Positions 1 to 64,000 of a stretch of DNA of 64,000 bases are shown here, one piece after another. The position numbers were made by a program, and so were the translations under genes. The stretch lies in assembly GCA_045595945.1 (NCBI GenBank), contig JAZOBL010000011.1:852-64851 (forward strand), given 5' to 3'. The DNA comes from Faecousia sp. Its GTDB lineage: Bacteria > Bacillota > Clostridia > Oscillospirales > Oscillospiraceae. How positions within the stretch are numbered: position 1 is the stretch's first letter; each line of letters opens with the position of its first letter. Under the pieces are notes generated by a model, which had not been told where the DNA came from, did no database searches, and saw only the letters and a list, made by a program, of their open reading frames with translations.

Positions 1-2671
1 ACACCGCCAGAAGCTCACTGCGGTGGTAGCCAAAGCAATCCATCGCGCCGCATTTGATGAAGTTCTCCACGGCACGCTTATTCAATTCTCCCTCACCCAT
101 CCGTTGGATGAAGTCTTCCAGAGATTTGAACGGGCCACCCTCATTGCGTTTGGCAACCATGGTACGGATCAGTCCGCGACCAACATTTTTTACTGCACCC
201 AGACCGAAGCGGATACACTCCCCTTCCACAGCAAAGCTATCCTCACTGTGGTTTACATCCGGCGGCAGCACCGGGATTCCCAGATTCTTGCACTCTGCAA
301 TGTATCCGGAGATCTTCACAGCAGAGTCCAGCACAGAGGTCATCAGCGCCGCCATATACTGCCGGGGATAATGACATTTCAGATAGGCAGTTTGGTAGGA
401 TACCACCGCATAACAAACCGCATGAGCCTTATTGAAGGCATAGTTGGCAAAGTCAACGATCTCATCATAAATAGACTGTGCCGCCTGCTCAGAAACCCCA
501 TTGGCGATGGCGCCGGGAATCCCCTGATCCTTGTCACCGTAGACAAAGACATTGCGCTCGGCGTCGATGACCTTCATTTTCTTTTTGGAAATGGCGCGAC
601 GGATATTGTCAGCCTGTCCCATGGTATAGCCGCCCAGGGAGCGGAAGATCTCAATCACCTGCTCTTGATACACGATGCAGCCGTAAGTGACCTTCAAAAT
701 CGGTTCTAAGAGCGGAGTCTTATAGGTAATCTTCCGGTTGTCCAGCTTGTTGGCAATGAACATGGGGATCGAGTCCATGGGGCCGGGCCGGTACAGAGCC
801 ACAATTGCCGTCATGTCCTCAATGGAGGTAGGCTTCATATTCATACAAACGCCGGTAATACCCGCAGATTCCAGCTGGAAAACGCCCTGAGTCTTGCCCT
901 CGGCCAGCATTTGGAAGGTCTCGGGATCATCGTCCGGTACCTTGTCAATATCAAAGTCCGGCTGGAGCTGACGGATCTGCCGCTCTGCATCCTCGATAAC
1001 CGTCAAATTTCGCAGGCCCAAAAAGTCCATTTTCAGAAGGCCCAGTTCCTCAATGGTGGTCATAGTGTACTGGGTGACAATGGTATCGTCGTTCCGGGAC
1101 AAAGGTACATAGGCGCTCACCGGGTCGGCGGTGATCACCACACCGGCAGCATGGGTAGAGGTATTTCTGGGCATACCCTCCAGACTCATTGCCGTGTCGA
1201 TCAGCAGTTTTACCCGCTCATCGCCGTCATACATCTCCTTGAGTTTGGGAGATACATTTAATGCATCCTTCAGTGTGATGTGCAACGGCATGGTAGGCAC
1301 CAGCTTGGCAACCACATCGGTTTCTGCATAGCTGAAGTTCAGTGCCCGGCCTACATCCCGAATCGCACCACGGGCTGCCATGGTACCGAAGGTAGCGATT
1401 TGCGCCACATGGTCTTTGCCGTACTTGTCCATCACATAGTCAATGACTTCCCCACGGCGTTCCTGGCAAAAATCTGTATCAAAGTCGGGCATACTGACCC
1501 GCTCCGGATTCAAGAACCGCTCAAAGATCAGTGCATACTTCATGGGATCCACTTCCGTGATGTGCAGACAGTACGCCACAATGGAAGCTGCGCCGGAGCC
1601 ACGACCCGGACCGACCGGAATGCCGGATTGCTTGGCATAGCGGATAAAATCCCAAACGATGAGATAATAGTTTACATAGCCCATACGGCTGATAACACTG
1701 ATCTCATATTCCAGCCGCTGCTGATAGCTTTCGGGGGCATCAGGATACCGCTCCTGGAAGCCGTCATTGCAGAGCTTTCGGAAATATTCCTCGTTAGTGT
1801 AGCCCTCCGGTACGGGGAACGAGGGCAGATGGTATTCGTTAAAGACAAACTCCAGATTGCAGCGGTCTGCGATCTTGGTAGTGTTTTCAAAGGCCTCATC
1901 GCAATTGGGGAACAGCTGCCGCAATTCCTCCTCGCTCTTTAAGTAAAACTCGTCGGTCTGAAATTTCATTCTGTTGGGATCGTCCACTGTTTTGCCGGTC
2001 TGGATGCACAGGAGCACATCCTGCATGGTGGCGTCCTCTCTGCGCAGGTAGTGGGCGTCGTTGGAGACGATCAAAGGCAGTCCGGTCTCTCTTGCGATCC
2101 GCAGGATCCCCTGATTCACCGGAAGCTGCTCCGGGATACCGTGATCCTGCAGCTCCAAATAGAAGTGATCCTCACCAAAGATCTCTGCCATCTGCAGAGC
2201 ATAAGTCTTGGCGGCATCATAATCCTCCTGCAGCAGGCGCTGCTGGATGCCGCCGGCAAGGCAGGCGGAGGTGGCTATGAGGCCCTCGTGATATTGCCGC
2301 AGCAGATCCAGATCCACTCTGGGTTTTCCATAGAATCCGCGCATAAATGCCTCAGACACCAGCATGCAGAGGTTTTCGTAACCCTTCCGGTCTTTACATA
2401 GCAACACTAGATGATATGGGTCGTTGTCCACCCCGTGGACGCGGTCTGCCATGGTTCTGGGGGCAACATACACCTCACAGCCGATAATCGGCTTAATACC
2501 GGCGGCCTTAGCGGCCTTATAAAAATCAATACAGCCATACATCACGCCATGGTCTGTAATGGCCACTGCGCTCTGTCCCAGCTCCTTGACCCGGTCCATA
2601 ATGCCGCTGATGCGGCAGGCGCCGTCCAAAAGGCTGTACTCTGTATGGACATGAAGATGTACAAAACTCAT
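1..2671 (-). CDS. dnaE: DNA polymerase III alpha subunit (3' end outside window)
   Basis: Not in the ORF track. Manual translation from ATG 2671 gives MSFVHLHVHTEYSLLDGACR (PHP domain start) and later GPGRGSGAASIVAYCL and PDFDTDF; ATGA overlap with the whiA stop. Confidence 0.96.
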   Translation of the reverse strand, partial: MSFVHLHVHTEYSLLDGACRISGIMDRVKELGQSAVAITDHGVMYGCIDFYKAAKAAGIKPIIGCEVYVAPRTMADRVHGVDNDPYHLVLLCKDRKGYENLCMLVSEAFMRGFYGKPRVDLDLLRQYHEGLIATSACLAGGIQQRLLQEDYDAAKTYALQMAEIFGEDHFYLELQDHGIPEQLPVNQGILRIARETGLPLIVSNDAHYLRREDATMQDVLLCIQTGKTVDDPNRMKFQTDEFYLKSEEELRQLFPNCDEAFENTTKIADRCNLEFVFNEYHLPSFPVPEGYTNEEYFRKLCNDGFQERYPDAPESYQQRLEYEISVISRMGYVNYYLIVWDFIRYAKQSGIPVGPGRGSGAASIVAYCLHITEVDPMKYALIFERFLNPERVSMPDFDTDFCQERRGEVIDYVMDKYGKDHVAQIATFGTMAARGAIRDVGRALNFSYAETDVVAKLVPTMPLHITLKDALNVSPKLKEMYDGDERVKLLIDTAMSLEGMPRNTSTHAAGVVITADPVSAYVPLSRNDDTIVTQYTMTTIEELGLLKMDFLGLRNLTVIEDAERQIRQLQPDFDIDKVPDDDPETFQMLAEGKTQGVFQLESAGITGVCMNMKPTSIEDMTAIVALYRPGPMDSIPMFIANKLDNRKITYKTPLLEPILKVTYGCIVYQEQVIEIFRSLGGYTMGQADNIRRAISKKKMKVIDAERNVFVYGDKDQGIPGAIANGVSEQAAQSIYDEIVDFANYAFNKAHAVCYAVVSYQTAYLKCHYPRQYMAALMTSVLDSAVKISGYIAECKNLGIPVLPPDVNHSEDSFAVEGECIRFGLGAVKNVGRGLIRTMVAKRNEGGPFKSLEDFIQRMGEGELNKRAVENFIKCGAMDCFGYHRSELLAV

Positions 2672-3582
2672 TTCTTCCCCTCCTGTGCCAGCTGCACCAG
2701 CTTTTTCAGCCGGTGATTCATGGCGGGTTTTGTGATGGGCGGCTCCATCATGGCTGCCAGCTCCGTCAGAGAGGCTTCGGGGTTCTCCTCCCTGGCTTTT
2801 GCCGCCTGCAGCAGCTTTTCAGGCAGTTTGTCATAGATACCACCTGTCTTCAATACCCGGATGGCAGACAACTGCTCCTGGGCGGCCTCCACCACCTTAG
2901 AGGTATTGGCATCGTCACAGTTACACCGGCGGTTCACCTTATTGTTCAGTTCCTTCTCCAGCTTGGCCTCAATAATCCCCATAGCGGACACCGGAGCTCC
3001 CAAATAGGTCAGGTAATCGGAGATCAAATCACTCTGCTTAATATAAAGCACATGACCTCCGGCGCGAAACGCGGTTTTCGGCTGAAAAGGAAGCACTTCA
3101 GTAAGCAGGCTGTTACATTCTCTTGCCACGCTGCCATGGGTGGTGGTCAGTTCCAGATGATAGCCCTTTGCGGGGTCTGTTACAGAACCGCCCGCCAAAA
3201 AAGCACCCTTCAAAAAGGCCGCTTTACAACAATCCTCCTCCACAACAGGCAGGTTGATATGCAGCGACAGGGTGTCTTTTGTGCTGAAACCGTAGGCATC
3301 CATGATCAGAGAGATCTTCTCCGGGTCTGTAATCTGGAATATCATCTTTCCCAGGGTTTCCTCCTCAGGAGACACATCAAAGCTCACGCCGAAGGCCTTC
3401 CGAAACAGTTTCGGCAGCATTTGCGCAAATTCACGGCTTTCCGTTATGATTCGGATGCCATCGGCACGAAAGCTGTTACAAAAAAGCAAAATTCCAAAGG
3501 ATTCCGCCAGGGCACAGCAGTTCTTGCTGGGAATATTACGGCAGATCTCTGCCTTTGCATTGCCGGAAAATGAAATCGCCAT
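2668..3582 (-). CDS. whiA: DNA-binding protein WhiA
   Basis: AFLKGAFLAGGSVTDP-YHLE, VNRRCNCDDAN, C-terminal HTH SLTELA...TKPAMNHRLKKL. Confidence 0.95.
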   Translation of the reverse strand: MAISFSGNAKAEICRNIPSKNCCALAESFGILLFCNSFRADGIRIITESREFAQMLPKLFRKAFGVSFDVSPEEETLGKMIFQITDPEKISLIMDAYGFSTKDTLSLHINLPVVEEDCCKAAFLKGAFLAGGSVTDPAKGYHLELTTTHGSVARECNSLLTEVLPFQPKTAFRAGGHVLYIKQSDLISDYLTYLGAPVSAMGIIEAKLEKELNNKVNRRCNCDDANTSKVVEAAQEQLSAIRVLKTGGIYDKLPEKLLQAAKAREENPEASLTELAAMMEPPITKPAMNHRLKKLVQLAQEGKK

Positions 3583-3600
3583 GGCGCACCTCCTCTTTTG

Positions 3601-4512
3601 TTACCAAATACGAACCTCCGGTTCCAAACGGATACCGGTGTCATCCAATACCTTATGGGATACCTGCTGCAGCAGCGCTTTGACATCCTCCGCGGTGGCG
3701 TCCCCTAGGTTTACCACAAACCCGGCGTGCTTCTCAGAGACGGCAGCACCGCCCACCTGATAGCCTTTCAGACCACTCTGTTCGATCAGCGCTGCGGCAT
3801 AACCACCTACGGGACGCTTAAAGGCAGATCCCGCAGAGGGCAGATCCAGAGGCTGGGACGTTCTCCGCTTCCCCATCAGTTCCTGCATCTTCTCCCGAAT
3901 TTCTTCCGCAGGTTTCTTCTCCAGAGTAAAATCGGCACTGATCACGATACCACCTTCATTCTCCAGGCGGCTATGGCGGTAGGAAAACTGCATATCATCC
4001 CGGGATACGGTCCGCAAATTACCCTCCATATCCATCACCTCAGCCTGGGTGAAGACCTGGCAGATCTCACCGCCGTAAGCGCCTGCGTTCATATAAACGC
4101 CGCCGCCCACAGTTCCGGGAATCCCATGGGCAAATTCCAAGCCGGACAGGCCCAGATTCGCAGCGAACACCGCCGCTCTGGCCATGGTCACACCGGCGGC
4201 CACCCGGATATGAGTGTCATCCAGCTGCTCCATGCCGTCCATGCAATCCTTCAGGCAGATCACCAGACCGGAAATGCCCGCGTCCGGCGCCAGTATATTT
4301 GTACCTGCACCTAAAATAGCAGGTTTTTGGTCCAACAAACAGGACACTTTCAGAATTTGAGATAACTCTTCCTTGTTTCGAGGAAAGGCCATCACCTCTA
4401 CAGGGCCACCAATGCGGAAGGAGGTGTGTTTGGCCATAGGTTCATTCAAGCGAAGTTGAAAATCTTTTAGTAAAGCAGTAATTTCCCGCTGAAAATCCGT
4501 CATATTTGTCAT
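3601..4512 (-). CDS. murB: UDP-N-acetylenolpyruvoylglucosamine reductase
   Basis: HTSFRIGG, GIPGTVGGGVYMNAGAYG, SAGSAFKRP, KHAGFVVN, LEPEVR. Confidence 0.97.
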   Translation of the reverse strand: MTNMTDFQREITALLKDFQLRLNEPMAKHTSFRIGGPVEVMAFPRNKEELSQILKVSCLLDQKPAILGAGTNILAPDAGISGLVICLKDCMDGMEQLDDTHIRVAAGVTMARAAVFAANLGLSGLEFAHGIPGTVGGGVYMNAGAYGGEICQVFTQAEVMDMEGNLRTVSRDDMQFSYRHSRLENEGGIVISADFTLEKKPAEEIREKMQELMGKRRTSQPLDLPSAGSAFKRPVGGYAAALIEQSGLKGYQVGGAAVSEKHAGFVVNLGDATAEDVKALLQQVSHKVLDDTGIRLEPEVRIW

Positions 4513-4601
4513 AAACTCCTCCGGGCGTAAACTTAGTTACAGTATAGCATATTTGTAACTACTATGCAATTATTCCGCCAGTATTTTTTACGAAAAAACG
4601 C

Positions 4602-4629
4602 AAAAAAGCAGCCGGGAAAACCCGGCTGC
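4602..4629 (-). terminator. Intrinsic terminator after the ferredoxin gene
   Basis: GCAGCCGGG/CCCGGCTGC hairpin with T-run on minus strand. Confidence 0.75.
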
Positions 4630-4642
4630 CAATATGTATGCC

Positions 4643-5029
4643 TTACTTTTCTACGATCTCCAAAATTTCCATAGGGCAAGCCTTGACACAGATGCCGCAG
4701 GCGATACATTTGGAGGTAGGGCCTTCCTGGGGTGCCACCATAACCTTCATGGGGCAAATTTCCACACACTTGCCGCAGGAGGTGCAGAGCTTTTTATTAA
4801 TCATATAAACGCCGGTCTTGGGATTCTGGGTGATGGCGCCGGCCTCACACACCTTTGCGCACTTACCGCACTGGATGCAGACCATAGGTTTTGCTGTGCC
4901 GTTCTTATCCACAATTTGAATGCAGGACAGATCCGGATGGAATTGCTTATAGAAAGCAGTTGAGCATGCGTTAACGCACTGCAGACATGCCATACACTCT
5001 GCGCCTTTTTTAACAGTGAGCTTCTTCAT
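4643..5029 (-). CDS. 4Fe-4S multicluster ferredoxin-like protein
   Basis: Four CxxCxxCxxxC motifs. Confidence 0.9.
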   Translation of the reverse strand: MKKLTVKKGAECMACLQCVNACSTAFYKQFHPDLSCIQIVDKNGTAKPMVCIQCGKCAKVCEAGAITQNPKTGVYMINKKLCTSCGKCVEICPMKVMVAPQEGPTSKCIACGICVKACPMEILEIVEK

Positions 5030-5221
5030 AAGTAAGGAACTCTCCTTTTTTCATATATTTCCTAAATATTATACAGGAAACATAGCAAAATAGCAATGGC
5101 ATATTTCAAAATTTATTTCTTTTCTTTACAAACTTTTTTGCGCAAACTGGCGTTTTTTTCCCGGACTAAGTACCGCAATCCCGGAAAAACTAGCTATGGA
5201 ATCAAAAGAAGGAGGATTCAT

Positions 5222-5536
5222 ATGAAACTGATTACCGTTTTTATTGTGAGTGTCGTAATGGCATTTTCTCTGTGCGCCTGTAGCTGCTCTAACACTGAGC
5301 CTGCCACTACACCTCCGGCAACCACAAGACCCACCACAGCACCTACTACTGAAGCAACTGTCATGCCTACGGAAACCATGACCATCCCGGTTCCCGAAAC
5401 CAATGTCCCGGACACCGGTGTAGAAACAGGAGAGCCTGGCATGAACGATTCCACCAACGGAACCGACTCCACCGGCACTACCGATTCTATGAACGGTGCC
5501 CGGAGCAGAATGCATCGCAGATCCTCAGTAAACTAA
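5222..5536 (+). CDS. Small Thr/Pro-rich lipoprotein
   Basis: AGGAGG RBS before ATG 5222; hydrophobic leader with lipobox-like SLCAC; low-complexity T/P body. Confidence 0.75.
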   Translation: MKLITVFIVSVVMAFSLCACSCSNTEPATTPPATTRPTTAPTTEATVMPTETMTIPVPETNVPDTGVETGEPGMNDSTNGTDSTGTTDSMNGARSRMHRRSSVN

Positions 5537-5537
5537 C

Positions 5538-5570
5538 AAAAAATCCCGCAAATCATTTGCGGGATTTTTT
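5538..5570. terminator. Bidirectional intrinsic terminator
   Basis: AAAAAATCCCGCAAAT/ATTTGCGGGATTTTTT between convergent genes. Confidence 0.85.
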
Positions 5571-5575
5571 ATATC

Positions 5576-6454
5576 TTACAGAATGGTAATATAGCGCAGT
5601 AGGTTTTTCTTGGTTCGTTCCGCCGCCCGTGTCGCCTGTTCTATATAGGTGGCGCCTTCTGCATTTTCAGTTCGCCAGGCCTCCAGCACTGAGCTGCCGA
5701 TACAGGCAAGGGCGCCGTGTCCAAGCTTATCAAAGGCGGCGCTGCAATTTTTGGCATTGGCACCGGAATAGTCCGCTCCGTCGATCAGCAAAAACATAGC
5801 CGGATATTTGCTTCGCAGAGTCTTAAGTCCATCTGTGGATGTAGCAGCACCTACACCGCCGATCCGGCTGTAGCCACCCCGTTCCAAATATGGCTCTCCC
5901 AGCCGTTTTGCCAAATCCGCTGCTGCAAGATGCACCAAGCGGGAGCCTGTCATCAGATCCTGCAGCTCTGCAGCGGATTTGTTGGCAGTTCGCAGCAGCA
6001 AAAACAGATCCTTTTCCTGTTCCTTAACCCCTTGGATATAGGGCAGCACACCGTCGCTGCCAATGTAGCAGGACAGCACCAAGCCGTCAAATTTCCATGG
6101 ACTGGACGGATCCAACAGCTGTGTTGCGACCATCTGGGCAGATTGGACTGAGCGGGCTTCCGGGGCATCGAGAATCACATAGTACTCCTGCTCCGCTGCA
6201 TAGGCTAGCAGCTGTTGCAGCAACTGTACGCCATCGCCCCCCAACGCAGCAAAGGTAGCAAAGTCCAAGCGGACAGCGGGAACAATTTCCTTCAGGCCGG
6301 TCAGCAGTTCCCGGGCATAACATCCATAGGCTTCGCAAAAGCTACCTGTGCTCTCCATAACATGGTCAGGTATCTGATTTTCACCAACTGAAAATACCAC
6401 ACACGATGGATTCTTCAGCTTCCTGATCTTCTTTTGCAGCTGATCAACAGACAT
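5576..6454 (-). CDS. PyrF (OMP decarboxylase)-like protein, catalytic motif apparently degenerate
   Basis: Resembles clostridial PyrF (YIGSDGV, LRTANKSAAELQDL, YSRIGGVGAAT), but DAPEARS stands where DxKxxD is expected. Confidence 0.75.
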   Translation of the reverse strand: MSVDQLQKKIRKLKNPSCVVFSVGENQIPDHVMESTGSFCEAYGCYARELLTGLKEIVPAVRLDFATFAALGGDGVQLLQQLLAYAAEQEYYVILDAPEARSVQSAQMVATQLLDPSSPWKFDGLVLSCYIGSDGVLPYIQGVKEQEKDLFLLLRTANKSAAELQDLMTGSRLVHLAAADLAKRLGEPYLERGGYSRIGGVGAATSTDGLKTLRSKYPAMFLLIDGADYSGANAKNCSAAFDKLGHGALACIGSSVLEAWRTENAEGATYIEQATRAAERTKKNLLRYITIL

Positions 6455-6581
6455 ACTAAATCCCCCTTTTCTGCCTTTTTCTGTATTATATCATAAATTT
6501 CGCCATGTGCAACGGAGAGAAACCTTTCCACTTGTAAATTTTTGTTGAAAGGGCAAACTAGCAGTGAAAGGAGGCGAGCAT

Positions 6582-6758
6582 ATGCAAATGAAAGGATTGG
6601 CACTGGCAGTTGGTCTGGGCGCTGCTGCCGGCGCAGTGGCGATTCTGGCCATGCCCCGGAGCAACCCCACCCGCAGGCTGGCAGCAAAGGCTGCCAATAA
6701 GATGGAGGATGTGGCCTGGCGTGTTTCCAACAAACTCACCGACGAGTTTGATCTGTAA
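6582..6758 (+). CDS. Small membrane-anchored protein (YtxH-like architecture)
   Basis: GAAAGGAGG RBS; N-terminal hydrophobic GLGAAAGAVAILAMP; followed by hairpin terminator 6764-6798. Confidence 0.7.
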   Translation: MQMKGLALAVGLGAAAGAVAILAMPRSNPTRRLAAKAANKMEDVAWRVSNKLTDEFDL

Positions 6759-6863
6759 TTTTCGAAACACCTGCATTTCTGTGCAGGTGTTTCTTTTTGT
6801 TGCAGGATGTGTTATAATAAACGCACAATACAGAAAGGAGCGGGTTTTTCCCGGCAAATACAT

Positions 6864-7967
6864 ATGCAATATCGGAAATTCGGCAATACGGATCTGACAC
6901 CTTCTGTTTTGGGCTTTGGTATGATGCGCCTGAAAACTAATGACGATGGCACCATCGATGAGAACTGGGCCATCGAAACTCTGCGCTACGCCATCGACAA
7001 CGGCCTGAGCTATGTGGACACAGCCTATGCATATAAGGACAGTGAGCGGGTCACGGGATTGTGCTTGCAGGACGGATACCGGGAAAAAGTCACCCTGGCC
7101 TCCAAGATGCCGGTATCCTTCCTAAAATGCGAGGAGGATTTCGAAACCATTCTGGAAGAGGAGCTCCGCAGGTTGCAGACGGATCACATCGATATGTATT
7201 TACTGCACGCCCTCAGCCGGGATCGGTGGGAAAATTGCGTGAAAAAGTACAATGTCTTGGCCCATGCGGAAAAAGCCCGGACAGAGGGAAAGATCCGGTA
7301 TCTGGGTTTTAGTTTCCATGATAATCTGGACGCATTTAAGGAAATCTTGAATGGCTACGACAACTGGGACTTCTGCCAAATTCAACTCAATTACATGGAT
7401 ACCCACTATCAGGCTGGTCTGGAGGGTCTGCGGCTGGCACACGAAAAGGGGTTAGCTGTGGTGATCATGGAGCCGCTGCGGGGCGGTCTGCTTGCCAATG
7501 TGCCGGAATCCGTTGCAAAGTTGCTGCCGAAAAATCCTGTGGAAAGCGCCCTGGACTTTCTGTGGAACAGAGAAGAAGTTAATGTTGTGCTTAGCGGCAT
7601 GAGTGAGCTGCAGCAGGTGCAGGAGAACCTTTCCTACGCCGACAGCGCACAAGTGGGAATGCTGACGGAAGCAGAAAATGAAGCCATATTAGCCGCAGGC
7701 GAAGTTATGCGTGGGTCTATAACCGTTCCCTGCACCGGCTGTAATTACTGCGATGTCTGTCCACAGGAAATCGCGATCCCGAAAATTTTCAAGCTGTACA
7801 ATCAAAATCATTATGACGGCGACTATGCTGGTGCCAAGGCCGCCTATCAGGCTTTGGGCGAGAAAAATGCCGAACACTGCATTAGCTGCGGTGCTTGCGT
7901 AGATAAGTGTCCCCAGCAGATCCCGGTGTTCGAAAAGCTTGCTGCCATCCACAAGCGCTACAGCTAA
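6864..7967 (+). CDS. Aldo/keto reductase with C-terminal 4Fe-4S domain
   Basis: SVLGFGMMRL, YVDTAYAY, IDMYLLHAL, IMEPLRGG, CTGCNYC..CP and CISCGACVDKCP. Confidence 0.92.
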   Translation: MQYRKFGNTDLTPSVLGFGMMRLKTNDDGTIDENWAIETLRYAIDNGLSYVDTAYAYKDSERVTGLCLQDGYREKVTLASKMPVSFLKCEEDFETILEEELRRLQTDHIDMYLLHALSRDRWENCVKKYNVLAHAEKARTEGKIRYLGFSFHDNLDAFKEILNGYDNWDFCQIQLNYMDTHYQAGLEGLRLAHEKGLAVVIMEPLRGGLLANVPESVAKLLPKNPVESALDFLWNREEVNVVLSGMSELQQVQENLSYADSAQVGMLTEAENEAILAAGEVMRGSITVPCTGCNYCDVCPQEIAIPKIFKLYNQNHYDGDYAGAKAAYQALGEKNAEHCISCGACVDKCPQQIPVFEKLAAIHKRYS

Positions 7968-7983
7968 AAGTCTATACATAACG

Positions 7984-8019
7984 AATCCCCGACTTTTTGT
8001 GTGAAAAGTCGGGGATTTT
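7984..8019. terminator. Bidirectional terminator
   Basis: AATCCCCGACTTTT/AAAAGTCGGGGATT between convergent genes. Confidence 0.8.
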
Positions 8020-8020
8020 G

Positions 8021-10312
8021 TTATTTTTCTTCCACAGAAATTTCGCCGTCAACCACAGAAACATGGATGGAGGAAATGGGCCTTTCAAAAGAATCGATGA
8101 TCCGCTCGCTGATGGGATCCTCCAGACTCCGCTGGATCTCCCGGCGGAGATTCCGGGCACCATAGGTGACGGAATAGGCCTTCTCTACAAGATAACGCCG
8201 AACTGCGTCATCCCAAGTGAGGCTTAAGCCGCGACCGGACAGGCTTTCCTGCAGCTCCTTGAGCATAATATCCGCAATGCCCAGGAAGTTCTCCTCGGTC
8301 AGGTGGTTGAATGTGATGATCTCATCCACCCGGTTGATAAACTCCGGACGGAGGAACTCCTTCAGCGCCTTCATCGTCTTCTCTTTCACCATATCCTGGT
8401 CAGAGCGGCCAAATCCCAGTCCGCCTACCCGGCCTTCAGAGCCGGCATTGGAGGTCATCACGATGATGGTATTCTCAAAGTTCACCACTCTGCCCTGGGC
8501 ATCGGTGATCCGTCCGTCATCCAGCACCTGCAACAGCACATTCAGTACATCCGGATGGGCCTTTTCAATTTCGTCAAACAGGACCACGGAATAGGGTTTT
8601 CTGCGGATCTTCTCCGTCAGCTGGCCAGCCTCATCATATCCCACATAACCGGGAGGAGAACCGATCAGCTTAGAAACCGTGTGTTTCTCCATAAATTCCG
8701 ACATATCCAACCGGATCAGAGAATCCACAGAGTCAAACAGATCGTTTGCCAGGCACTTTACCAGCTCCGTCTTGCCAACACCGGTGGGACCCACAAAAAT
8801 AAAGGATACCGGGCGGCGCTTGGGGCTGATGCCCACACGGTTTCTGCGAATAGCTTTTGCCACTGCCTCTACGGCCTCGTCCTGACCCACGATATGGGTC
8901 TTCAGCCGGTCAGCAAGACCCTTAATCTGCTGATATTCCTGGGCCTTGATCTTGGATGCGGGGATCTTGGTCCACAGTTCAATGATCCGGGCAAGATTTT
9001 CCATGGTCACCGCAGGGGCAGGGATCTTCTCCAGCTCTTCTATTTCCGTTGCCAGTTGGCATAGTTTACTGCGAATGGTAGCCAGGCGCTCATAATGCTC
9101 GTTTTCCGTATCCTCGGTGAGCATCCGCAGCTCCAGCTCGTAATCATCCCGCTCTTTTTTCTTCTCTGCCAGCAGAGAAATCTCCTTGCAGCGCAGATTT
9201 AAGTCGGAACAGGCCTCATCCAACAGGTCGATTGCTTTATCCGGCAGAAACCGATCGGTAATATACCGCTCGGAGAGCATCACGCACTGACGGGCGATCT
9301 CACCGGAGATGGAAACTCCGTGGAACTGAGCGTAGCTCTTGGCAATGCCCTGCATAATCTGGCAAGCCTCTTCAATGGTTGGCTCTGCCACGGTCACCGG
9401 CTGGAACCGGCGTTCTAAGGCAGCATCTTTTTCAATGTGCTTGCGGTATTCATTGAAGGTAGTTGCGCCGATCACCTGGATCTCGCCCCGGGACAGGGCT
9501 GGCTTGAGGATATTGGCTGCATTCATAGAGCCTTCCGCATCGCCGGCGCCCACCAGATTGTGGACCTCGTCGATCACCAGAATGATGTTACCGCAGGCCT
9601 TGATCTCTGTGATCAGGCTCTTCATACGGCTTTCAAACTGTCCGCGGAACTGAGTACCTGCCACCAGAGCGGTCAAATCCAGCAGGAACACTTCCTTATC
9701 CCGAAGCTTATAGGGCACTTCCCCGGCGGCGATTCGCTGGGCCAGGCCCTCTGCAATGGCAGTTTTACCAACGCCCGGCTCACCGATCAGACAGGGATTG
9801 TTTTTTTGACGCCGGTTAAGGATTTGGATGACCCGCTCGGTCTCCACATCCCGTCCGATCACCTTGTCCAGCTTTCCCTCTCTGGCCCTACCGGTCAGAT
9901 CCATACAGTAGCTATCCAGGAATTTATGCTTTTTATTTTTCTGCTTGGCAGAGTCGGTGTTCTCCGGCTCAGGCTGCTTCTGCTTGGCAGGCAGATTCCC
10001 CTTCTCGCCGCCCATGCTTCCCAGGAGCTGATTGAGCATGGGGAAGGTTGCGGTCTGGCTCTCCGTTTCGTCGGTATCGTCGCCGTCGATCTGGCCGAAC
10101 ATACTGCTCATCTCATCGGTGAGGGTATCCAGATCCTCCTCAGAGAAGCCCATCTGCTTTACTGCCGCATCAATCTGGGGAATTCCCAAACTGCGGGCGC
10201 ACTTCAGGCAATAGCCTTCGTTCATAGACACACCGTTTTCGATCTTTGTAATGAAGACCACGGCCATATTTTTCTTACATTTGGTACACAATCTTGGCTG
10301 CATACACATCAC
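8021..10312 (-). CDS. Clp ATPase, ClpE/ClpC type, with N-terminal Zn-binding domain
   Basis: Two AAA+ modules ([16 protein letters not shown]), PPGYVGYD, N-terminal CxxC...CxxC; start may be at 10303. Confidence 0.93.
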
Positions 10313-10376
10313 GACCTTTCTTCCTTGTGGGTCTTACGGTAGCATACCACACCCACGCCGGAAAAGGAAAAACAAA

Positions 10377-11159
10377 TTATGAATTTTCCGTCGGAATTGG
10401 GACTTCAAACCGATCCACACCGTCATCATACCACAGGTGGGTCATGTAGAGACCGCCAGCTGGCACCGTTGGGCCGGCAGCGGTCCGGTTGCCCTCTTCC
10501 AAAATTTTACCGATCTGCTCCGGGGGGAATTTTCCCTCTGCGGCATACACAACCGTCCCTGCCATGGCACGAGCCATATTATACAGGAAGCCGTTGGCGC
10601 AGACCTTCAGTTCTATAATATTCCCTTTCCGCTCCACGTTATAATAGTATACGGTGCGAACAGTGGATTTTACATCCGTTCCCACGCTGCGTACGGCAGC
10701 AAAATCGTGGGTGCCCACAAACTGATCCGCCGCCTTCTGCATCACGGTCTCATCCAGATGTTTAGGGTAGAACCAAGCACGATTCACATAAAAGGGATCC
10801 CGCACCCGGGAATTGTAAATGGTGTAGGTATATTCCTTCCGGATGCAGGAGCCGATGGCGTTGAAATTTTCATTGACCTCAAAGGCTCTTGTCACCACAA
10901 TATCCACCGGCAGGTGGGTATTGAGCGCATAGGGCAGCCGATCCACGGGAATTGTGGAATCCGTCCGGAAGTTTGCCACATACACGCGTGCGTGGACACC
11001 GGCATCGGTGCGGCCGCAGCCGGTCACGTGGGTCTCGTGTCCAACCACCATGGCAACTGCCTTTTCCAGTGTCTGCTGGACAGTGGAAAGGTTTTTCTGC
11101 ATCTGCCAGCCGTGGTAGGCTGTGCCCTCATAGGTGAGTACCAAAGCAATATTTCGCAT
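10377..11159 (-). CDS. truA: tRNA pseudouridine(38-40) synthase
   Basis: YEGTAYHGWQ, GRTDAGVHA, GFLYNMAR; start MRNIAL. Confidence 0.96.
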   Translation of the reverse strand: MRNIALVLTYEGTAYHGWQMQKNLSTVQQTLEKAVAMVVGHETHVTGCGRTDAGVHARVYVANFRTDSTIPVDRLPYALNTHLPVDIVVTRAFEVNENFNAIGSCIRKEYTYTIYNSRVRDPFYVNRAWFYPKHLDETVMQKAADQFVGTHDFAAVRSVGTDVKSTVRTVYYYNVERKGNIIELKVCANGFLYNMARAMAGTVVYAAEGKFPPEQIGKILEEGNRTAAGPTVPAGGLYMTHLWYDDGVDRFEVPIPTENS

Positions 11160-11166
11160 AGCTACC

Positions 11167-11973
11167 TCACAAACCGAATCCGGCCAGCACAATTACCGCA
11201 ACGATCAGCGCAGCCATGATCAGCAGCGTACTGTAATCAAACCGCTTAAACCGCAGCAGCTTCATTTTGGTACGGCCGTCACCGCCCTGATAGCAGCGGC
11301 ACTCCATGGCGGTGGCCAGCTCATCTGCCCGGCGGAACGCGCTGATAAACAGAGGTACGAGAATCGGCACCAGCGCTTTTACCCGATCCAGGAGCTTACC
11401 GGTCTCAAAATCAGCGCCTCTGGCCTTCTGGGCGGACATGATTTTATCCGTTTCCTCGATCAAGGTGGGAATAAACCGCAGGGCGATACACATCATCATT
11501 GCCAGTTCATGAACAGGCAGATGAATCCTTTTCAGGGGACTGAGCAAAGATTCCAATCCGTCGGTCAAGCTGATGGGAGAAGTGGTATAGGTCAGCAGAA
11601 ACGTACCGGAGATCAGCATTAAGATCCGGATAACCATAAAAATTGCTCGGCGCAGACCCTCCAGTGTAATGGTGATCTTCCAAAAACTCACCAGCACCGT
11701 TTCCCCTGCGGTGAAAAAAAGATTCAAAACGCCTGTAAAGATCAGCACCATTACCAGCGGCTTCATCCCCCGGACAATGGCCTTCACCGGTATTTTAGAG
11801 ATGGCAACAGCTGTGGCAAGAAAAGCAAATACTGCGCCGTAGGATAGCCAGCTCTCCGCAGAGAACAAGGCTACGATATACCCGATCAGGATAATCAGTT
11901 TTGTTCTGGGATCCAGCCGATGTACCACAGACACGCCTGGGAAATACTGACCCAATGTAATGTCTTTAAGCAT
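11167..11973 (-). CDS. ecfT: ECF transporter transmembrane component T
   Basis: HRLDPRTK, IALRFIPTL, AQKARG, AMECRCY. Confidence 0.94.
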   Translation of the reverse strand: MLKDITLGQYFPGVSVVHRLDPRTKLIILIGYIVALFSAESWLSYGAVFAFLATAVAISKIPVKAIVRGMKPLVMVLIFTGVLNLFFTAGETVLVSFWKITITLEGLRRAIFMVIRILMLISGTFLLTYTTSPISLTDGLESLLSPLKRIHLPVHELAMMMCIALRFIPTLIEETDKIMSAQKARGADFETGKLLDRVKALVPILVPLFISAFRRADELATAMECRCYQGGDGRTKMKLLRFKRFDYSTLLIMAALIVAVIVLAGFGL

Positions 11974-12826
11974 GGGCAGCCTCCTTGATCCGACACAGCT
12001 CCGCGACTGCCTGCTCCATAGTATAGACAGGATTTACCGGGATACCCAGCTTTTGCAGCTGCAAGAACAGGCGGGTAACCTCCGGAATATCCAGGCCCAT
12101 ATCCAGCAGCTCCTGGGCTCTTCTAAACACTTCAAGGGGTGTGCCATCCATCACCAGTCGTGAACCGTTCATAACCAGCAGGCGTTCCGTCAGCCGCGCC
12201 ACATCATTCATGGAGTGGCTGACCATCATGATAGTGGCATTTTTCTTCTGCCGGTAGTTTTCAATATTACGCAGGACCTCTGCCCTGCCCTCCGGGTCCA
12301 GACCAGCAGTAGGCTCATCCAGGATCAGAATTTCCGGCTCCATGGCGATCACACCGGCAATGGCAACCCGGCGTTTCTGACCGCCGGACAGGTCAAAGGG
12401 TGAAACCTCAAGCTGCTGGTCGGTCAGACCCACCAAGGCAGCTGCCTCCCGCACCCGGCGATCCACTTCCTGCAAAGAAAGTCCCATATTCTTAGGTCCA
12501 AAGGCGATATCCTTATATACCGACTCTTCAAAAAGCTGGTATTCCGGGTACTGAAACACCAAACCTACCCGAAAGCGGCTGGCCCGGGTGGTCTTTTTGT
12601 CGGTCCAGATATCCACGCCGTCCAGCTTGATACTGCCGGAAGTAGGCTTCAGTAGCCCGTTCAAATGCTGCATCAGGGTAGATTTACCGGAACCGGTATG
12701 TCCAATAATGCCGATAAATTCGCCCTTTTGGGCGCAGAAAGACACGTCCTCCAAGGCCACATGCTCAAAGGGCGTACCAGCGCTATATGTGTGATATAGG
12801 TGTTCCACCTGCAAGAAAGGTTCCAC
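11966..12826 (-). CDS. ecfA2: ECF transporter ATPase A2
   Basis: GHTGSGKST, FQYPEYQLFE, LSGGQKRR. Confidence 0.92.
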   Translation of the reverse strand: MEPFLQVEHLYHTYSAGTPFEHVALEDVSFCAQKGEFIGIIGHTGSGKSTLMQHLNGLLKPTSGSIKLDGVDIWTDKKTTRASRFRVGLVFQYPEYQLFEESVYKDIAFGPKNMGLSLQEVDRRVREAAALVGLTDQQLEVSPFDLSGGQKRRVAIAGVIAMEPEILILDEPTAGLDPEGRAEVLRNIENYRQKKNATIMMVSHSMNDVARLTERLLVMNGSRLVMDGTPLEVFRRAQELLDMGLDIPEVTRLFLQLQKLGIPVNPVYTMEQAVAELCRIKEAAHA

Positions 12827-12845
12827 GTATTGTTCCTCCTGTGGG

Positions 12846-13694
12846 TCAAGCCTTCAGCGCTTCTGCCAGTACCTGCGCACATTCTTCCGCATTGAGCCGG
12901 TCCAAGGGTAGGGAGAATCCCTGTCCGTTCAGCATCCGGCAAAGTTCCACCGTATCCGGCGCGGCAAGGCCCATCTCATGGAGCTTTTCCACCTGGGAAA
13001 ATACTGCCTGAGGGGTGCCGTCCAGTGCCACCGTTCCGCGATTCAGCACCACCACCCGATCTGCCTGAGCAGCCTCGTCCATATGATGCGTAATGAGAAC
13101 CACGGTGATATTCTTCTCATTTTTCAGCCTGGCGATGGTCTCCATGACCTCACGCCGGCCCTTAGGATCCAACATGGCGGTGGCCTCATCCAGCACGATG
13201 CACTTGGGTTCCATAGCGATCACGCCTGCTATTGCCACCCGCTGCTTCTGACCACCGGACAGAAGATGGGGTGCATGAAGCCGATAGTCGTACATACCCA
13301 CCTGGCGGAGGGCATTATCCACCCGCTGACGGATAGCAGGAGCCGCCACGCCCAGATTCTCCGGACCGAACGCCACATCCTCCTCCACCACATTGGCAAC
13401 GATTTGGTTATCCGGGTTTTGGAAGACCATGCCTACCGTACGACGCACGCCAATCAGCTTATCCTCCTGGGCGGTATCCATCCCCCAAACAAATACCTTT
13501 CCACCGCAGGGCAGCAAGATACTGTTAAAATGCTTGGCAAGAGTAGATTTTCCACATCCATTACTGCCAAGGATCGCCACAAAAGAGCCTTCCTGGATGG
13601 TCAAATTCAGATCCTCAAATACGGTAATACCGGGCGTGTCATCCACGCCCGCATAGGTATATGCCAAATGTTCTACATTGATTGCATTCTCCAA
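12846..13694 (-). CDS. ecfA1: ECF transporter ATPase A1
   Basis: GSNGCGKST, FQNPDNQ, LSGGQKQR. Confidence 0.92.
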   Translation of the reverse strand: MENAINVEHLAYTYAGVDDTPGITVFEDLNLTIQEGSFVAILGSNGCGKSTLAKHFNSILLPCGGKVFVWGMDTAQEDKLIGVRRTVGMVFQNPDNQIVANVVEEDVAFGPENLGVAAPAIRQRVDNALRQVGMYDYRLHAPHLLSGGQKQRVAIAGVIAMEPKCIVLDEATAMLDPKGRREVMETIARLKNEKNITVVLITHHMDEAAQADRVVVLNRGTVALDGTPQAVFSQVEKLHEMGLAAPDTVELCRMLNGQGFSLPLDRLNAEECAQVLAEALKA

Positions 13695-13709
13695 GATTGT
13701 TCCTCCAAA

Positions 13710-14576
13710 TCAGGGAGTCCAGCGGCCGGTTGAACCGCAAGGCAGCATACGGCCAGTGGAACGAACCGGAAGCCCCAGCTCTCCCACAGCGGTGCTTCCC
13801 CCATGGGTGGCGCCAAACACCACATCAGCAGCATACCCCACCGCAGAGGGGGCAAGGCCGGTGGTATAGGAATTGATAATCACAAACAAGGGGTTATCGG
13901 TCAGCAGCTTCGCGGTCTCCAACAGGAACGGATAGAAGCTGGTTTCCATCTTCCAAATCTCGCCACTGGGACCTCTGCCGTAGCTGGGCGGGTCCATAAT
14001 GATCCCGTCATACCGTCGACCCCGACGGATCTCCCGCTGGATGAATTTGGCGCAGTCGTCCACGATCCAGTGGATAGGCCGATCCGCAAGGCCGGACGCC
14101 TGGGCATTTTCCTTTGCCCAGGCTACCATGCCCTTGGATGCATCCACATGGTATACCTCTGCGCCACCGGCAGCTGCTGCCAAGGTAGCACCGCCGGAAT
14201 AGGCGAACAGGTTCAGCACCCGGGTGGGACGGCCGGCCGAGGCCACCTTATCCCGGATAAAATCCCAGTTGGCTGCCTGCTCCGGAAACACGCCGGTATG
14301 CTTGAAATTCATAGGCTTGACATTGAAGGTCAGATAATCCTTATAGTGAATCTGCCAGCGCTCGGGGAGATGGTGGTCAGACCAACGGCCGCCGCCGGTG
14401 GATGAGCGGATATACCGCGCATCATACTTTTTCCAGGCAGGATCCACATGGGGCGTATCCCAGATCACCTGGGGATCGGGACGTACCAGGATATACTTAC
14501 CCCACCGCTCCAGCCGCTCACCGGCTGATGTATCCAAAACCTCATACTCTTTCCATTCATCGGAAATCCAAATCAT
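13710..14576 (-). CDS. Class I SAM-dependent methyltransferase (RlmI/RlmK-like)
   Basis: HTGVFPEQ, VLNLFAYSGG, IIMDPPSYG. Confidence 0.88.
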   Translation of the reverse strand: MIWISDEWKEYEVLDTSAGERLERWGKYILVRPDPQVIWDTPHVDPAWKKYDARYIRSSTGGGRWSDHHLPERWQIHYKDYLTFNVKPMNFKHTGVFPEQAANWDFIRDKVASAGRPTRVLNLFAYSGGATLAAAAGGAEVYHVDASKGMVAWAKENAQASGLADRPIHWIVDDCAKFIQREIRRGRRYDGIIMDPPSYGRGPSGEIWKMETSFYPFLLETAKLLTDNPLFVIINSYTTGLAPSAVGYAADVVFGATHGGSTAVGELGLPVRSTGRMLPCGSTGRWTP

Positions 14577-14629
14577 CTGTTTCTCCTCTACATGAAAGCA
14601 CTGTCAATATGCGTATCACCGGCGGCAGA

Positions 14630-17413
14630 TCATTCTTCCGGTACGGTTTCCTCATTCGGTTCGGTACCTTCTGTGCCCTCCTCGCCCTCCTGCTCCTCCA
14701 CAGGCGCATTGGGATCGATGCCATGATCATTGGCATACTGCTCCCAAGCCTGTTGTGTGTGAGTTGGGCAGACAACATAAGGTGCTTCCACCCCTTGTTC
14801 CAGGTCATTCTTGATACCCTTGAAAACACCGTCAGAACCGTCGCTGTTCAGGAAATATACATAGTCATTACGCAGGTAATCTTTATACAAGCCGAACGGC
14901 GCAGCCTTCAGCAGTCTGTTAATATCTGCCTGGGTCATTTTCACCAGGCCTTTCCCCGACAAGCTCACGGTCTCGTCCACCCCGGCAAAATGATGACACC
15001 ACTCGGTAGCCACACCGCCGCCGGAGCAGTAATCCACCATCACATGCTTGTTGCATTCGCCCTGAGGCATGTCTTCCGGGTACACATACGCATCGCTGGT
15101 CGCAATGAAGTAATCCGGGTCTATGGGACTAACCATGCGGATGTCGTTCTTACAGGCATCGGTAGCCCGTTTGCCGCTGGTTAGGCACATACTTGCGGTC
15201 CAGAAGTTCCTTGTACTGTACAGGGAAATATTTTCCTTTCCCTCATGCAGGGGACCCATGACTTTCTTAAACAGATACGCAGAAGGATTGTTAACTCCTT
15301 GGGGACGGATCACTTCCGGGCTATCATAGCCGCACCAAACAGCTGCCGTATAATAACCGGTGTAGCCGCAGTACCAGCGGTCCTTACTGTCGCCGGTGGT
15401 ACCGGTCTTACCGGCGGTGGTAATACCATAGGAATAGCTCAGGTCTGCCTCATAACCGGTACCGCCGTTGGTTGCGGAAACAAGACAGTAGTTCATATAG
15501 TTGACGGTCTTTTCGCTGAGGATCTGCTCAGTCTCCTGGGTATTATCCAGTACCAGATTGCCCTCACTATCGTAGACCTTTGTGAAGGTTCTGGCTTCCC
15601 GCCAAATGCCGTCACCGGCAAAGGTTGCAAAGGCATTTGCCATTTCCCGGACGGTCAGACCCTTGTTCTGGGCACCCATGGCAAGAGGGCCTACGCCGAT
15701 ATCACTGCGAACATCCCCGTTGGACAGCTCATAGCCGTCCACAAGATTGGTGAGACGGAACTTTTCCTTGCCGAATTCGTAAGCATAGTTGATGCCAGAC
15801 TTGTCCAAAGTATTAGCCGCAACCGCATTGACAGAGTTGACCACACCTCTGTAGATGGTACGGGCATAGGAATATCTGCGGTTGTCATTGAGAGGATAGG
15901 GATCCGAGCCGCCACCGTAGGTCATAGGCAGGTCTGTAATCACCGTTGCCGGGCTGATGGCGCCGGACTCAAATGCAGGGGCATACACCGTTAAGGGCTT
16001 AATGGAAGATCCGGTCTGCAAGAGCGAGTCAGTAGCGCGGTTCCAGGTGTCAAAGCCCTCTTTTTCGCCGACACCGCCCACCATTGCCACGATGTCACCG
16101 GTTCTGTTATCACAGATCACCATAGCAGACTGCAGCTGCTGGCCGCTCCGGGTATCGGGGATGTTTTCCAGGTTGGTGTAGATGGCATCCAACTGCTCCT
16201 GCACCTTCAGATCGATGGTGGTAAAGATGTTGTAGCCGCCCTTCCGGATCTGCTGCATCATCATCTCCCGGGTGCCTTCGTTCCAGACCATGCCGTTTTC
16301 CTGGCACATAGCCTTGGCCACGTCCTCCAGAACCGTATCAGCAAACCAGGAGTAGTTATCCTGAGAGGCATCCTTCTCGGTCAGCACTTCGCCGCCGCAC
16401 TTGGGGCAGTAGAAATGCACATTATCTTCGGTATTAAAGTTCCGGGCTATATCCTTATGACCGCAGTCCTCGTTGGGGCAGGTGGTCATTCTGTCTGCAT
16501 CGTCAATGCCTGCCTTGAGCACCAGTTCCTGGGCAAGCGCTGCCTGATACTCCTCTTCCTCCAGCCAGCCGTAGTCGCGCATGGCCCAGAGGACATCCTC
16601 TTTTCGTTTGTGATTATTCTCAAAGTTCTGATAGGGATCGTAGTAGGTGGGAGAATTGGTAATGCTGATGAGTGCCGCACATTCGGCGGTGGTCAGCATC
16701 TCCACCTCCTTGCCAAAGTAGGCAGCAGCGGCGCTTCGCACACCCCGGCAGCCTTGACCCAGATAGATGCAGTTTAGATACATCTCCATGATCTCATCTT
16801 TATCATAGGTCTTTTCCAGCTGGATGGCCCGGAAGATCTCAATCACCTTACGGCGGACGGTTACATCGTCGGCAGATTCGTCCTCAGACAGCAACAGGAT
16901 ATTCTTGATCAGCTGCTGGGTAATGCTGGAGCCGCCCACAGAGTCGTCACCGAAGAACATTCTGGCGCAGGCTTTAATCGTAGTCACCCAGTCCACGCCC
17001 TGATGCTCAAAGAACCGGTGATCCTCAATGGAAACAGCTGCTGCGACAAGATCCTCAGGGATGTCCTCGAGGCTTGCCCATTTGCTGCTGGTCTCCGCAA
17101 AAATCTGCTGGTAAACCTGGATCTGGCCCTTCTCATTGACACAGAACATAGTGGAATTCTGGTCGTAATCCTGAGCATCCAACACGATACCACCGGATGC
17201 GGGAAAAATGTCCTCCTGCAGGTAATCCCCCAGGATCCCCACAAATACGAAGGCACATACCACACCGATCAGCAGCACGGTTGCTGCCGCACCAACTGCC
17301 ACCTTAAAGGCAGAAAAAGCAACCATCCATACCCGGTGCAGCAGCCGGAATGCCCAGCCGGGCTTCCAATCCTGTCTGGGGGGAATGTATTTTTTCTTCT
17401 TTCCTTCAGCCAT
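14630..17413 (-). CDS. Class A penicillin-binding protein (PBP1A-like)
   Basis: EDHRFFEHQG and GGSSITQQL (transglycosylase); SSIK, SVN, KTG (transpeptidase); N-terminal TM; GGAGG RBS before ATG 17413. Confidence 0.93.
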   Translation of the reverse strand: MAEGKKKKYIPPRQDWKPGWAFRLLHRVWMVAFSAFKVAVGAAATVLLIGVVCAFVFVGILGDYLQEDIFPASGGIVLDAQDYDQNSTMFCVNEKGQIQVYQQIFAETSSKWASLEDIPEDLVAAAVSIEDHRFFEHQGVDWVTTIKACARMFFGDDSVGGSSITQQLIKNILLLSEDESADDVTVRRKVIEIFRAIQLEKTYDKDEIMEMYLNCIYLGQGCRGVRSAAAAYFGKEVEMLTTAECAALISITNSPTYYDPYQNFENNHKRKEDVLWAMRDYGWLEEEEYQAALAQELVLKAGIDDADRMTTCPNEDCGHKDIARNFNTEDNVHFYCPKCGGEVLTEKDASQDNYSWFADTVLEDVAKAMCQENGMVWNEGTREMMMQQIRKGGYNIFTTIDLKVQEQLDAIYTNLENIPDTRSGQQLQSAMVICDNRTGDIVAMVGGVGEKEGFDTWNRATDSLLQTGSSIKPLTVYAPAFESGAISPATVITDLPMTYGGGSDPYPLNDNRRYSYARTIYRGVVNSVNAVAANTLDKSGINYAYEFGKEKFRLTNLVDGYELSNGDVRSDIGVGPLAMGAQNKGLTVREMANAFATFAGDGIWREARTFTKVYDSEGNLVLDNTQETEQILSEKTVNYMNYCLVSATNGGTGYEADLSYSYGITTAGKTGTTGDSKDRWYCGYTGYYTAAVWCGYDSPEVIRPQGVNNPSAYLFKKVMGPLHEGKENISLYSTRNFWTASMCLTSGKRATDACKNDIRMVSPIDPDYFIATSDAYVYPEDMPQGECNKHVMVDYCSGGGVATEWCHHFAGVDETVSLSGKGLVKMTQADINRLLKAAPFGLYKDYLRNDYVYFLNSDGSDGVFKGIKNDLEQGVEAPYVVCPTHTQQAWEQYANDHGIDPNAPVEEQEGEEGTEGTEPNEETVPEE

Positions 17414-17806
17414 TTTATAACCTCCAATGTCGGGTCGGTAAGCCCGAATGGTCAATTTCCTGTTTTTTGTATAGGCAAACCTATAGTCCGTATCATTATA
17501 ACACAAACATACAGAAAACGAAAGACCCAATTTGTGAATTATCTTTGTTCTAGTATGCCCATTTTTATCGAACCGTCTTTTTCCGGAAATTTTGATCTGC
17601 ACTTATCTAATCCACTCACATTGGGAAACGGTAATACATATTTTAATAACAAACGGATATACTTGGAATGTCAGTTCTGTCAAGTGGAGAAACTCCCAAA
17701 GTTCTATGCATGGATTTGTCACAATCAACGAACAAGGTTCTCTTGATTTTCACCCGGCCAGCGGTTAGAATAGAAGCATCAGAACAGTAGGTTTGGAGGT
17801 AATCCC

Positions 17807-18091
17807 ATGGAGAATCAATATGGTTCCGATTTTATTACCATCGTCGATGAAGACGGCACAGAATTTGAGCTGGAGGTGCTGACCACTCTGGAACACAACG
17901 GTGAAACCTACCTGGCTGTGACCCTGGCCGGCAGCGAGGACGAGGACAACGTGGAAGTGAGTCTTCTCAAATCTGTGGAAGAGGACGACGGAGAGCCCAT
18001 TCTGTGCGCAATCGAGGATGAAGATGAACTGGAGGCTGTCTATGGGCTGATCATGGAGCAGCTGTACGAGGAAGACGAGGAAGAGGAATAA
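17807..18091 (+). CDS. Acidic DUF1292-like protein
   Basis: ITIVDEDGTEFELEVL...YLAV...IEDEDELEAV; GGAGG RBS. Confidence 0.8.
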   Translation: MENQYGSDFITIVDEDGTEFELEVLTTLEHNGETYLAVTLAGSEDEDNVEVSLLKSVEEDDGEPILCAIEDEDELEAVYGLIMEQLYEEDEEEE

Positions 18092-18104
18092 CCGTTTTCT
18101 ATTT

Positions 18105-18294
18105 CCTGCTTGGTGCGTAATGTGTCCTTTTGGACCCACATTTATTTTTAGGGATGTTAGTTTTCCCGGCTGGATTGCAGACCTCCCGCCTGTGCTTTGA
18201 CACAAGGCGGACGTTGGGAGCAGCTAAGGTCGGGAGCGGCAACCCACCTGCCATTTGGTGCAGGTCATAATCGGATGCATACGGCCAAAGCGGG
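18105..18294 (+). ncRNA. ssrS: Probable 6S RNA
   Basis: ~190 nt closed rod (CCTGCTTGG...CCAAAGCGGG) with GGGAGCGGCAACCCACCTG...CAGGT segment resembling Firmicutes 6S; terminator follows at 18297-18329. Confidence 0.72.
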
Positions 18295-18499
18295 TCAAGG
18301 CATGGGACTTCGTTCCCATGCCTTTCTTTATGACTACTTTGCAGATTTCACAAATTTTGAGGGGATTCCTTTTCTATTTCCTATATATTTGAAAGAATTC
18401 TCTTGCAACTGGCGGAAAAATAGGTTATAATAGCTTGGTCTATGTGCCGGTCATGCGGCGCATGAGTTTACCATTCGGACAATGAGAGGAATTGATTAC

Positions 18500-20164
18500 A
18501 TGAGCGCATCTGACAAGAAGAAACTCCGCAAGGAGGAAAGAGCTGCTATGCTGAGCGAAAAGCAGCGCAAGGAACAGGCTGAGGCAAAAAAGCTGAAAAC
18601 TGCCTCCGTCACCTTTGTGGTGATCATGATCGTTGTGGCCTTGGTAGCCGCTTCCGTAATGATCTTCAATGTAGTGAACAGCAGCGGTATTATTGACCGT
18701 AACACCATCGCTGCCACCACCGGTGAGCACGAGATCAACAGCGTGCAGCTAAACTACTACTATAACGACCTGGTTCGCAACCAGTACAATCAGTGGCAGT
18801 CCGCATACGGTGACAGTCTGTCTATGTATACCCAGGTGATGGGTCTGGATGTCACCAAGCCTCTGGATGAGCAGGTCTATGATGAGGAAACCGGCAAGAC
18901 ATGGGCTGATTATTTTGTAGACAACGCTCTGGAGCAGGCCAAGAGCGACTACAGACTCTATGACATGGCTATGGCCGATGGCTACACCCTGTCTGCCGAT
19001 GAGCAAGCGCAGCTCAAGTACAATATGCAAAACATCGACTTCTATGCCCAAATCTACGGCTATAAAAAGACCGATGACTATCTAAAGTCCACCTACGGCT
19101 TTGGCTCCGATGTAGACTCCTATACCGAGTATAGCACGGTTTCTACCATCGCAAGCAACTACTACAACAAGTATAAAACCGACCTGACCTACACCCATGA
19201 GGACATCCGTGACCACGAAAAGGACAAGGAAGTAAACTACAGTTCCTTTGACTTTGCTACCTACTATGTCAGCACCAGTTCCTTCCAGAAGGGCGGCACC
19301 AAGGACGAGCACGGTCACACTGTGTACACCGATGAAGAGAAGTCCGCTGCCATTGCTGAGGCTAAGGCTGTTGCCGAAGAGCTGGCAAAGAACGATAGTG
19401 TTCTGACGCTGGATAAGGCCATCAAAGCTCTGGAAATCAACGCTAATAACGAAAGTGCCACATCTTCCAAGTATGCTGATACCCGGTACACTTTGATCTC
19501 TGAAGTCTATCGCGACTGGTTGGCAGAGGAAGGCCGCGAGGAAAACGATATCAAGGTATTCGAAAACAAGATCACCTCTACCGATCCCCATGCTGAGGAA
19601 GGCGAAGAGACTGTTGGCGGCTACTATGTTGTGGTATTCCAGGGCCGTGATGACAACATGCGTGCTCTGGCAAATGTCCGCCACCTGCTGGTTATGTTTG
19701 AAGGCGGCACACAGGATGAGGACGGCCACACCGTTTACTCCGACGAAGAAAAGGCTACTGCCAAGGCCGAAGCAGAAAAGTATCTGAAGGAATGGAACGA
19801 TGGTGAAGCCACTGAAGAGAGCTTCATCGAACTGGTGAAAGAGCACTCCGATGATAGTTCTGCTTCTGAGGGCGGCCTGTTTGAGGATATCCACAAGCAG
19901 TCTGACTATGTGCCCACGTTCCGTAGCTGGGCCATTGATGAGACCCGCAAGGCCGGCGATACCGGTGTCATTGAGTCTGAGTACGGCTATCATGTCATGT
20001 ACTATGTAGGCGACGGCGAGCTGACTTACCGTGACTACATGATTCAGGAGGATCTGCGTGCTGCGGATACCGAGGAATGGTACGAAGGCCTGCTGAAGGA
20101 TGTTACCATTACCAAGGGTGATATTTCCCGTCTGGCAACCGACATGATCCTGGCAGCAGGTTAA
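18500..20164 (+). CDS. Membrane-anchored parvulin-type peptidyl-prolyl isomerase (PrsA/SurA-like)
   Basis: N-terminal TM; VRHLLV, SDDSSASEGGL, ESEYGYHVMY; promoter-like TTGCAA..TATAAT at ~18403-18431. Confidence 0.85.
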   Translation: MSASDKKKLRKEERAAMLSEKQRKEQAEAKKLKTASVTFVVIMIVVALVAASVMIFNVVNSSGIIDRNTIAATTGEHEINSVQLNYYYNDLVRNQYNQWQSAYGDSLSMYTQVMGLDVTKPLDEQVYDEETGKTWADYFVDNALEQAKSDYRLYDMAMADGYTLSADEQAQLKYNMQNIDFYAQIYGYKKTDDYLKSTYGFGSDVDSYTEYSTVSTIASNYYNKYKTDLTYTHEDIRDHEKDKEVNYSSFDFATYYVSTSSFQKGGTKDEHGHTVYTDEEKSAAIAEAKAVAEELAKNDSVLTLDKAIKALEINANNESATSSKYADTRYTLISEVYRDWLAEEGREENDIKVFENKITSTDPHAEEGEETVGGYYVVVFQGRDDNMRALANVRHLLVMFEGGTQDEDGHTVYSDEEKATAKAEAEKYLKEWNDGEATEESFIELVKEHSDDSSASEGGLFEDIHKQSDYVPTFRSWAIDETRKAGDTGVIESEYGYHVMYYVGDGELTYRDYMIQEDLRAADTEEWYEGLLKDVTITKGDISRLATDMILAAG

Positions 20165-20177
20165 TCAAATTGCACAC

Positions 20178-20256
20178 AAAGGAGCGCCGCTGATGCGGTG
20201 CTCCTTTTTTTCTATGAAAATGCTTTGAAGGCAGGTGTATTCACCTGCCTTCAATT
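20178..20256. terminator. Pair of terminator hairpins between convergent units
   Basis: AAAGGAGCGCCGC/GCGGTGCTCCTTT plus T-run; TTGAAGGCAGGTG/CACCTGCCTTCAA. Confidence 0.8.
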
Positions 20257-20259
20257 ATT

Positions 20260-22455
20260 TTAATATTGGGTGCTTGCTGCAAATTCCAATGTTTCTCGGA
20301 TCTTATCCTGGATCTCGGGAATTTCTTCCTCGATCACCCGTCTAACCTGTTCGATCTTCCAATCCAGGTGATCTTTGTCGGTCATGTAGTGCATGGTGTG
20401 CTCATAACCCAGACGGGAATCCACCTCCACCAGAGGGATGGCGGCCTTAGCATTGGCGATCTCATCTCTACCCAGCTGGATCAAGGTCCGGCAGATTTCC
20501 TGAGCCTTTTCCAAGTCATCCTCAAGTCGCAGCTGCATATTCAGCCGATACCAGCGTTTCACATGAATGGCCGTTGTAATGATGGAACCAATGAAGCGAC
20601 CAAGATTCAGCATCTTTTCACCGTTATAACGCTTGCGGTCCGGGATCAGCCCCATAGCCTGTTCAAACAGCGCTACGCCCTCATTCCACAGCTGCTGCAT
20701 ATGAGTCAAGCTGCGGATCTCCGTCTCAGTACGGGCAAACCCGGGGGTCTGATGGGCGAATTCCAAAGGCTGGTACTTTGTAAAGAAAATGCCGTTACCG
20801 GTGAGAGCAAATTTAGACTGAGGCAGTTTCAATGTGCCATTACAGGCCTTACGAATGTTGTCGATCTGCAGAATCAGCGGGTACGAGGGACCAATGCGGA
20901 AGGGTCCATACTGATCTTCATCGGAGGGCGTGTAATACTGAAGTGCCTCACTCCACTTGCGCCATGCTTCAATTACCAGAGGAGCTGCCTCCTTACCATA
21001 CTCTCTGCAAGCCAGTCTGAAAGACATTTCTTCCGCGGATACATATGGACTCCACAGGCACCACTTAGACAGTTCACTGATCACAGAGGGCCACCAGCCG
21101 TAGTGGTGAGCATCGATCGTACCGCATAGGTTGTACTTTTCATGGGAATCCAGAAGCGCTTGATAGCGCTTTGCCCACTGGAAGGGTGTGGGTTCAAACG
21201 GAACCACACCAAAATCCCAGGTAAGTCCTGCAGCATTACTCATGGTATACAGGGGGATATTCCGTTCCTTAACCGCCACGGCTTCCGAGGTGAAGTAGTG
21301 GCCGGGGCCTTCAAAGGACAGAGTGTAGTCCACGGTAATATTGTGGATGTTCTCCCGCTTCAGCTTTTCGAACATCTCAAAGGTGACCATAATCGTAATA
21401 TCATCGGGCAGGGTTTTAATCAATGCAACTCTGTCCTCTTCCGGTGCCCAACCCCAGTTATAGGTCCAGAATACGATATCTGCCTCCGGGGTGTGTTTGC
21501 GGATGACCTTCTTGAGTAGATTGATATACTGGGGGTAGTCCCGGCAGGGCCACCAACCGGGTGCAGGCCGCTTATCCGGAAGAGCGTAGGGGTCAATGTC
21601 CTCAGAGGATTCCGCAAGGGGTTTTCCGGTGGTTCGCTCATCCTTACTTGGAAATTCCACGGATTCACCAACCAGAATAATACCCTTTACGTTGGAATAG
21701 CGGGAGAACAGGGAGCCATACACCTTTTCAAAGTGCGCTTCTGCGCCCTCATCATCCGGGTGGACAGCAGTCTTGATGTTGCTGTACAGGTAGACACCTA
21801 TTCCAAACTCAGCAGCGCGATCGATCAGATTGTTGATGTCCAAATATCCGGTAGCGGTTTCATCCACGCCCTTTACGGTCACCAGTACAGAGTCAAAGCC
21901 GTAGTGGGCCATGGCGCGGAGCTGAGAGTCCGGATACTGATCCATTCCCCATCCGGAATGTACCATTCTGGGGGCAAAGGCAGGGGCTCTTACCACATCC
22001 TGGCAAGGCAGGATCGGCGCTTCCTTTAGGTTCATCAGATCTTCCAGATGGTAGCTGCCGTGGGCAGTGCCAAGAGGATCAAAGCCGGAAATAATGACCT
22101 TATCGTCACCGCAGCACAGCCGGTAGCTGTTTTTTTTCGTCAGGCCCTGCTTGTTCTCCATAAGCGCAATGATCTTACTGCTGCTTTCCAGGCGCTTGGA
22201 TAGATCCTTCTTCACCTTCAGCAGTACGGACACATTCATACTGGTGAGTAGATAGTCCTGCAAATCCTTTGCTACGTTCATGATCACATTGGAGCAGTTT
22301 TCTTCTACCAAAATGGACCAACCGTCTCCAATTTCAATTTCATTTTCTCCGCAAACCACAGAATCGTCTCTTCTGTTGGGCTTGTGGATCTTTTCCAGCT
22401 CTCTGCGGAACTGATAGTTATGTTCTTTCAGAAGGTATTGATATTCGTATGCCAT
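20260..22455 (-). CDS. Hypothetical protein, putative glycoside hydrolase (GH20/67-like N-domain plus barrel)
   Basis: 731-aa ORF; SYRL...VIISGFDPLGTAHG resembles the N-domain of GH20/67/115; lies in CAZyme cluster. Confidence 0.55.
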   Translation of the reverse strand: MAYEYQYLLKEHNYQFRRELEKIHKPNRRDDSVVCGENEIEIGDGWSILVEENCSNVIMNVAKDLQDYLLTSMNVSVLLKVKKDLSKRLESSSKIIALMENKQGLTKKNSYRLCCGDDKVIISGFDPLGTAHGSYHLEDLMNLKEAPILPCQDVVRAPAFAPRMVHSGWGMDQYPDSQLRAMAHYGFDSVLVTVKGVDETATGYLDINNLIDRAAEFGIGVYLYSNIKTAVHPDDEGAEAHFEKVYGSLFSRYSNVKGIILVGESVEFPSKDERTTGKPLAESSEDIDPYALPDKRPAPGWWPCRDYPQYINLLKKVIRKHTPEADIVFWTYNWGWAPEEDRVALIKTLPDDITIMVTFEMFEKLKRENIHNITVDYTLSFEGPGHYFTSEAVAVKERNIPLYTMSNAAGLTWDFGVVPFEPTPFQWAKRYQALLDSHEKYNLCGTIDAHHYGWWPSVISELSKWCLWSPYVSAEEMSFRLACREYGKEAAPLVIEAWRKWSEALQYYTPSDEDQYGPFRIGPSYPLILQIDNIRKACNGTLKLPQSKFALTGNGIFFTKYQPLEFAHQTPGFARTETEIRSLTHMQQLWNEGVALFEQAMGLIPDRKRYNGEKMLNLGRFIGSIITTAIHVKRWYRLNMQLRLEDDLEKAQEICRTLIQLGRDEIANAKAAIPLVEVDSRLGYEHTMHYMTDKDHLDWKIEQVRRVIEEEIPEIQDKIRETLEFAASTQY

Positions 22456-22513
22456 CGTACATTCCATCCTTTTTGAGTCTGTTTAATTGTCCTGGCGCAG
22501 ATTGTAAGTATTT

Positions 22514-23338
22514 TTACAGAATATTACGCAGCCACCCTTTGACCTCTTCCAGCCAGCTTCTGGCTCGGGCAATAGAATCAGAAAGCGGCCCGCAGGTTTG
22601 ACTGTCCAGCGTGGATAAACCATGCCAGCCGCTGGGATAAATGTGCAATTCCACCGGAACATTGTGCTTTGTCAGTGCAGCCGCGTACAGCAGTGAGTTC
22701 ATTACCGGAACTGCATCATCCTCAAACGTATGCCAGATAAATGCCGACGGTGTTGCTTCGGACACCTGTTGATCGCAGGAGAAGAACGCGATCTCCTCCG
22801 GTGTTTCCGGTGTGTGACCGATCAGGTTCTCGAAGCTGCCCATGTGGGCATATTGGGCATCGGCGGTGATCACAGGATAGCCAAGAATAGTGGCCTGCAC
22901 CGGCTTACTGTCAGGAAAAACCGCTCGGACAGCATCGCAGCCATAGCAGGTAGAATAGTGAGCAGCCAGATGTCCGCCTGCGGAAAAGCCGCAGATCACC
23001 ACTTTGGTAGGGTCACATCCCCAAGCTTCTGCTTTTTGGTGAATCAGTTCCACCGCCGCAGCCACCTCCAGCAGCTGCTGGGGGAAGCGATGGGGTGCCA
23101 CAGAATAGGTTAGTATGAATACGTTATAACTCTCCGGTAAAAACTGCAGCGCAATGGGTTCTGCTTCCCTACGGGAGCAAACGGTATATCCGCCACCGGG
23201 GCAAATCAGGATACAAGGACGTTTTTCATGTTCGGGTAGCAGGACTTTCTCAGGAAGGTAGCATTCCAGAACAGCGTCTTCGTCTGTCTTTTTTAACACC
23301 GGAAAAAAATCATTCAAATGCACACGAAAATATTCCAT
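22514..23338 (-). CDS. Alpha/beta hydrolase, putative carbohydrate acetyl esterase
   Basis: CPGGGY, GFSAGGHLA, DDAVP, HGL triad motifs. Confidence 0.88.
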   Translation of the reverse strand: MEYFRVHLNDFFPVLKKTDEDAVLECYLPEKVLLPEHEKRPCILICPGGGYTVCSRREAEPIALQFLPESYNVFILTYSVAPHRFPQQLLEVAAAVELIHQKAEAWGCDPTKVVICGFSAGGHLAAHYSTCYGCDAVRAVFPDSKPVQATILGYPVITADAQYAHMGSFENLIGHTPETPEEIAFFSCDQQVSEATPSAFIWHTFEDDAVPVMNSLLYAAALTKHNVPVELHIYPSGWHGLSTLDSQTCGPLSDSIARARSWLEEVKGWLRNIL

Positions 23339-23360
23339 AATTGTTCCTCCAAACAGCGGA

Positions 23361-26060
23361 TCACTCCGCGGTGCACCAAAGCTGAACAGGTCCGATCAAT
23401 CCGGAGGGCTCTTGTGCCATATCCCGGTCCAGCAGGTTATCTCCCCGCTCCTTAGCCAGAGTGTTCGTTACATCCACCCGGATAGTATTGCGTCCGTTTT
23501 TCAGCAGGCCGCTCACATCAAAGCTATAGGGTGGCGCGATCTTGCTGCCGGCCGGCTGATTGTTGATCCAAAGCTCCGCGATTTCATACACACGACCCAG
23601 ATCAAGGGTAACATTTTTCTGCTGAGCATCCTGCAGATCAAACTCTGCCTCATAACGGATGGTACCGGTAAAGAACGGCAGTACACCGGGAACAGCCACA
23701 TTTCCCAGCTTGGTAATGGACAGCTGCTCCTCAAACATGGTGACCTCCGGTGCTTTGGAGGTGGAGACCTTCCACTGGGTGTCAAGCTTCATGAGCAGCT
23801 CACCGTCGGTAGTTTCCGGAGCAAATGCGCTCAGCATGGGCTTTCTGAGTGCCATTGCGTCAGATTCGGTAAACACCCTAGCAGCAGCCTCGTTCTCAAA
23901 TACGAACACAAAGCGGGACTGGAAGGCATCCAGATCCACCCGGATAGTCAGTTTTCCGTCCTTCTGTGTATAGGAAGGATAGTCGTAGGTATTCTCCATG
24001 GCATCGTAGAACACCGGGACACCAGTCGTCTTCAAGGTCATGGTGGTATGGACAGGCTCCAGTCTTGCCTCGTTCACCAGGAAATAAGTGTCGTAGGCAG
24101 GCTGGCGGTAGTGATAGCAGCGCAGATAGGTCTCGTCGGTGGGTACAGCCACCTCATGCAGATCCTTCTTTTGGATCTCCTCTGCCAGCTGATCACAAGT
24201 GCAAACGTACACATTGGGATTTGCTTTCAACTCTGCCAGCAGACCGGTGGCTGCGTCTGTCTGTAGAGGGCTGCCTGCAGGATAGTCATTCATAAAAAAC
24301 ACAGGGATATTCGCCTTTGCCATACAGCACAGGCTCTCCAGCATGCCCTCCGGCAATTTTTCCGCATAGGGCACTACCATAACCCCATAGTCTTCTCCGC
24401 CGATCTTCAGGCAGCCATCTCCGATGCGTGAGCATCCCGGCTCCAGGAAGGTGTCGATGGGGACAACATCGCAGTCGATCTGCTGTTTTGCCAGGGCTTT
24501 TACCGGCTTTTCAAAGGGCATGTACTCCCCTGCCCATTCAGCCTCTGCGTGGTACAATACAGCCGCTGTGGCAACATGGCTACCGCCGCTGAGCAGGTGG
24601 CATACCCGGTTCGCATATGCCGACCAGATATGGAAGTACCGCCACTGGGGATTCAGACCCCGGTCATAGAAGTGGGGCGGCGCATCCCAGTCGCAGGCCT
24701 TCGGGGTGAAGGCATGGGGGATCAGACGGTTAACTCCTCGGACACACAAGTGATCCGTGAGCCATTTCATCATCTTCAGACCCACCTGCCAGCCGTATGC
24801 ACCGAAGATCTCGCACACGGTCGTACCGCTGTCTTTTGATGTAATATGTGCGGAGGAGGAGGTCATCTTGGTAATACCCCAATAGTAGAAATCCGCATCC
24901 AAATAGCCGACCTGTGAGGAGAATCTTCCATCAACCACGCCGGGCCAAACTTGATGGATCAGATCCAGGCCGGGATAGTCCTGTCCCTTAATGGAACGGA
25001 AGAAGTGGCCTGCGCCATAACCCAGGCGGGCGTGGGCGCCGTTGTCTTCGATCAAGTGGCCGATGTATTTTACATTGTGGGCCCGACACCAATCGCCGAT
25101 CTGCTGGGTGTAGTTCTCAGCAAACAAACGGCTGACCAGTTCCATAAAGACGAATCGTACATCGGCGGTGCGCTCACCGGCATCATACCACAGGCAAGGC
25201 AGCACCTTGGTAAAGTCGCCCTGCCATTGTTCATTCAGCTGGCTAAGGAGGGTTCTGGACCAGGGAAGCACCATAACCGGGCGGTTATTGGCGTCGCAAT
25301 GATCGGTGCATCCCAGACTTGCCTCATAGGAGGCCATATTGCCAAACCTAGGCTCATCGGAGAAGAAACCGGCGATGGTCTTGCCAAATTCATCTGCAAA
25401 ATGCTTGTAATGTTCCTCGTAAACATAATGGAGGAATGCCTTAACAGGCTCCGGCTCAATGGGATTTAAGTAGTCCTTTGTCCCCTCTTCACCGTCCTCC
25501 CGGGTCTGCACAAGGAAGAAAATACGCCAGTTGCCCTCCGGCACATTCCAATAGAGCATGCCGTCCTGCACATGGTCAGTAATGTCCATCAGCGAGTCAA
25601 ACTCCAGCTTGTCCAAGGTGTCCGCTCTTCTGGCGGCCACCACTGCTACCAGTTCTTCTCCCTTATCGGACTCTACCCAGGTCTTCTGGAAAAACAGAGC
25701 ATCCTCCTGAGGGCCGATCACATCCAGATGCCGTTCTGCAAGATACACCTTTAGGTATTCCGGATGGTGATCCCGAATCTTGCCGGCGGAATAGCCGCTG
25801 GGGTAAGCGCAGTCATCAAAGAACCACACCTTCATATCCCGCTTTTTCGCCTCGTCAAGCAGGATGCTCAAGTCCTGCCACCAACGCTCGCCAAGAAAAT
25901 CCGGATGGGGTCTGGATTCGATTACAAATTCCCCTACTCCATTGTCGTTCATGTGGCCGACCATTTCCCGCAGCAGAGCTTCGTCTTCTCCGTGCAACCA
26001 AAACAGAGGTGTCAAATAACTGGGATTTTCTTTTCTAAGCAGTGACTTTAAACGCTCCAT
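23361..26060 (-). CDS. GH106-like glycoside hydrolase (alpha-L-rhamnosidase family)
   Basis: PLFWLHG, ESRPHPDF, WFFDD..YPSG, GFFSDEP, EIFGAYGW, C-terminal PSGLIGPV. Confidence 0.8.
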   Translation of the reverse strand: MERLKSLLRKENPSYLTPLFWLHGEDEALLREMVGHMNDNGVGEFVIESRPHPDFLGERWWQDLSILLDEAKKRDMKVWFFDDCAYPSGYSAGKIRDHHPEYLKVYLAERHLDVIGPQEDALFFQKTWVESDKGEELVAVVAARRADTLDKLEFDSLMDITDHVQDGMLYWNVPEGNWRIFFLVQTREDGEEGTKDYLNPIEPEPVKAFLHYVYEEHYKHFADEFGKTIAGFFSDEPRFGNMASYEASLGCTDHCDANNRPVMVLPWSRTLLSQLNEQWQGDFTKVLPCLWYDAGERTADVRFVFMELVSRLFAENYTQQIGDWCRAHNVKYIGHLIEDNGAHARLGYGAGHFFRSIKGQDYPGLDLIHQVWPGVVDGRFSSQVGYLDADFYYWGITKMTSSSAHITSKDSGTTVCEIFGAYGWQVGLKMMKWLTDHLCVRGVNRLIPHAFTPKACDWDAPPHFYDRGLNPQWRYFHIWSAYANRVCHLLSGGSHVATAAVLYHAEAEWAGEYMPFEKPVKALAKQQIDCDVVPIDTFLEPGCSRIGDGCLKIGGEDYGVMVVPYAEKLPEGMLESLCCMAKANIPVFFMNDYPAGSPLQTDAATGLLAELKANPNVYVCTCDQLAEEIQKKDLHEVAVPTDETYLRCYHYRQPAYDTYFLVNEARLEPVHTTMTLKTTGVPVFYDAMENTYDYPSYTQKDGKLTIRVDLDAFQSRFVFVFENEAAARVFTESDAMALRKPMLSAFAPETTDGELLMKLDTQWKVSTSKAPEVTMFEEQLSITKLGNVAVPGVLPFFTGTIRYEAEFDLQDAQQKNVTLDLGRVYEIAELWINNQPAGSKIAPPYSFDVSGLLKNGRNTIRVDVTNTLAKERGDNLLDRDMAQEPSGLIGPVQLWCTAE

Positions 26061-26096
26061 AAAATCCTTCCTTACTTTTCACAAATCTTTTGCCTG

Positions 26097-27470
26097 TTAC
26101 TCTTTATTAACAATTTTGTAAGGGCCAAAGGCTAAAAGTGCACGCCCTTTTTCATCTATAATATTACAAACTGTGTGTGGACCTGCTCCGTACCATAAGT
26201 AGGCGTTATTCACATCTACATAGCAGTTCTCCACCCCGATAACCACCCGGTTTTTTTCCAGACGCACATACCCCAGATTCATATAAGGATGCGCAAAGGG
26301 CAGATCATCGTCAATTGTGACAGAAAAACCGTGGGGCACTCCATCACCGGGAACGCAGAGTTTTCCACAAACATGGTCGTAGTGAGTGACGATCTCGCTG
26401 TTCTTCTCACCGACGGCTCGCACGGTAATCTCCCGGAGCGTGGGAATCGGCTCTCCCTCCCCTGTGAGCATCCGATGCATTTGATCAGCCATCACATGGC
26501 CCAATCGTTTTTGGGACTTTGCGTCCAGATGGATCACATCCTGGTAGCTGGCATTGGATACCGACACAGTGCAAAGTGCAGGAATTTCTTCATCCATTGC
26601 TTCTTGCTGTGCGCGAATCTTATGCCAAGTATGGCAATTCTGAACCGTATCCATTCCGGACACCTGAGTAACGCCGATCTGCGCCTGTACGATGGGCAGG
26701 GCTTCGTCACCCAGTTCCTTACGGAAGGTAGACACGAAATACTTCATGTTCTGTGTAAAGGCTTCTGTTCTGTCCACATAAAAGCCGTCGGTCTCTCCCT
26801 GATACCAGAACATTCCCCGCACATGATTGCCGCAGTCAGCGATTCGGTTTATCATTTGCTTGTACAAAGAATCCGGCACATCATAATCAGGGCTGAACTC
26901 CATTAGTGAAGCGCCGCCCTTGGCGCAGGGAATGAGTCCCTGTGGAATGCCGGTCAGATCAAACAGCCTAACACCGATAAAATGCCCCGGTCCCACACGG
27001 ACATCCGTTATATTAAAATCGGCGGCTCTCTTCACAGCGGAGGGTTGCCCCTCACCGGCAGATGCTGGGTCAACGAGAGCAAATCTCTTGTGTATGGCAG
27101 AAGTAGCAGCTCTCCACTCCCCATCAAAGTAATAGCACCGTACCGAGGACAACGGATTCTTGTTATAGGCAATTTCCTCCTCTGTTTGGACAGCAACACC
27201 TTCCATATTGGATTGGCCGGCAAGCACCCAAACATCGCCTACATACATGTCGTTGAACGCACAGACAGTTTCCCCATCAGTGATTTCAAACGCGTATGGG
27301 CCTCCCACGGGGATGCCTGTCAGCTTATACTGACCGTTTCCCAAGGCTGTCAACTCTCCCATAGTGCTTTTGGGGGCGATGGCATCGGCAATCCAACAAT
27401 AAATTTCGCAGAGATTTGTTTGAGGGTCTCTCTGCATAACCATTCCGTTCCGGATTCCTCTGATGCTCAT
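26097..27470 (-). CDS. SASA-domain (sialate/carbohydrate) O-acetylesterase
   Basis: VGDVWVLAGQSNMEG, WYQGETD, DVIH. Confidence 0.88.
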   Translation of the reverse strand: MSIRGIRNGMVMQRDPQTNLCEIYCWIADAIAPKSTMGELTALGNGQYKLTGIPVGGPYAFEITDGETVCAFNDMYVGDVWVLAGQSNMEGVAVQTEEEIAYNKNPLSSVRCYYFDGEWRAATSAIHKRFALVDPASAGEGQPSAVKRAADFNITDVRVGPGHFIGVRLFDLTGIPQGLIPCAKGGASLMEFSPDYDVPDSLYKQMINRIADCGNHVRGMFWYQGETDGFYVDRTEAFTQNMKYFVSTFRKELGDEALPIVQAQIGVTQVSGMDTVQNCHTWHKIRAQQEAMDEEIPALCTVSVSNASYQDVIHLDAKSQKRLGHVMADQMHRMLTGEGEPIPTLREITVRAVGEKNSEIVTHYDHVCGKLCVPGDGVPHGFSVTIDDDLPFAHPYMNLGYVRLEKNRVVIGVENCYVDVNNAYLWYGAGPHTVCNIIDEKGRALLAFGPYKIVNKE

Positions 27471-27490
27471 AATTTTTCTCCTTAATAGGA

Positions 27491-29983
27491 TTATCGCAAA
27501 TCTGCAGCCAAGCGGAATCCGGTAAACCGGTTCTTCCAATCGTGCTCCAGTGCATTTCTGGTAGCACAGCGGCAGTAGGTGGCAAGATCCGTGTAAGAAC
27601 CGCCGCGGATGACCCGCAGATCCTCATGGATAAAGCCGCCCTCTTCATAAGAACGGTACACATCTGCGCACCACTCGCCTACATTGCCCAGCATGTCATA
27701 AAGACCCCAGGCATTCTGCAATTTCATGCCCACAGGGTGAGTCGTCGGCAGTGCGCTAGTCTCCACGGACTGTGTGCCCAGCTGCTGATAGTTCCACATA
27801 TACTGGGAGAATTTTCGCAGGGTATCCGTACCGTAGCCGTTGGTATCCCGGCTGCCGGAGCGGCAGGCGTACTCCCACTCAGCCTCGGTGGGCAGACGGA
27901 AGATCACCTCGTTTTGCAAACAATTGAGCTTTTCGATAAACGCAAGGGCATCGTCATAGCTGACAGATTCCACAGGCAGATCGTCTGCCTTGTTATCGCT
28001 GGGATTGAAGCCCATCACCGCTGCGTACTGGGCCTGTGTAACAGGATAAACCCCAAGGAAGAAGCTATTTTCCACGGTCTCGGGATGTACAGGCTTCTCG
28101 CAAGGCTCAAAGTCCTCCTGGCCCATTAGGAAATCGCCAGCGGGAATGCCAGCAAGCGCGATCTGAGTGTCGCCGCAACGGATACTGCGGCAGATACCAG
28201 TGCGGTAGGCCTCATCGGGAGTGATGGGCTGCTCAGTAGTGTGCTGCTTCACCAGAGGGAAGCAGGTAAATTCCTGCTCATTAGGCACCAGATAGTAAGG
28301 CATCACAGTAAGGTTGCCGGGCATAAAGTTGCCGGCATCGTCCAAATTACCGATCCAATGGGTGCAATTCCAATCGGCGCGGGAGTCCAGGCCTGCCTTT
28401 TCATTCCAAGCGATCTTCTCCGGGGAGAAAGTCTGTGTCTCACCGCTGACAGCCATAAGGATCGGGCCGTCCATCAGGGCATACCGCTCATATCCATTGA
28501 CCACGGTCATACCCTCATACCGCACTGTGCGAACGGTTCTGGGGAGGGTAAAGGTGATTACATCACCGGAATTCCAGGTTCTCTCCAGCGTAATATATGT
28601 ACCTGCCTTACCGGCAGCAACTTCCGCGCCGTTAACGCTGAATCGTACATCCTCAGACACCCAGTAAGGAACACGGATCCGCAGGGGGAATGCTCCATTA
28701 CCGGAAACTGTAATGGAAACTGCGTTATCCTCAGGGAACATGGTCTCCATGCGAAGACCGTAACCGTCGCCAAAGCTGATTTCAGAATCAGCAAACAGAT
28801 TCACGGTTACGCCGTTGTCTGCAGTGTGCAGGTTATAAACCAGGCCGGGCAGCATGCCATAGATCATAGCGCCGGTGCCCTCGCAGCAGGTGTTCTCCGT
28901 ATAAGCAGCATCCTTAATGCCGTGCAGATAGGCATGATAGCGAATGCCCAGATCCCCCACCTGAGCGGGAAGGATCACATTATACAGGGATTCCTCAATC
29001 TCCCGGGCATACTTCTCCTCGTTGGGGAACAGCTGCAGCAACCGCTGATTCAGCAGCAGCCACCAAACATTGTTGCAGGTCTCACCGGTGTGTTTATCGG
29101 CGCTGATATGCCGGGAAGCAGGCAGGTAATTGAACACCGCGTCATGCTCCTCACAGATCGCCACATTGCCGCCAATATGGATCCAGTAATCCTTAAACAT
29201 CTGCCAGGCAGACAGCACCGCCTGCAGGTACTTTTCGTTGCCGGAAAGCTGGTACAATTCCAGATAGGAGATAATGGCATTCAGCTCATAGCCGTGGGCG
29301 CCATCGTTGGGTCGCTGCCAGATGGTCTTGGTATCCCCTGCCAGCAAATCTTCCACCCACGAGGGAATGGTATACAGCGCTTCACTCTTCTGCCAATCCT
29401 CTTCTGTGCCCAGAGGAGACAGTGCCATTTCCATATCCGCGATCATACCCTGGTAGCTCAGGTGCAGCTCGGCAGCCTTCCGGCGGTTGGGATAGGCGTT
29501 AAACCAATCCTGGAAACGACGGATGGTCTCCCCTGCTTCCTCAGAACCGCTGCGGTGGGCAGCAAGAAGACCCCGGGTCAGCCAGGAGCGGGTATAGTTT
29601 GCCCGTTCCAGAATCATGAAGTCCTCTTTCCGGAAGCCCATGCAATAGCCGTCTCTGTCAGCGCAGGTGTTGATCTCCTTGACCAGAGCATCCATCTCCG
29701 CCTTCAGTTCCGCATCCTCGCTGTAGCACAGGGAATTGCCTGCGCCCATCAGAAAGCGACCGGCGTTAGAACCTTCCAGATCTGTCTCCCAGAAGAATGC
29801 TAAGGGTCTGCTGCGGGGGCATTCCTGTCCGATCCGATCCCGGAAGGGATAGCGCAGATCGTCAAGCGTAAAGTACTGTTTCAAATAGCTTTTATTGTTT
29901 TCAAAAGCGTCGAACAGCAAACCCTTTTTCAGTTTCACATTCTTTAGGGGCATATATTCTTTTGCAATCACCCGTTCGTTCAT
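27491..29983 (-). CDS. GH127/GH146-like glycosidase fused to C-terminal FGE/SUMF1 domain
   Basis: ETCNN, ESLYN, TCCEGTG; C-terminal RLPTEAEWEYACR, GLYDMLGNVGEW, RVIRGGSY, GFRL. Confidence 0.82.
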   Translation of the reverse strand: MNERVIAKEYMPLKNVKLKKGLLFDAFENNKSYLKQYFTLDDLRYPFRDRIGQECPRSRPLAFFWETDLEGSNAGRFLMGAGNSLCYSEDAELKAEMDALVKEINTCADRDGYCMGFRKEDFMILERANYTRSWLTRGLLAAHRSGSEEAGETIRRFQDWFNAYPNRRKAAELHLSYQGMIADMEMALSPLGTEEDWQKSEALYTIPSWVEDLLAGDTKTIWQRPNDGAHGYELNAIISYLELYQLSGNEKYLQAVLSAWQMFKDYWIHIGGNVAICEEHDAVFNYLPASRHISADKHTGETCNNVWWLLLNQRLLQLFPNEEKYAREIEESLYNVILPAQVGDLGIRYHAYLHGIKDAAYTENTCCEGTGAMIYGMLPGLVYNLHTADNGVTVNLFADSEISFGDGYGLRMETMFPEDNAVSITVSGNGAFPLRIRVPYWVSEDVRFSVNGAEVAAGKAGTYITLERTWNSGDVITFTLPRTVRTVRYEGMTVVNGYERYALMDGPILMAVSGETQTFSPEKIAWNEKAGLDSRADWNCTHWIGNLDDAGNFMPGNLTVMPYYLVPNEQEFTCFPLVKQHTTEQPITPDEAYRTGICRSIRCGDTQIALAGIPAGDFLMGQEDFEPCEKPVHPETVENSFFLGVYPVTQAQYAAVMGFNPSDNKADDLPVESVSYDDALAFIEKLNCLQNEVIFRLPTEAEWEYACRSGSRDTNGYGTDTLRKFSQYMWNYQQLGTQSVETSALPTTHPVGMKLQNAWGLYDMLGNVGEWCADVYRSYEEGGFIHEDLRVIRGGSYTDLATYCRCATRNALEHDWKNRFTGFRLAADLR

Positions 29984-29998
29984 TTCTTTTTCTCCCTA

Positions 29999-30505
29999 TC
30001 AATAGTTTTGTCCATCGTCCAGATAGACATTATACGGTTGCGCGCGTTTCATTGCTTTGACCATTTTTTCAGAAAGGGTCAGCAGGACTTTATATTGGTG
30101 GTCATAATACATCACATACAGGTCGCTGTCCTCTGCATAGCTGATGCCGCTATAGTTGAGTAAACGAACTGTTCTGTGTGCAAAATTCTGCAGGCGGGAT
30201 GATCCTGCCGGGGCGAGGATCTCTATTTTTTCAGCTTGGAAGGTTTTCATATGCTTCCGTGTAGTTTGGGAAGCTATCCGGTCTACCCGCAGTTCTCCAT
30301 CATAGTAACTATAATCGAATTCCAGATCGATCAGCCTCCGGAAGAAGTATGCGCCGATGCCAAATCCCACTGCAAAAAGATAAAAAATCATAGTCCAGGC
30401 ACCCAGAAACACGCAGATGCCCACCAGAGCCATTAGGAAATATAAGAACAGCTTTTTCCAGATTGATCTGGGACGGTACGCCATGCATTCAATTGCTACA
30501 TCCAT
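29999..30505 (-). CDS. DUF6106-like membrane protein
   Basis: Two N-terminal TMs, then EFDYSYYDGELRVDRI...RK. Confidence 0.7.
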   Translation of the reverse strand: MDVAIECMAYRPRSIWKKLFLYFLMALVGICVFLGAWTMIFYLFAVGFGIGAYFFRRLIDLEFDYSYYDGELRVDRIASQTTRKHMKTFQAEKIEILAPAGSSRLQNFAHRTVRLLNYSGISYAEDSDLYVMYYDHQYKVLLTLSEKMVKAMKRAQPYNVYLDDGQNY

Positions 30506-30615
30506 AAATAACCCCTCACCGAAAATTAGATTTTATAACTGCCCGTATAACTGTAAAAACATCAATGTTCGGCACACGCCATTACACCTTAATGATGTTT
30601 TTACTTCACAAATTC

Positions 30616-31308
30616 TCACAAAAGGATTTCTTTGTTAGTACCGTAGAAGATATCCTCCCGGTTACTGACAAACTTGCAGAATTCCTCGATCATGCGCCAG
30701 GAATCGTCTCCGTCAAACTCGTAGCTATGTCCCCAAATGTAGAAAACCTGAGGCTTGTCCGGCTTCATGTCAACAAATTTCTGACCAAGTTCGAACATTT
30801 TTTCCGGCTCTTGTGCGCCGTAGACGGTAGGGTTAAATAAATACAGATCCGTCTGCACATCAAAATTATGTGTAGCATTGGTGGTTCTGGCGTATTTGAC
30901 GCCGGTATGCTCCCGGATCACCTGGGCCACATATTCATGGCCGCTAGCACCGCCGGGATAAGCCATACCTACCACCTCGTAACCCACCAGATCGCTCAAA
31001 TTCAGCCTATCCTGTTCCACCTGCCGGATGACTTCCTCATCACTGCAGGTACGCAGCAACGGATGGGTCAAGGTGTGGACTGCAACCTCATGCCCCTGAT
31101 AGATATACGCCACATCCGCGGGCTCACACTTATTAACATGCATTAAAGAATCACGGTACAGAATCGTGTTATCTCGTCCCAAGAGCCCAGAGTTCAGATT
31201 AAACGTTGCTTTAAGATTGTACTTATTCAAAATCTCAATCAAGCGAACATCCTGGGTAACGCCATCGTCATAGCTGAAGGTAACCGCCTTCATTTTTCCG
31301 TTAAACAT
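30616..31308 (-). CDS. Polysaccharide deacetylase (CE4/NodB), copy 2
   Basis: TFSYDDG, HTLTHP, WGHSYEF. Confidence 0.92.
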   Translation of the reverse strand: MFNGKMKAVTFSYDDGVTQDVRLIEILNKYNLKATFNLNSGLLGRDNTILYRDSLMHVNKCEPADVAYIYQGHEVAVHTLTHPLLRTCSDEEVIRQVEQDRLNLSDLVGYEVVGMAYPGGASGHEYVAQVIREHTGVKYARTTNATHNFDVQTDLYLFNPTVYGAQEPEKMFELGQKFVDMKPDKPQVFYIWGHSYEFDGDDSWRMIEEFCKFVSNREDIFYGTNKEILL

Positions 31309-31329
31309 GTTAATCCTCCGACTGAATCC

Positions 31330-32031
31330 TTATCCAAGGAGAACTTCCTTGTTGGTGCCGTAGAAGATGTCATCCCGGTTACTGATGAACTTGCAGAATT
31401 CCTCGATCATTGACCAGGCATCACGCACATCAAACTCATAGCTATGTCCCCAAATGTAGAAAATTTGGGGCTTATCCGGTTTCATGTCGATTAATTTCTG
31501 ACCCAGCTCAAACAGCTTTTCAGGATTACCGACATCACATAGAGTTGGGTGGAACAGATACATATCCGTCTGTACATCAAAGGTGTGGGTAGAACCGGTA
31601 GTTCTGGCGTATTTGACGCCGGTATGCTCCCGAATCACCTGGGCCACATGTTCATGGTCTCTGGCATGGTTGGGATATGCCATACCCACCACCTCGTACC
31701 CAACCAGCTGGCTCAGATTCAGCCGGTCCTGTTCCACTTGCCGAATGACTTCTTCATCGCTGCAGGTGTTCAGCGTTGGATGGGTCAACGAGTGAACAGC
31801 TACCTCATGACCCTGATAAATATAGGGAACATCCGAAGCTTTGTTTTTATTGTGTATGACCAGAAAATCCCTGCCTGGGTACTTAAAAGAGCTTTCCTGA
31901 CCCAGCAGTTCCGAGTTCAGATTAAAGGTGGCTTTCAGGTTATACTTATTTAGGATTTCGATCAAGCGAACATCCTGGGTAATGCCATCGTCATAGCTGA
32001 AGGTAACCGCCTTCATTTTTCCGTTGAACAT
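31330..32031 (-). CDS. Polysaccharide deacetylase (CE4/NodB), copy 1
   Basis: TFSYDDG, HSLTHP, WGHSYEF; start MFNGK at 32031. Confidence 0.92.
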   Translation of the reverse strand: MFNGKMKAVTFSYDDGITQDVRLIEILNKYNLKATFNLNSELLGQESSFKYPGRDFLVIHNKNKASDVPYIYQGHEVAVHSLTHPTLNTCSDEEVIRQVEQDRLNLSQLVGYEVVGMAYPNHARDHEHVAQVIREHTGVKYARTTGSTHTFDVQTDMYLFHPTLCDVGNPEKLFELGQKLIDMKPDKPQIFYIWGHSYEFDVRDAWSMIEEFCKFISNRDDIFYGTNKEVLLG

Positions 32032-32100
32032 AATACGCCTCCATTCTTTATGAGAAGCTATCCTGTTCCTCTGCACCATTTTATCCGATGCAATGGTATA

Positions 32101-34491
32101 TCAGCACAACTCTGCAAGCAGATTCTCAAAGTACGGCAGAACTTCCTTTTCCGCCACATAGTCCGCATGTCCGCGCAGAGCGATCTGCTCCTTCAGGCAA
32201 TCAACGATCCGAACGCAAAGTTCCTTCTTGTCAATGTCGAAGGTCTTACCAGTAGCAGCAGCTTCGTCCTTGTAGAAATTATATCGGATCGCAACTACCC
32301 GATCCAGACAGTTCCTGGCTAGACGCAGCCGTGTCAGAAGGGTTTCGTCATTGGCAACTGCCGCAAAAGCCTTCTCAAAATACTGATAAGATACCAGAAC
32401 TGCGTCCAGCGTCAACCATCTGGGGCTGTTTGTGCGATCGCCGTAAAGCGCATAGACATGGGATTTTTCCAGCATTGCGCCCACAAGATCCAGATACTTT
32501 CGGACATAGGGCGCCGCTGCACCATAGTAGCCGTTTAAGAAGGAGTTCATCAGAAGATCAAAGTCTTGATAGGGATCTTCCAGCATCTTGGCATTGAGCC
32601 ACATCTTCAGATCCCAGAAATCTGTGTTAATGGGGTCTTCCTGCTCACCAAAATAACCGGTCGCACCAACCTCCAGCATGGTTTTTAAGTGGCTGGGATG
32701 CTTATACATAGTGGGAGAAATACCGTTAACGCCGTAATTTACCACATAATCCCAGACAAAGAAGCGTTCTTTGGGGGTAATTGCCGCCCATTTTTTCATA
32801 GCTTCCACTGTTCCGGCGTTATTGGGGTGGGCAAAGCTATGCAGCACATCCATATTGCTATAAGCAAAACGCACCTGAACATTGTTTGCTGGCTTGGTAT
32901 CATCCAGAGGAGGATTCCGATATTGCCAGTAGGCCAGTGTATCCACCATAACCTCAGGATGTTTTTCTTCTACTGCTGCTGCAATCTCATTTACAAACTT
33001 CAGCAGATAGCCGGACACCCCACCCTTTTGAATAGCAGTCTGACAAGCCTCACATTCACAGAACATCTCTATATCGTTGGGACACAGGGAGTACCAGCGA
33101 GGACGAGCCGTACCGGTTGCCTCGGCCTTTGCAATATCCTCTTCAATATAGCGCAGAATTTGCTCCTTCATATAGGCCAGCAGTTCTTGATTGGTCATAC
33201 ACAACTGACTACTGGGTTTGCGTTCCCCATCAATAAGAGAAAACCATTCTGGATGCTCTTCAAACATACTGTCCGGAACATAGTAAGCAAAAGAGTGTAC
33301 ATAAACCGGAGAGCCGAACATCTCACGGCCACCAAAGCCCGCAGGCGCAATCGCCTCCCAACCGTTCAGACGGTTACGGACCTGGAACATATTCTCTGTG
33401 TGGCATAGAGCGCCGGGGTGCATATCACGGTATTTAAACGCAGGCGCGCCCTTGTGGTCAATGTCAGCGGGTACCAGCGCCTCACCGGTGGGAACAGTCT
33501 CCTCTGTATACGTCCACCAATGTATGTCAAGAACATCCTCCAGCAGGTGGTACACCGCATACAGTGTGCCACGAACTACGTCGCCGCACAGAACCAGATT
33601 GCCGCCAACTGCCTTGATGGCCCAACCTTCACCGTATTCGGTGCTGGGATGCGTCACATGGTTGGCCTTGGCAAACTCGGTATCGCCTACATAGACACCT
33701 GCGTCCAGCGCCTGTCCCTCAGTAAGCGTTTCCATCGTCTTGCCTGTCATCTTATAGACATAGTCAACCAGTTCCTTTGCCGCATTCTTCTCAACGGCGG
33801 TAGCCGTCTTGGGAAGAACCACTTTCATCTTTTCCAGGTTCAGTGCATCTTTGCCAACCTTCACTTCAGGCAGCTTTAGCGGCTCAGCCGCTTCCAGCCT
33901 TACAGGTACTTCCTCTCGAGCCGGTCCAACAACAATGATTCTATCAATGTAGTATACCGGCAGGTTCTCCGGATCCTGGAAGGTCAGATCACCGGTGATC
34001 TTCATGGAAAGATACAGATCCACGGGTGTATTGGGCTTATGCGCCAGTTCAGAAGGCAGCTCGGTAACTTGGAAACCCCAATCCTTAAACAGTGTCAAAA
34101 ATCTTGGTGGCTTATCAGAGACAATGACCACATTTTCAAACTTATACAGATGGTACTCTCCGTCTGCAATCAGCTGGTCAAAAGGAATGGTTGCCACATC
34201 AGGATCGTTATTGAAAACGTCCACTACATACAGTTTCATACCGCTCTCAGTCAGATTAAGGTGTTCCTTGCTATTTGGATCTTTTTTCCTTCTGATGTCG
34301 GCTCTAAGTTCGATTGTTTTGCCAAAATATGCAGCAGAGTCATCAATAACCTTATCAAAATAGTGGTTTCTGTAGGGCAAACAGACATCATATGTGGTAT
34401 ATGTATAAATTTTCGCAGGATCGGCTACCCTTAATTCTTCAGCAGCCATTCTGTCTGCTGAAGTTGCCTTGCTAGACAATTGAATATCCAT
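32101..34491 (-). CDS. DUF4838-like protein, soluble paralog
   Basis: RGTLYAVYHLLE, HPEWFSL, QLCMTN, TLAYW; no signal peptide or TM. Confidence 0.78.
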   Translation of the reverse strand: MDIQLSSKATSADRMAAEELRVADPAKIYTYTTYDVCLPYRNHYFDKVIDDSAAYFGKTIELRADIRRKKDPNSKEHLNLTESGMKLYVVDVFNNDPDVATIPFDQLIADGEYHLYKFENVVIVSDKPPRFLTLFKDWGFQVTELPSELAHKPNTPVDLYLSMKITGDLTFQDPENLPVYYIDRIIVVGPAREEVPVRLEAAEPLKLPEVKVGKDALNLEKMKVVLPKTATAVEKNAAKELVDYVYKMTGKTMETLTEGQALDAGVYVGDTEFAKANHVTHPSTEYGEGWAIKAVGGNLVLCGDVVRGTLYAVYHLLEDVLDIHWWTYTEETVPTGEALVPADIDHKGAPAFKYRDMHPGALCHTENMFQVRNRLNGWEAIAPAGFGGREMFGSPVYVHSFAYYVPDSMFEEHPEWFSLIDGERKPSSQLCMTNQELLAYMKEQILRYIEEDIAKAEATGTARPRWYSLCPNDIEMFCECEACQTAIQKGGVSGYLLKFVNEIAAAVEEKHPEVMVDTLAYWQYRNPPLDDTKPANNVQVRFAYSNMDVLHSFAHPNNAGTVEAMKKWAAITPKERFFVWDYVVNYGVNGISPTMYKHPSHLKTMLEVGATGYFGEQEDPINTDFWDLKMWLNAKMLEDPYQDFDLLMNSFLNGYYGAAAPYVRKYLDLVGAMLEKSHVYALYGDRTNSPRWLTLDAVLVSYQYFEKAFAAVANDETLLTRLRLARNCLDRVVAIRYNFYKDEAAATGKTFDIDKKELCVRIVDCLKEQIALRGHADYVAEKEVLPYFENLLAELC

Positions 34492-34554
34492 GGTCTTCCT
34501 CCATTATAATACGGTTTTAATATGGCGTGTCTAAACGGTTTTTAACTTCAGCGA

Positions 34555-37287
34555 TTAGTTAAAACTTGCCAGTATATTTTCAAAATACGCCAGTGCCTTG
34601 TCTGTTTCGTAATCCACATCGCCACGATACTCGATCTGCTCATGCAGGCAATCGATAATGTCGCGGCAGAGATCTTCTCTGTCAAATTTGAAAGAGACGC
34701 CTGTATCTGCAGCTTCCTGCGCATAGACATCATAGTTTGCAACGATCACGCGATCCAGGCAATTTCTTGCCAGTCGAAGCCGTCTGAGCAGGGTCTTATC
34801 CCCTTCTGCAGCTGCAAATGCCTGATCGAAATATTTATCCGCAGAATTAACCGCCTCCAGAGTCAACCATCTGGGGTTCAGTGTCGGCTTGCCCAGTTCT
34901 GCATAGGCATAGGATTGTTCCAGCAGGCCGCCAACCAGATCCAAATACTTGCGGACATAAGGGCCGGCAGCGCCGTAGTAACCGTTCAAAAAATCATTCA
35001 TCAGCGCATCAAAATCCTGATAGGGATCTTCCAGCAACTTGGCGCTCAGCCACATCTTCATATCCCAGAAATCTGTATTGATTGGATTCTCATGCTCGCC
35101 AAAGTAACCGGTTACGCCTACCTCCAGAAGGGCCTGGAAATGCTTGGGAAGCTTATACATAGTGGGGACAACGCCACCAATATCGAAATTGACAGGATAA
35201 TCCCACAGAACAAGCCGCCCCTCTTCTGTGATTGCCGCCCACTGTTTCAAGCAATCCAGGCTCTTGGCATTGTTGGGATGGTCAAAGCCGTGCAGTACGT
35301 CTGAAGTCAAGTTAGCAAAACGAATTTGCACATTCTTTGCCGGCTTTGTATCATCCTTGGGTGGTAGCATATACTGCTGATATGCCAGCGTATCCAGCAG
35401 AACATCCGGATAGGATTCTTCAACAACTTCAGCGATCTGATTCACAAATTGAAGCACATAGCCGGATAAGCCGCTTTTCTCAATTCTATGCGCACAGGCA
35501 GAGCATCCACAGAACAGATCCCAGTCATTGGGTGTTAGCGAATACCAACGGGGAGGATTGGTTCCGTTTTGCTCAGCAACACGAAGATCGTCGGCAATAT
35601 AACCCAGCAGTTTATCGGTCATATACTCCAGCAGTTCCTCATTGGACAGGCACAGCTGGCTATTATTCACCCGCTTGCCGTCAACAAGAGAAAACCACTC
35701 AGGATGTTCGGCAAACATATCACTGGGGACATAATAAGCAAATGTATGCACGTATGCAGGCGCACCGAAGTTCTCTTCTCCGCCATAACCATCCGGAGGA
35801 TTGGAGCAAATGCCGTTCAGCCGATTATGCCCCTGAAAAACATTCTGTGTGCCATTCAACACACCGGGGTGCATATCCCGATATGCGAAAGCGGGAGCGC
35901 CGCTATCGTCATACTCATTCCAAACCAGTGCCGCATCCACGCTGGGCACATACTCCTCTGTGTAGGTCCACCAGCGGACACCCAGCGCATCCTCCAGCAG
36001 ATGGTATACCGCATACAAAGTACCACGGGTAGCATCGCCGCACAGCACCAGATTACCGTCCACTGCCTTAATTGCCCAACCTTCGCCGTATTCAGAACTG
36101 GGGTGGGTCACATTATTTGCCTTGGCAAACTCGGTGTCACCCACATAAATGCCGGCCTCTACTGCAGCGCCTTCGTTGACAATCTCAATACTCTCGCCGG
36201 TCATCTTGTTTACATAGGCAACCAGTTCTTTTGCTGCATTGGTCTCCACAGCAACAGGATTCTTGGGCAGTACCACCTGCATATTATTCAGATTCAGAGA
36301 ATTCTCCTCTGTCAAGGTAGCACTGGAAGAATCTCCGTTGTTATTAGTCCCATTGCTGGTTAGCGCGCCTGTCAGATACAGAACCATCGCTGTTACCAGT
36401 AGCACAACTGCGAGCACGATCAAAACCAAGGAAAGTGCCCTGTTGCCGGTCTTAGCCATCACAACAATGGCTACAGCGATCAGCGCAACGATGATAACGC
36501 CAAAAATTATCAAAGTAACAGCAGAAAGGTCCGCAGAGCTACCGGTGTCGGCAGACTGATTATTATTAACCGGCTTTGTCTCATCAACAGAATCAATTAT
36601 AATAGACAGATCCTGTTTTTCCGGTCCAACCGCGATCAGTCTGTCAATATAATACGCGGGCAGGTTGTCCTCGTCCTGAAAACTCAGATCGCCGGTAATC
36701 TTCATTGACAGATACAGGTCGACCTTTGCATCGGGTTTGTGGGCAAGATCTTCTGTGATTCCAGGAACCTGGAATCCCCAATCGGTAAAGAGCATCAGAA
36801 AACGGTTGGGAGTGTCTTTCGTAACAACGCAATCGTCCAGCTTATACAAATGGTATTTTCCATCTGCAATCAGCTGGCTTACAGGAATTTTACTGATCTC
36901 AGAGCCTTTATTAAAAACATCAACCGTACATACTGATAGGCCCCGGTCTGTCAGATTCAGATGTCTCTCTGCGCCGGGTTCCTTGGCTTTTCTGATATCC
37001 GCCCTAATTTCCGCTGCTTTGCCGTTATAAGCATCCGGATCATCCAAAATCGTATCGCCGAAGTTGGTACTATAAGGCAGTACGAAGTCCTTTGTTGTGT
37101 AGGAATAGACGCAGTCCGGGTCAGCGGATTGCAGTTCCTCCACGAACGCCTTTTCGGCATCCGTTGCCGTATTAGACAACAGATGCTCGAACTCAGCGGC
37201 TTGCACACTGGGTGCAGTCATTCCTATCGAAAGTACCAATGCAATAACAAGCAAAAAATAAAACAGGTGCTTACCTTGATTGTTCAT
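34555..37287 (-). CDS. DUF4838-like protein with signal peptide and internal TM hairpin, short linkers
   Basis: Signal peptide ending VQA; two hydrophobic helices mid-protein; same two domains as neighbours. Confidence 0.78.
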   Translation of the reverse strand: MNNQGKHLFYFLLVIALVLSIGMTAPSVQAAEFEHLLSNTATDAEKAFVEELQSADPDCVYSYTTKDFVLPYSTNFGDTILDDPDAYNGKAAEIRADIRKAKEPGAERHLNLTDRGLSVCTVDVFNKGSEISKIPVSQLIADGKYHLYKLDDCVVTKDTPNRFLMLFTDWGFQVPGITEDLAHKPDAKVDLYLSMKITGDLSFQDEDNLPAYYIDRLIAVGPEKQDLSIIIDSVDETKPVNNNQSADTGSSADLSAVTLIIFGVIIVALIAVAIVVMAKTGNRALSLVLIVLAVVLLVTAMVLYLTGALTSNGTNNNGDSSSATLTEENSLNLNNMQVVLPKNPVAVETNAAKELVAYVNKMTGESIEIVNEGAAVEAGIYVGDTEFAKANNVTHPSSEYGEGWAIKAVDGNLVLCGDATRGTLYAVYHLLEDALGVRWWTYTEEYVPSVDAALVWNEYDDSGAPAFAYRDMHPGVLNGTQNVFQGHNRLNGICSNPPDGYGGEENFGAPAYVHTFAYYVPSDMFAEHPEWFSLVDGKRVNNSQLCLSNEELLEYMTDKLLGYIADDLRVAEQNGTNPPRWYSLTPNDWDLFCGCSACAHRIEKSGLSGYVLQFVNQIAEVVEESYPDVLLDTLAYQQYMLPPKDDTKPAKNVQIRFANLTSDVLHGFDHPNNAKSLDCLKQWAAITEEGRLVLWDYPVNFDIGGVVPTMYKLPKHFQALLEVGVTGYFGEHENPINTDFWDMKMWLSAKLLEDPYQDFDALMNDFLNGYYGAAGPYVRKYLDLVGGLLEQSYAYAELGKPTLNPRWLTLEAVNSADKYFDQAFAAAEGDKTLLRRLRLARNCLDRVIVANYDVYAQEAADTGVSFKFDREDLCRDIIDCLHEQIEYRGDVDYETDKALAYFENILASFN

Positions 37288-37350
37288 TAAATTTCCCTTT
37301 CTTTTTTCCGTTATTCAACGAAAAATTTCTTGAATCGTCTCTTTGTCTTA

Positions 37351-40300
37351 TTAGCCTAAGCCCGCAAGTATGTTCTGGTAATACGGAAGAACAGAGCTCT
37401 TGGCTACATAGTCAGCGTCTCCACGCATCGCAATCTGCTCATTAAGGCACGCAATAATATTCTGGCACAGCTCCTTCTTATTAAAGTTGAATGCCTTTCC
37501 TGTCGCCGCAGCATCCGCTTGATAGGTCTCAAACCGTTCTACGATCACCCGGTCCAGACAGTTTCTTGCCAGTCGTAGCCGTCTGAGTATGGTTTCATTC
37601 CCGTTGGCCGCCTGGAAAGCCATATCAAAGTAAGCGTCCGCAGCAATCACCGCATCATATGTGAGCCATCTGGGACTGAGGGAGGATTGGCCAAACTGGA
37701 CATAAGTAGAAGAATTTTTAAGCAGGCCACCCACCAAATCCAGATATCTTCTGACATAAGGACCCGCTGCACCATAGTAGCCATTCAGGAAGTCGTTCAT
37801 CAGGGCATTAAAGTCCTGGTATGGGTCTTCCAACAGCTTGGCAGAAAGCCACATCTTCATGTCCCAGAAGTCTGTATTGATGGGATCCTCCTGTTCACCA
37901 AAATAGCCGGTTACACCCGCTTGCAGCAAAGTCTGGAAGTGTTCCGGGAATTTGTACATGGTGGGCGTTATGCCATTGACACCATAGTTGACCACATAAT
38001 CCCAAACAAACAGCTGTCCATTTTCTGTAATTGCTGCCCACTGTTTTAAATACCGCAATGCTTTTTCATTATTGGGATGGTCAAAACTATGTAACACATC
38101 CATAATATTGTCCGCAAAACGGATCTGCACATTCTTCGCAGGCTTCGTATTATCCTTAGGTGGCTCCAAATACTGCCAATATGCCAATGTATCTACAAGG
38201 ATCTCAGGGTACTTTGTCTCCACGGCTGCAGCGATCTGATTGACAAACCTCAGAAGATAGCCGGACATGCCGCTTTGATTGATCACTGCGGTACAGGAAG
38301 CGCATTCGCAGAACTTGTCATAGTCATTGGGACACAGCGAGTACCAGCGAGGAGTTGCTGTCCCGTTTTGTTTGGCTAGAGAAATGTCCAAATCGATGTA
38401 GTACAGCAGTCTTTCTTTCATGTAGGCAATCAGTTCTGTGTTTGTCATACACAACTGACTGCTTTCCGCCCGTTGGCCATTTACCAGCGAGAACCACTCC
38501 GGGTGCGTGGCGAACATGGTGTCAGGAACATAGTAAGCAAAAGAGTGTACATAAACAGGAGAGCCAAAATTCTCCTCTCCGCCATAGCCGGCGGGAGGAT
38601 TGGCATCCCATCCGTTCAGGCGGTTGCGAACCTGGAACATATTTGTAGTCTTGTGCAGCGCACCGGGGTGCATATCCCGGTATTTGAAGGCGGGTGCGCC
38701 ATTGTCAGCGTAGTTCTGCGGAACCAAGGCATTCTCTACACTGGGAACATGCTCCTCAGCATAAGTCCACCAGCGAACCCCAAGAACATCCTCTAACAAA
38801 TGATATACCGCATACAGAGTGCCGCGGGTCGCTTCGCCACACAGTACAAGGTTATTGCCGATCACCTTGATGGCCCAGCCTTCGCCGTATTCGGTGGTAG
38901 GATAGGACACGTTGTTGGTTCTTGCAAAGTTGGTTGCTCCGATGTAAATGCCGGCATTCACAGACGCACCCTCGTTGACGGTCTGGATGGTCTTACCGGT
39001 TATCTTCTTAACATAGGAAACCAGTTCGTTTGCCGCATTCATTTCCACGGTTGTAGGAAATTTAGGCAAAACAAGCGTCATCCCCGTTAGGCTCAGCTTC
39101 CCATTTACGACCACAGGCTCTGTTACGGTAGGTGTTGGGGGAGTTGTAGGCGTAGTTTCAAAACCCTGTGGTATAGTGGGATTGGTTTGGTTGGTGTCTA
39201 CAGCACCTTCATGTGTGCCTGCCGCCGGACCGGGACCGGTAGCGGAAGGTTCGGTTACATCTGTTGTATTGGGAGCCGGCTCCTCTGTTCCCTCTGTTGT
39301 GTCAGTTTGGACTGTTCCTTCACTGGTTTCGTTCGTGTCCGCATCTGTGGTATCAGCCGTTACATCAGACCCAGACGGATCAGTTCGTGCTGTACTAGCA
39401 GTTGTATCAACAGGAAAATTCTTTTTATGGTTTGCTGTGCTGATCATCAGCACAATTAGCAGAATAACCAGCACCGTACCTGCAGAGATGGAAACGATCA
39501 TCGCGATCTTTTTCTTGTCCAGCCGCATAAGGAAGAACACAGCCAGACCAGCGCCTACCAAGACCACTGCCGCAATAATGCCCAGAGTCAAAGCCGTCCG
39601 ATTTTTTGGACTGACTTGATTCTCAATGGGTTCTTCTTCCCCGGTCACAGCATTGGTTGCTTCTTCCGTTCCGGTATTTTCCGTGGTTTCATCCGTATCG
39701 GTTTGGTTGCATACGGTGTCTTCAGTCATTTCGGTGGTGCTGTCCACGGTTGCTTCCGTGGTTTCTTCTGTACCGGTATTCGTAGTCTCAGTAGGATCGG
39801 CAGCAATAGTGGGATCCGGCAAAATAACGCCAGTATTGCCTTGACCTCCCGTATTTCCGTTGGAATTTGTGCCTACAATAATCTCGGAATTACCCACTGC
39901 CCCTGTGTTTCCGTTGGGTTTTTGACCCACTATAATTTCGGAGTTTCCAGCATTTCCACCGGAGCTTGAACCACCCTGGTTTCCACCGGAGCTTGCGCCG
40001 CTCTGATTTCCACCGGAGCTTGAACCACCCGGGTTTTCAGCAGGGTTTGTTGCGTTTGGCATCTCGACAGGCTCTGTATTGATGGTGATCTCGGGAACAT
40101 ACTCTCTCTCTGGGCCGACAACGATCACTCTGTCTATATAGTACGCAGGCAGATTGTTCACATCAGTAAAGGACTTGTCTCCGACGATCTTCATAGACAG
40201 GTACAAATCCACCTTTGCATTGGGTTCGTGAGCAATGTCAGCAGGCAGACTAGGGATCTGAAATCCCCAATCGTTAAAGATGTACAGAAATCTGAGAGGT

Positions 40301-40782
40301 TCGTCTCTAACGACAACCACATCATCCAGCTTATACAGATGATATTTCCCGTCGACAATCAGCATGCTCCCGGGAATTGACCCAACACCTATTGCTTCTT
40401 GATCAATATTTACGGTGCAAAAAGGCAACTCGCGAGAAAATACATTTAAATGTCCCTCTGCACCAGGCTCCTTGGCTTTCCGGGTATCCGCTCTGATTTC
40501 CGCTGCCTTACCGGTATAGGCGTCCGAATCAGAAACAACCTGATCACCGAAGAGACTTTTGTAAGGCAGAGTAAAGTCGATAGTTGTATAGGAGTAGATA
40601 CAATCCGGATCGGCAGACTTCAGCTCCTGCACATATGTTTTTTCAGCAGATGTTGCATTACCGGACAACGGATGCTCAAATTCTGCTGCCGCATCTACCG
40701 TGACCGCCGGCAACACCAATGCAGAAAATAAAAGCACAGCGGAAAGCAAAACACACAAAAAATGTTTTCTATTATTTTTCAT
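37351..40782 (-). CDS. DUF4838-like protein with signal peptide and internal TM hairpin, long linkers
   Basis: Signal peptide ending VDA; G/S/N and T/E/P linkers flanking two TMs joined by RLDKKK. Confidence 0.78.
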   Translation of the reverse strand: MKNNRKHFLCVLLSAVLLFSALVLPAVTVDAAAEFEHPLSGNATSAEKTYVQELKSADPDCIYSYTTIDFTLPYKSLFGDQVVSDSDAYTGKAAEIRADTRKAKEPGAEGHLNVFSRELPFCTVNIDQEAIGVGSIPGSMLIVDGKYHLYKLDDVVVVRDEPLRFLYIFNDWGFQIPSLPADIAHEPNAKVDLYLSMKIVGDKSFTDVNNLPAYYIDRVIVVGPEREYVPEITINTEPVEMPNATNPAENPGGSSSGGNQSGASSGGNQGGSSSGGNAGNSEIIVGQKPNGNTGAVGNSEIIVGTNSNGNTGGQGNTGVILPDPTIAADPTETTNTGTEETTEATVDSTTEMTEDTVCNQTDTDETTENTGTEEATNAVTGEEEPIENQVSPKNRTALTLGIIAAVVLVGAGLAVFFLMRLDKKKIAMIVSISAGTVLVILLIVLMISTANHKKNFPVDTTASTARTDPSGSDVTADTTDADTNETSEGTVQTDTTEGTEEPAPNTTDVTEPSATGPGPAAGTHEGAVDTNQTNPTIPQGFETTPTTPPTPTVTEPVVVNGKLSLTGMTLVLPKFPTTVEMNAANELVSYVKKITGKTIQTVNEGASVNAGIYIGATNFARTNNVSYPTTEYGEGWAIKVIGNNLVLCGEATRGTLYAVYHLLEDVLGVRWWTYAEEHVPSVENALVPQNYADNGAPAFKYRDMHPGALHKTTNMFQVRNRLNGWDANPPAGYGGEENFGSPVYVHSFAYYVPDTMFATHPEWFSLVNGQRAESSQLCMTNTELIAYMKERLLYYIDLDISLAKQNGTATPRWYSLCPNDYDKFCECASCTAVINQSGMSGYLLRFVNQIAAAVETKYPEILVDTLAYWQYLEPPKDNTKPAKNVQIRFADNIMDVLHSFDHPNNEKALRYLKQWAAITENGQLFVWDYVVNYGVNGITPTMYKFPEHFQTLLQAGVTGYFGEQEDPINTDFWDMKMWLSAKLLEDPYQDFNALMNDFLNGYYGAAGPYVRRYLDLVGGLLKNSSTYVQFGQSSLSPRWLTYDAVIAADAYFDMAFQAANGNETILRRLRLARNCLDRVIVERFETYQADAAATGKAFNFNKKELCQNIIACLNEQIAMRGDADYVAKSSVLPYYQNILAGLG
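39953..40030. repeat. Three 27-bp tandem repeats encoding GGSSSGGNQ-like linker
   Basis: TTTCCACCGGAGCTTG starts at 39953, 39980, 40007. Confidence 0.85.
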
Positions 40783-40950
40783 TATATCGTTCCTTATTCA
40801 TTATGTAGCAGCATTATTAAATACCGCTTCCATTTTCTTCTTATACACTTCCACATACAGTATACACTATAGAATAAAAAAAAGATAGAAGTATTATTAG
40901 ATATATACGAAAAATTTTCCCTAGGTCTTTACACGCGCAATCGTTCTGCA

Positions 40951-40986
40951 TAAAAGGAACCCCGGTAAAACCGGGGGTTCCTTTTA
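40951..40986. terminator. Intrinsic terminator hairpin
   Basis: TAAAAGGAACCCCGG/CCGGGGGTTCCTTTTA. Confidence 0.8.
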
Positions 40987-40997
40987 TGCGGGCACAG

Positions 40998-41142
40998 CCC
41001 TATGTTTCCTGCATAATACGTAAACGCATAATTACAGCCCGTCATTCATACTCATATGAGTGCTTCCCTGTTTTGATTGTCTGTGCTATTTGCGGATCGC
41101 ACCTATAATCTTAACAGGGGTTTTTACTCACCGCCATAGGCT
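40998..41142. ncRNA. Candidate structured RNA between two terminators (strand uncertain)
   Basis: Nested complementary segments GCCCTATG/CATAGGC, TGAGT/ACTCA, CCCTGTT/AACAGGG, GTGC/GCAC; no credible ORF. Confidence 0.4.
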
Positions 41143-41181
41143 TTATTGAACCACGCGTCTAACGCATGGTTTTCTTTATGC

Positions 41182-41217
41182 AAAAAGACCACGGAGGCAA
41201 CTCCGTGGTCAATTTTC
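41182..41217 (-). terminator. secG terminator
   Basis: GACCACGGAG/CTCCGTGGTC with T-run on minus strand. Confidence 0.8.
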
Positions 41218-41220
41218 ACA

Positions 41221-41457
41221 TCAGATCAAACTCAGGATCAGAGTCAGGACAACCCACACCAGAGCAATCCACTTGGTAGCGGAAGCCAGCTTCTTATCCA
41301 GACCGCCCATGCTGCTCTTGTTCATGTAGGAATCGGAATTACCGGAAACAGCGCCGGACAGGCCGGACTCCTTACCGGACTGGACCAACACCACTGCCAC
41401 CAGCAACACGCTGGCAATCACTTCCAGAACAGTCACAATATTCTTGACAATTTCCAT
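41221..41457 (-). CDS. secG: Preprotein translocase subunit SecG
   Basis: Two TMs around VLVQSGKESGLSGAVSG. Confidence 0.92.
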   Translation of the reverse strand: MEIVKNIVTVLEVIASVLLVAVVLVQSGKESGLSGAVSGNSDSYMNKSSMGGLDKKLASATKWIALVWVVLTLILSLI

Positions 41458-41590
41458 GTTCGTAACCTCCCTCCGCTTACCGCTATTGGATCGCGGGTCT
41501 TATCAGTAGCCCGGGCACGCCGGGGTTTTATCAAATCCTAGCCAGTATAGCACAGAAAAGGAAAGAATGCAAGCATTTTTCCGGTATTTT

Positions 41591-42715
41591 TTACTTAGTT
41601 ACCCAGTTTCCTGTGGCAAGGCAGTTAAGGTAGGCATTGATGAAGGGATCCAGCGCGCCGTCCATAACCCCGTTCACATTGGAGGTCTCGCAACCGGTGC
41701 GAGTGTCCTTGACCAAGGTGTAGGGCATAAACACATAGTTGCGGATCTGGCTGCCCCACTCGATCTTCTTCTGCACGCCCTTAATGTCGGAGATCTTCTC
41801 CAGATGCTCCCGTTCCCGGATCTCCACCAGCTTAGAGCGCAGCATCCGCAGACAGGTCTCCTTGTTCTGGAACTGGCTTCGCTCGGTCTGGCAGGAGACT
41901 ACGATACCGGACTTATGGATCAGTCGCACAGCAGAGCTTGTCTTGTTGATGTGCTGACCGCCGGCACCGGAGGAGCGGAACACCTGCATTTCATAATCCT
42001 CTGCCTTGATTTCAAAGTCCTCGCTGTCATCCTCGATCTCAGGAATCACCTCGATGGCGGAAAAAGAGGTCTGACGGCGGGCATTGGCATCAAAGGGAGA
42101 TACACGGACAAGCCGGTGGACGCCGTTCTCGCCTTTCAAAAATCCGTAGGCATTTTCACCTTCAATGAGGATATCGGCAGACTTCAGACCGGCCTCCTCG
42201 CCCTCTTGATAGTCCATGATCTTATAGGTGAAGCCGTGTCGCTCTGCCCAGCGGGTGTACATCCGGTAGAGCATCTGACACCAGTCCTGAGCCTCCGTGC
42301 CGCCAGCGCCAGCCTGGAAGCTGACAAGGGCATTGTTGCGGTCATAGTTGCCGGTGAGCAGGGTCTGCAGGCGGCAGCTTTCCATATCCTCGGTGAGCTT
42401 CTGGAAGCCTTCCTTAAGCTCCGGCAGCATGGAGTCGTCGTCCTCTTCGGCTGCCATCTCACAGATGGTCATTAAGTCATCCCAGGCACTGTTCATCTGC
42501 CGATACTTTTCCAGCTTGTTTTCACAGGATTTGGTCTTCATAACGATCTGCTGGCTCTTATCCGGGTTGTCCCAAAAGCCGGGAGCCTCCTGCATGGCAT
42601 GGAGCCGCTCCAGCTCATTTTGCAGACCCTCAATATTCAGGGAATCCGCCAGCCCTTCCAGCGCCGGACGAATCTCGTTCAGTTTTTGTCTGTAGGTATC
42701 AAATTCGATATTCAT
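41591..42715 (-). CDS. prfB: Peptide chain release factor 2 (continuous ORF)
   Basis: SPF motif, GGQ, WGSQIRNYV. Confidence 0.97.
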   Translation of the reverse strand: MNIEFDTYRQKLNEIRPALEGLADSLNIEGLQNELERLHAMQEAPGFWDNPDKSQQIVMKTKSCENKLEKYRQMNSAWDDLMTICEMAAEEDDDSMLPELKEGFQKLTEDMESCRLQTLLTGNYDRNNALVSFQAGAGGTEAQDWCQMLYRMYTRWAERHGFTYKIMDYQEGEEAGLKSADILIEGENAYGFLKGENGVHRLVRVSPFDANARRQTSFSAIEVIPEIEDDSEDFEIKAEDYEMQVFRSSGAGGQHINKTSSAVRLIHKSGIVVSCQTERSQFQNKETCLRMLRSKLVEIREREHLEKISDIKGVQKKIEWGSQIRNYVFMPYTLVKDTRTGCETSNVNGVMDGALDPFINAYLNCLATGNWVTK

Positions 42716-42835
42716 GGGCTTTCTACACTCATTTCCTTATAATTGGACATTTGGGTTATTATACCCGAATTTTGCCATGCTGTAAAGGGTCAAATTACGA
42801 AAATCAGCAAAAAACCAGGCTTTCGCCTGGCTACA

Positions 42836-42916
42836 TCATCTTTCGCTGGGTCTGCCGTCTTCTTCATCAAAAATCAGATCATCCAGATCTGCAAGTACAT
42901 TGTTGGTTTCTTTCAT
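42836..42916 (-). CDS. Putative 26-aa acidic small protein MKETNNVLADLDDLIFDEEDGRPSER
   Basis: AGAAAGGAGG RBS; terminator CCAGGC-GAAA-GCCTGG-T6 directly after stop. Confidence 0.5.
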   Translation of the reverse strand: MKETNNVLADLDDLIFDEEDGRPSER

Positions 42917-43024
42917 CACTTGGCCTCCTTTCTGTATCCAGTCTTGACAGTATATGTGAATTGCAGTTAAATTGCTGTTGAATTTTCTGTAAATTTCTTT
43001 TTTCATTTGTATCAGCAATTGCAG

Positions 43025-43053
43025 TTGACACCGTCCGTTTTTTTGAGTACAAT
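43025..43053 (+). promoter_or_regulatory. Sigma-A promoter for the tRNA locus
   Basis: TTGACA-17 bp-TACAAT. Confidence 0.85.
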
Positions 43054-43069
43054 GCATAGCGTACAATAT

Positions 43070-43111
43070 GCCCTGGTAGCTCAGTTGTATAGAGCGGCCG
43101 CCTCCTAAGCG
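43070..43111 (+). pseudogene. tRNA-Arg(CCT) 5'-half fragment 1
   Basis: GCCCTGGTAGCTCAGTTGTATAGAGCGGCCGCCTCCTAAGCG, then no T arm or 3' acceptor strand. Confidence 0.82.
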
Positions 43112-43162
43112 TGAGTAGGAGCATTTCTCAAATTTGTATAAACCACTGTATTTCTTGAATAT

Positions 43163-43202
43163 GCCCCCGTACCTCACCAGGATAGAGGGTCCGCCTCCTA
43201 AG
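43163..43202 (+). pseudogene. tRNA-Arg(CCT) 5'-half fragment 2
   Basis: GCCCCCGTACCTCACCAGGATAGAGGGTCCGCCTCCTAAG, truncated just after the anticodon loop. Confidence 0.8.
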
Positions 43203-43244
43203 AATCAGAAGAGGTTATTCCTTTTCGGCCAATTTCATAAATAT

Positions 43245-43321
43245 GCCCCCGTAGCTCACCTGGATAGAGCGTGCGCCTCCTAAGCGCAAGGTAGTGAGTC
43301 CGAGTCTCGCCGGGGGTGCCA
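43245..43321 (+). tRNA. tRNA-Arg(CCT)
   Basis: 77-nt cloverleaf: GCCCCCG/CGGGGGT, D arm GCTC/GAGC, TGCGC-CTCCTAA-GCGCA, T stem GTGAG/CTCGC, encoded CCA. Confidence 0.9.
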
Positions 43322-43356
43322 AACACCGTGATTTCACCGTAAATCACGGTGTTTTC
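43321..43356 (+). terminator. Terminator after tRNA
   Basis: AAACACCGTGATTT/AAATCACGGTGTTTT. Confidence 0.82.
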
Positions 43357-43450
43357 ATAACTATTTGTCCCATTATTAAATTGTTATCTCTTGTCCACTT
43401 GGCAGCCCCAGCTCTTACGGGCTGCCAAATGGATTCGAACACTTTTTAAG

Positions 43451-43483
43451 ATTTTTGCTAACAAAATCGCATTTTTGCTAACA
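43451..43483. repeat. Direct repeat ATTTTTGCTAACA x2, putative integrase arm-type sites
   Basis: Exact 13-mers at 43451 and 43471 between tRNA and integrase. Confidence 0.65.
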
Positions 43484-43505
43484 GACGGTTTTGAACGGTT
43501 TGGAA

Positions 43506-44900
43506 TTATCCGGACACATTTGCATTCGTAAGCCCGTTAAGGAGGGCCAACAGTGCCGGATTTTGCTGCAGCTGAACCAGCAGCTGCACGATATCCATAC
43601 CTGGCTGTTGTACGGGTTGCGTGCGGAATGACTGCTCCAACCCACGCAGATCAGCTCTGGAATAGAAGCCTGCCTCAAAGCGCTGGGCATTGACCTTGCG
43701 GTCCTCATCCAGAATGTGGGCGTAAACCTCGGTGACCATATCAGGCTGTGCGTGGCCCGTATCGCCCTGTGTTGCCTTGATGTCTCCGTGGTTCAGCTTC
43801 AGCTTATAAGTCGTGCTGGAGTGCCTGAGGGAGTGGAAAACCACATCCGGAAGGTTTGCGTTCCTTTTCAGTCGGTTGAAGGCATTGCCGATTACCCGAT
43901 CCTCGCAGGGACGGCCGTTGTCGAGGGTGAGAACTAGATTGTAATCATAGTAGGCATCCCCTAAGTAAGCCTTTGCCTTGTCCTGGCTTTCCTTCCAGGC
44001 TCTCAGCAGTCTGGCAAGGGTCACCGGGATCCACACCTTTCGGATACTGGATTCGGTCTTCGGCTTCTTCAGTACCAGCCGGGTCTTGGACTTGCCGTTA
44101 ACAACAGCCGGGAAAGTAAAGAATATGTCATTCTCTCCCAATGCATCAACTGCACCCTCATCTACACGGGCCAACACCTTCTCAACCTTGAGGTAGGCAT
44201 TGCCGTTCATGATCGCCGCATCCGAAATATCCAGGCAGTCCCAGGTAAGCCCACAGATCTCCCCAAAGCGGAGAGAACACGCAAAGGCAAGATGGATTGC
44301 TAAGTACAACCGATCGTCCTCGCAGGCATCCAGTGCCCTACGAATGGTCTCCGCATCCCAGATTGCTCTCTTCCTCTGCTCCCGCTTAGGCAGGGTTGCC
44401 CCAATAAAGGGATTTCTGCCAACCATACCCCAGCGGATCGCCTGCCCAAAAGCACAGCGCATCAGCTTGCAGATCTTCTCGATGGTACAAGGTGTGACGA
44501 ACTCCGTTTTTGCCCTTCTTCCATTGCAGTCCACCGCTTTGGTTTTCTGCAATGTGGCAATGAACTTGTCCACCACCCGGGCATCCACATCCTGAACATT
44601 TACCTCACCCAAAACGGGGTTGATATAATTACGGATCAGTCCCGAATTGGAGGTGTACATAGACAGCCCCCACTTCCGCTTGCCATACATATCCACAAAA
44701 TCAACGAGAAAATCCTTGATCTTTATGCTGGCTGGCGGAATGAATGTACCGGTGTCGATCTCATGCTCGACCTCGCTTTTACGTTTTTGGGCTTCCTTCT
44801 TGGTCTTAAACGACTCCCATTTTTGCTGGGAATTACCGTTCGCGTCATCATAGCGAAAAACTACATAGAAATTTTTTCCTCGCTTAACAATTGTCGCCAT
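43506..44900 (-). CDS. Tyrosine recombinase/integrase
   Basis: N-terminal arm-binding domain; LRFGEICGLTW (R), PKTESS (K), FHSLRHS (HxxR), GHAQ...EVYAH (H, Y). Confidence 0.95.
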   Translation of the reverse strand: MATIVKRGKNFYVVFRYDDANGNSQQKWESFKTKKEAQKRKSEVEHEIDTGTFIPPASIKIKDFLVDFVDMYGKRKWGLSMYTSNSGLIRNYINPVLGEVNVQDVDARVVDKFIATLQKTKAVDCNGRRAKTEFVTPCTIEKICKLMRCAFGQAIRWGMVGRNPFIGATLPKREQRKRAIWDAETIRRALDACEDDRLYLAIHLAFACSLRFGEICGLTWDCLDISDAAIMNGNAYLKVEKVLARVDEGAVDALGENDIFFTFPAVVNGKSKTRLVLKKPKTESSIRKVWIPVTLARLLRAWKESQDKAKAYLGDAYYDYNLVLTLDNGRPCEDRVIGNAFNRLKRNANLPDVVFHSLRHSSTTYKLKLNHGDIKATQGDTGHAQPDMVTEVYAHILDEDRKVNAQRFEAGFYSRADLRGLEQSFRTQPVQQPGMDIVQLLVQLQQNPALLALLNGLTNANVSG

Positions 44901-44920
44901 AACACTACTCCTTTACATGA

Positions 44921-45118
44921 TTAGTTTCCTCGACCGTCTAACCATGCATCGAAGGGCTCCTTGGGAATCCGGATCAAACTACCGACTCGGATCACCGGGA
45001 AGTATTCCTTCTTGATAAGCTCGTATGCACCGGTACGGCTGATCCGCGCTAACTTCGCGATCTCCTCCACCGTGTATACCCGCTCATTCGCGACATTGTT
45101 TTCCTGCAACTTACTCAT
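44921..45118 (-). CDS. xis: Excisionase-like HTH protein
   Basis: YTVEEIAKLARISRTGAYELIK..FPVIRVGSLIRIPK; AAAGGAG RBS; directly upstream of integrase. Confidence 0.85.
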   Translation of the reverse strand: MSKLQENNVANERVYTVEEIAKLARISRTGAYELIKKEYFPVIRVGSLIRIPKEPFDAWLDGRGN

Positions 45119-45327
45119 AAAAACTCCTTTCTTCGGGCAAGCCACAGGTACATTAGTATTATAACATACCGTTCGACTCCCCGAAACTAAATTCTTTGTA
45201 AACTTTTTTCTTCATGGTATGATTTCTCTTTCAACTAGGATAAATATTCAATGAACTTGCCTATGGTTCTATTGTTTTTCCTAAAATTCATCACCTCAAC
45301 AATTACGCAGCACTAATAATCGAATAC

Positions 45328-45478
45328 AAAAACGCAGCAAGTCTTAACAGAACCTGCTGCGGAGAAATCACTGTATTCACCTGTTTTTGATTCGTGCCGA
45401 ATCGATAAAAGGCATCTGTGTATCTAATAATATCGATCCGTTTTTCCGGGTATCAAACAGGGCCGCTGCTTTATCTGT
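45328..45478 (-). ncRNA. Candidate sRNA unit 1
   Basis: Promoter P1 upstream; long stem CCTGTTT..ATCGATA/TATCGAT..AAACAGG; terminator 45328-45361. Confidence 0.45.
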
Positions 45479-45484
45479 AATTCC

Positions 45485-45513
45485 ATCCTATCACAGATTT
45501 ACCCGGATGTCAT
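45485..45513 (-). promoter_or_regulatory. Promoter P1
   Basis: ATGACA-17 bp (containing ATCTGTG)-TAGGAT. Confidence 0.5.
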
Positions 45514-45595
45514 CGGCATTTTCCTGCCAATTTCCTGCCAATTTTGTGCCACAATTCTGTCAAAATGTTGCCAAATTATTTTACCAGTTTTGCCA
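45514..45595. repeat. TGCCA-like pentamers phased at 11 bp
   Basis: 45525, 45536, 45547, 45558 (TGTCA), 45569, 45591; weak copy at 45514. Confidence 0.8.
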
Positions 45596-45596
45596 C

Positions 45597-45819
45597 AAAA
45601 ACAAGGACCGGGAGGATGGCTACAAGCTTTGCCTGCACGTCTGCAAACATCACTTCGGCGTAGCCAGCACTCCCGGGGCAATCGATTCGAAGACCTTCAC
45701 CGATTATGGACCGCTACTCCTTCTTTCGCTGGTCCGTACCGTTCCACTGTCACCCGACAGTGTCAAACGGTGGGCGCACTTCCACCGAGACGGTAGCCTG
45801 GGTGCTTGATCTTGCCTTA
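45597..45819 (-). ncRNA. Candidate structured RNA unit 2 (~220 nt, GC-rich)
   Basis: Promoter P2; several stems; long 3' hairpin followed by TTGTTTTT. Confidence 0.55.
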
Positions 45820-45824
45820 GTGAT

Positions 45825-45853
45825 ATTATAGCACAGATGTTCGACAAAGTCAA
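45825..45853 (-). promoter_or_regulatory. Promoter P2
   Basis: TTGACT-17 bp (containing ATCTGTG)-TATAAT with extended TG. Confidence 0.75.
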
Positions 45854-45956
45854 TTTAACTCCCGTTCCCAAATGAGTCTGGGAGAGAAATTGCAAAATAT
45901 TTTTTCAATTTTCAAGATACATTTGAAATTCAAACAATCAATGGGCATCAATCCTC

Positions 45957-46240
45957 TCTACATATAAAGATGCATTCAAAAACACGATTTGTTCCATTTT
46001 GGCGAAAATTTTTGAAAAAATTTTTCTATAACTATAAAAACGCTTACAAAACGATGTTGTCTTCCAACTTGGCGAATTTTTTCAAAATTTACCCTTCTAC
46101 TTATAAAGAGGCTTGTAAAAACGCATTTTCTATCACTTTCCCGATTTGTTTACAAAAAGTTCACAAACGGTCATGCTTCTTTCCGTTCTACTTATAAAAA
46201 TGCTTTAAAACTGCAAAATCTGCCACTTTGATAAAAAATC
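45957..46240. repeat. Four degenerate direct repeats, core TCTACWTATAAARA.GC...AAAA
   Basis: Cores at 45957, 46025, 46096, 46187. Confidence 0.65.
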
Positions 46241-46330
46241 CCCAAAATTTATCCATCAATTTTATTACACGATTCATCTGCCCAAAATGCAACTAAATAT
46301 GAAAAATATTTCTAACAATTTTCAAATATT

Positions 46331-46521
46331 AAAAGGTGCAGACCTTTCGTAGGCTGCACCTTACTTAAAAATGAGAATATTCGAATCCGAGATTGACTGG
46401 ATCTGTGTATGCATAGCCATATAGTACGTAAGATACTACGCAAGATAAGCATATATCCCGATCATCAGTGGTTGTATATACGAGAAAACTGGGGCTTCAG
46501 TACGAAGTCCCAGTTTTTCAT
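46331..46521 (-). ncRNA. Candidate sRNA unit 3
   Basis: Promoter P3; 5' hairpin AAAACTGGG..CCCAGTTTT; terminator AAGGTGCAG..CTGCACCTTTT at 46331-46362. Confidence 0.45.
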
Positions 46522-46527
46522 ATTAGG

Positions 46528-46594
46528 ATTATAACACAGATGTTCTGCCAAGTCATTGTCATTCTTCTGCCAATTTTATGCCACCATTTTGCCA
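46528..46594 (-). promoter_or_regulatory. Promoter P3 with 11-bp phased TGCCA array
   Basis: ATGACT-17 bp (ATCTGTG)-TATAAT; pentamers at 46546, 46557, 46568, 46579, 46590. Confidence 0.7.
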
Positions 46595-46686
46595 AACCAA
46601 CTACTATTTCATGTCCCAAAAGAATTACCCACCCGCCTAATCAGGCAGGCAGGCAACTTTAAATAAACTAACAGACAAACAGTCAA

Positions 46687-47280
46687 TCATTGAAAATGAT
46701 AGATGTTTTTCATTTCCTCTAATAGTAACAAAACATTTTTTTCGCTTGTCCTAATTTTGAGAACATCGTTCTCGTGATATATGCATACATAGTTTTCTTC
46801 GGAATTCTTTCTGCTTACTATCTCTGTTCTAATATCTCGAATACTCGCAGAGGGAATTACTGCCACATCTGTACCCTTCATATAGAAGACAAGTCGCTCA
46901 TTGAATCTCAGATCTCCACCTTTTGTGTAAGTACTCTTCTTCATCGCAGCGATCATTGTGCCAATCATATCTGCATCACCTATAGCATACACATTCTGCA
47001 ACATCTTCTTGTACTCAGTATCCTTAACAAAAGACACAAGGAACAGAAATGCGGATACAACAAAGATCAAGCCTAGCAAAAGTAGAAAGCAGGAAATAAG
47101 CCAGTTGGGAATCGGAATGCCGCTTCTTGATCCACGAATACCGATTCTCCATCCAGTTTCAGAGGAAAATCCATTTGAAATAGCGATCCAAGAAAATAGG
47201 GCGGCCAATAATAAAAATAAAATCGCACTACACAGATTTTTGATTTTTAATTTTGCTCTGAGTTTATTAAAAAAGTCCAT
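46687..47280 (-). CDS. Membrane protein, 2 TM plus soluble C-terminal domain (DUF6709-like)
   Basis: Hydrophobic pattern; GGGAG RBS; family assignment tentative. Confidence 0.6.
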   Translation of the reverse strand: MDFFNKLRAKLKIKNLCSAILFLLLAALFSWIAISNGFSSETGWRIGIRGSRSGIPIPNWLISCFLLLLGLIFVVSAFLFLVSFVKDTEYKKMLQNVYAIGDADMIGTMIAAMKKSTYTKGGDLRFNERLVFYMKGTDVAVIPSASIRDIRTEIVSRKNSEENYVCIYHENDVLKIRTSEKNVLLLLEEMKNIYHFQ

Positions 47281-47361
47281 AAAACAGTCTCCCATTGAGC
47301 TACAGCACGGCATATAAATATCTCCTAATCTTTAGCCTATGCCCTTAGCGTAAAAAACATT

Positions 47362-49452
47362 TCATTTTACTTTTGCATCTATTTCGGACGCAGAAATAAG
47401 TTTGCCGAGATCTTCATAATACTTAATCCCAAGGCCTCTCTCAACATTTGCAAAACCGCAATTTTCCACATTGAAAGCATACCCTTCCTCTGCTGAACAA
47501 TTACCAACAATGCCGCCAAGTTGATTGTCCCAAATCACTTCACCTCTATGATTTTTGTACTTATCTTCGGCAGGGACATTGAACATACCGTTGCTATAAC
47601 AGCCTGAAATCTTTATCAAGGCATCATTGGCATTCACGTTGGCACTATCACCTTGATCTGCAGAGGTAGACAAATATAAGGTCTCACCAATTCTTCCTAT
47701 AATACCGCCACACATTCTCGAAAGATTCATTGTTTTATCGCTATTGATTGTTTCTTCAGAGGGGGCCTTATCATCAACAGAAAGTGTGCCTGTATTTATA
47801 CAGTTTGTTATTTCAGAAGGGACTCCTTTAAGTCCGAAACCTCCAACAATTCCGCCAATGAAAGAATTACTGCTATAAGTGAAAATTTCACCTTTATTTA
47901 TGCAACTGTTGATTTTCAAAGATGCTTCATCAGAAACAGATAGCGTTCCGGTACTATTTATAAATCCAATAATACCACCGCCGCTTTCGGGCGTCGTGAT
48001 TTTTCCTGTGTTGGAACAACCATTCACAAGCAGTTTCGCACTTATATCACCAAATACATAAACACTACGAATGATTCCACCAGCGTATAATTCAGATGAT
48101 TGGATATCTCCGGAATTAACACACTCTGTAATGCTAACATTTCCGCTTGTGGGGGTTAGCTTGCATACAATGCCTGCAGATAAGCCATCAGACATCGCTG
48201 CTGTATTTGTACAGCCTGATATTGTAAGCTCTGCGCCACTGCAAGATGCATCTGCAACGATTCCAGCCTGACTGCTACCAGATACTATTTTTGCATTATT
48301 AATACAATTATTGATTCTAACGAAATAATCGCTTCCGCTATTGGACGCAGAGGCAACGATACCTGCCGCCATCATTCCGCTAAAAATATCACCATTGTTT
48401 TCACAATTACTAACAGATATATCTTTGTTGCTGTATTCATTGCCACCAATTTTGGAGCTATATAAGCAACCAACGATTCCACCCACTTTATTTCCAAAAG
48501 TGTCAATAGGCCTATCTTCTACAGCTTCGCCATTGTCACAATCGAGGATGCCATTATTTATGCAATGATCCACTTTTCCATCATCCAAACGACCAACGAT
48601 GCCACCAGCATAATCAATGGCAATAAGCCCAGAAGTGATGGTTCCATTGTTTATACAATTTGATATCGTACCAGAACTTTTTCCAGCAATTCCGCCTAAA
48701 TAATTGTATGTATAATCACGAAGTTCTTTAATTGCTCCGGAATAAGATGTTGTTTCAACTAGACCATAATTTGTTCCAACGATACCACCGCAAACAGCGT
48801 CATAACAGTCGATAATAGCATTAGACTTACAATTCGTGATGATACCTTCTTTGCCGTTGTCTCCAGCGATTGAACCAATATCTCTAGAAAGACCAGAAAT
48901 GCAAATATAAGAGTTTTCAATATTCACATTTTTGATTACGCCATCGTTATTGCCAAAAAGCCCATACTTATTTGTTGTTTGATCATCTCTGCAATCGGCA
49001 TTGATAAATAGTCCATTAATAGTATGGCCCCCGCCATCAAACACGCCTTCAAAGCTGTAATAATAGATACCAATAGGATTCCAAGAATACTCCGGTGCAG
49101 TACTTGCCCAAGTATCCGCATTACTGCCCTCGTTGATTGAAATATCGGCTGTAAGTTTATAGTATGCTTTTCGATAATCACTACCAACCTTAGAATTGTT
49201 TATCAACTCTGATAGATATGCTAATTCTTCTGCAGTTGATATCTGATACGGGTCTTCTTCCGTGCCGCTACCACCTGCAAATGTATCTGCAGCTTTGATG
49301 TATACAGGTTCAGCCAAATCCCGATACTCGTATTCATATGTTACCGGTTCAATAACATTTGAATTGTCTTTGTCGTTTTTGTTGCAACCCGCAAAGGAAA
49401 ACGCAAAAAGCGACACCAGCAAAAGCGAAGTTATTCTTCTAAATATTTTCAC
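47362..49452 (-). CDS. Lipoprotein with GLUG-like beta-helix repeats
   Basis: GTG start, lipobox FAGC; GSGTEEDPYQISTAEEL; repeated GGIVG...I.NC.N.G.I. Confidence 0.8.
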   Translation of the reverse strand: MKIFRRITSLLLVSLFAFSFAGCNKNDKDNSNVIEPVTYEYEYRDLAEPVYIKAADTFAGGSGTEEDPYQISTAEELAYLSELINNSKVGSDYRKAYYKLTADISINEGSNADTWASTAPEYSWNPIGIYYYSFEGVFDGGGHTINGLFINADCRDDQTTNKYGLFGNNDGVIKNVNIENSYICISGLSRDIGSIAGDNGKEGIITNCKSNAIIDCYDAVCGGIVGTNYGLVETTSYSGAIKELRDYTYNYLGGIAGKSSGTISNCINNGTITSGLIAIDYAGGIVGRLDDGKVDHCINNGILDCDNGEAVEDRPIDTFGNKVGGIVGCLYSSKIGGNEYSNKDISVSNCENNGDIFSGMMAAGIVASASNSGSDYFVRINNCINNAKIVSGSSQAGIVADASCSGAELTISGCTNTAAMSDGLSAGIVCKLTPTSGNVSITECVNSGDIQSSELYAGGIIRSVYVFGDISAKLLVNGCSNTGKITTPESGGGIIGFINSTGTLSVSDEASLKINSCINKGEIFTYSSNSFIGGIVGGFGLKGVPSEITNCINTGTLSVDDKAPSEETINSDKTMNLSRMCGGIIGRIGETLYLSTSADQGDSANVNANDALIKISGCYSNGMFNVPAEDKYKNHRGEVIWDNQLGGIVGNCSAEEGYAFNVENCGFANVERGLGIKYYEDLGKLISASEIDAKVK

Positions 49453-49515
49453 AACATTCCCTCCTAAAAGACCTATATCTGATAAATGTTCCAATCAAAA
49501 CACAGGACAAGTTAA

Positions 49516-50334
49516 TTATACGTCGGAAGGACTATACTGATATTTAATACTGCTAATAGTAGTTCCTTTACCATCTAAATACACAGAGATACTGCTATAA
49601 CCATTATTTAATTGTTCATGATAATAGAGTTTAATCTCATTATCGTCCCAATCATAGTCAATGGTAGTGGGGTTGCCAAGAGCACGAATTATGTCAGACA
49701 TCGTAGAGCTTTCTGTGATAGTTCCACAAATTGTATATTTGGAAACGTAACGTGCATCAAGCTCTATTGTAAAGAATTGGCAATCAGATAGGTTAGCATA
49801 TGCTTCATCACCATCAACCAAATTTTGTGTCCAAAGTATAATTTTTTCGCCAGTACCATTGGTAAAATAAACACCGGTTTGCACTTTGTTGCTAACTTGT
49901 TTGTCTGCTGCGGTTTCTGTGTTCCACTTCAGGTTCTCCATTTCAGAATACGTAACAGGCAACTTAATTTCCGAGTTATCCGCAAATTTAATAAGATAGT
50001 CAAAATTATACTGTTCTGCATAATCAGATTCCAGACTATATTCAACGGAATTACCATAACCTTCTTCCAGGCTCCAATCCTTATATTCATACTTTGATGT
50101 ATCAATCAAGGATGCGATAGTATCGTTGAAAAAATCCTTTTCTGAAGCTGTGCTAGTATTGTTTTCTTCGTTGTTTACCGTACCTTGTGTACCCGCATTA
50201 TTATCCTGAGTAACATTGGTACTCATATTATTACCCTGAGCATCATTGGCATCTGCGTTACCACCACATCCGGTCAATGCTGTAAGCATCATCACAAATG
50301 CAAGGATTCCCGCTAATAATTTAAACTTTTTCAT
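49516..50334 (-). CDS. Lipoprotein, function unknown
   Basis: Lipobox LTGC; N/T-rich linker. Confidence 0.8.
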   Translation of the reverse strand: MKKFKLLAGILAFVMMLTALTGCGGNADANDAQGNNMSTNVTQDNNAGTQGTVNNEENNTSTASEKDFFNDTIASLIDTSKYEYKDWSLEEGYGNSVEYSLESDYAEQYNFDYLIKFADNSEIKLPVTYSEMENLKWNTETAADKQVSNKVQTGVYFTNGTGEKIILWTQNLVDGDEAYANLSDCQFFTIELDARYVSKYTICGTITESSTMSDIIRALGNPTTIDYDWDDNEIKLYYHEQLNNGYSSISVYLDGKGTTISSIKYQYSPSDV

Positions 50335-50472
50335 ATAGATTACCTCTTTCTTATTTATGTGCTTCCTAAAGTTTTCACAAGCTCTACGATTTTATCTTTA
50401 TACTCTTTTGTGGCTTCGCACCGGTATGTCGAGTTATTGATACGAGCAATTATATGGAACTACCCGCAGGCA

Positions 50473-51087
50473 TTAATTTACAAACAAGGGTGCTCTCTTC
50501 GAGAAATACTTGCGGTTAAGCAGAATAATGACAATAGACGCGATCAAAGAAGTTATGCTATTAACAGAAAAAATCTGGTTTAGTCCAGTAATGGCAAACA
50601 AGGCAATGCTGTAGAAAAGGGATAAGACAATCCCTGTGCCATAGACAATATAGACACACATAGGAGCATTTGCTTTGTACTTTGCAAGTCTGGAGCGGGT
50701 ATAGATACCAAAGCCAGCAAGCACAAGCAGTACAATGCCATATATGACATCCAAAGCCTTCAATCCCATGCCGTAAATGCTGTAAACCATATCAGCAGTA
50801 ACCTGACCATTGGATTGCGAGAAATAAATACCGCCAGATATGTAATTAAAGCCGAACACAAAATTCACAAACGCTCCCAGGAATAATGCGAAGTAAATAA
50901 GAAACTTGAACCACTTCATTTTATACTGCACAACTGGTTCTGCCGGAATATAACCTATCGTCGGCTGCTGCTGACTGTATATAGGCATACTATTTGTAAT
51001 CGGTGCACCAATTTGTGCACCACAATTGGTGCAAAACTGTGCACTTTCGTTTTCTATTTGTGCACCGCAATTACTACAAAAACTCAT
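50473..51087 (-). CDS. Zinc-ribbon domain membrane protein
   Basis: FCSNCGAQ..FCTNCGAQ plus 4 TMs. Confidence 0.85.
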   Translation of the reverse strand: MSFCSNCGAQIENESAQFCTNCGAQIGAPITNSMPIYSQQQPTIGYIPAEPVVQYKMKWFKFLIYFALFLGAFVNFVFGFNYISGGIYFSQSNGQVTADMVYSIYGMGLKALDVIYGIVLLVLAGFGIYTRSRLAKYKANAPMCVYIVYGTGIVLSLFYSIALFAITGLNQIFSVNSITSLIASIVIILLNRKYFSKRAPLFVN

Positions 51088-51121
51088 AAGCTAAGACCTC
51101 CAATCTCTTTTGTAAGATACC

Positions 51122-51868
51122 TTATTTTTTCTTTCCAACCAAGAATAGCACGATACCAGATCCCAGCAAGCCTAATATAATTACTAGCCCGGGGCTAAGA
51201 AGTGTTTGATTAATCAAACCTACTGTCAGCAAGAAGGCTCCTAAAATCATCAAAATAATACCCCAAATTCGTTTTGCCTTTTTCCCAACATTGGCTGCTT
51301 CGGGGTTGAGTTGCTTATACCTGGCTTTCTGCTCAGCGCCATAGCCAAGGACAATATTCGGAGATTGCGGAATAATATAGTTCTCGAGAAGCCACTTAAA
51401 TTCATCTGCGTTGGCATTCAATGCAAACTTTTTACCATCTTTTGTATAGATGATTACCGCTTTTTCAACAGCAATACCGTATGCACGTCTTTCATATAAG
51501 TAAACCCAAGCCACTTCAGAATACGGAATAATTGCACATGGTTTTTTGCAAAAGAAAGCCCTTTGTCCGCAGTATATTTTCGAACGTGGAAGAGTAGGTC
51601 TTTCAAGTGATATATCTTCAATAAGGCTTTCCAACCCCTTCGCTATTAACCGCTTAACACTGTTTAGAAAAGGTAGAAAAGAAGTAAAATAAATTACTCC
51701 ACTAATCCACAGAGCGTTAGCCAAAAGCGTCGCAGGAATGATCACCAACTCTATTTCCTCGACAAAACCCATAGATGCATAAGCGATTATCGTAAGTATT
51801 AACAAGATAAGCAAACAAATGCGAAATACTTTGTCAGATTTATATTTCTTTTCTATAAAATCACTCAT
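51122..51868 (-). CDS. Membrane protein (DUF6709-like)
   Basis: 2+2 TMs; IIPYSEVAWVY...IYTKDGKK. Confidence 0.65.
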   Translation of the reverse strand: MSDFIEKKYKSDKVFRICLLILLILTIIAYASMGFVEEIELVIIPATLLANALWISGVIYFTSFLPFLNSVKRLIAKGLESLIEDISLERPTLPRSKIYCGQRAFFCKKPCAIIPYSEVAWVYLYERRAYGIAVEKAVIIYTKDGKKFALNANADEFKWLLENYIIPQSPNIVLGYGAEQKARYKQLNPEAANVGKKAKRIWGIILMILGAFLLTVGLINQTLLSPGLVIILGLLGSGIVLFLVGKKK

Positions 51869-52497
51869 TGTTTCTTCTTCCTCGCCTTCACAATTTGAAC
51901 GATGTTGCTTATAGTTGCGATGAAACCAAAGACATATGCAAATACGAGATCTCCTGCGACAGCCTCGCCGATCTCCGGTTCAGCAAGGAATTCCGGAGTA
52001 GCTCTAATCGCATCAAAAATTGTGATCCCTTGATCCTTGTAAACCTGAAAGATTTCAAAAGAAATACAGAAGAATTCTGCTGCGTAGATCATTACGATTG
52101 TTGCAATAATTGCAGAAATAAGTCCAACCATGGATGCTTTGTTTTTTGTCTTCGAAAACAAACCGTATCCGAAGTTTGCTAATACAAATATTACCAGACC
52201 ACAGATACCCGCAATAATACCAATTTGATAAATGATAAAATATAAAAGTCCGCCTAAAATAGAAAACAAAAACGCTCCAACAATACCAGCAAGAATATTC
52301 TCACTGCCATTTGTATCGTCAGCGGTATCTTGTACAGTCTCCACTTGATATGTAGGATTAAAAATTGGCGGATATGATTGTACTTGATCAAACTGTTGAA
52401 CAGATGCAGATTGTGCAATCAAGTCGGACGAACCGCATGATGGACAAAACTTAGCATTATCTTCAGTTTGTACCCCACAGTTGCTACACATTTTCAT
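51865..52497 (-). CDS. Zinc-ribbon domain membrane protein
   Basis: CSNCG..FCPSCG plus TMs (NILAGIVGAFLFSILGG). Confidence 0.85.
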   Translation of the reverse strand: MKMCSNCGVQTEDNAKFCPSCGSSDLIAQSASVQQFDQVQSYPPIFNPTYQVETVQDTADDTNGSENILAGIVGAFLFSILGGLLYFIIYQIGIIAGICGLVIFVLANFGYGLFSKTKNKASMVGLISAIIATIVMIYAAEFFCISFEIFQVYKDQGITIFDAIRATPEFLAEPEIGEAVAGDLVFAYVFGFIATISNIVQIVKARKKKQ

Positions 52498-52557
52498 TCG
52501 AAGCCACCTCAATTCTTTTTAAGTAGAACTATGTCCTTCTTGAGCAAATAGATTAAT

Positions 52558-52583
52558 GGGCAGCAGCAATGTAGCTGCTGCCC
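52558..52583. terminator. Hairpin after the giant surface-protein gene
   Basis: GGGCAGCAGC/GCTGCTGCCC; weak T-tail. Confidence 0.55.
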
Positions 52584-52590
52584 ACGAATT

Positions 52591-55500
52591 TTAAGCTTTT
52601 GCTGCAGTCTTGTTCTTCTTATCCTTCTTGCGTTTGATCAGGAATACGATCAAGCCGGCAACAGCCAGAACACCAACGATGGTGCCGACAAACAGAGGAG
52701 TATTTGCGTAGAAGATAACCAACTGATTCTGAGAAACTGTTACTCTCTCGAACAGCTCGTTATACTCATTTGTCAGATCCTCTGCGTTAACTGCGCAGTC
52801 GTTGCAGACGATCTTAACCTGATTATTCAGGCCTTCCGGAACGGTGAAGGTAACCTTACCATCGTTTTCTTCCAGATACTTCAACAGCTCCTCGCCGGAC
52901 ATTTCAAAACGAACACTGATATCAGCGCCGCTATCGTCCTTCAAAGGATTGCCGTTGGAATCCAGAACCAGAACTGTCAAGCTGTTCAATCTGCCACCCT
53001 CATCGGTGGGGATCAGTGTAACAGTCTGAGCATTAGTCTGGTAACGACCGCCTGCTTCCAAACCGGTGATGGTCAGGACAGGCTTGGTCTGGTCAACCAC
53101 AAACGCCAGAGAGAGGTTCTTGACGTCACTGAATGCGGTGGTGGCAGTTTTATCGGTAGAAGTAACGATGATGCTATACTCACCCTCAGCCTCGAACAGA
53201 GACTTCTTGATGGTATAGGTGCGCTTGCTCCACTCGCCATCCTTAGAGGTCTGAGTTGTGGTGTAATCGGTACCCTCGGTGAGCTCCTTGCCGTTCAGAG
53301 AAACCTTGTACTCTTCGATGGGATCAACATTGACTTCCACGATCACCACATCTTCATCAACGCTGTAGATGTAGTACTGGCCGACCAGTTCCTCAGTGAA
53401 CTTGTTGCCATAACCGAAGGCAGAGCCGTTGCGGTTGACAGAGAACTGAACCTGATCGTAGCTCTCGCCATCGTCAAGGACGATTTGAGACATACCATTG
53501 GCAGACATATCCTTAACCTCACAGGTCAAGGTATAGAAGCCATCATCTGGCAGATCCTCAATGGTGTAAGTGTAGGTCTGACCGTTGACGACGGTTTTTG
53601 CGTCGCCCAGGTCAATATCCATAGTCACATACACACCCTCTTCCTTCTGTACAACGGCCTTCAGAACAGGCTTGAGGGAAGAAGCATCCAGGTTGGTGTC
53701 ATTGACGGTGATAACAAAGCCGTACTTTTCATCCTTGTTTGCAGAGTTGGCCTTAATGTTAGAAACCTTAATAGTAGGCTTAGTTGCATCCAAAGTCAGC
53801 TCATTGGACTTATAGGAAGTCATCTGGTTGCCAGACTTATCCTTGTACTGTACGGATACGATGTAATCGCCATCCTTGGTCAGTGTAAAGGTGCCGGTAT
53901 GGGTATCCACACTATCGTCCTTCCAGGAAACATTGACCGGGAAGTTTTCACCGTCCTTAGTAACAGTAACGACTACATCCTTTGCATCGAAGTTAGCCTC
54001 ATTGATTACGATAGTGGCATTGATATTGCCATCGTAATAGGAAATGCCGTTAGCTGTCTGGACAGGTGCGTTGTAAGTAATCTTGGAGGTGGGAGTGATG
54101 TTATCCACGACGATTACTGTGCTGTCCTTCAGCTCTGTAGTGATTTCACTGCGGTCAAATGCAGTGAACTCAACAGTGCCGTTGAACTGGTTATCGGCTC
54201 CAAGAACCATCTTGGGAATGTTGAAGGTTGCAGTAGCCTTCTTGCCGTCATAGGTGATTTCTGCTTCTTTAATTGCCTGATCCAGCAGTTCAGCGTTGAC
54301 ACCGCTGACATCCTTACCCTTGATGTAGCTATAAGCAAAGTGGTAGATGCCGGAAGTGTCGTCTTCTGCAGTGATAGTCACAGTCATCATGGCATTGTAG
54401 TAGCCGAAGGTGATGGACTCCTTGATCTGCTCAAATACGCTTGTGCTGTAATCAACAGTCAGATTCTTGGGAGCAGTAACGTCAACTGTGAACAGGTCCT
54501 GCTCGTAGTCAGCAGCCACATTCTTTGCCAAATCCTGATACTCAATATCGAAGGTATAGTTAGCATCAGTGGTGTAGTTCAGAGTGATGATGAACGCATC
54601 ATCCTTCACACGCCAAGTACCAGCCTCGTAAGAAGTCCAGCTCTTGCGATCTGCGCCCTGATCTGCATAAGCCTTTACAGTGCCATCAGCATTCAAAGTC
54701 AGAACATCGGCGTTCAGAACATCCTTAGCGGTCACCTTAATGACAACATCATCAGCGCGGAAGTTGTGTTCCTTAATGGTGATGGTTGCCGTCTGTGTTG
54801 CAGAGAAGTAGTCGCGGTTCTCGATGGTGTTCTTAACATCGGTGTTGGAATACTTTACATCGATTACAGGAGCGGTCTTATCGACCACGATCCACTGAGA
54901 TAGGTAATCAACAGGGGTATTCATGGAGTGATCCTGATAATACACCTTGAGCTGATAATCACCCTCTGCAGGAATCGTCACAGTCTTCGTATGAGAATCA
55001 GCCTTGCCTGCTTCTGTAACGGTTGTCCAATCGGTCTGAGTCCAACCCTGAACAGCATCACCGTTACCGTCGAGCACTTCAATCTTAACGACGGAAGGAT
55101 CAAAGTTCGCTTCGTCGATCTTGATTGTCGCTACAGCGTCACCGGAGAAGTACATAACATAAGAGGAATCGGTGCTAGTGATGTCAGTAATGCCGTTAGC
55201 AGCGTCGAAACCAGTCATATCCTTCATGTCGGAAACATTCACAACATTAGAGGGATTGTAGGAAATGGTATGTCCGGGAGCGATGGTATCAACTACCAGC
55301 ACACCGGGATCTGCATGAGAGTCGCTGTGGTTGCTAGACTTGTCGTAAGCAACAAAGCTAATCTTGCCACGGAACTGTGCAGGAACATCAAAGGAAAGTG
55401 TCAGGTCGCCATTGTTAGCGCTGCTGCGAATCGTTCCAATGAAGCCCTTAGTGCCGGACTTGACAGAACCATCAGCGTTTACTACCAAATTCTCAGGCAT

Positions 55501-58500
55501 AACCAGGTTGGTAGCAGAAGCAGGGCCCTCGGGGGTAACAGTCAATTCAATGTAATCAATACCCGCGGTAGCATCAGTCATTGTAAGAACAACTTCCTGT
55601 GCAGCCTTATAGTTGCCGAAGGTAATTGCATTCAGAATCTTGTTCAGAACCTGTGCATCCTTAGACTTGTACTCAACTTTCAAGCCGGTGGGGATCTTGG
55701 TATCAACAGTGAACTCTGCGTTGTAAACTTCTTCAACATTGTCCTTGTTTACCATCTTATGGTTAGCAAGATCGTCATAGGAGAAGCTTACAGTGTAATT
55801 TGCATCGGGTGCAAAAGGAACTGTTGCTGTCCAAGTAATACCGTCAGTGCCCTTGGTCCAATCACTCCAGGACTTCAGATCGGAATAGGTGTAGGTAACA
55901 GCATTGCCGGCAATATCAGTTGCGGTAACATTGAATACAACCTCATTAGGACGGAAGTTCCGGTCAGTAACCTTGATGGTAGCCTCCCGGTTGGCCTTGA
56001 AGTAAGCTCTGCCATTTAAGGTCTGGATAACTTCATTGTTGTCGTAAGTTACCTCATAGACAGGAGCCTTGGTGTCAATACTGTGGATATTGGACTCGTA
56101 GTTATATACGCCACTCTGCGCATACTCATTGGAACCCTCATTGGACCCCCATTCCATATCATTCAGGGAATGATCCTTGTAAGAAGCCTTGATACGATAA
56201 TCGCCGTCATCCTGCAGCACAATTGTTCTGACATAATAGCCAGCGGCATCAGGCTCATTACTCCATCCGGAGTCAGTGAAACCGGTGGTTACCGTCTGTC
56301 CATCACGAATCACTGTGATGGGCATATCGATTTCCTTGAAGAAGTTCGCTTCTTTGATCTTGATGGTTGCGGTTACATTGCCATTGTAGATGAAACGAGT
56401 GGTTGCATCGGGAGTAGACATTGTTTCTCGGGTGATAGTGTTTCCAATGTCTGCCTTTACAGAGTCCTGACGGTCACCAGTGAACTCAATAACTACATCG
56501 GGAGCAATGTCGTCAACTACGATCTCTTTTTCCTCAAAAGTCTCCTTGTTCCACATTGCTTTGTCGTAAGCATCTGCATAGATAGTTCCGCGGAATTGTA
56601 CAGGAACATCAAAACTTAGGGTCAAATTGTCAGAATTGCCAACGACATCAATATTGCCGATGAAGCCCTTCTCTCCAGTTCTAACAGTGCCATCTGCGTA
56701 AATCTCCAGATTAATAGGCATCGTCAAAGTAGTCGCATCAGAGGGTCCTGCAGGATAAAGCGAAAGCTTAATAAAGTCTACGCCACTGGTAACATCGCTA
56801 GTCTGTATGGAAACACGAACGGTTTCCTTGGAGAACCCAAACAGTTTGCCCAGGATTATCTCGTCCTTAACGGTTTTGTAGGTAATGACAGGAGCAGTAG
56901 GTGCAACCTTATCCAGCGTAAACTCTGTCGCATATTCATCCGCAACCCAATCCAATACATCTGTGAAATTAACCGTTACAGTGTAATTGCCATCCTTTGC
57001 AATGTCGAGGGTTAGCTGATGCTTGTCAGTTCCTGCAACAGGAATCCACTTGTCAGGATTCTTAGCGAGATCTGCAAACGCCTGAATTTCAGCTGCACTC
57101 AGAACAGCAGCACCCTTGCTATCTACAGCACTAATTGCCAGGTTGACCTTATCTGCATCGAAGTTGTGCTCGGTAATTGTCAGAACAAAGTTCTGATTCT
57201 CGGTATAGTATTTTCCGTTCTCAATGGTAGATTCAATTACAGGCTTTTTCCGGTCAATACGAACCTCGGATTCATAGGTAACTTTTCTATTGCTGCTATC
57301 GGGGTTATTTTCGTCATACAGGCGGTCTGCGAACTCAGCCTTAATAATATAGTCGCCTTCCTCTACCAAATCGAAAGTCAATTTGCCAGATGTAGCGTCA
57401 AAAATCCACGTTGCCTCGGCATCGCCATTCATCAAAACAACAGGTGTTGCCTCATTGTTACGAATTACAACAACTGTTGGATCAACTTCACGCAAATCAA
57501 AGTTCTCATCGGTGATTTCAAAAACAACCTTAACACCGTCTTTGCTCTTGACATAACGGATGCCATTAGTAGCTTCGTCGTCCATGCCACCAGAATACAA
57601 AACTGTTAAACCAGGCTCAGTATGATCGACAATCAAAACAGCATCTTTATCGTCTTTCAGATGCTTATAAACCTCAGCATTGCCAGCTACATCGGTAGCT
57701 CTCATCCAAAGTTGACGGCGGTACTGCGAAGGAACGGAGAACTCATAGTTGCCATTAGATGCAGCAATCTCTGTGTAGGTATTGCCTTCGTCTAAGCTGT
57801 ATTCCATCTTGCCAATACCGGACAGCGAATCAGCAGCAGTAACAGTGACCTTTACTGTAGATGCATTAAAACCAAACAACTTTTCTCCAATGGTTGCCCA
57901 AACACTGACATCGTAGGAGATTGCAAGTCCATTAGGCTTCACAGTGTCTCTCTTCAGGTCAGATACAGGAATGGCATCGGTGATAGCACCGGTTTTGGAA
58001 TTCTTCAGGTACACAACAGGCTCAGAGCCAGCTGCCCAAGTACCAGTTTCTCCATCAATCTTCCACTCTACATAATTTTCCCATTCGTTATCAGTCAAAT
58101 CATTGCTATAGCTGATCTGATAATCATTGGGGGCATAGATTTTTACATCACCAGTAAACCATGAACTACCACTGATAATCTTATCGCCATACAGAGCATA
58201 AGGAGTCGAAGGGGTTGATTCGTAGTCAAGCGTAATGGTATAGGACTTTGAACAAGCCTTATAGCAATCATCCTCAACCATAGTGACAGTAACAGTCACT
58301 GTACCAGCCTTGCCGGTGGAGTTTGCAAAGCTTACCAAACCGGAGCTATTCACCGTAGCACCAATCGTATTATTGGAAACAGCATAGGTGATCACACCGC
58401 TGTTCAGTGCAGAGGGTGTAATCTTTGTTTCAAAGGAAGTCAGGCCATACTTTTCTTCGATTGCTTTGTCGTGAACGAAGGTGAAGTCTTGCTCATCCTT

Positions 58501-61221
58501 CTCAATAGTAAGTTTATAGGAATCAGTTATTGTATTGTACCGATCATCCGCAGGCTTTGTCGCCTTAATGGTAACAACACCGGACTTCAGAATGGTTACA
58601 ACGCCTGTGGTCTCGTTTACTTCCACAGCATCTCCACTAAAGGTGTATACAACATCTTTACTAGACTGGCCACCTGTTGCCACAAGAGTATACTGGTTGT
58701 TGTTATCGTTATAGGTAACGTCAACAGTCTCGGTTTCACCAAAGCCAAAGTTTTCCTGATTCTTACGCAGGACCTCAATCTCGGTTTCTACCATAGCAGA
58801 AGTATTATAGCAATCGTCGCCAGCCTTTTGCACCTGGAGGGTGAAGGTACCAGCCTTCAGCAGGGTGATCTTGCCAGTAGCGGGATCAACACTTGCAACA
58901 TCGCTATCACCCTTAACGCTCCAAGTAAGAGCACCTTTGCCTAAGCCGTTCTTGAGAGCCAGAGCGCCCCAGAGCTCTTCCTGCCAGGTCACAGTAGCGG
59001 GAGGATTATCGAAACCGAAATCAGGCTGATCTGCCTTGTTTACGGTCAATGTATAGGTAGCAGTAATGTCTTCGTAGTGTTCACCACTCAGAGTAGCGGT
59101 AATCTCAACGGTACCTGCCTTAAGAATGGTCAGTGTACCATCACTATTCAAGGTTGCAACAGTGGGATCACTGATGCTGTATTCGAGAGTGCCAGCCTGA
59201 CCACCGGTAGGAGTCAGAATGGTATAAACATTGTTATTATCACCGTAGGTAATAGTATCAGAATCTACGGAGAAATCAAAACCAGCCTGTTTCAATGTGA
59301 TATTGCTGGGATCAACGGACATCGTAACGGTCTGCTCAAAGTTACCGTCATTGTTCCAGTCGAACTGCCAGGTGTAGTTCATATTTCTGCCGTAGCCAAT
59401 AAACTGATCAAGATACTCAGCGGTAACCAAGCCCCAGAGCTGCATAGTATCATTGGTTCCGTCGTCAGGAGCATAAGCCATAGCCTCAGTCCAACCCTCA
59501 GCAGTCTTACGACGGTACTTGATGTTTTCTAGATCAGTACCAGAAGGAGCGGTAACCTTAATGCCGGCCCACCAGCCGTCCTGACCGCGACCGATCTCGG
59601 GTTTCGCTTCGGACCAAGAGAGTGTCACATCTTTGATAAGTACAGAGGCTTCGCCCGTGCCACTGCCGGTAACTGTACCATTGGTCAAAGGAGTAACAAC
59701 ACCCAAAGTAGGATACACCTGAACATTGTTCTCGTTCAGCAGAGTAACCTTGCTGGCATCGACTTTCATTGTGAGCTGCTGCTCATATTCACCGTCCTGA
59801 TTCCAGTCAAAACGATACTGCAAAGTCAGGATGCCGTCATTGTCATTTGCAATCAGTTCAGGCGTAACAAGACACCACATGGTCAAATAACGGGCAGTAT
59901 CTGCAGCATTCTTATCGGAATCCTGAGCATTCCAGAAGGATTTAGCTTCGGACCATGTGCCGTTCTCATAACGCTGATATTTGATGTTGCCACACACTGC
60001 TTCTGTAGTCATGCTTGTGGGGGCAGTAATCTTGGCGCCAACCCACCAGCCATCTTGATTCCGGCCGACAGCAGGATTTGCCTCATTCCAATTCAGCGTA
60101 ATGTTCTCGAACGTGATAACACTATTGGCTGTTTCACTGCCGGTAACACTACCCTGGGTAATAGGCTCTGCAGCACCATACTGCAAAGGCAGCTGCTGAA
60201 TACCGTTTTTCATCAGTTTAACGGTGGTAGCATCAACCTTCATAGTAAGAGTTTGCTCATAAATGCCGTCCCCGTTCCAATCAAAGCGATACTGATAAGT
60301 CAGAACATTATCGTTATCATTGGCAATCAGCTCGGGAGTGATGAGACCCCACATAGTCAGATAACGAGCTGTGTCTGCCACAGCCTTGTCAGAGTCCTGT
60401 GCATTCCAGAAAGACTTTGCAGCAGACCAGCCATCAGCACCATAGCTCTGATAGGTTACATTGGTAAAATCAGTTTCTTTTGTCAGTTCAGAAGGAGCAG
60501 TGATCTTCATGCCGACCCACCAGCCGTCTTGATTCCGCCCAACAGCGGGATCTGCTGCATCCCAATTCAGAGTGATATTGCCATAGGTAACAGTTGTGGA
60601 GTTGCCGTTTGCAGAGATGGAAGCACCATCAGTAATGCCGACAACAGTACCATTTCCAATAGGGGCAGCGGGATAAACCTGTTGACCTTCGCTATTAAGG
60701 AGAACCGTCCGGGCTGCTTCGATGTCAAGCACAACAGTCTGTTCAAATACACCATCGCCATCCCAGTCGAATGTCCAGGTGTAGGTAGATAGGCCATCAG
60801 TTTGACCCGCGCTGCGCAGATAGTCCTCTTTCACCAGACTCCATAAACCGATCCACTGAACCTCGGCATCGTCTGCAGAATCGTTATAATCCTTAAACAG
60901 TTTTGCCTCGCCACCGCTAGTATACTTTGCGGTTTCGATGTTGATGGTTTCGGGAGCAGTAACCTTCAGTCCAACCCACCATCCATCAGACATTCTTCCA
61001 ACGGATTCGTCCTTTGCAATCCAGTTCAGAGTGCCACCATAGGTAGCTTTCACCTCTGACCCTGAGGAATTGATCACCACACCGTCGGTAAAGCTTTCTA
61101 CAATGCCATATGCGGGTGTCGGCTCAATCGCAAAAACACTTGTAGGAACCATACCCAGCACCATGATAATGCTAAGAGCCAGTGCAACGAGTCTGTTTCC
61201 GAGAGAATTTGTTGTTCTCAT
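52591..61221 (-). CDS. 2876-aa cell-surface protein with N-terminal Trp-rich repeats, Ig-like repeats and C-terminal TM anchor
   Basis: Signal peptide ending VFA; Big_2-like segments; many DxxxP-bounded Ig-like units; TM plus KRKKDKK tail, no LPxTG. Confidence 0.88.
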   Translation of the reverse strand: MRTTNSLGNRLVALALSIIMVLGMVPTSVFAIEPTPAYGIVESFTDGVVINSSGSEVKATYGGTLNWIAKDESVGRMSDGWWVGLKVTAPETINIETAKYTSGGEAKLFKDYNDSADDAEVQWIGLWSLVKEDYLRSAGQTDGLSTYTWTFDWDGDGVFEQTVVLDIEAARTVLLNSEGQQVYPAAPIGNGTVVGITDGASISANGNSTTVTYGNITLNWDAADPAVGRNQDGWWVGMKITAPSELTKETDFTNVTYQSYGADGWSAAKSFWNAQDSDKAVADTARYLTMWGLITPELIANDNDNVLTYQYRFDWNGDGIYEQTLTMKVDATTVKLMKNGIQQLPLQYGAAEPITQGSVTGSETANSVITFENITLNWNEANPAVGRNQDGWWVGAKITAPTSMTTEAVCGNIKYQRYENGTWSEAKSFWNAQDSDKNAADTARYLTMWCLVTPELIANDNDGILTLQYRFDWNQDGEYEQQLTMKVDASKVTLLNENNVQVYPTLGVVTPLTNGTVTGSGTGEASVLIKDVTLSWSEAKPEIGRGQDGWWAGIKVTAPSGTDLENIKYRRKTAEGWTEAMAYAPDDGTNDTMQLWGLVTAEYLDQFIGYGRNMNYTWQFDWNNDGNFEQTVTMSVDPSNITLKQAGFDFSVDSDTITYGDNNNVYTILTPTGGQAGTLEYSISDPTVATLNSDGTLTILKAGTVEITATLSGEHYEDITATYTLTVNKADQPDFGFDNPPATVTWQEELWGALALKNGLGKGALTWSVKGDSDVASVDPATGKITLLKAGTFTLQVQKAGDDCYNTSAMVETEIEVLRKNQENFGFGETETVDVTYNDNNNQYTLVATGGQSSKDVVYTFSGDAVEVNETTGVVTILKSGVVTIKATKPADDRYNTITDSYKLTIEKDEQDFTFVHDKAIEEKYGLTSFETKITPSALNSGVITYAVSNNTIGATVNSSGLVSFANSTGKAGTVTVTVTMVEDDCYKACSKSYTITLDYESTPSTPYALYGDKIISGSSWFTGDVKIYAPNDYQISYSNDLTDNEWENYVEWKIDGETGTWAAGSEPVVYLKNSKTGAITDAIPVSDLKRDTVKPNGLAISYDVSVWATIGEKLFGFNASTVKVTVTAADSLSGIGKMEYSLDEGNTYTEIAASNGNYEFSVPSQYRRQLWMRATDVAGNAEVYKHLKDDKDAVLIVDHTEPGLTVLYSGGMDDEATNGIRYVKSKDGVKVVFEITDENFDLREVDPTVVVIRNNEATPVVLMNGDAEATWIFDATSGKLTFDLVEEGDYIIKAEFADRLYDENNPDSSNRKVTYESEVRIDRKKPVIESTIENGKYYTENQNFVLTITEHNFDADKVNLAISAVDSKGAAVLSAAEIQAFADLAKNPDKWIPVAGTDKHQLTLDIAKDGNYTVTVNFTDVLDWVADEYATEFTLDKVAPTAPVITYKTVKDEIILGKLFGFSKETVRVSIQTSDVTSGVDFIKLSLYPAGPSDATTLTMPINLEIYADGTVRTGEKGFIGNIDVVGNSDNLTLSFDVPVQFRGTIYADAYDKAMWNKETFEEKEIVVDDIAPDVVIEFTGDRQDSVKADIGNTITRETMSTPDATTRFIYNGNVTATIKIKEANFFKEIDMPITVIRDGQTVTTGFTDSGWSNEPDAAGYYVRTIVLQDDGDYRIKASYKDHSLNDMEWGSNEGSNEYAQSGVYNYESNIHSIDTKAPVYEVTYDNNEVIQTLNGRAYFKANREATIKVTDRNFRPNEVVFNVTATDIAGNAVTYTYSDLKSWSDWTKGTDGITWTATVPFAPDANYTVSFSYDDLANHKMVNKDNVEEVYNAEFTVDTKIPTGLKVEYKSKDAQVLNKILNAITFGNYKAAQEVVLTMTDATAGIDYIELTVTPEGPASATNLVMPENLVVNADGSVKSGTKGFIGTIRSSANNGDLTLSFDVPAQFRGKISFVAYDKSSNHSDSHADPGVLVVDTIAPGHTISYNPSNVVNVSDMKDMTGFDAANGITDITSTDSSYVMYFSGDAVATIKIDEANFDPSVVKIEVLDGNGDAVQGWTQTDWTTVTEAGKADSHTKTVTIPAEGDYQLKVYYQDHSMNTPVDYLSQWIVVDKTAPVIDVKYSNTDVKNTIENRDYFSATQTATITIKEHNFRADDVVIKVTAKDVLNADVLTLNADGTVKAYADQGADRKSWTSYEAGTWRVKDDAFIITLNYTTDANYTFDIEYQDLAKNVAADYEQDLFTVDVTAPKNLTVDYSTSVFEQIKESITFGYYNAMMTVTITAEDDTSGIYHFAYSYIKGKDVSGVNAELLDQAIKEAEITYDGKKATATFNIPKMVLGADNQFNGTVEFTAFDRSEITTELKDSTVIVVDNITPTSKITYNAPVQTANGISYYDGNINATIVINEANFDAKDVVVTVTKDGENFPVNVSWKDDSVDTHTGTFTLTKDGDYIVSVQYKDKSGNQMTSYKSNELTLDATKPTIKVSNIKANSANKDEKYGFVITVNDTNLDASSLKPVLKAVVQKEEGVYVTMDIDLGDAKTVVNGQTYTYTIEDLPDDGFYTLTCEVKDMSANGMSQIVLDDGESYDQVQFSVNRNGSAFGYGNKFTEELVGQYYIYSVDEDVVIVEVNVDPIEEYKVSLNGKELTEGTDYTTTQTSKDGEWSKRTYTIKKSLFEAEGEYSIIVTSTDKTATTAFSDVKNLSLAFVVDQTKPVLTITGLEAGGRYQTNAQTVTLIPTDEGGRLNSLTVLVLDSNGNPLKDDSGADISVRFEMSGEELLKYLEENDGKVTFTVPEGLNNQVKIVCNDCAVNAEDLTNEYNELFERVTVSQNQLVIFYANTPLFVGTIVGVLAVAGLIVFLIKRKKDKKNKTAAKA

Positions 61222-61721
61222 TTTGTACTCTCTCCTTTATCTGTAGAGTTCGCTTTCTTTTGTTCCAGCACCTGCCGGACCTTGATCTGATTTTTTGCGT
61301 GGAAGTATATCCTTCCATTCAATACACAGTGCATACAAAAGGAAAAGATAGTAGTTGCTATGAAGATGTAGCATATGTATCCATATCCTTTTGTGAGTAT
61401 AAAAGCCAAGATCATTGCAACAAAACTAATTATCATAGATCTATCTGCAATAATTGCTGCCGCGTTTGACCCGAACGAAAGCAATCCGTTCTTTGGCTTT
61501 TGCATTTTCTTCCGTTTAACTGTGTATGACTTGAAGAACGCCCGGCGCCTAACCTCTAAAACTATCTGTAGTATGAGGCCAAGCACTAAGCTAAGCCAAA
61601 ACAGCAAACCAGGAAGAATGGTTATTGACTCAATGGGCATTAGTAAGAAGCTGATAGACATTATCAGAAAACATCCTACAGATACACCCAAAAGTATCCG
61701 ATCAATTTGTCTTTGCTTCAC
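61218..61721 (-). CDS. 4-TM membrane protein
   Basis: Four hydrophobic segments; overlaps start of giant gene. Confidence 0.75.
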   Translation of the reverse strand: MKQRQIDRILLGVSVGCFLIMSISFLLMPIESITILPGLLFWLSLVLGLILQIVLEVRRRAFFKSYTVKRKKMQKPKNGLLSFGSNAAAIIADRSMIISFVAMILAFILTKGYGYICYIFIATTIFSFCMHCVLNGRIYFHAKNQIKVRQVLEQKKANSTDKGESTK

Positions 61722-61732
61722 CAGACTGCCTC

Positions 61733-62257
61733 CTATGCGATCACTTCACTAGTGTGAATGAAGGTAATCTCATATTCAACAGTAAAGGCTTGAACAGGCT
61801 GCTCTGCAGGAGCAAGGACCTCGGTTTCACCAGCAACGGGAGCTAGAACATCTGTTTCTCCAGCAGCAGGCGACAAAACATCGGTCTCACCGACAGGCTG
61901 ATCCAACACATCTGTTTCTCCAACAGGCTGTTCAAGCTCCATAGTGGAGATCTTCTCAGTAATAACACCTGTTCCAAACGGCGTTGCATCTCTAGGCATA
62001 AGACGTCCGGACTGAGAAATCTTATCTGTGAGCTTTCCGCGCTCTAGATTGACCGCACTAGACTGGTAGGTCTTATCGCCAGACTGTTCATTCTGCATCC
62101 GAATGTTTTCTATCGCTTTTCTGGCTGTTCTACCGGTCAAGTCGCTGATAACCTTCGGAATTTTTAGTGTAAAGAACAGGACAACTGCAATCGCGAAGAA
62201 AACACCACAAGCAATCAAAGCACCAAGGAATATGTATCGGTACATTTCATACGACAT
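61733..62257 (-). CDS. Single-TM protein with four GET(D/E)VL repeats
   Basis: N-terminal TM; 10-aa tandem repeats; GGAGG RBS. Confidence 0.8.
   Translation of the reverse strand: MSYEMYRYIFLGALIACGVFFAIAVVLFFTLKIPKVISDLTGRTARKAIENIRMQNEQSGDKTYQSSAVNLERGKLTDKISQSGRLMPRDATPFGTGVITEKISTMELEQPVGETDVLDQPVGETDVLSPAAGETDVLAPVAGETEVLAPAEQPVQAFTVEYEITFIHTSEVIA
61811..61930. repeat. Four 30-bp tandem repeats (QPVGETDVL-type)
   Basis: Visible in protein and DNA with synonymous divergence. Confidence 0.85.
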
Positions 62258-62269
62258 ATCTATCCCTCC

Positions 62270-64000
62270 TTACTGCGCGGTCTGCACTCTGCTGATTGTC
62301 TCAGCAGTAGATGCTTGCAACTGTTTAACCAGATTCTGAATGTCAGGACTGGAATTATCAATCGCAGCAGCACCATTCTGAATTTCCTGCAGAAGTGACG
62401 TCAAAGTAGCGGGATCCGTAACTTCGAGGAAGTCACTGATATTGCCGTTTACTAGACTGTCAATTTCGATCCAAACCTGCAGTTTGTAGTCAGTTACATA
62501 ACCTTCTGCTTTCGACTTTAGGTTCTGAAGCATCTGCCAAAGGTTCTCGCGCTGTTCCTTCAGCGCTTGAGTCTGAATAACCTTACTACCGTGCAACTCG
62601 TTGATCTTGGTCGTACACTGAGAAATGTCACAGAAGATAGCGGCAATGCTGCCATTATCGGTGCCATTGTCCCGCATATACTGGAACCACTTAGCTGCGT
62701 TGGCATATCTGTCTCTGTCAATACCGGTATCGTAGTAGGACAGAAGGCTCCAACCAATGTTGAAGCATACCTCATCATAGCCGGCAGGATTAGCCTCTTT
62801 CAGTTCTGTCATAGCATCAATCGTTTGAATGAAGCCACCGGCACCAGCTTGATCAAATCCCGCAAGCAGCTTCTGAATCTGCTTTCCTTCTTCTTTTGTC
62901 AAAATATAGTCGGAAGTCAGGAACTCGTTAAGCTGCAGATATGCCTCAGTACGGGTGGGATCGGTCATGATCGCTTCGTAGTAGTCTTCAACAGACTCTG
63001 CTTCCAAAAGGATCTGATCGTAGTTTTCGCCCTTCTTCTGTTCTGCAGAAAGGTAGCCCCAAATGGAAGTCAATCCAAACACTAAAGACAGCACCAACAT
63101 TGCGATGAATGTAGTCAGCTTCTTCTTTTGGCGTTTCTTGAAATCCTCATCTTCCTCCAGATAATGTTCCAATGCGAACATCAGCTCTGCAGCAGATTGA
63201 TAGCGGTCGTTAGGGTCTCGCTGGCAGCATTTTAAGATGATTTTTTCAAGACCTGCGGAAAGACCGGGGTTAATATCTCGAATGGGTTTAATTTCGTAGG
63301 GAGGCTCGCAGGGGTTCATACCGGTTACCAAATGGTAAAGAGTTGCACCCAAGCAGTAAATATCGGTTCTGGCATCCGTCTGACCCATACCGCCGAATTG
63401 TTCCGGAGCAGCATAGCCAACCGTACCCAAGCAAGTGGTATCCGCCAGATTTTTTTCTTTGTACTCACGAGCTGTACCGAAGTCGATCAGCGTTACGTTG
63501 CCGTCAGGCTTCAGCATAATATTTGCCGGTTTCATGTCACGGTAGATAATTGCCGGTGTTCTTGTATGCAGGTAGTTCAGAACATCACAGAGCTGCTTTG
63601 CCCAAATAATGACATTCTCCTGCGGCTGGGCACCGAATTCCTCCAGTGCCTTGTTCAAGGAGTTACCCTGAATGTAGTCCATGATAATGATGAAGGACTC
63701 ATCCGTATCAATAACATCAATGATGCTGGGCAGGTTGGGGTGGCTGAGCTTCTTCAGAATATCTGTTTCTGCCACAAGACCCTGTTTAACAACCTCGAAG
63801 TCCCGGACACCGTCCTTACGGACTTCCTTAACTGCCCATTGTTTATTCGCCTTTTCGTTCATGGCGAGGTAAACAACGCTCATACCGCCCTGACCGACTT
63901 TGTTTAGTATTTTATACTTGCCGTCAACAAGTGAGCCTATTTCAGCAGGTGTATGCATATTTTTGAGTGGAATTGAAATAAGAACCGTTGGAACGCCTGC
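62270..64000 (-). CDS. Hanks-type membrane Ser/Thr kinase; reading frame open to window edge
   Basis: GQGGMSVV, AVK, YRDMKPAN, DFG, APE; TM; helical ectodomain; 14 extra in-frame codons upstream of ATG 63958. Confidence 0.92.
   Translation of the reverse strand, partial: AGVPTVLISIPLKNMHTPAEIGSLVDGKYKILNKVGQGGMSVVYLAMNEKANKQWAVKEVRKDGVRDFEVVKQGLVAETDILKKLSHPNLPSIIDVIDTDESFIIIMDYIQGNSLNKALEEFGAQPQENVIIWAKQLCDVLNYLHTRTPAIIYRDMKPANIMLKPDGNVTLIDFGTAREYKEKNLADTTCLGTVGYAAPEQFGGMGQTDARTDIYCLGATLYHLVTGMNPCEPPYEIKPIRDINPGLSAGLEKIILKCCQRDPNDRYQSAAELMFALEHYLEEDEDFKKRQKKKLTTFIAMLVLSLVFGLTSIWGYLSAEQKKGENYDQILLEAESVEDYYEAIMTDPTRTEAYLQLNEFLTSDYILTKEEGKQIQKLLAGFDQAGAGGFIQTIDAMTELKEANPAGYDEVCFNIGWSLLSYYDTGIDRDRYANAAKWFQYMRDNGTDNGSIAAIFCDISQCTTKINELHGSKVIQTQALKEQRENLWQMLQNLKSKAEGYVTDYKLQVWIEIDSLVNGNISDFLEVTDPATLTSLLQEIQNGAAAIDNSSPDIQNLVKQLQASTAETISRVQTAQ

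Follow-up and report, generated by a model that had tools for sequence, protein, structure and literature searches.

A conserved non-coding region of ICE operon-head parts upstream of xis-int in a tRNA-Arg island of Faecousia

Positions 45328–46594 of the window (the whole 64,000-nucleotide stretch of Faecousia sp. DNA analysed here) lie upstream of xis and a tyrosine integrase gene (int) that adjoin tRNA-Arg(CCT). This cassette is a real, selected regulatory region composed of identifiable ICE parts, including a variant of a known RNA family. Its parts can be named, they are conserved and they originate from the heads of ICE operons. As to function, the reading we favour, at about even confidence and by analogy with known systems, is that the cassette would be the helper- and SOS-gated control region of a mobilisable tRNA-Arg island, with a DUF3268 RNA as candidate antiterminator. 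A preliminary description had proposed a module of an integrative element, with excision control among its possible roles, and our comparisons support a conserved, non-coding and regulatory module with a plausible link to excision; it had also proposed three co-regulated paralogous small RNAs, not recognised as a described system, and that part has to be revised.

Layout and distribution of the cassette

The features of the cassette are, in the direction of transcription towards xis:

46620–46656, minus strand: terminator-like hairpin ending the upstream cargo operon (−23.3 kcal/mol; absent from aligned relatives)
46568–46594, minus strand: TGGCA array of unit 3, 16, 27 and 38 nt before the −35, in phase with ICE promoters
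46528–46556, minus strand: unit 3 promoter ATGACT-17-TATAAT, homolog of the ICE zinc-ribbon-operon promoter (L188, L163)
46534–46545, minus strand: LexA-type box GAACATCTGTGT abutting the −10 of unit 3 (8 of 8 unit-3 alleles)
46480–46521, minus strand: first hairpin of unit 3, by homology the leader hairpin of the ICE zinc-ribbon operon
46422–46445, minus strand: tandem 12-bp repeat (TCTTGCGTAGTA/TCTTACGTACTA) resembling a protein site (alignment)
46328–46362, minus strand: terminator-like hairpin of unit 3 (folding)
45950–46232, minus strand: four 70–90-bp repeats with core TTTATA(x)GTAGA, variable in copy number (self-comparison, alignment)
45870–45882, minus strand: conserved motif CCCAGACTCATTT upstream of the unit 2 promoter (alignment; also in L290)
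45825–45853, minus strand: unit 2 promoter TTGACT-17-TATAAT with LexA-type box GAACATCTGTGC at 45842–45831 (exact box in 17 of 19 cassette alleles)
45692–45816, minus strand: divergent DUF3268 RNA, three-way junction with tandem GA/GA (RF02966 match)
45597–45676, minus strand: long CCGG...CCGG hairpin with T-run, same place and ends as the hairpin after canonical DUF3268 RNAs
45525–45595, minus strand: TGGCA array of unit 1, 16, 27, 38, 60 and 82 nt before the −35 (promoter-phase comparison)
45485–45513, minus strand: unit 1 promoter GCCG-ATGACA-17-TAGGAT, of the ICE tra/zinc-ribbon promoter class, without LexA box
45328–45478, minus strand: short transcript region of unit 1, a variable unstructured body and a conserved terminator hairpin (45361–45333; alignment, folding)
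45158–45190, minus strand: fourth promoter, extended −10 TGtTATAAT, directly before xis (divergence 0.03–0.06 in eight loci)

As first described, there are three minus-strand promoter-like sites with 17-nt spacers (46556–46528, 45853–45825 and 45513–45485), all three have ATCTGTG before the −10, the units end in hairpins with T-runs, and no Pfam-supported gene lies in the stretch. The number of promoter-like sites is itself ordinary (10 in 44000–48000 vs. 9.2 expected); ATCTGTG-N-TA-N3-T occurs nine times in the 1.67-Mb genome, three of them here. The RNA bodies are not paralogous, since neither self-BLAST nor a repeat search connects the units beyond their promoter regions and one 10-mer, and unit 2 alone is a structured RNA, one of a known family. 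The TGGCA arrays, the LexA-type boxes, the four 70–90-bp repeats and the fourth promoter before xis are additions to the earlier account. Small ORFs in units 1 and 3 and before xis were discarded; alignments show them broken by stops and frameshifts in relatives.

The 1.55-kb cassette matches 22 of the 301 genomes of the genus at E 0.001, with long matches in 16 of the 22 (the window's genome counted). Apart from the window's genome, no fewer than 15 of the 300 others carry it; all genomes compared are incomplete assemblies. The recurrences sit before xis-int at tRNA-Arg(CCT). Close relatives of the integrase comprise 22 loci from 79 pattern matches, mostly in Faecousia or Oscillospiraceae, and the allele rows aligned number eight loci for unit 3 and 19–20 for units 2 and 1. 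No plasmid or phage matched the cassette by BLAST, and a viral scan with int found no relative.

Promoters of units 1 and 3 and the LexA-type boxes

Weak BLAST matches led from the cassette to ICE tra promoters in G006 and G340:C4, which are ordered as a TGGCA array, ATGAC(A/T)-17-TGTGnTAnnnT and an operon for a VirB2-like pilin, a VirB6-like protein, NlpC/P60, VirB4 and VirD4. A pattern for this promoter class matched at least 120 metagenome stretches and one viral stretch; the 121 matches listed form 34 clusters. Among these listed matches, a zinc-ribbon gene lies downstream in 93 of 121 (16 clusters) and a VirB2-like pilin operon in about 11 of the 34 clusters; the pilin regex gave 13, of which L131 and L172 look false by eye. 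TGGCA stands 16–17 nt before the −35 in 27 of the 34 listed clusters and again at 27–29, a phase shared by units 3 and 1 of the window. Over 112 nt, the promoter and the first hairpin of unit 3 share 87.5% identity with L188. There a zinc-ribbon gene comes next, and the homology ends before the ribosome-binding site of that operon. Judged by their sequences, units 1 and 3 are copies of ICE operon promoters without their genes, and the TGGCA arrays are probably the sites of an ICE activator.

A 208–215-aa gene stands directly before the tra promoters in G006, G340:C4, L082, L096 and L126. It gives a DUF1492-like Atlas match, which we treat as a lead only, and nothing in Pfam. DUF1492 resembles the phage RinA/ArpU activators. 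The placement of the 208–215-aa gene and the known systems suggest that this ICE gene encodes the activator. By promoter class and phase, sites of the helper-activator type lie upstream of xis, this protein being their putative activator. Of 14 genomes with the cassette, 5 have the DUF1492-like gene, in each case on a different contig from the cassette; it was not found in 9 of the 14 or in the window's genome, all incomplete assemblies. A ATCGTCCAAAAGTGGG-like motif is present just past the start of most TGGCA-class promoters (L068–L188 set) and may serve as an operator or utilisation site.

Within units 2 and 3, ATCTGTG forms the interior of GAAC-ATCT-GTG(C/T), which abuts the −10. Firmicute LexA boxes read GAAC-N4-GTTC or GTTT in the available text of PMC4234289; the left half matches exactly, and the right half, GTGC or GTGT, carries one or two changes. 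Unit 1 has no box, and ATCTGTG persists in just 10 of its 20 alleles. On this comparison, our preferred reading of the shared motif is a putative LexA-type box (units 2 and 3) plus a TGTG extended −10. With a box pattern written post hoc, the sites already being in view, the geometry of box and −10 gives five matches in the window's genome—units 2 and 3, the Y-polymerase operon and a palindrome in front of an mraZ-like gene, counted twice—with 2.8 expected by chance genome-wide and 0.002 in 1.3 kb. The boxes of units 2 and 3 are placed exactly as at the Y-polymerase operon of the host. A tighter pattern yielded nine matches in three of five more genomes, namely five cassette sites, three copies of the Y-polymerase operon (Pfam IMS) and L290, and its reversed control yielded none. 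L290, at a contig end (G014:C77) that stops short of the downstream gene, is a second unit-2-type promoter, with GAACATCTGTTT and two LexA-type boxes.

A lexA gene is present in the host; in the window's genome no box was found before lexA (at most one mismatch) or within 250 nt of recA. None of the 34 ICE promoter clusters among the matches listed has a LexA-type box, and the boxes of the cassette thus look gained rather than left over. Their placement and known systems suggest that LexA would bind those of units 2 and 3.

Whole units fold better than shuffled sequences (z −4.3, −4.0 and −2.3), but units 1 and 3 have no structure in their bodies apart from the hairpins: once the hairpins are removed, the middle of unit 3 has z +0.28 and the body of unit 1 z −0.86. 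An alignment of ten unit-1 rows gives a consensus structure for the terminator only. The 12-bp repeat was also considered as arm sites of another integrase; its pattern had 45 viral matches, and a crude regex detected no integrase motif within 1.5 kb of any of them.

The divergent DUF3268 RNA of unit 2

Unit 2 matches RF02966 over the full model length with 46.5 bits (E 1.1e-7), below the gathering cut-off of 65.3, and its relatives score 33–46 bits; the region is, in this respect, related to something described. At gathering level, Rfam finds only 6S and tRNA in the whole window, the 6S RNA lying at 18100–18300. We aligned nine cassette-type and seven canonical RNAs, kin sequences whose structure was taken from Rfam and our own reading. 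The helices covary, with 12 of 17 counted pairs changing on both sides and 96.3% of cells pairing; the helix after GAC was left out of the count because of alignment offsets. These values lie above all 500 shuffles (0/500) and all slid controls. For 13 cassette alleles, 78 pairs were predicted; 12 of these carry double changes, and most of the 12 belong to the 3′ hairpin. The tandem GA/GA is kept as UUU-GA-C...G-GA, the sequence signature of a k-junction. Folding against shuffles gives z −2.5 for the core and z −4.0 for the 3′ hairpin. Across eight loci the core diverges from the window by 0.02–0.08, compared with 0.19–0.34 at four-fold sites of int (mosaicism being possible); L023 and L025 were omitted from the int comparison because indels put both out of frame.

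Canonical RF02966 copies occur above the cut-off in 1 of 151 genomes of the order, with one more just under, and in 4 of 151 genomes of the genus. All seven canonical loci with downstream sequence are ordered as promoter, RNA, CCGG hairpin with T-run, ribosome-binding site and gene; the gene is DUF3268 (Pfam-confirmed in two) and in L226 follows a short HTH-like ORF. Unit 2 has the canonical-type hairpin but no DUF3268 gene: in the 19 cassette rows, unit 1 and then xis-int follow. It shares with the canonical RNA (RF02966; 8ITS, PMC10573300) the core motifs, the tandem GA/GA three-way junction, the covarying helices, the upstream promoter and the downstream CCGG hairpin. It differs in scoring 19 bits under the cut-off, in an internal loop in P1, in the missing gene and in the LexA-type box of its promoter. 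The k-junction structure of the DUF3268 RNA has been reported, with no function ascribed in the available part of that article (PMC10573300). Two canonical DUF3268 promoters are preceded by sequences similar to the TTTATA(x)GTAGA core of the 70–90-bp repeats. In viral sequences, patterns derived from unit 2 gave nothing but chance matches in coding DNA.

In three RNA runs of a bovine study, assembled contigs cover unit 2 (summed depth 47–63, 45623–45739 bin) and xis-int. In two of them a contig that includes unit 2 continues across a divergent unit 1 as far as the xis promoter or xis itself, the contigs giving neither strand nor proof of a single transcript. Runs X1, X2, X3 and X6 cover 25–26 of 30 bins, including non-coding DNA, and look DNA-laden. 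Runs X14, X15, X18 and X22 have no contig over 45389–45505 or 46208–46441, gaps that prove nothing because unit-1 alleles diverge and contigs drop sequence.

The island and possible functions of the cassette

Beyond the cassette, the integrase end comprises:

44921–45118, minus strand: xis (HTH_17; domain search)
43506–44900, minus strand: tyrosine integrase gene (Arm-DNA-bind_4 and Phage_integrase; domain search)
43456–43483, minus strand: two arm-type repeats TGTTAGCA after int, also at the far end of the element (sequence)
43318–43428, minus strand: two strong hairpins between int and the attachment core (folding)
43245–43321, plus strand: tRNA-Arg(CCT) holding the attachment core CTTAGGAG (minus strand, 43284–43277; tRNA search, sequence)

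At 43066–43202, two extra 5′ halves of tRNA-Arg precede the full tRNA, one of them with a spacer conserved in relatives; they look like scars of repeated integration at the anticodon loop.

The site-specific int-xis pair is matched by two attachment ends. The far end, recognised by its arm repeat, is present in 10 of 15 genomes and also in the window's own, and reads tRNA-Arg 3′ half, core, arms, a T-run hairpin (−20.5 kcal/mol), a 374-aa gene, DUF6100 and a 394-aa gene. These three genes are co-oriented and have ICE homologs at 52–60%, 43–45% and 37–46%, respectively. The 394-aa protein is 37% identical to the product of an ICE gene before virD4; no relaxase family match was found for it. The 374-aa protein has no family match either, and both proteins show an N-terminal resemblance to a winged helix with Z under 8. 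In L266 (15873–18983) the 374-aa and 394-aa proteins have 1147 and 97 metagenome homologs among the matches listed. A MITE-like insertion of roughly 300 bp with terminal inverted repeats separates the far-end hairpin from the first gene in the window's genome (C27, about 25950–25670) and in L253. By tblastn, the activator, VirB2, VirB4, VirB6, NlpC and VirD4 had no match in ten far-end stretches or in the window's genome (incomplete assemblies, the window's copy not being closed), and no oriT was identified in the island.

On contig C27 of the window's genome, the far end is followed by a Tad pilus locus and FHA, PP2C and kinase genes. Because this kinase is 88.9% identical to that of the window, the C27 end is that of a sister copy and not provably the window's. 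The window's own copy meets unrelated sequence at about 63944, where (63944–64000 and beyond) the 5′ end of the kinase gene is fused to an unrelated low-GC peptidase-like frame, a deletion junction or misassembly. G934:C42 carries a 34.5-kb island with cores at both ends (43036 and 77592), the same cargo, unit 2 and a fragment of int. The cargo at 46687–63958 of the window encodes zinc-ribbon membrane proteins, a 2876-aa surface protein and a Ser/Thr kinase and is collinear with the Tad/FHA/PP2C island of G934:C42. In G439:C89 and G202:C57, the integrase end and the far end are naturally joined, with all genes oriented as the cassette promoters, a read-through geometry.

Under the helper- and SOS-gated reading, units 3 and 1 would be switched on at their TGGCA promoters by a DUF1492-like protein of a helper ICE, and units 3 and 2 would be released by cleavage of LexA. 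With the help of the DUF3268 RNA, transcription would read past the terminators into xis-int and, once the element is excised, across attP into the three ICE-derived far-end genes. An island apparently without transfer machinery of its own would in this way cut itself out in the presence of a helper element or of DNA damage, and, by placement and analogy with known systems, the helper would mobilise it. Antitermination by the DUF3268 RNA is the least certain step, for and against which we are about equally inclined within this model: a terminator-like hairpin directly follows the RNA, here and in all seven canonical loci, so that an attenuator or a stand-alone RNA fits equally well. Excision may not depend on read-through, since a conserved promoter belongs to xis itself and contigs from RNA libraries extend over xis-int. 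That promoter, the hairpin right behind the RNA, the survival of cassette parts beyond the loss of int and the oriT result speak against the gated switch. A wider claim, that DUF3268 RNAs are k-junction antiterminators of Clostridiales ICEs and that the island is an ICE stripped to its switches plus LexA boxes, a three-input gate (helper activator, SOS, RNA antitermination) coupling excision and transfer-gene expression to helper arrival, is tentative and rather doubtful.

The cassette combines the layouts of two known systems and adds LexA-type boxes. In Tn916, according to the accessible part of PMC11658703, the cis-acting RNA canT lies between orf8 and xis and carries transcription past terminator T1 after excision. 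Likened by layout and not by sequence, the cassette has a structured RNA between promoter and xis, and the island has a terminator beyond attP before the first far-end gene and genes reachable only once it is circular. Tn916, however, is self-transmissible and has its own Orf7/Orf8 region, whereas in the island a terminator-like hairpin closes the RNA itself and the search for a T4SS gave no match. In SGI1, MGIVchHai6 and MGIVflInd1, as far as the available text of PMC5397120 goes, the activator of the helper turns on xis; an int/xis island with helper-activator sites upstream of xis is common to both. The cassette differs in its Gram-positive host, a probable activator of another family (DUF1492-like), the added LexA-type boxes and the structured RNA, mobilisation being putative here. 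The conAn and zipper-type attenuators (cATT) of pLS20, likened by description only, from the available parts of PMC8191782 and PMC13401043, also place a termination-controlling RNA at the head of a Gram-positive conjugation operon, but the cassette has no conAn1-like gene and another size and fold.

The cassette may instead be a decayed ICE end, operon-head leftovers joined by deletions and no longer a switch, which we consider unlikely. In alignments its left flank varies in nearly every locus and breaks at module borders, many copies have a broken xis or int (parts persist where either is broken or gone in L013, L028, L030 and L044), and the ICE operon homology halts just ahead of the genes. 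On the other hand, unit 2 and the promoters diverge far less than synonymous sites of int, the hairpins show compensatory changes, and the order of unit 2 and unit 1 recurs in the distant L161 (83% identity in unit 2). The LexA-type boxes, absent from the listed ICE clusters, and the absence of pseudogene fragments between the modules, where none was seen, also argue against decay.

We give less weight to a decoy panel, in which the arrays and an abundant DUF3268 RNA would titrate the activator and the zinc-finger protein of a helper ICE and so dampen or exclude it. Every promoter fires into a terminator, the parts outlast xis-int and the activator gene was not found in 9 of 14 cassette genomes; contigs of one RNA study weakly indicate that unit 2 forms a peak of its own. 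Titration by DNA, however, would have few copies to rely on, one or two per chromosome, all promoters face xis-int and the far-end genes, and canT-type RNAs act in cis only, as stated in the accessible part of PMC11658703. About as improbable, or slightly more so, is an insulator or attenuator, in which xis-int is protected by the hairpins against transcription coming from the cargo. The DUF3268 leader would then be no processive antiterminator but would switch only its own adjacent terminator through a ligand or protein, being zipper-type or riboswitch-like. This agrees with the promoter-RNA-terminator-gene order in 7 of 7 canonical loci, with the predicted pairing of the RNA 5′ end with the T-run and with the zipper-type attenuators at the head of Gram-positive conjugation operons (PMC13401043, available part). 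Here, however, the leader directly controls no gene, unit 1 promoter and terminator coming next, and the pairs between 5′ end and T-run are mostly invariant and hence allow no covariation test.

Finally, it is very improbable that the units encode three co-regulated sRNAs that act in trans and use ACACAGAU to direct a protein to the promoter motif they share: ATACACAGAT, the 10-mer complementary to that motif, does occur in units 1 and 3 of this genome, as first noticed, and ACACAGAT in 7 of 8 unit-3 alleles, but the 10-mer is kept in just 7 of 20 unit-1 alleles (missing from 13), L014 and L036 alter it without compensation while retaining the promoter motif, units 1 and 3 have unrelated bodies without structure, a complementary downstream 8-mer is found in 0 of the 34 ICE promoter clusters listed, and no gene for an RNA-guided protein was seen nearby.

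The comparisons thus bring out a class of ICE promoters that is widespread in gut Clostridia, has apparently not been described before and comes with a candidate activator, and a likely satellite island that copies the class and whose cargo includes a Tad pilus locus. The gated switch, if true, would extend the hijacking of helper activators from SGI1 and the MGIs to Gram-positive gut bacteria, with an RNA layer added, and suggests a first testable job for the DUF3268 RNA. A literature search, with most subscription papers outside its range, brought up no paper that treats the island, promoters of the TGGCA class or what the DUF3268 RNA does; the name DUF3268 has no occurrence in the main text of PMC5737381, whose supplement may already hold the ICE link.

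More distant integrases (40–56%) have other upstream regions; L190 and L191 have sigma-r4/HTH-like ORFs and, by eye, a long non-coding stretch, as in the Tn916 layout. Rfam at gathering level gave no match in the non-coding region of either, bar a weak pemK in L191. This region, GC-rich and about 450 nt before xis, lies between an orf8-like gene and xis in both loci and is a canT-like candidate.
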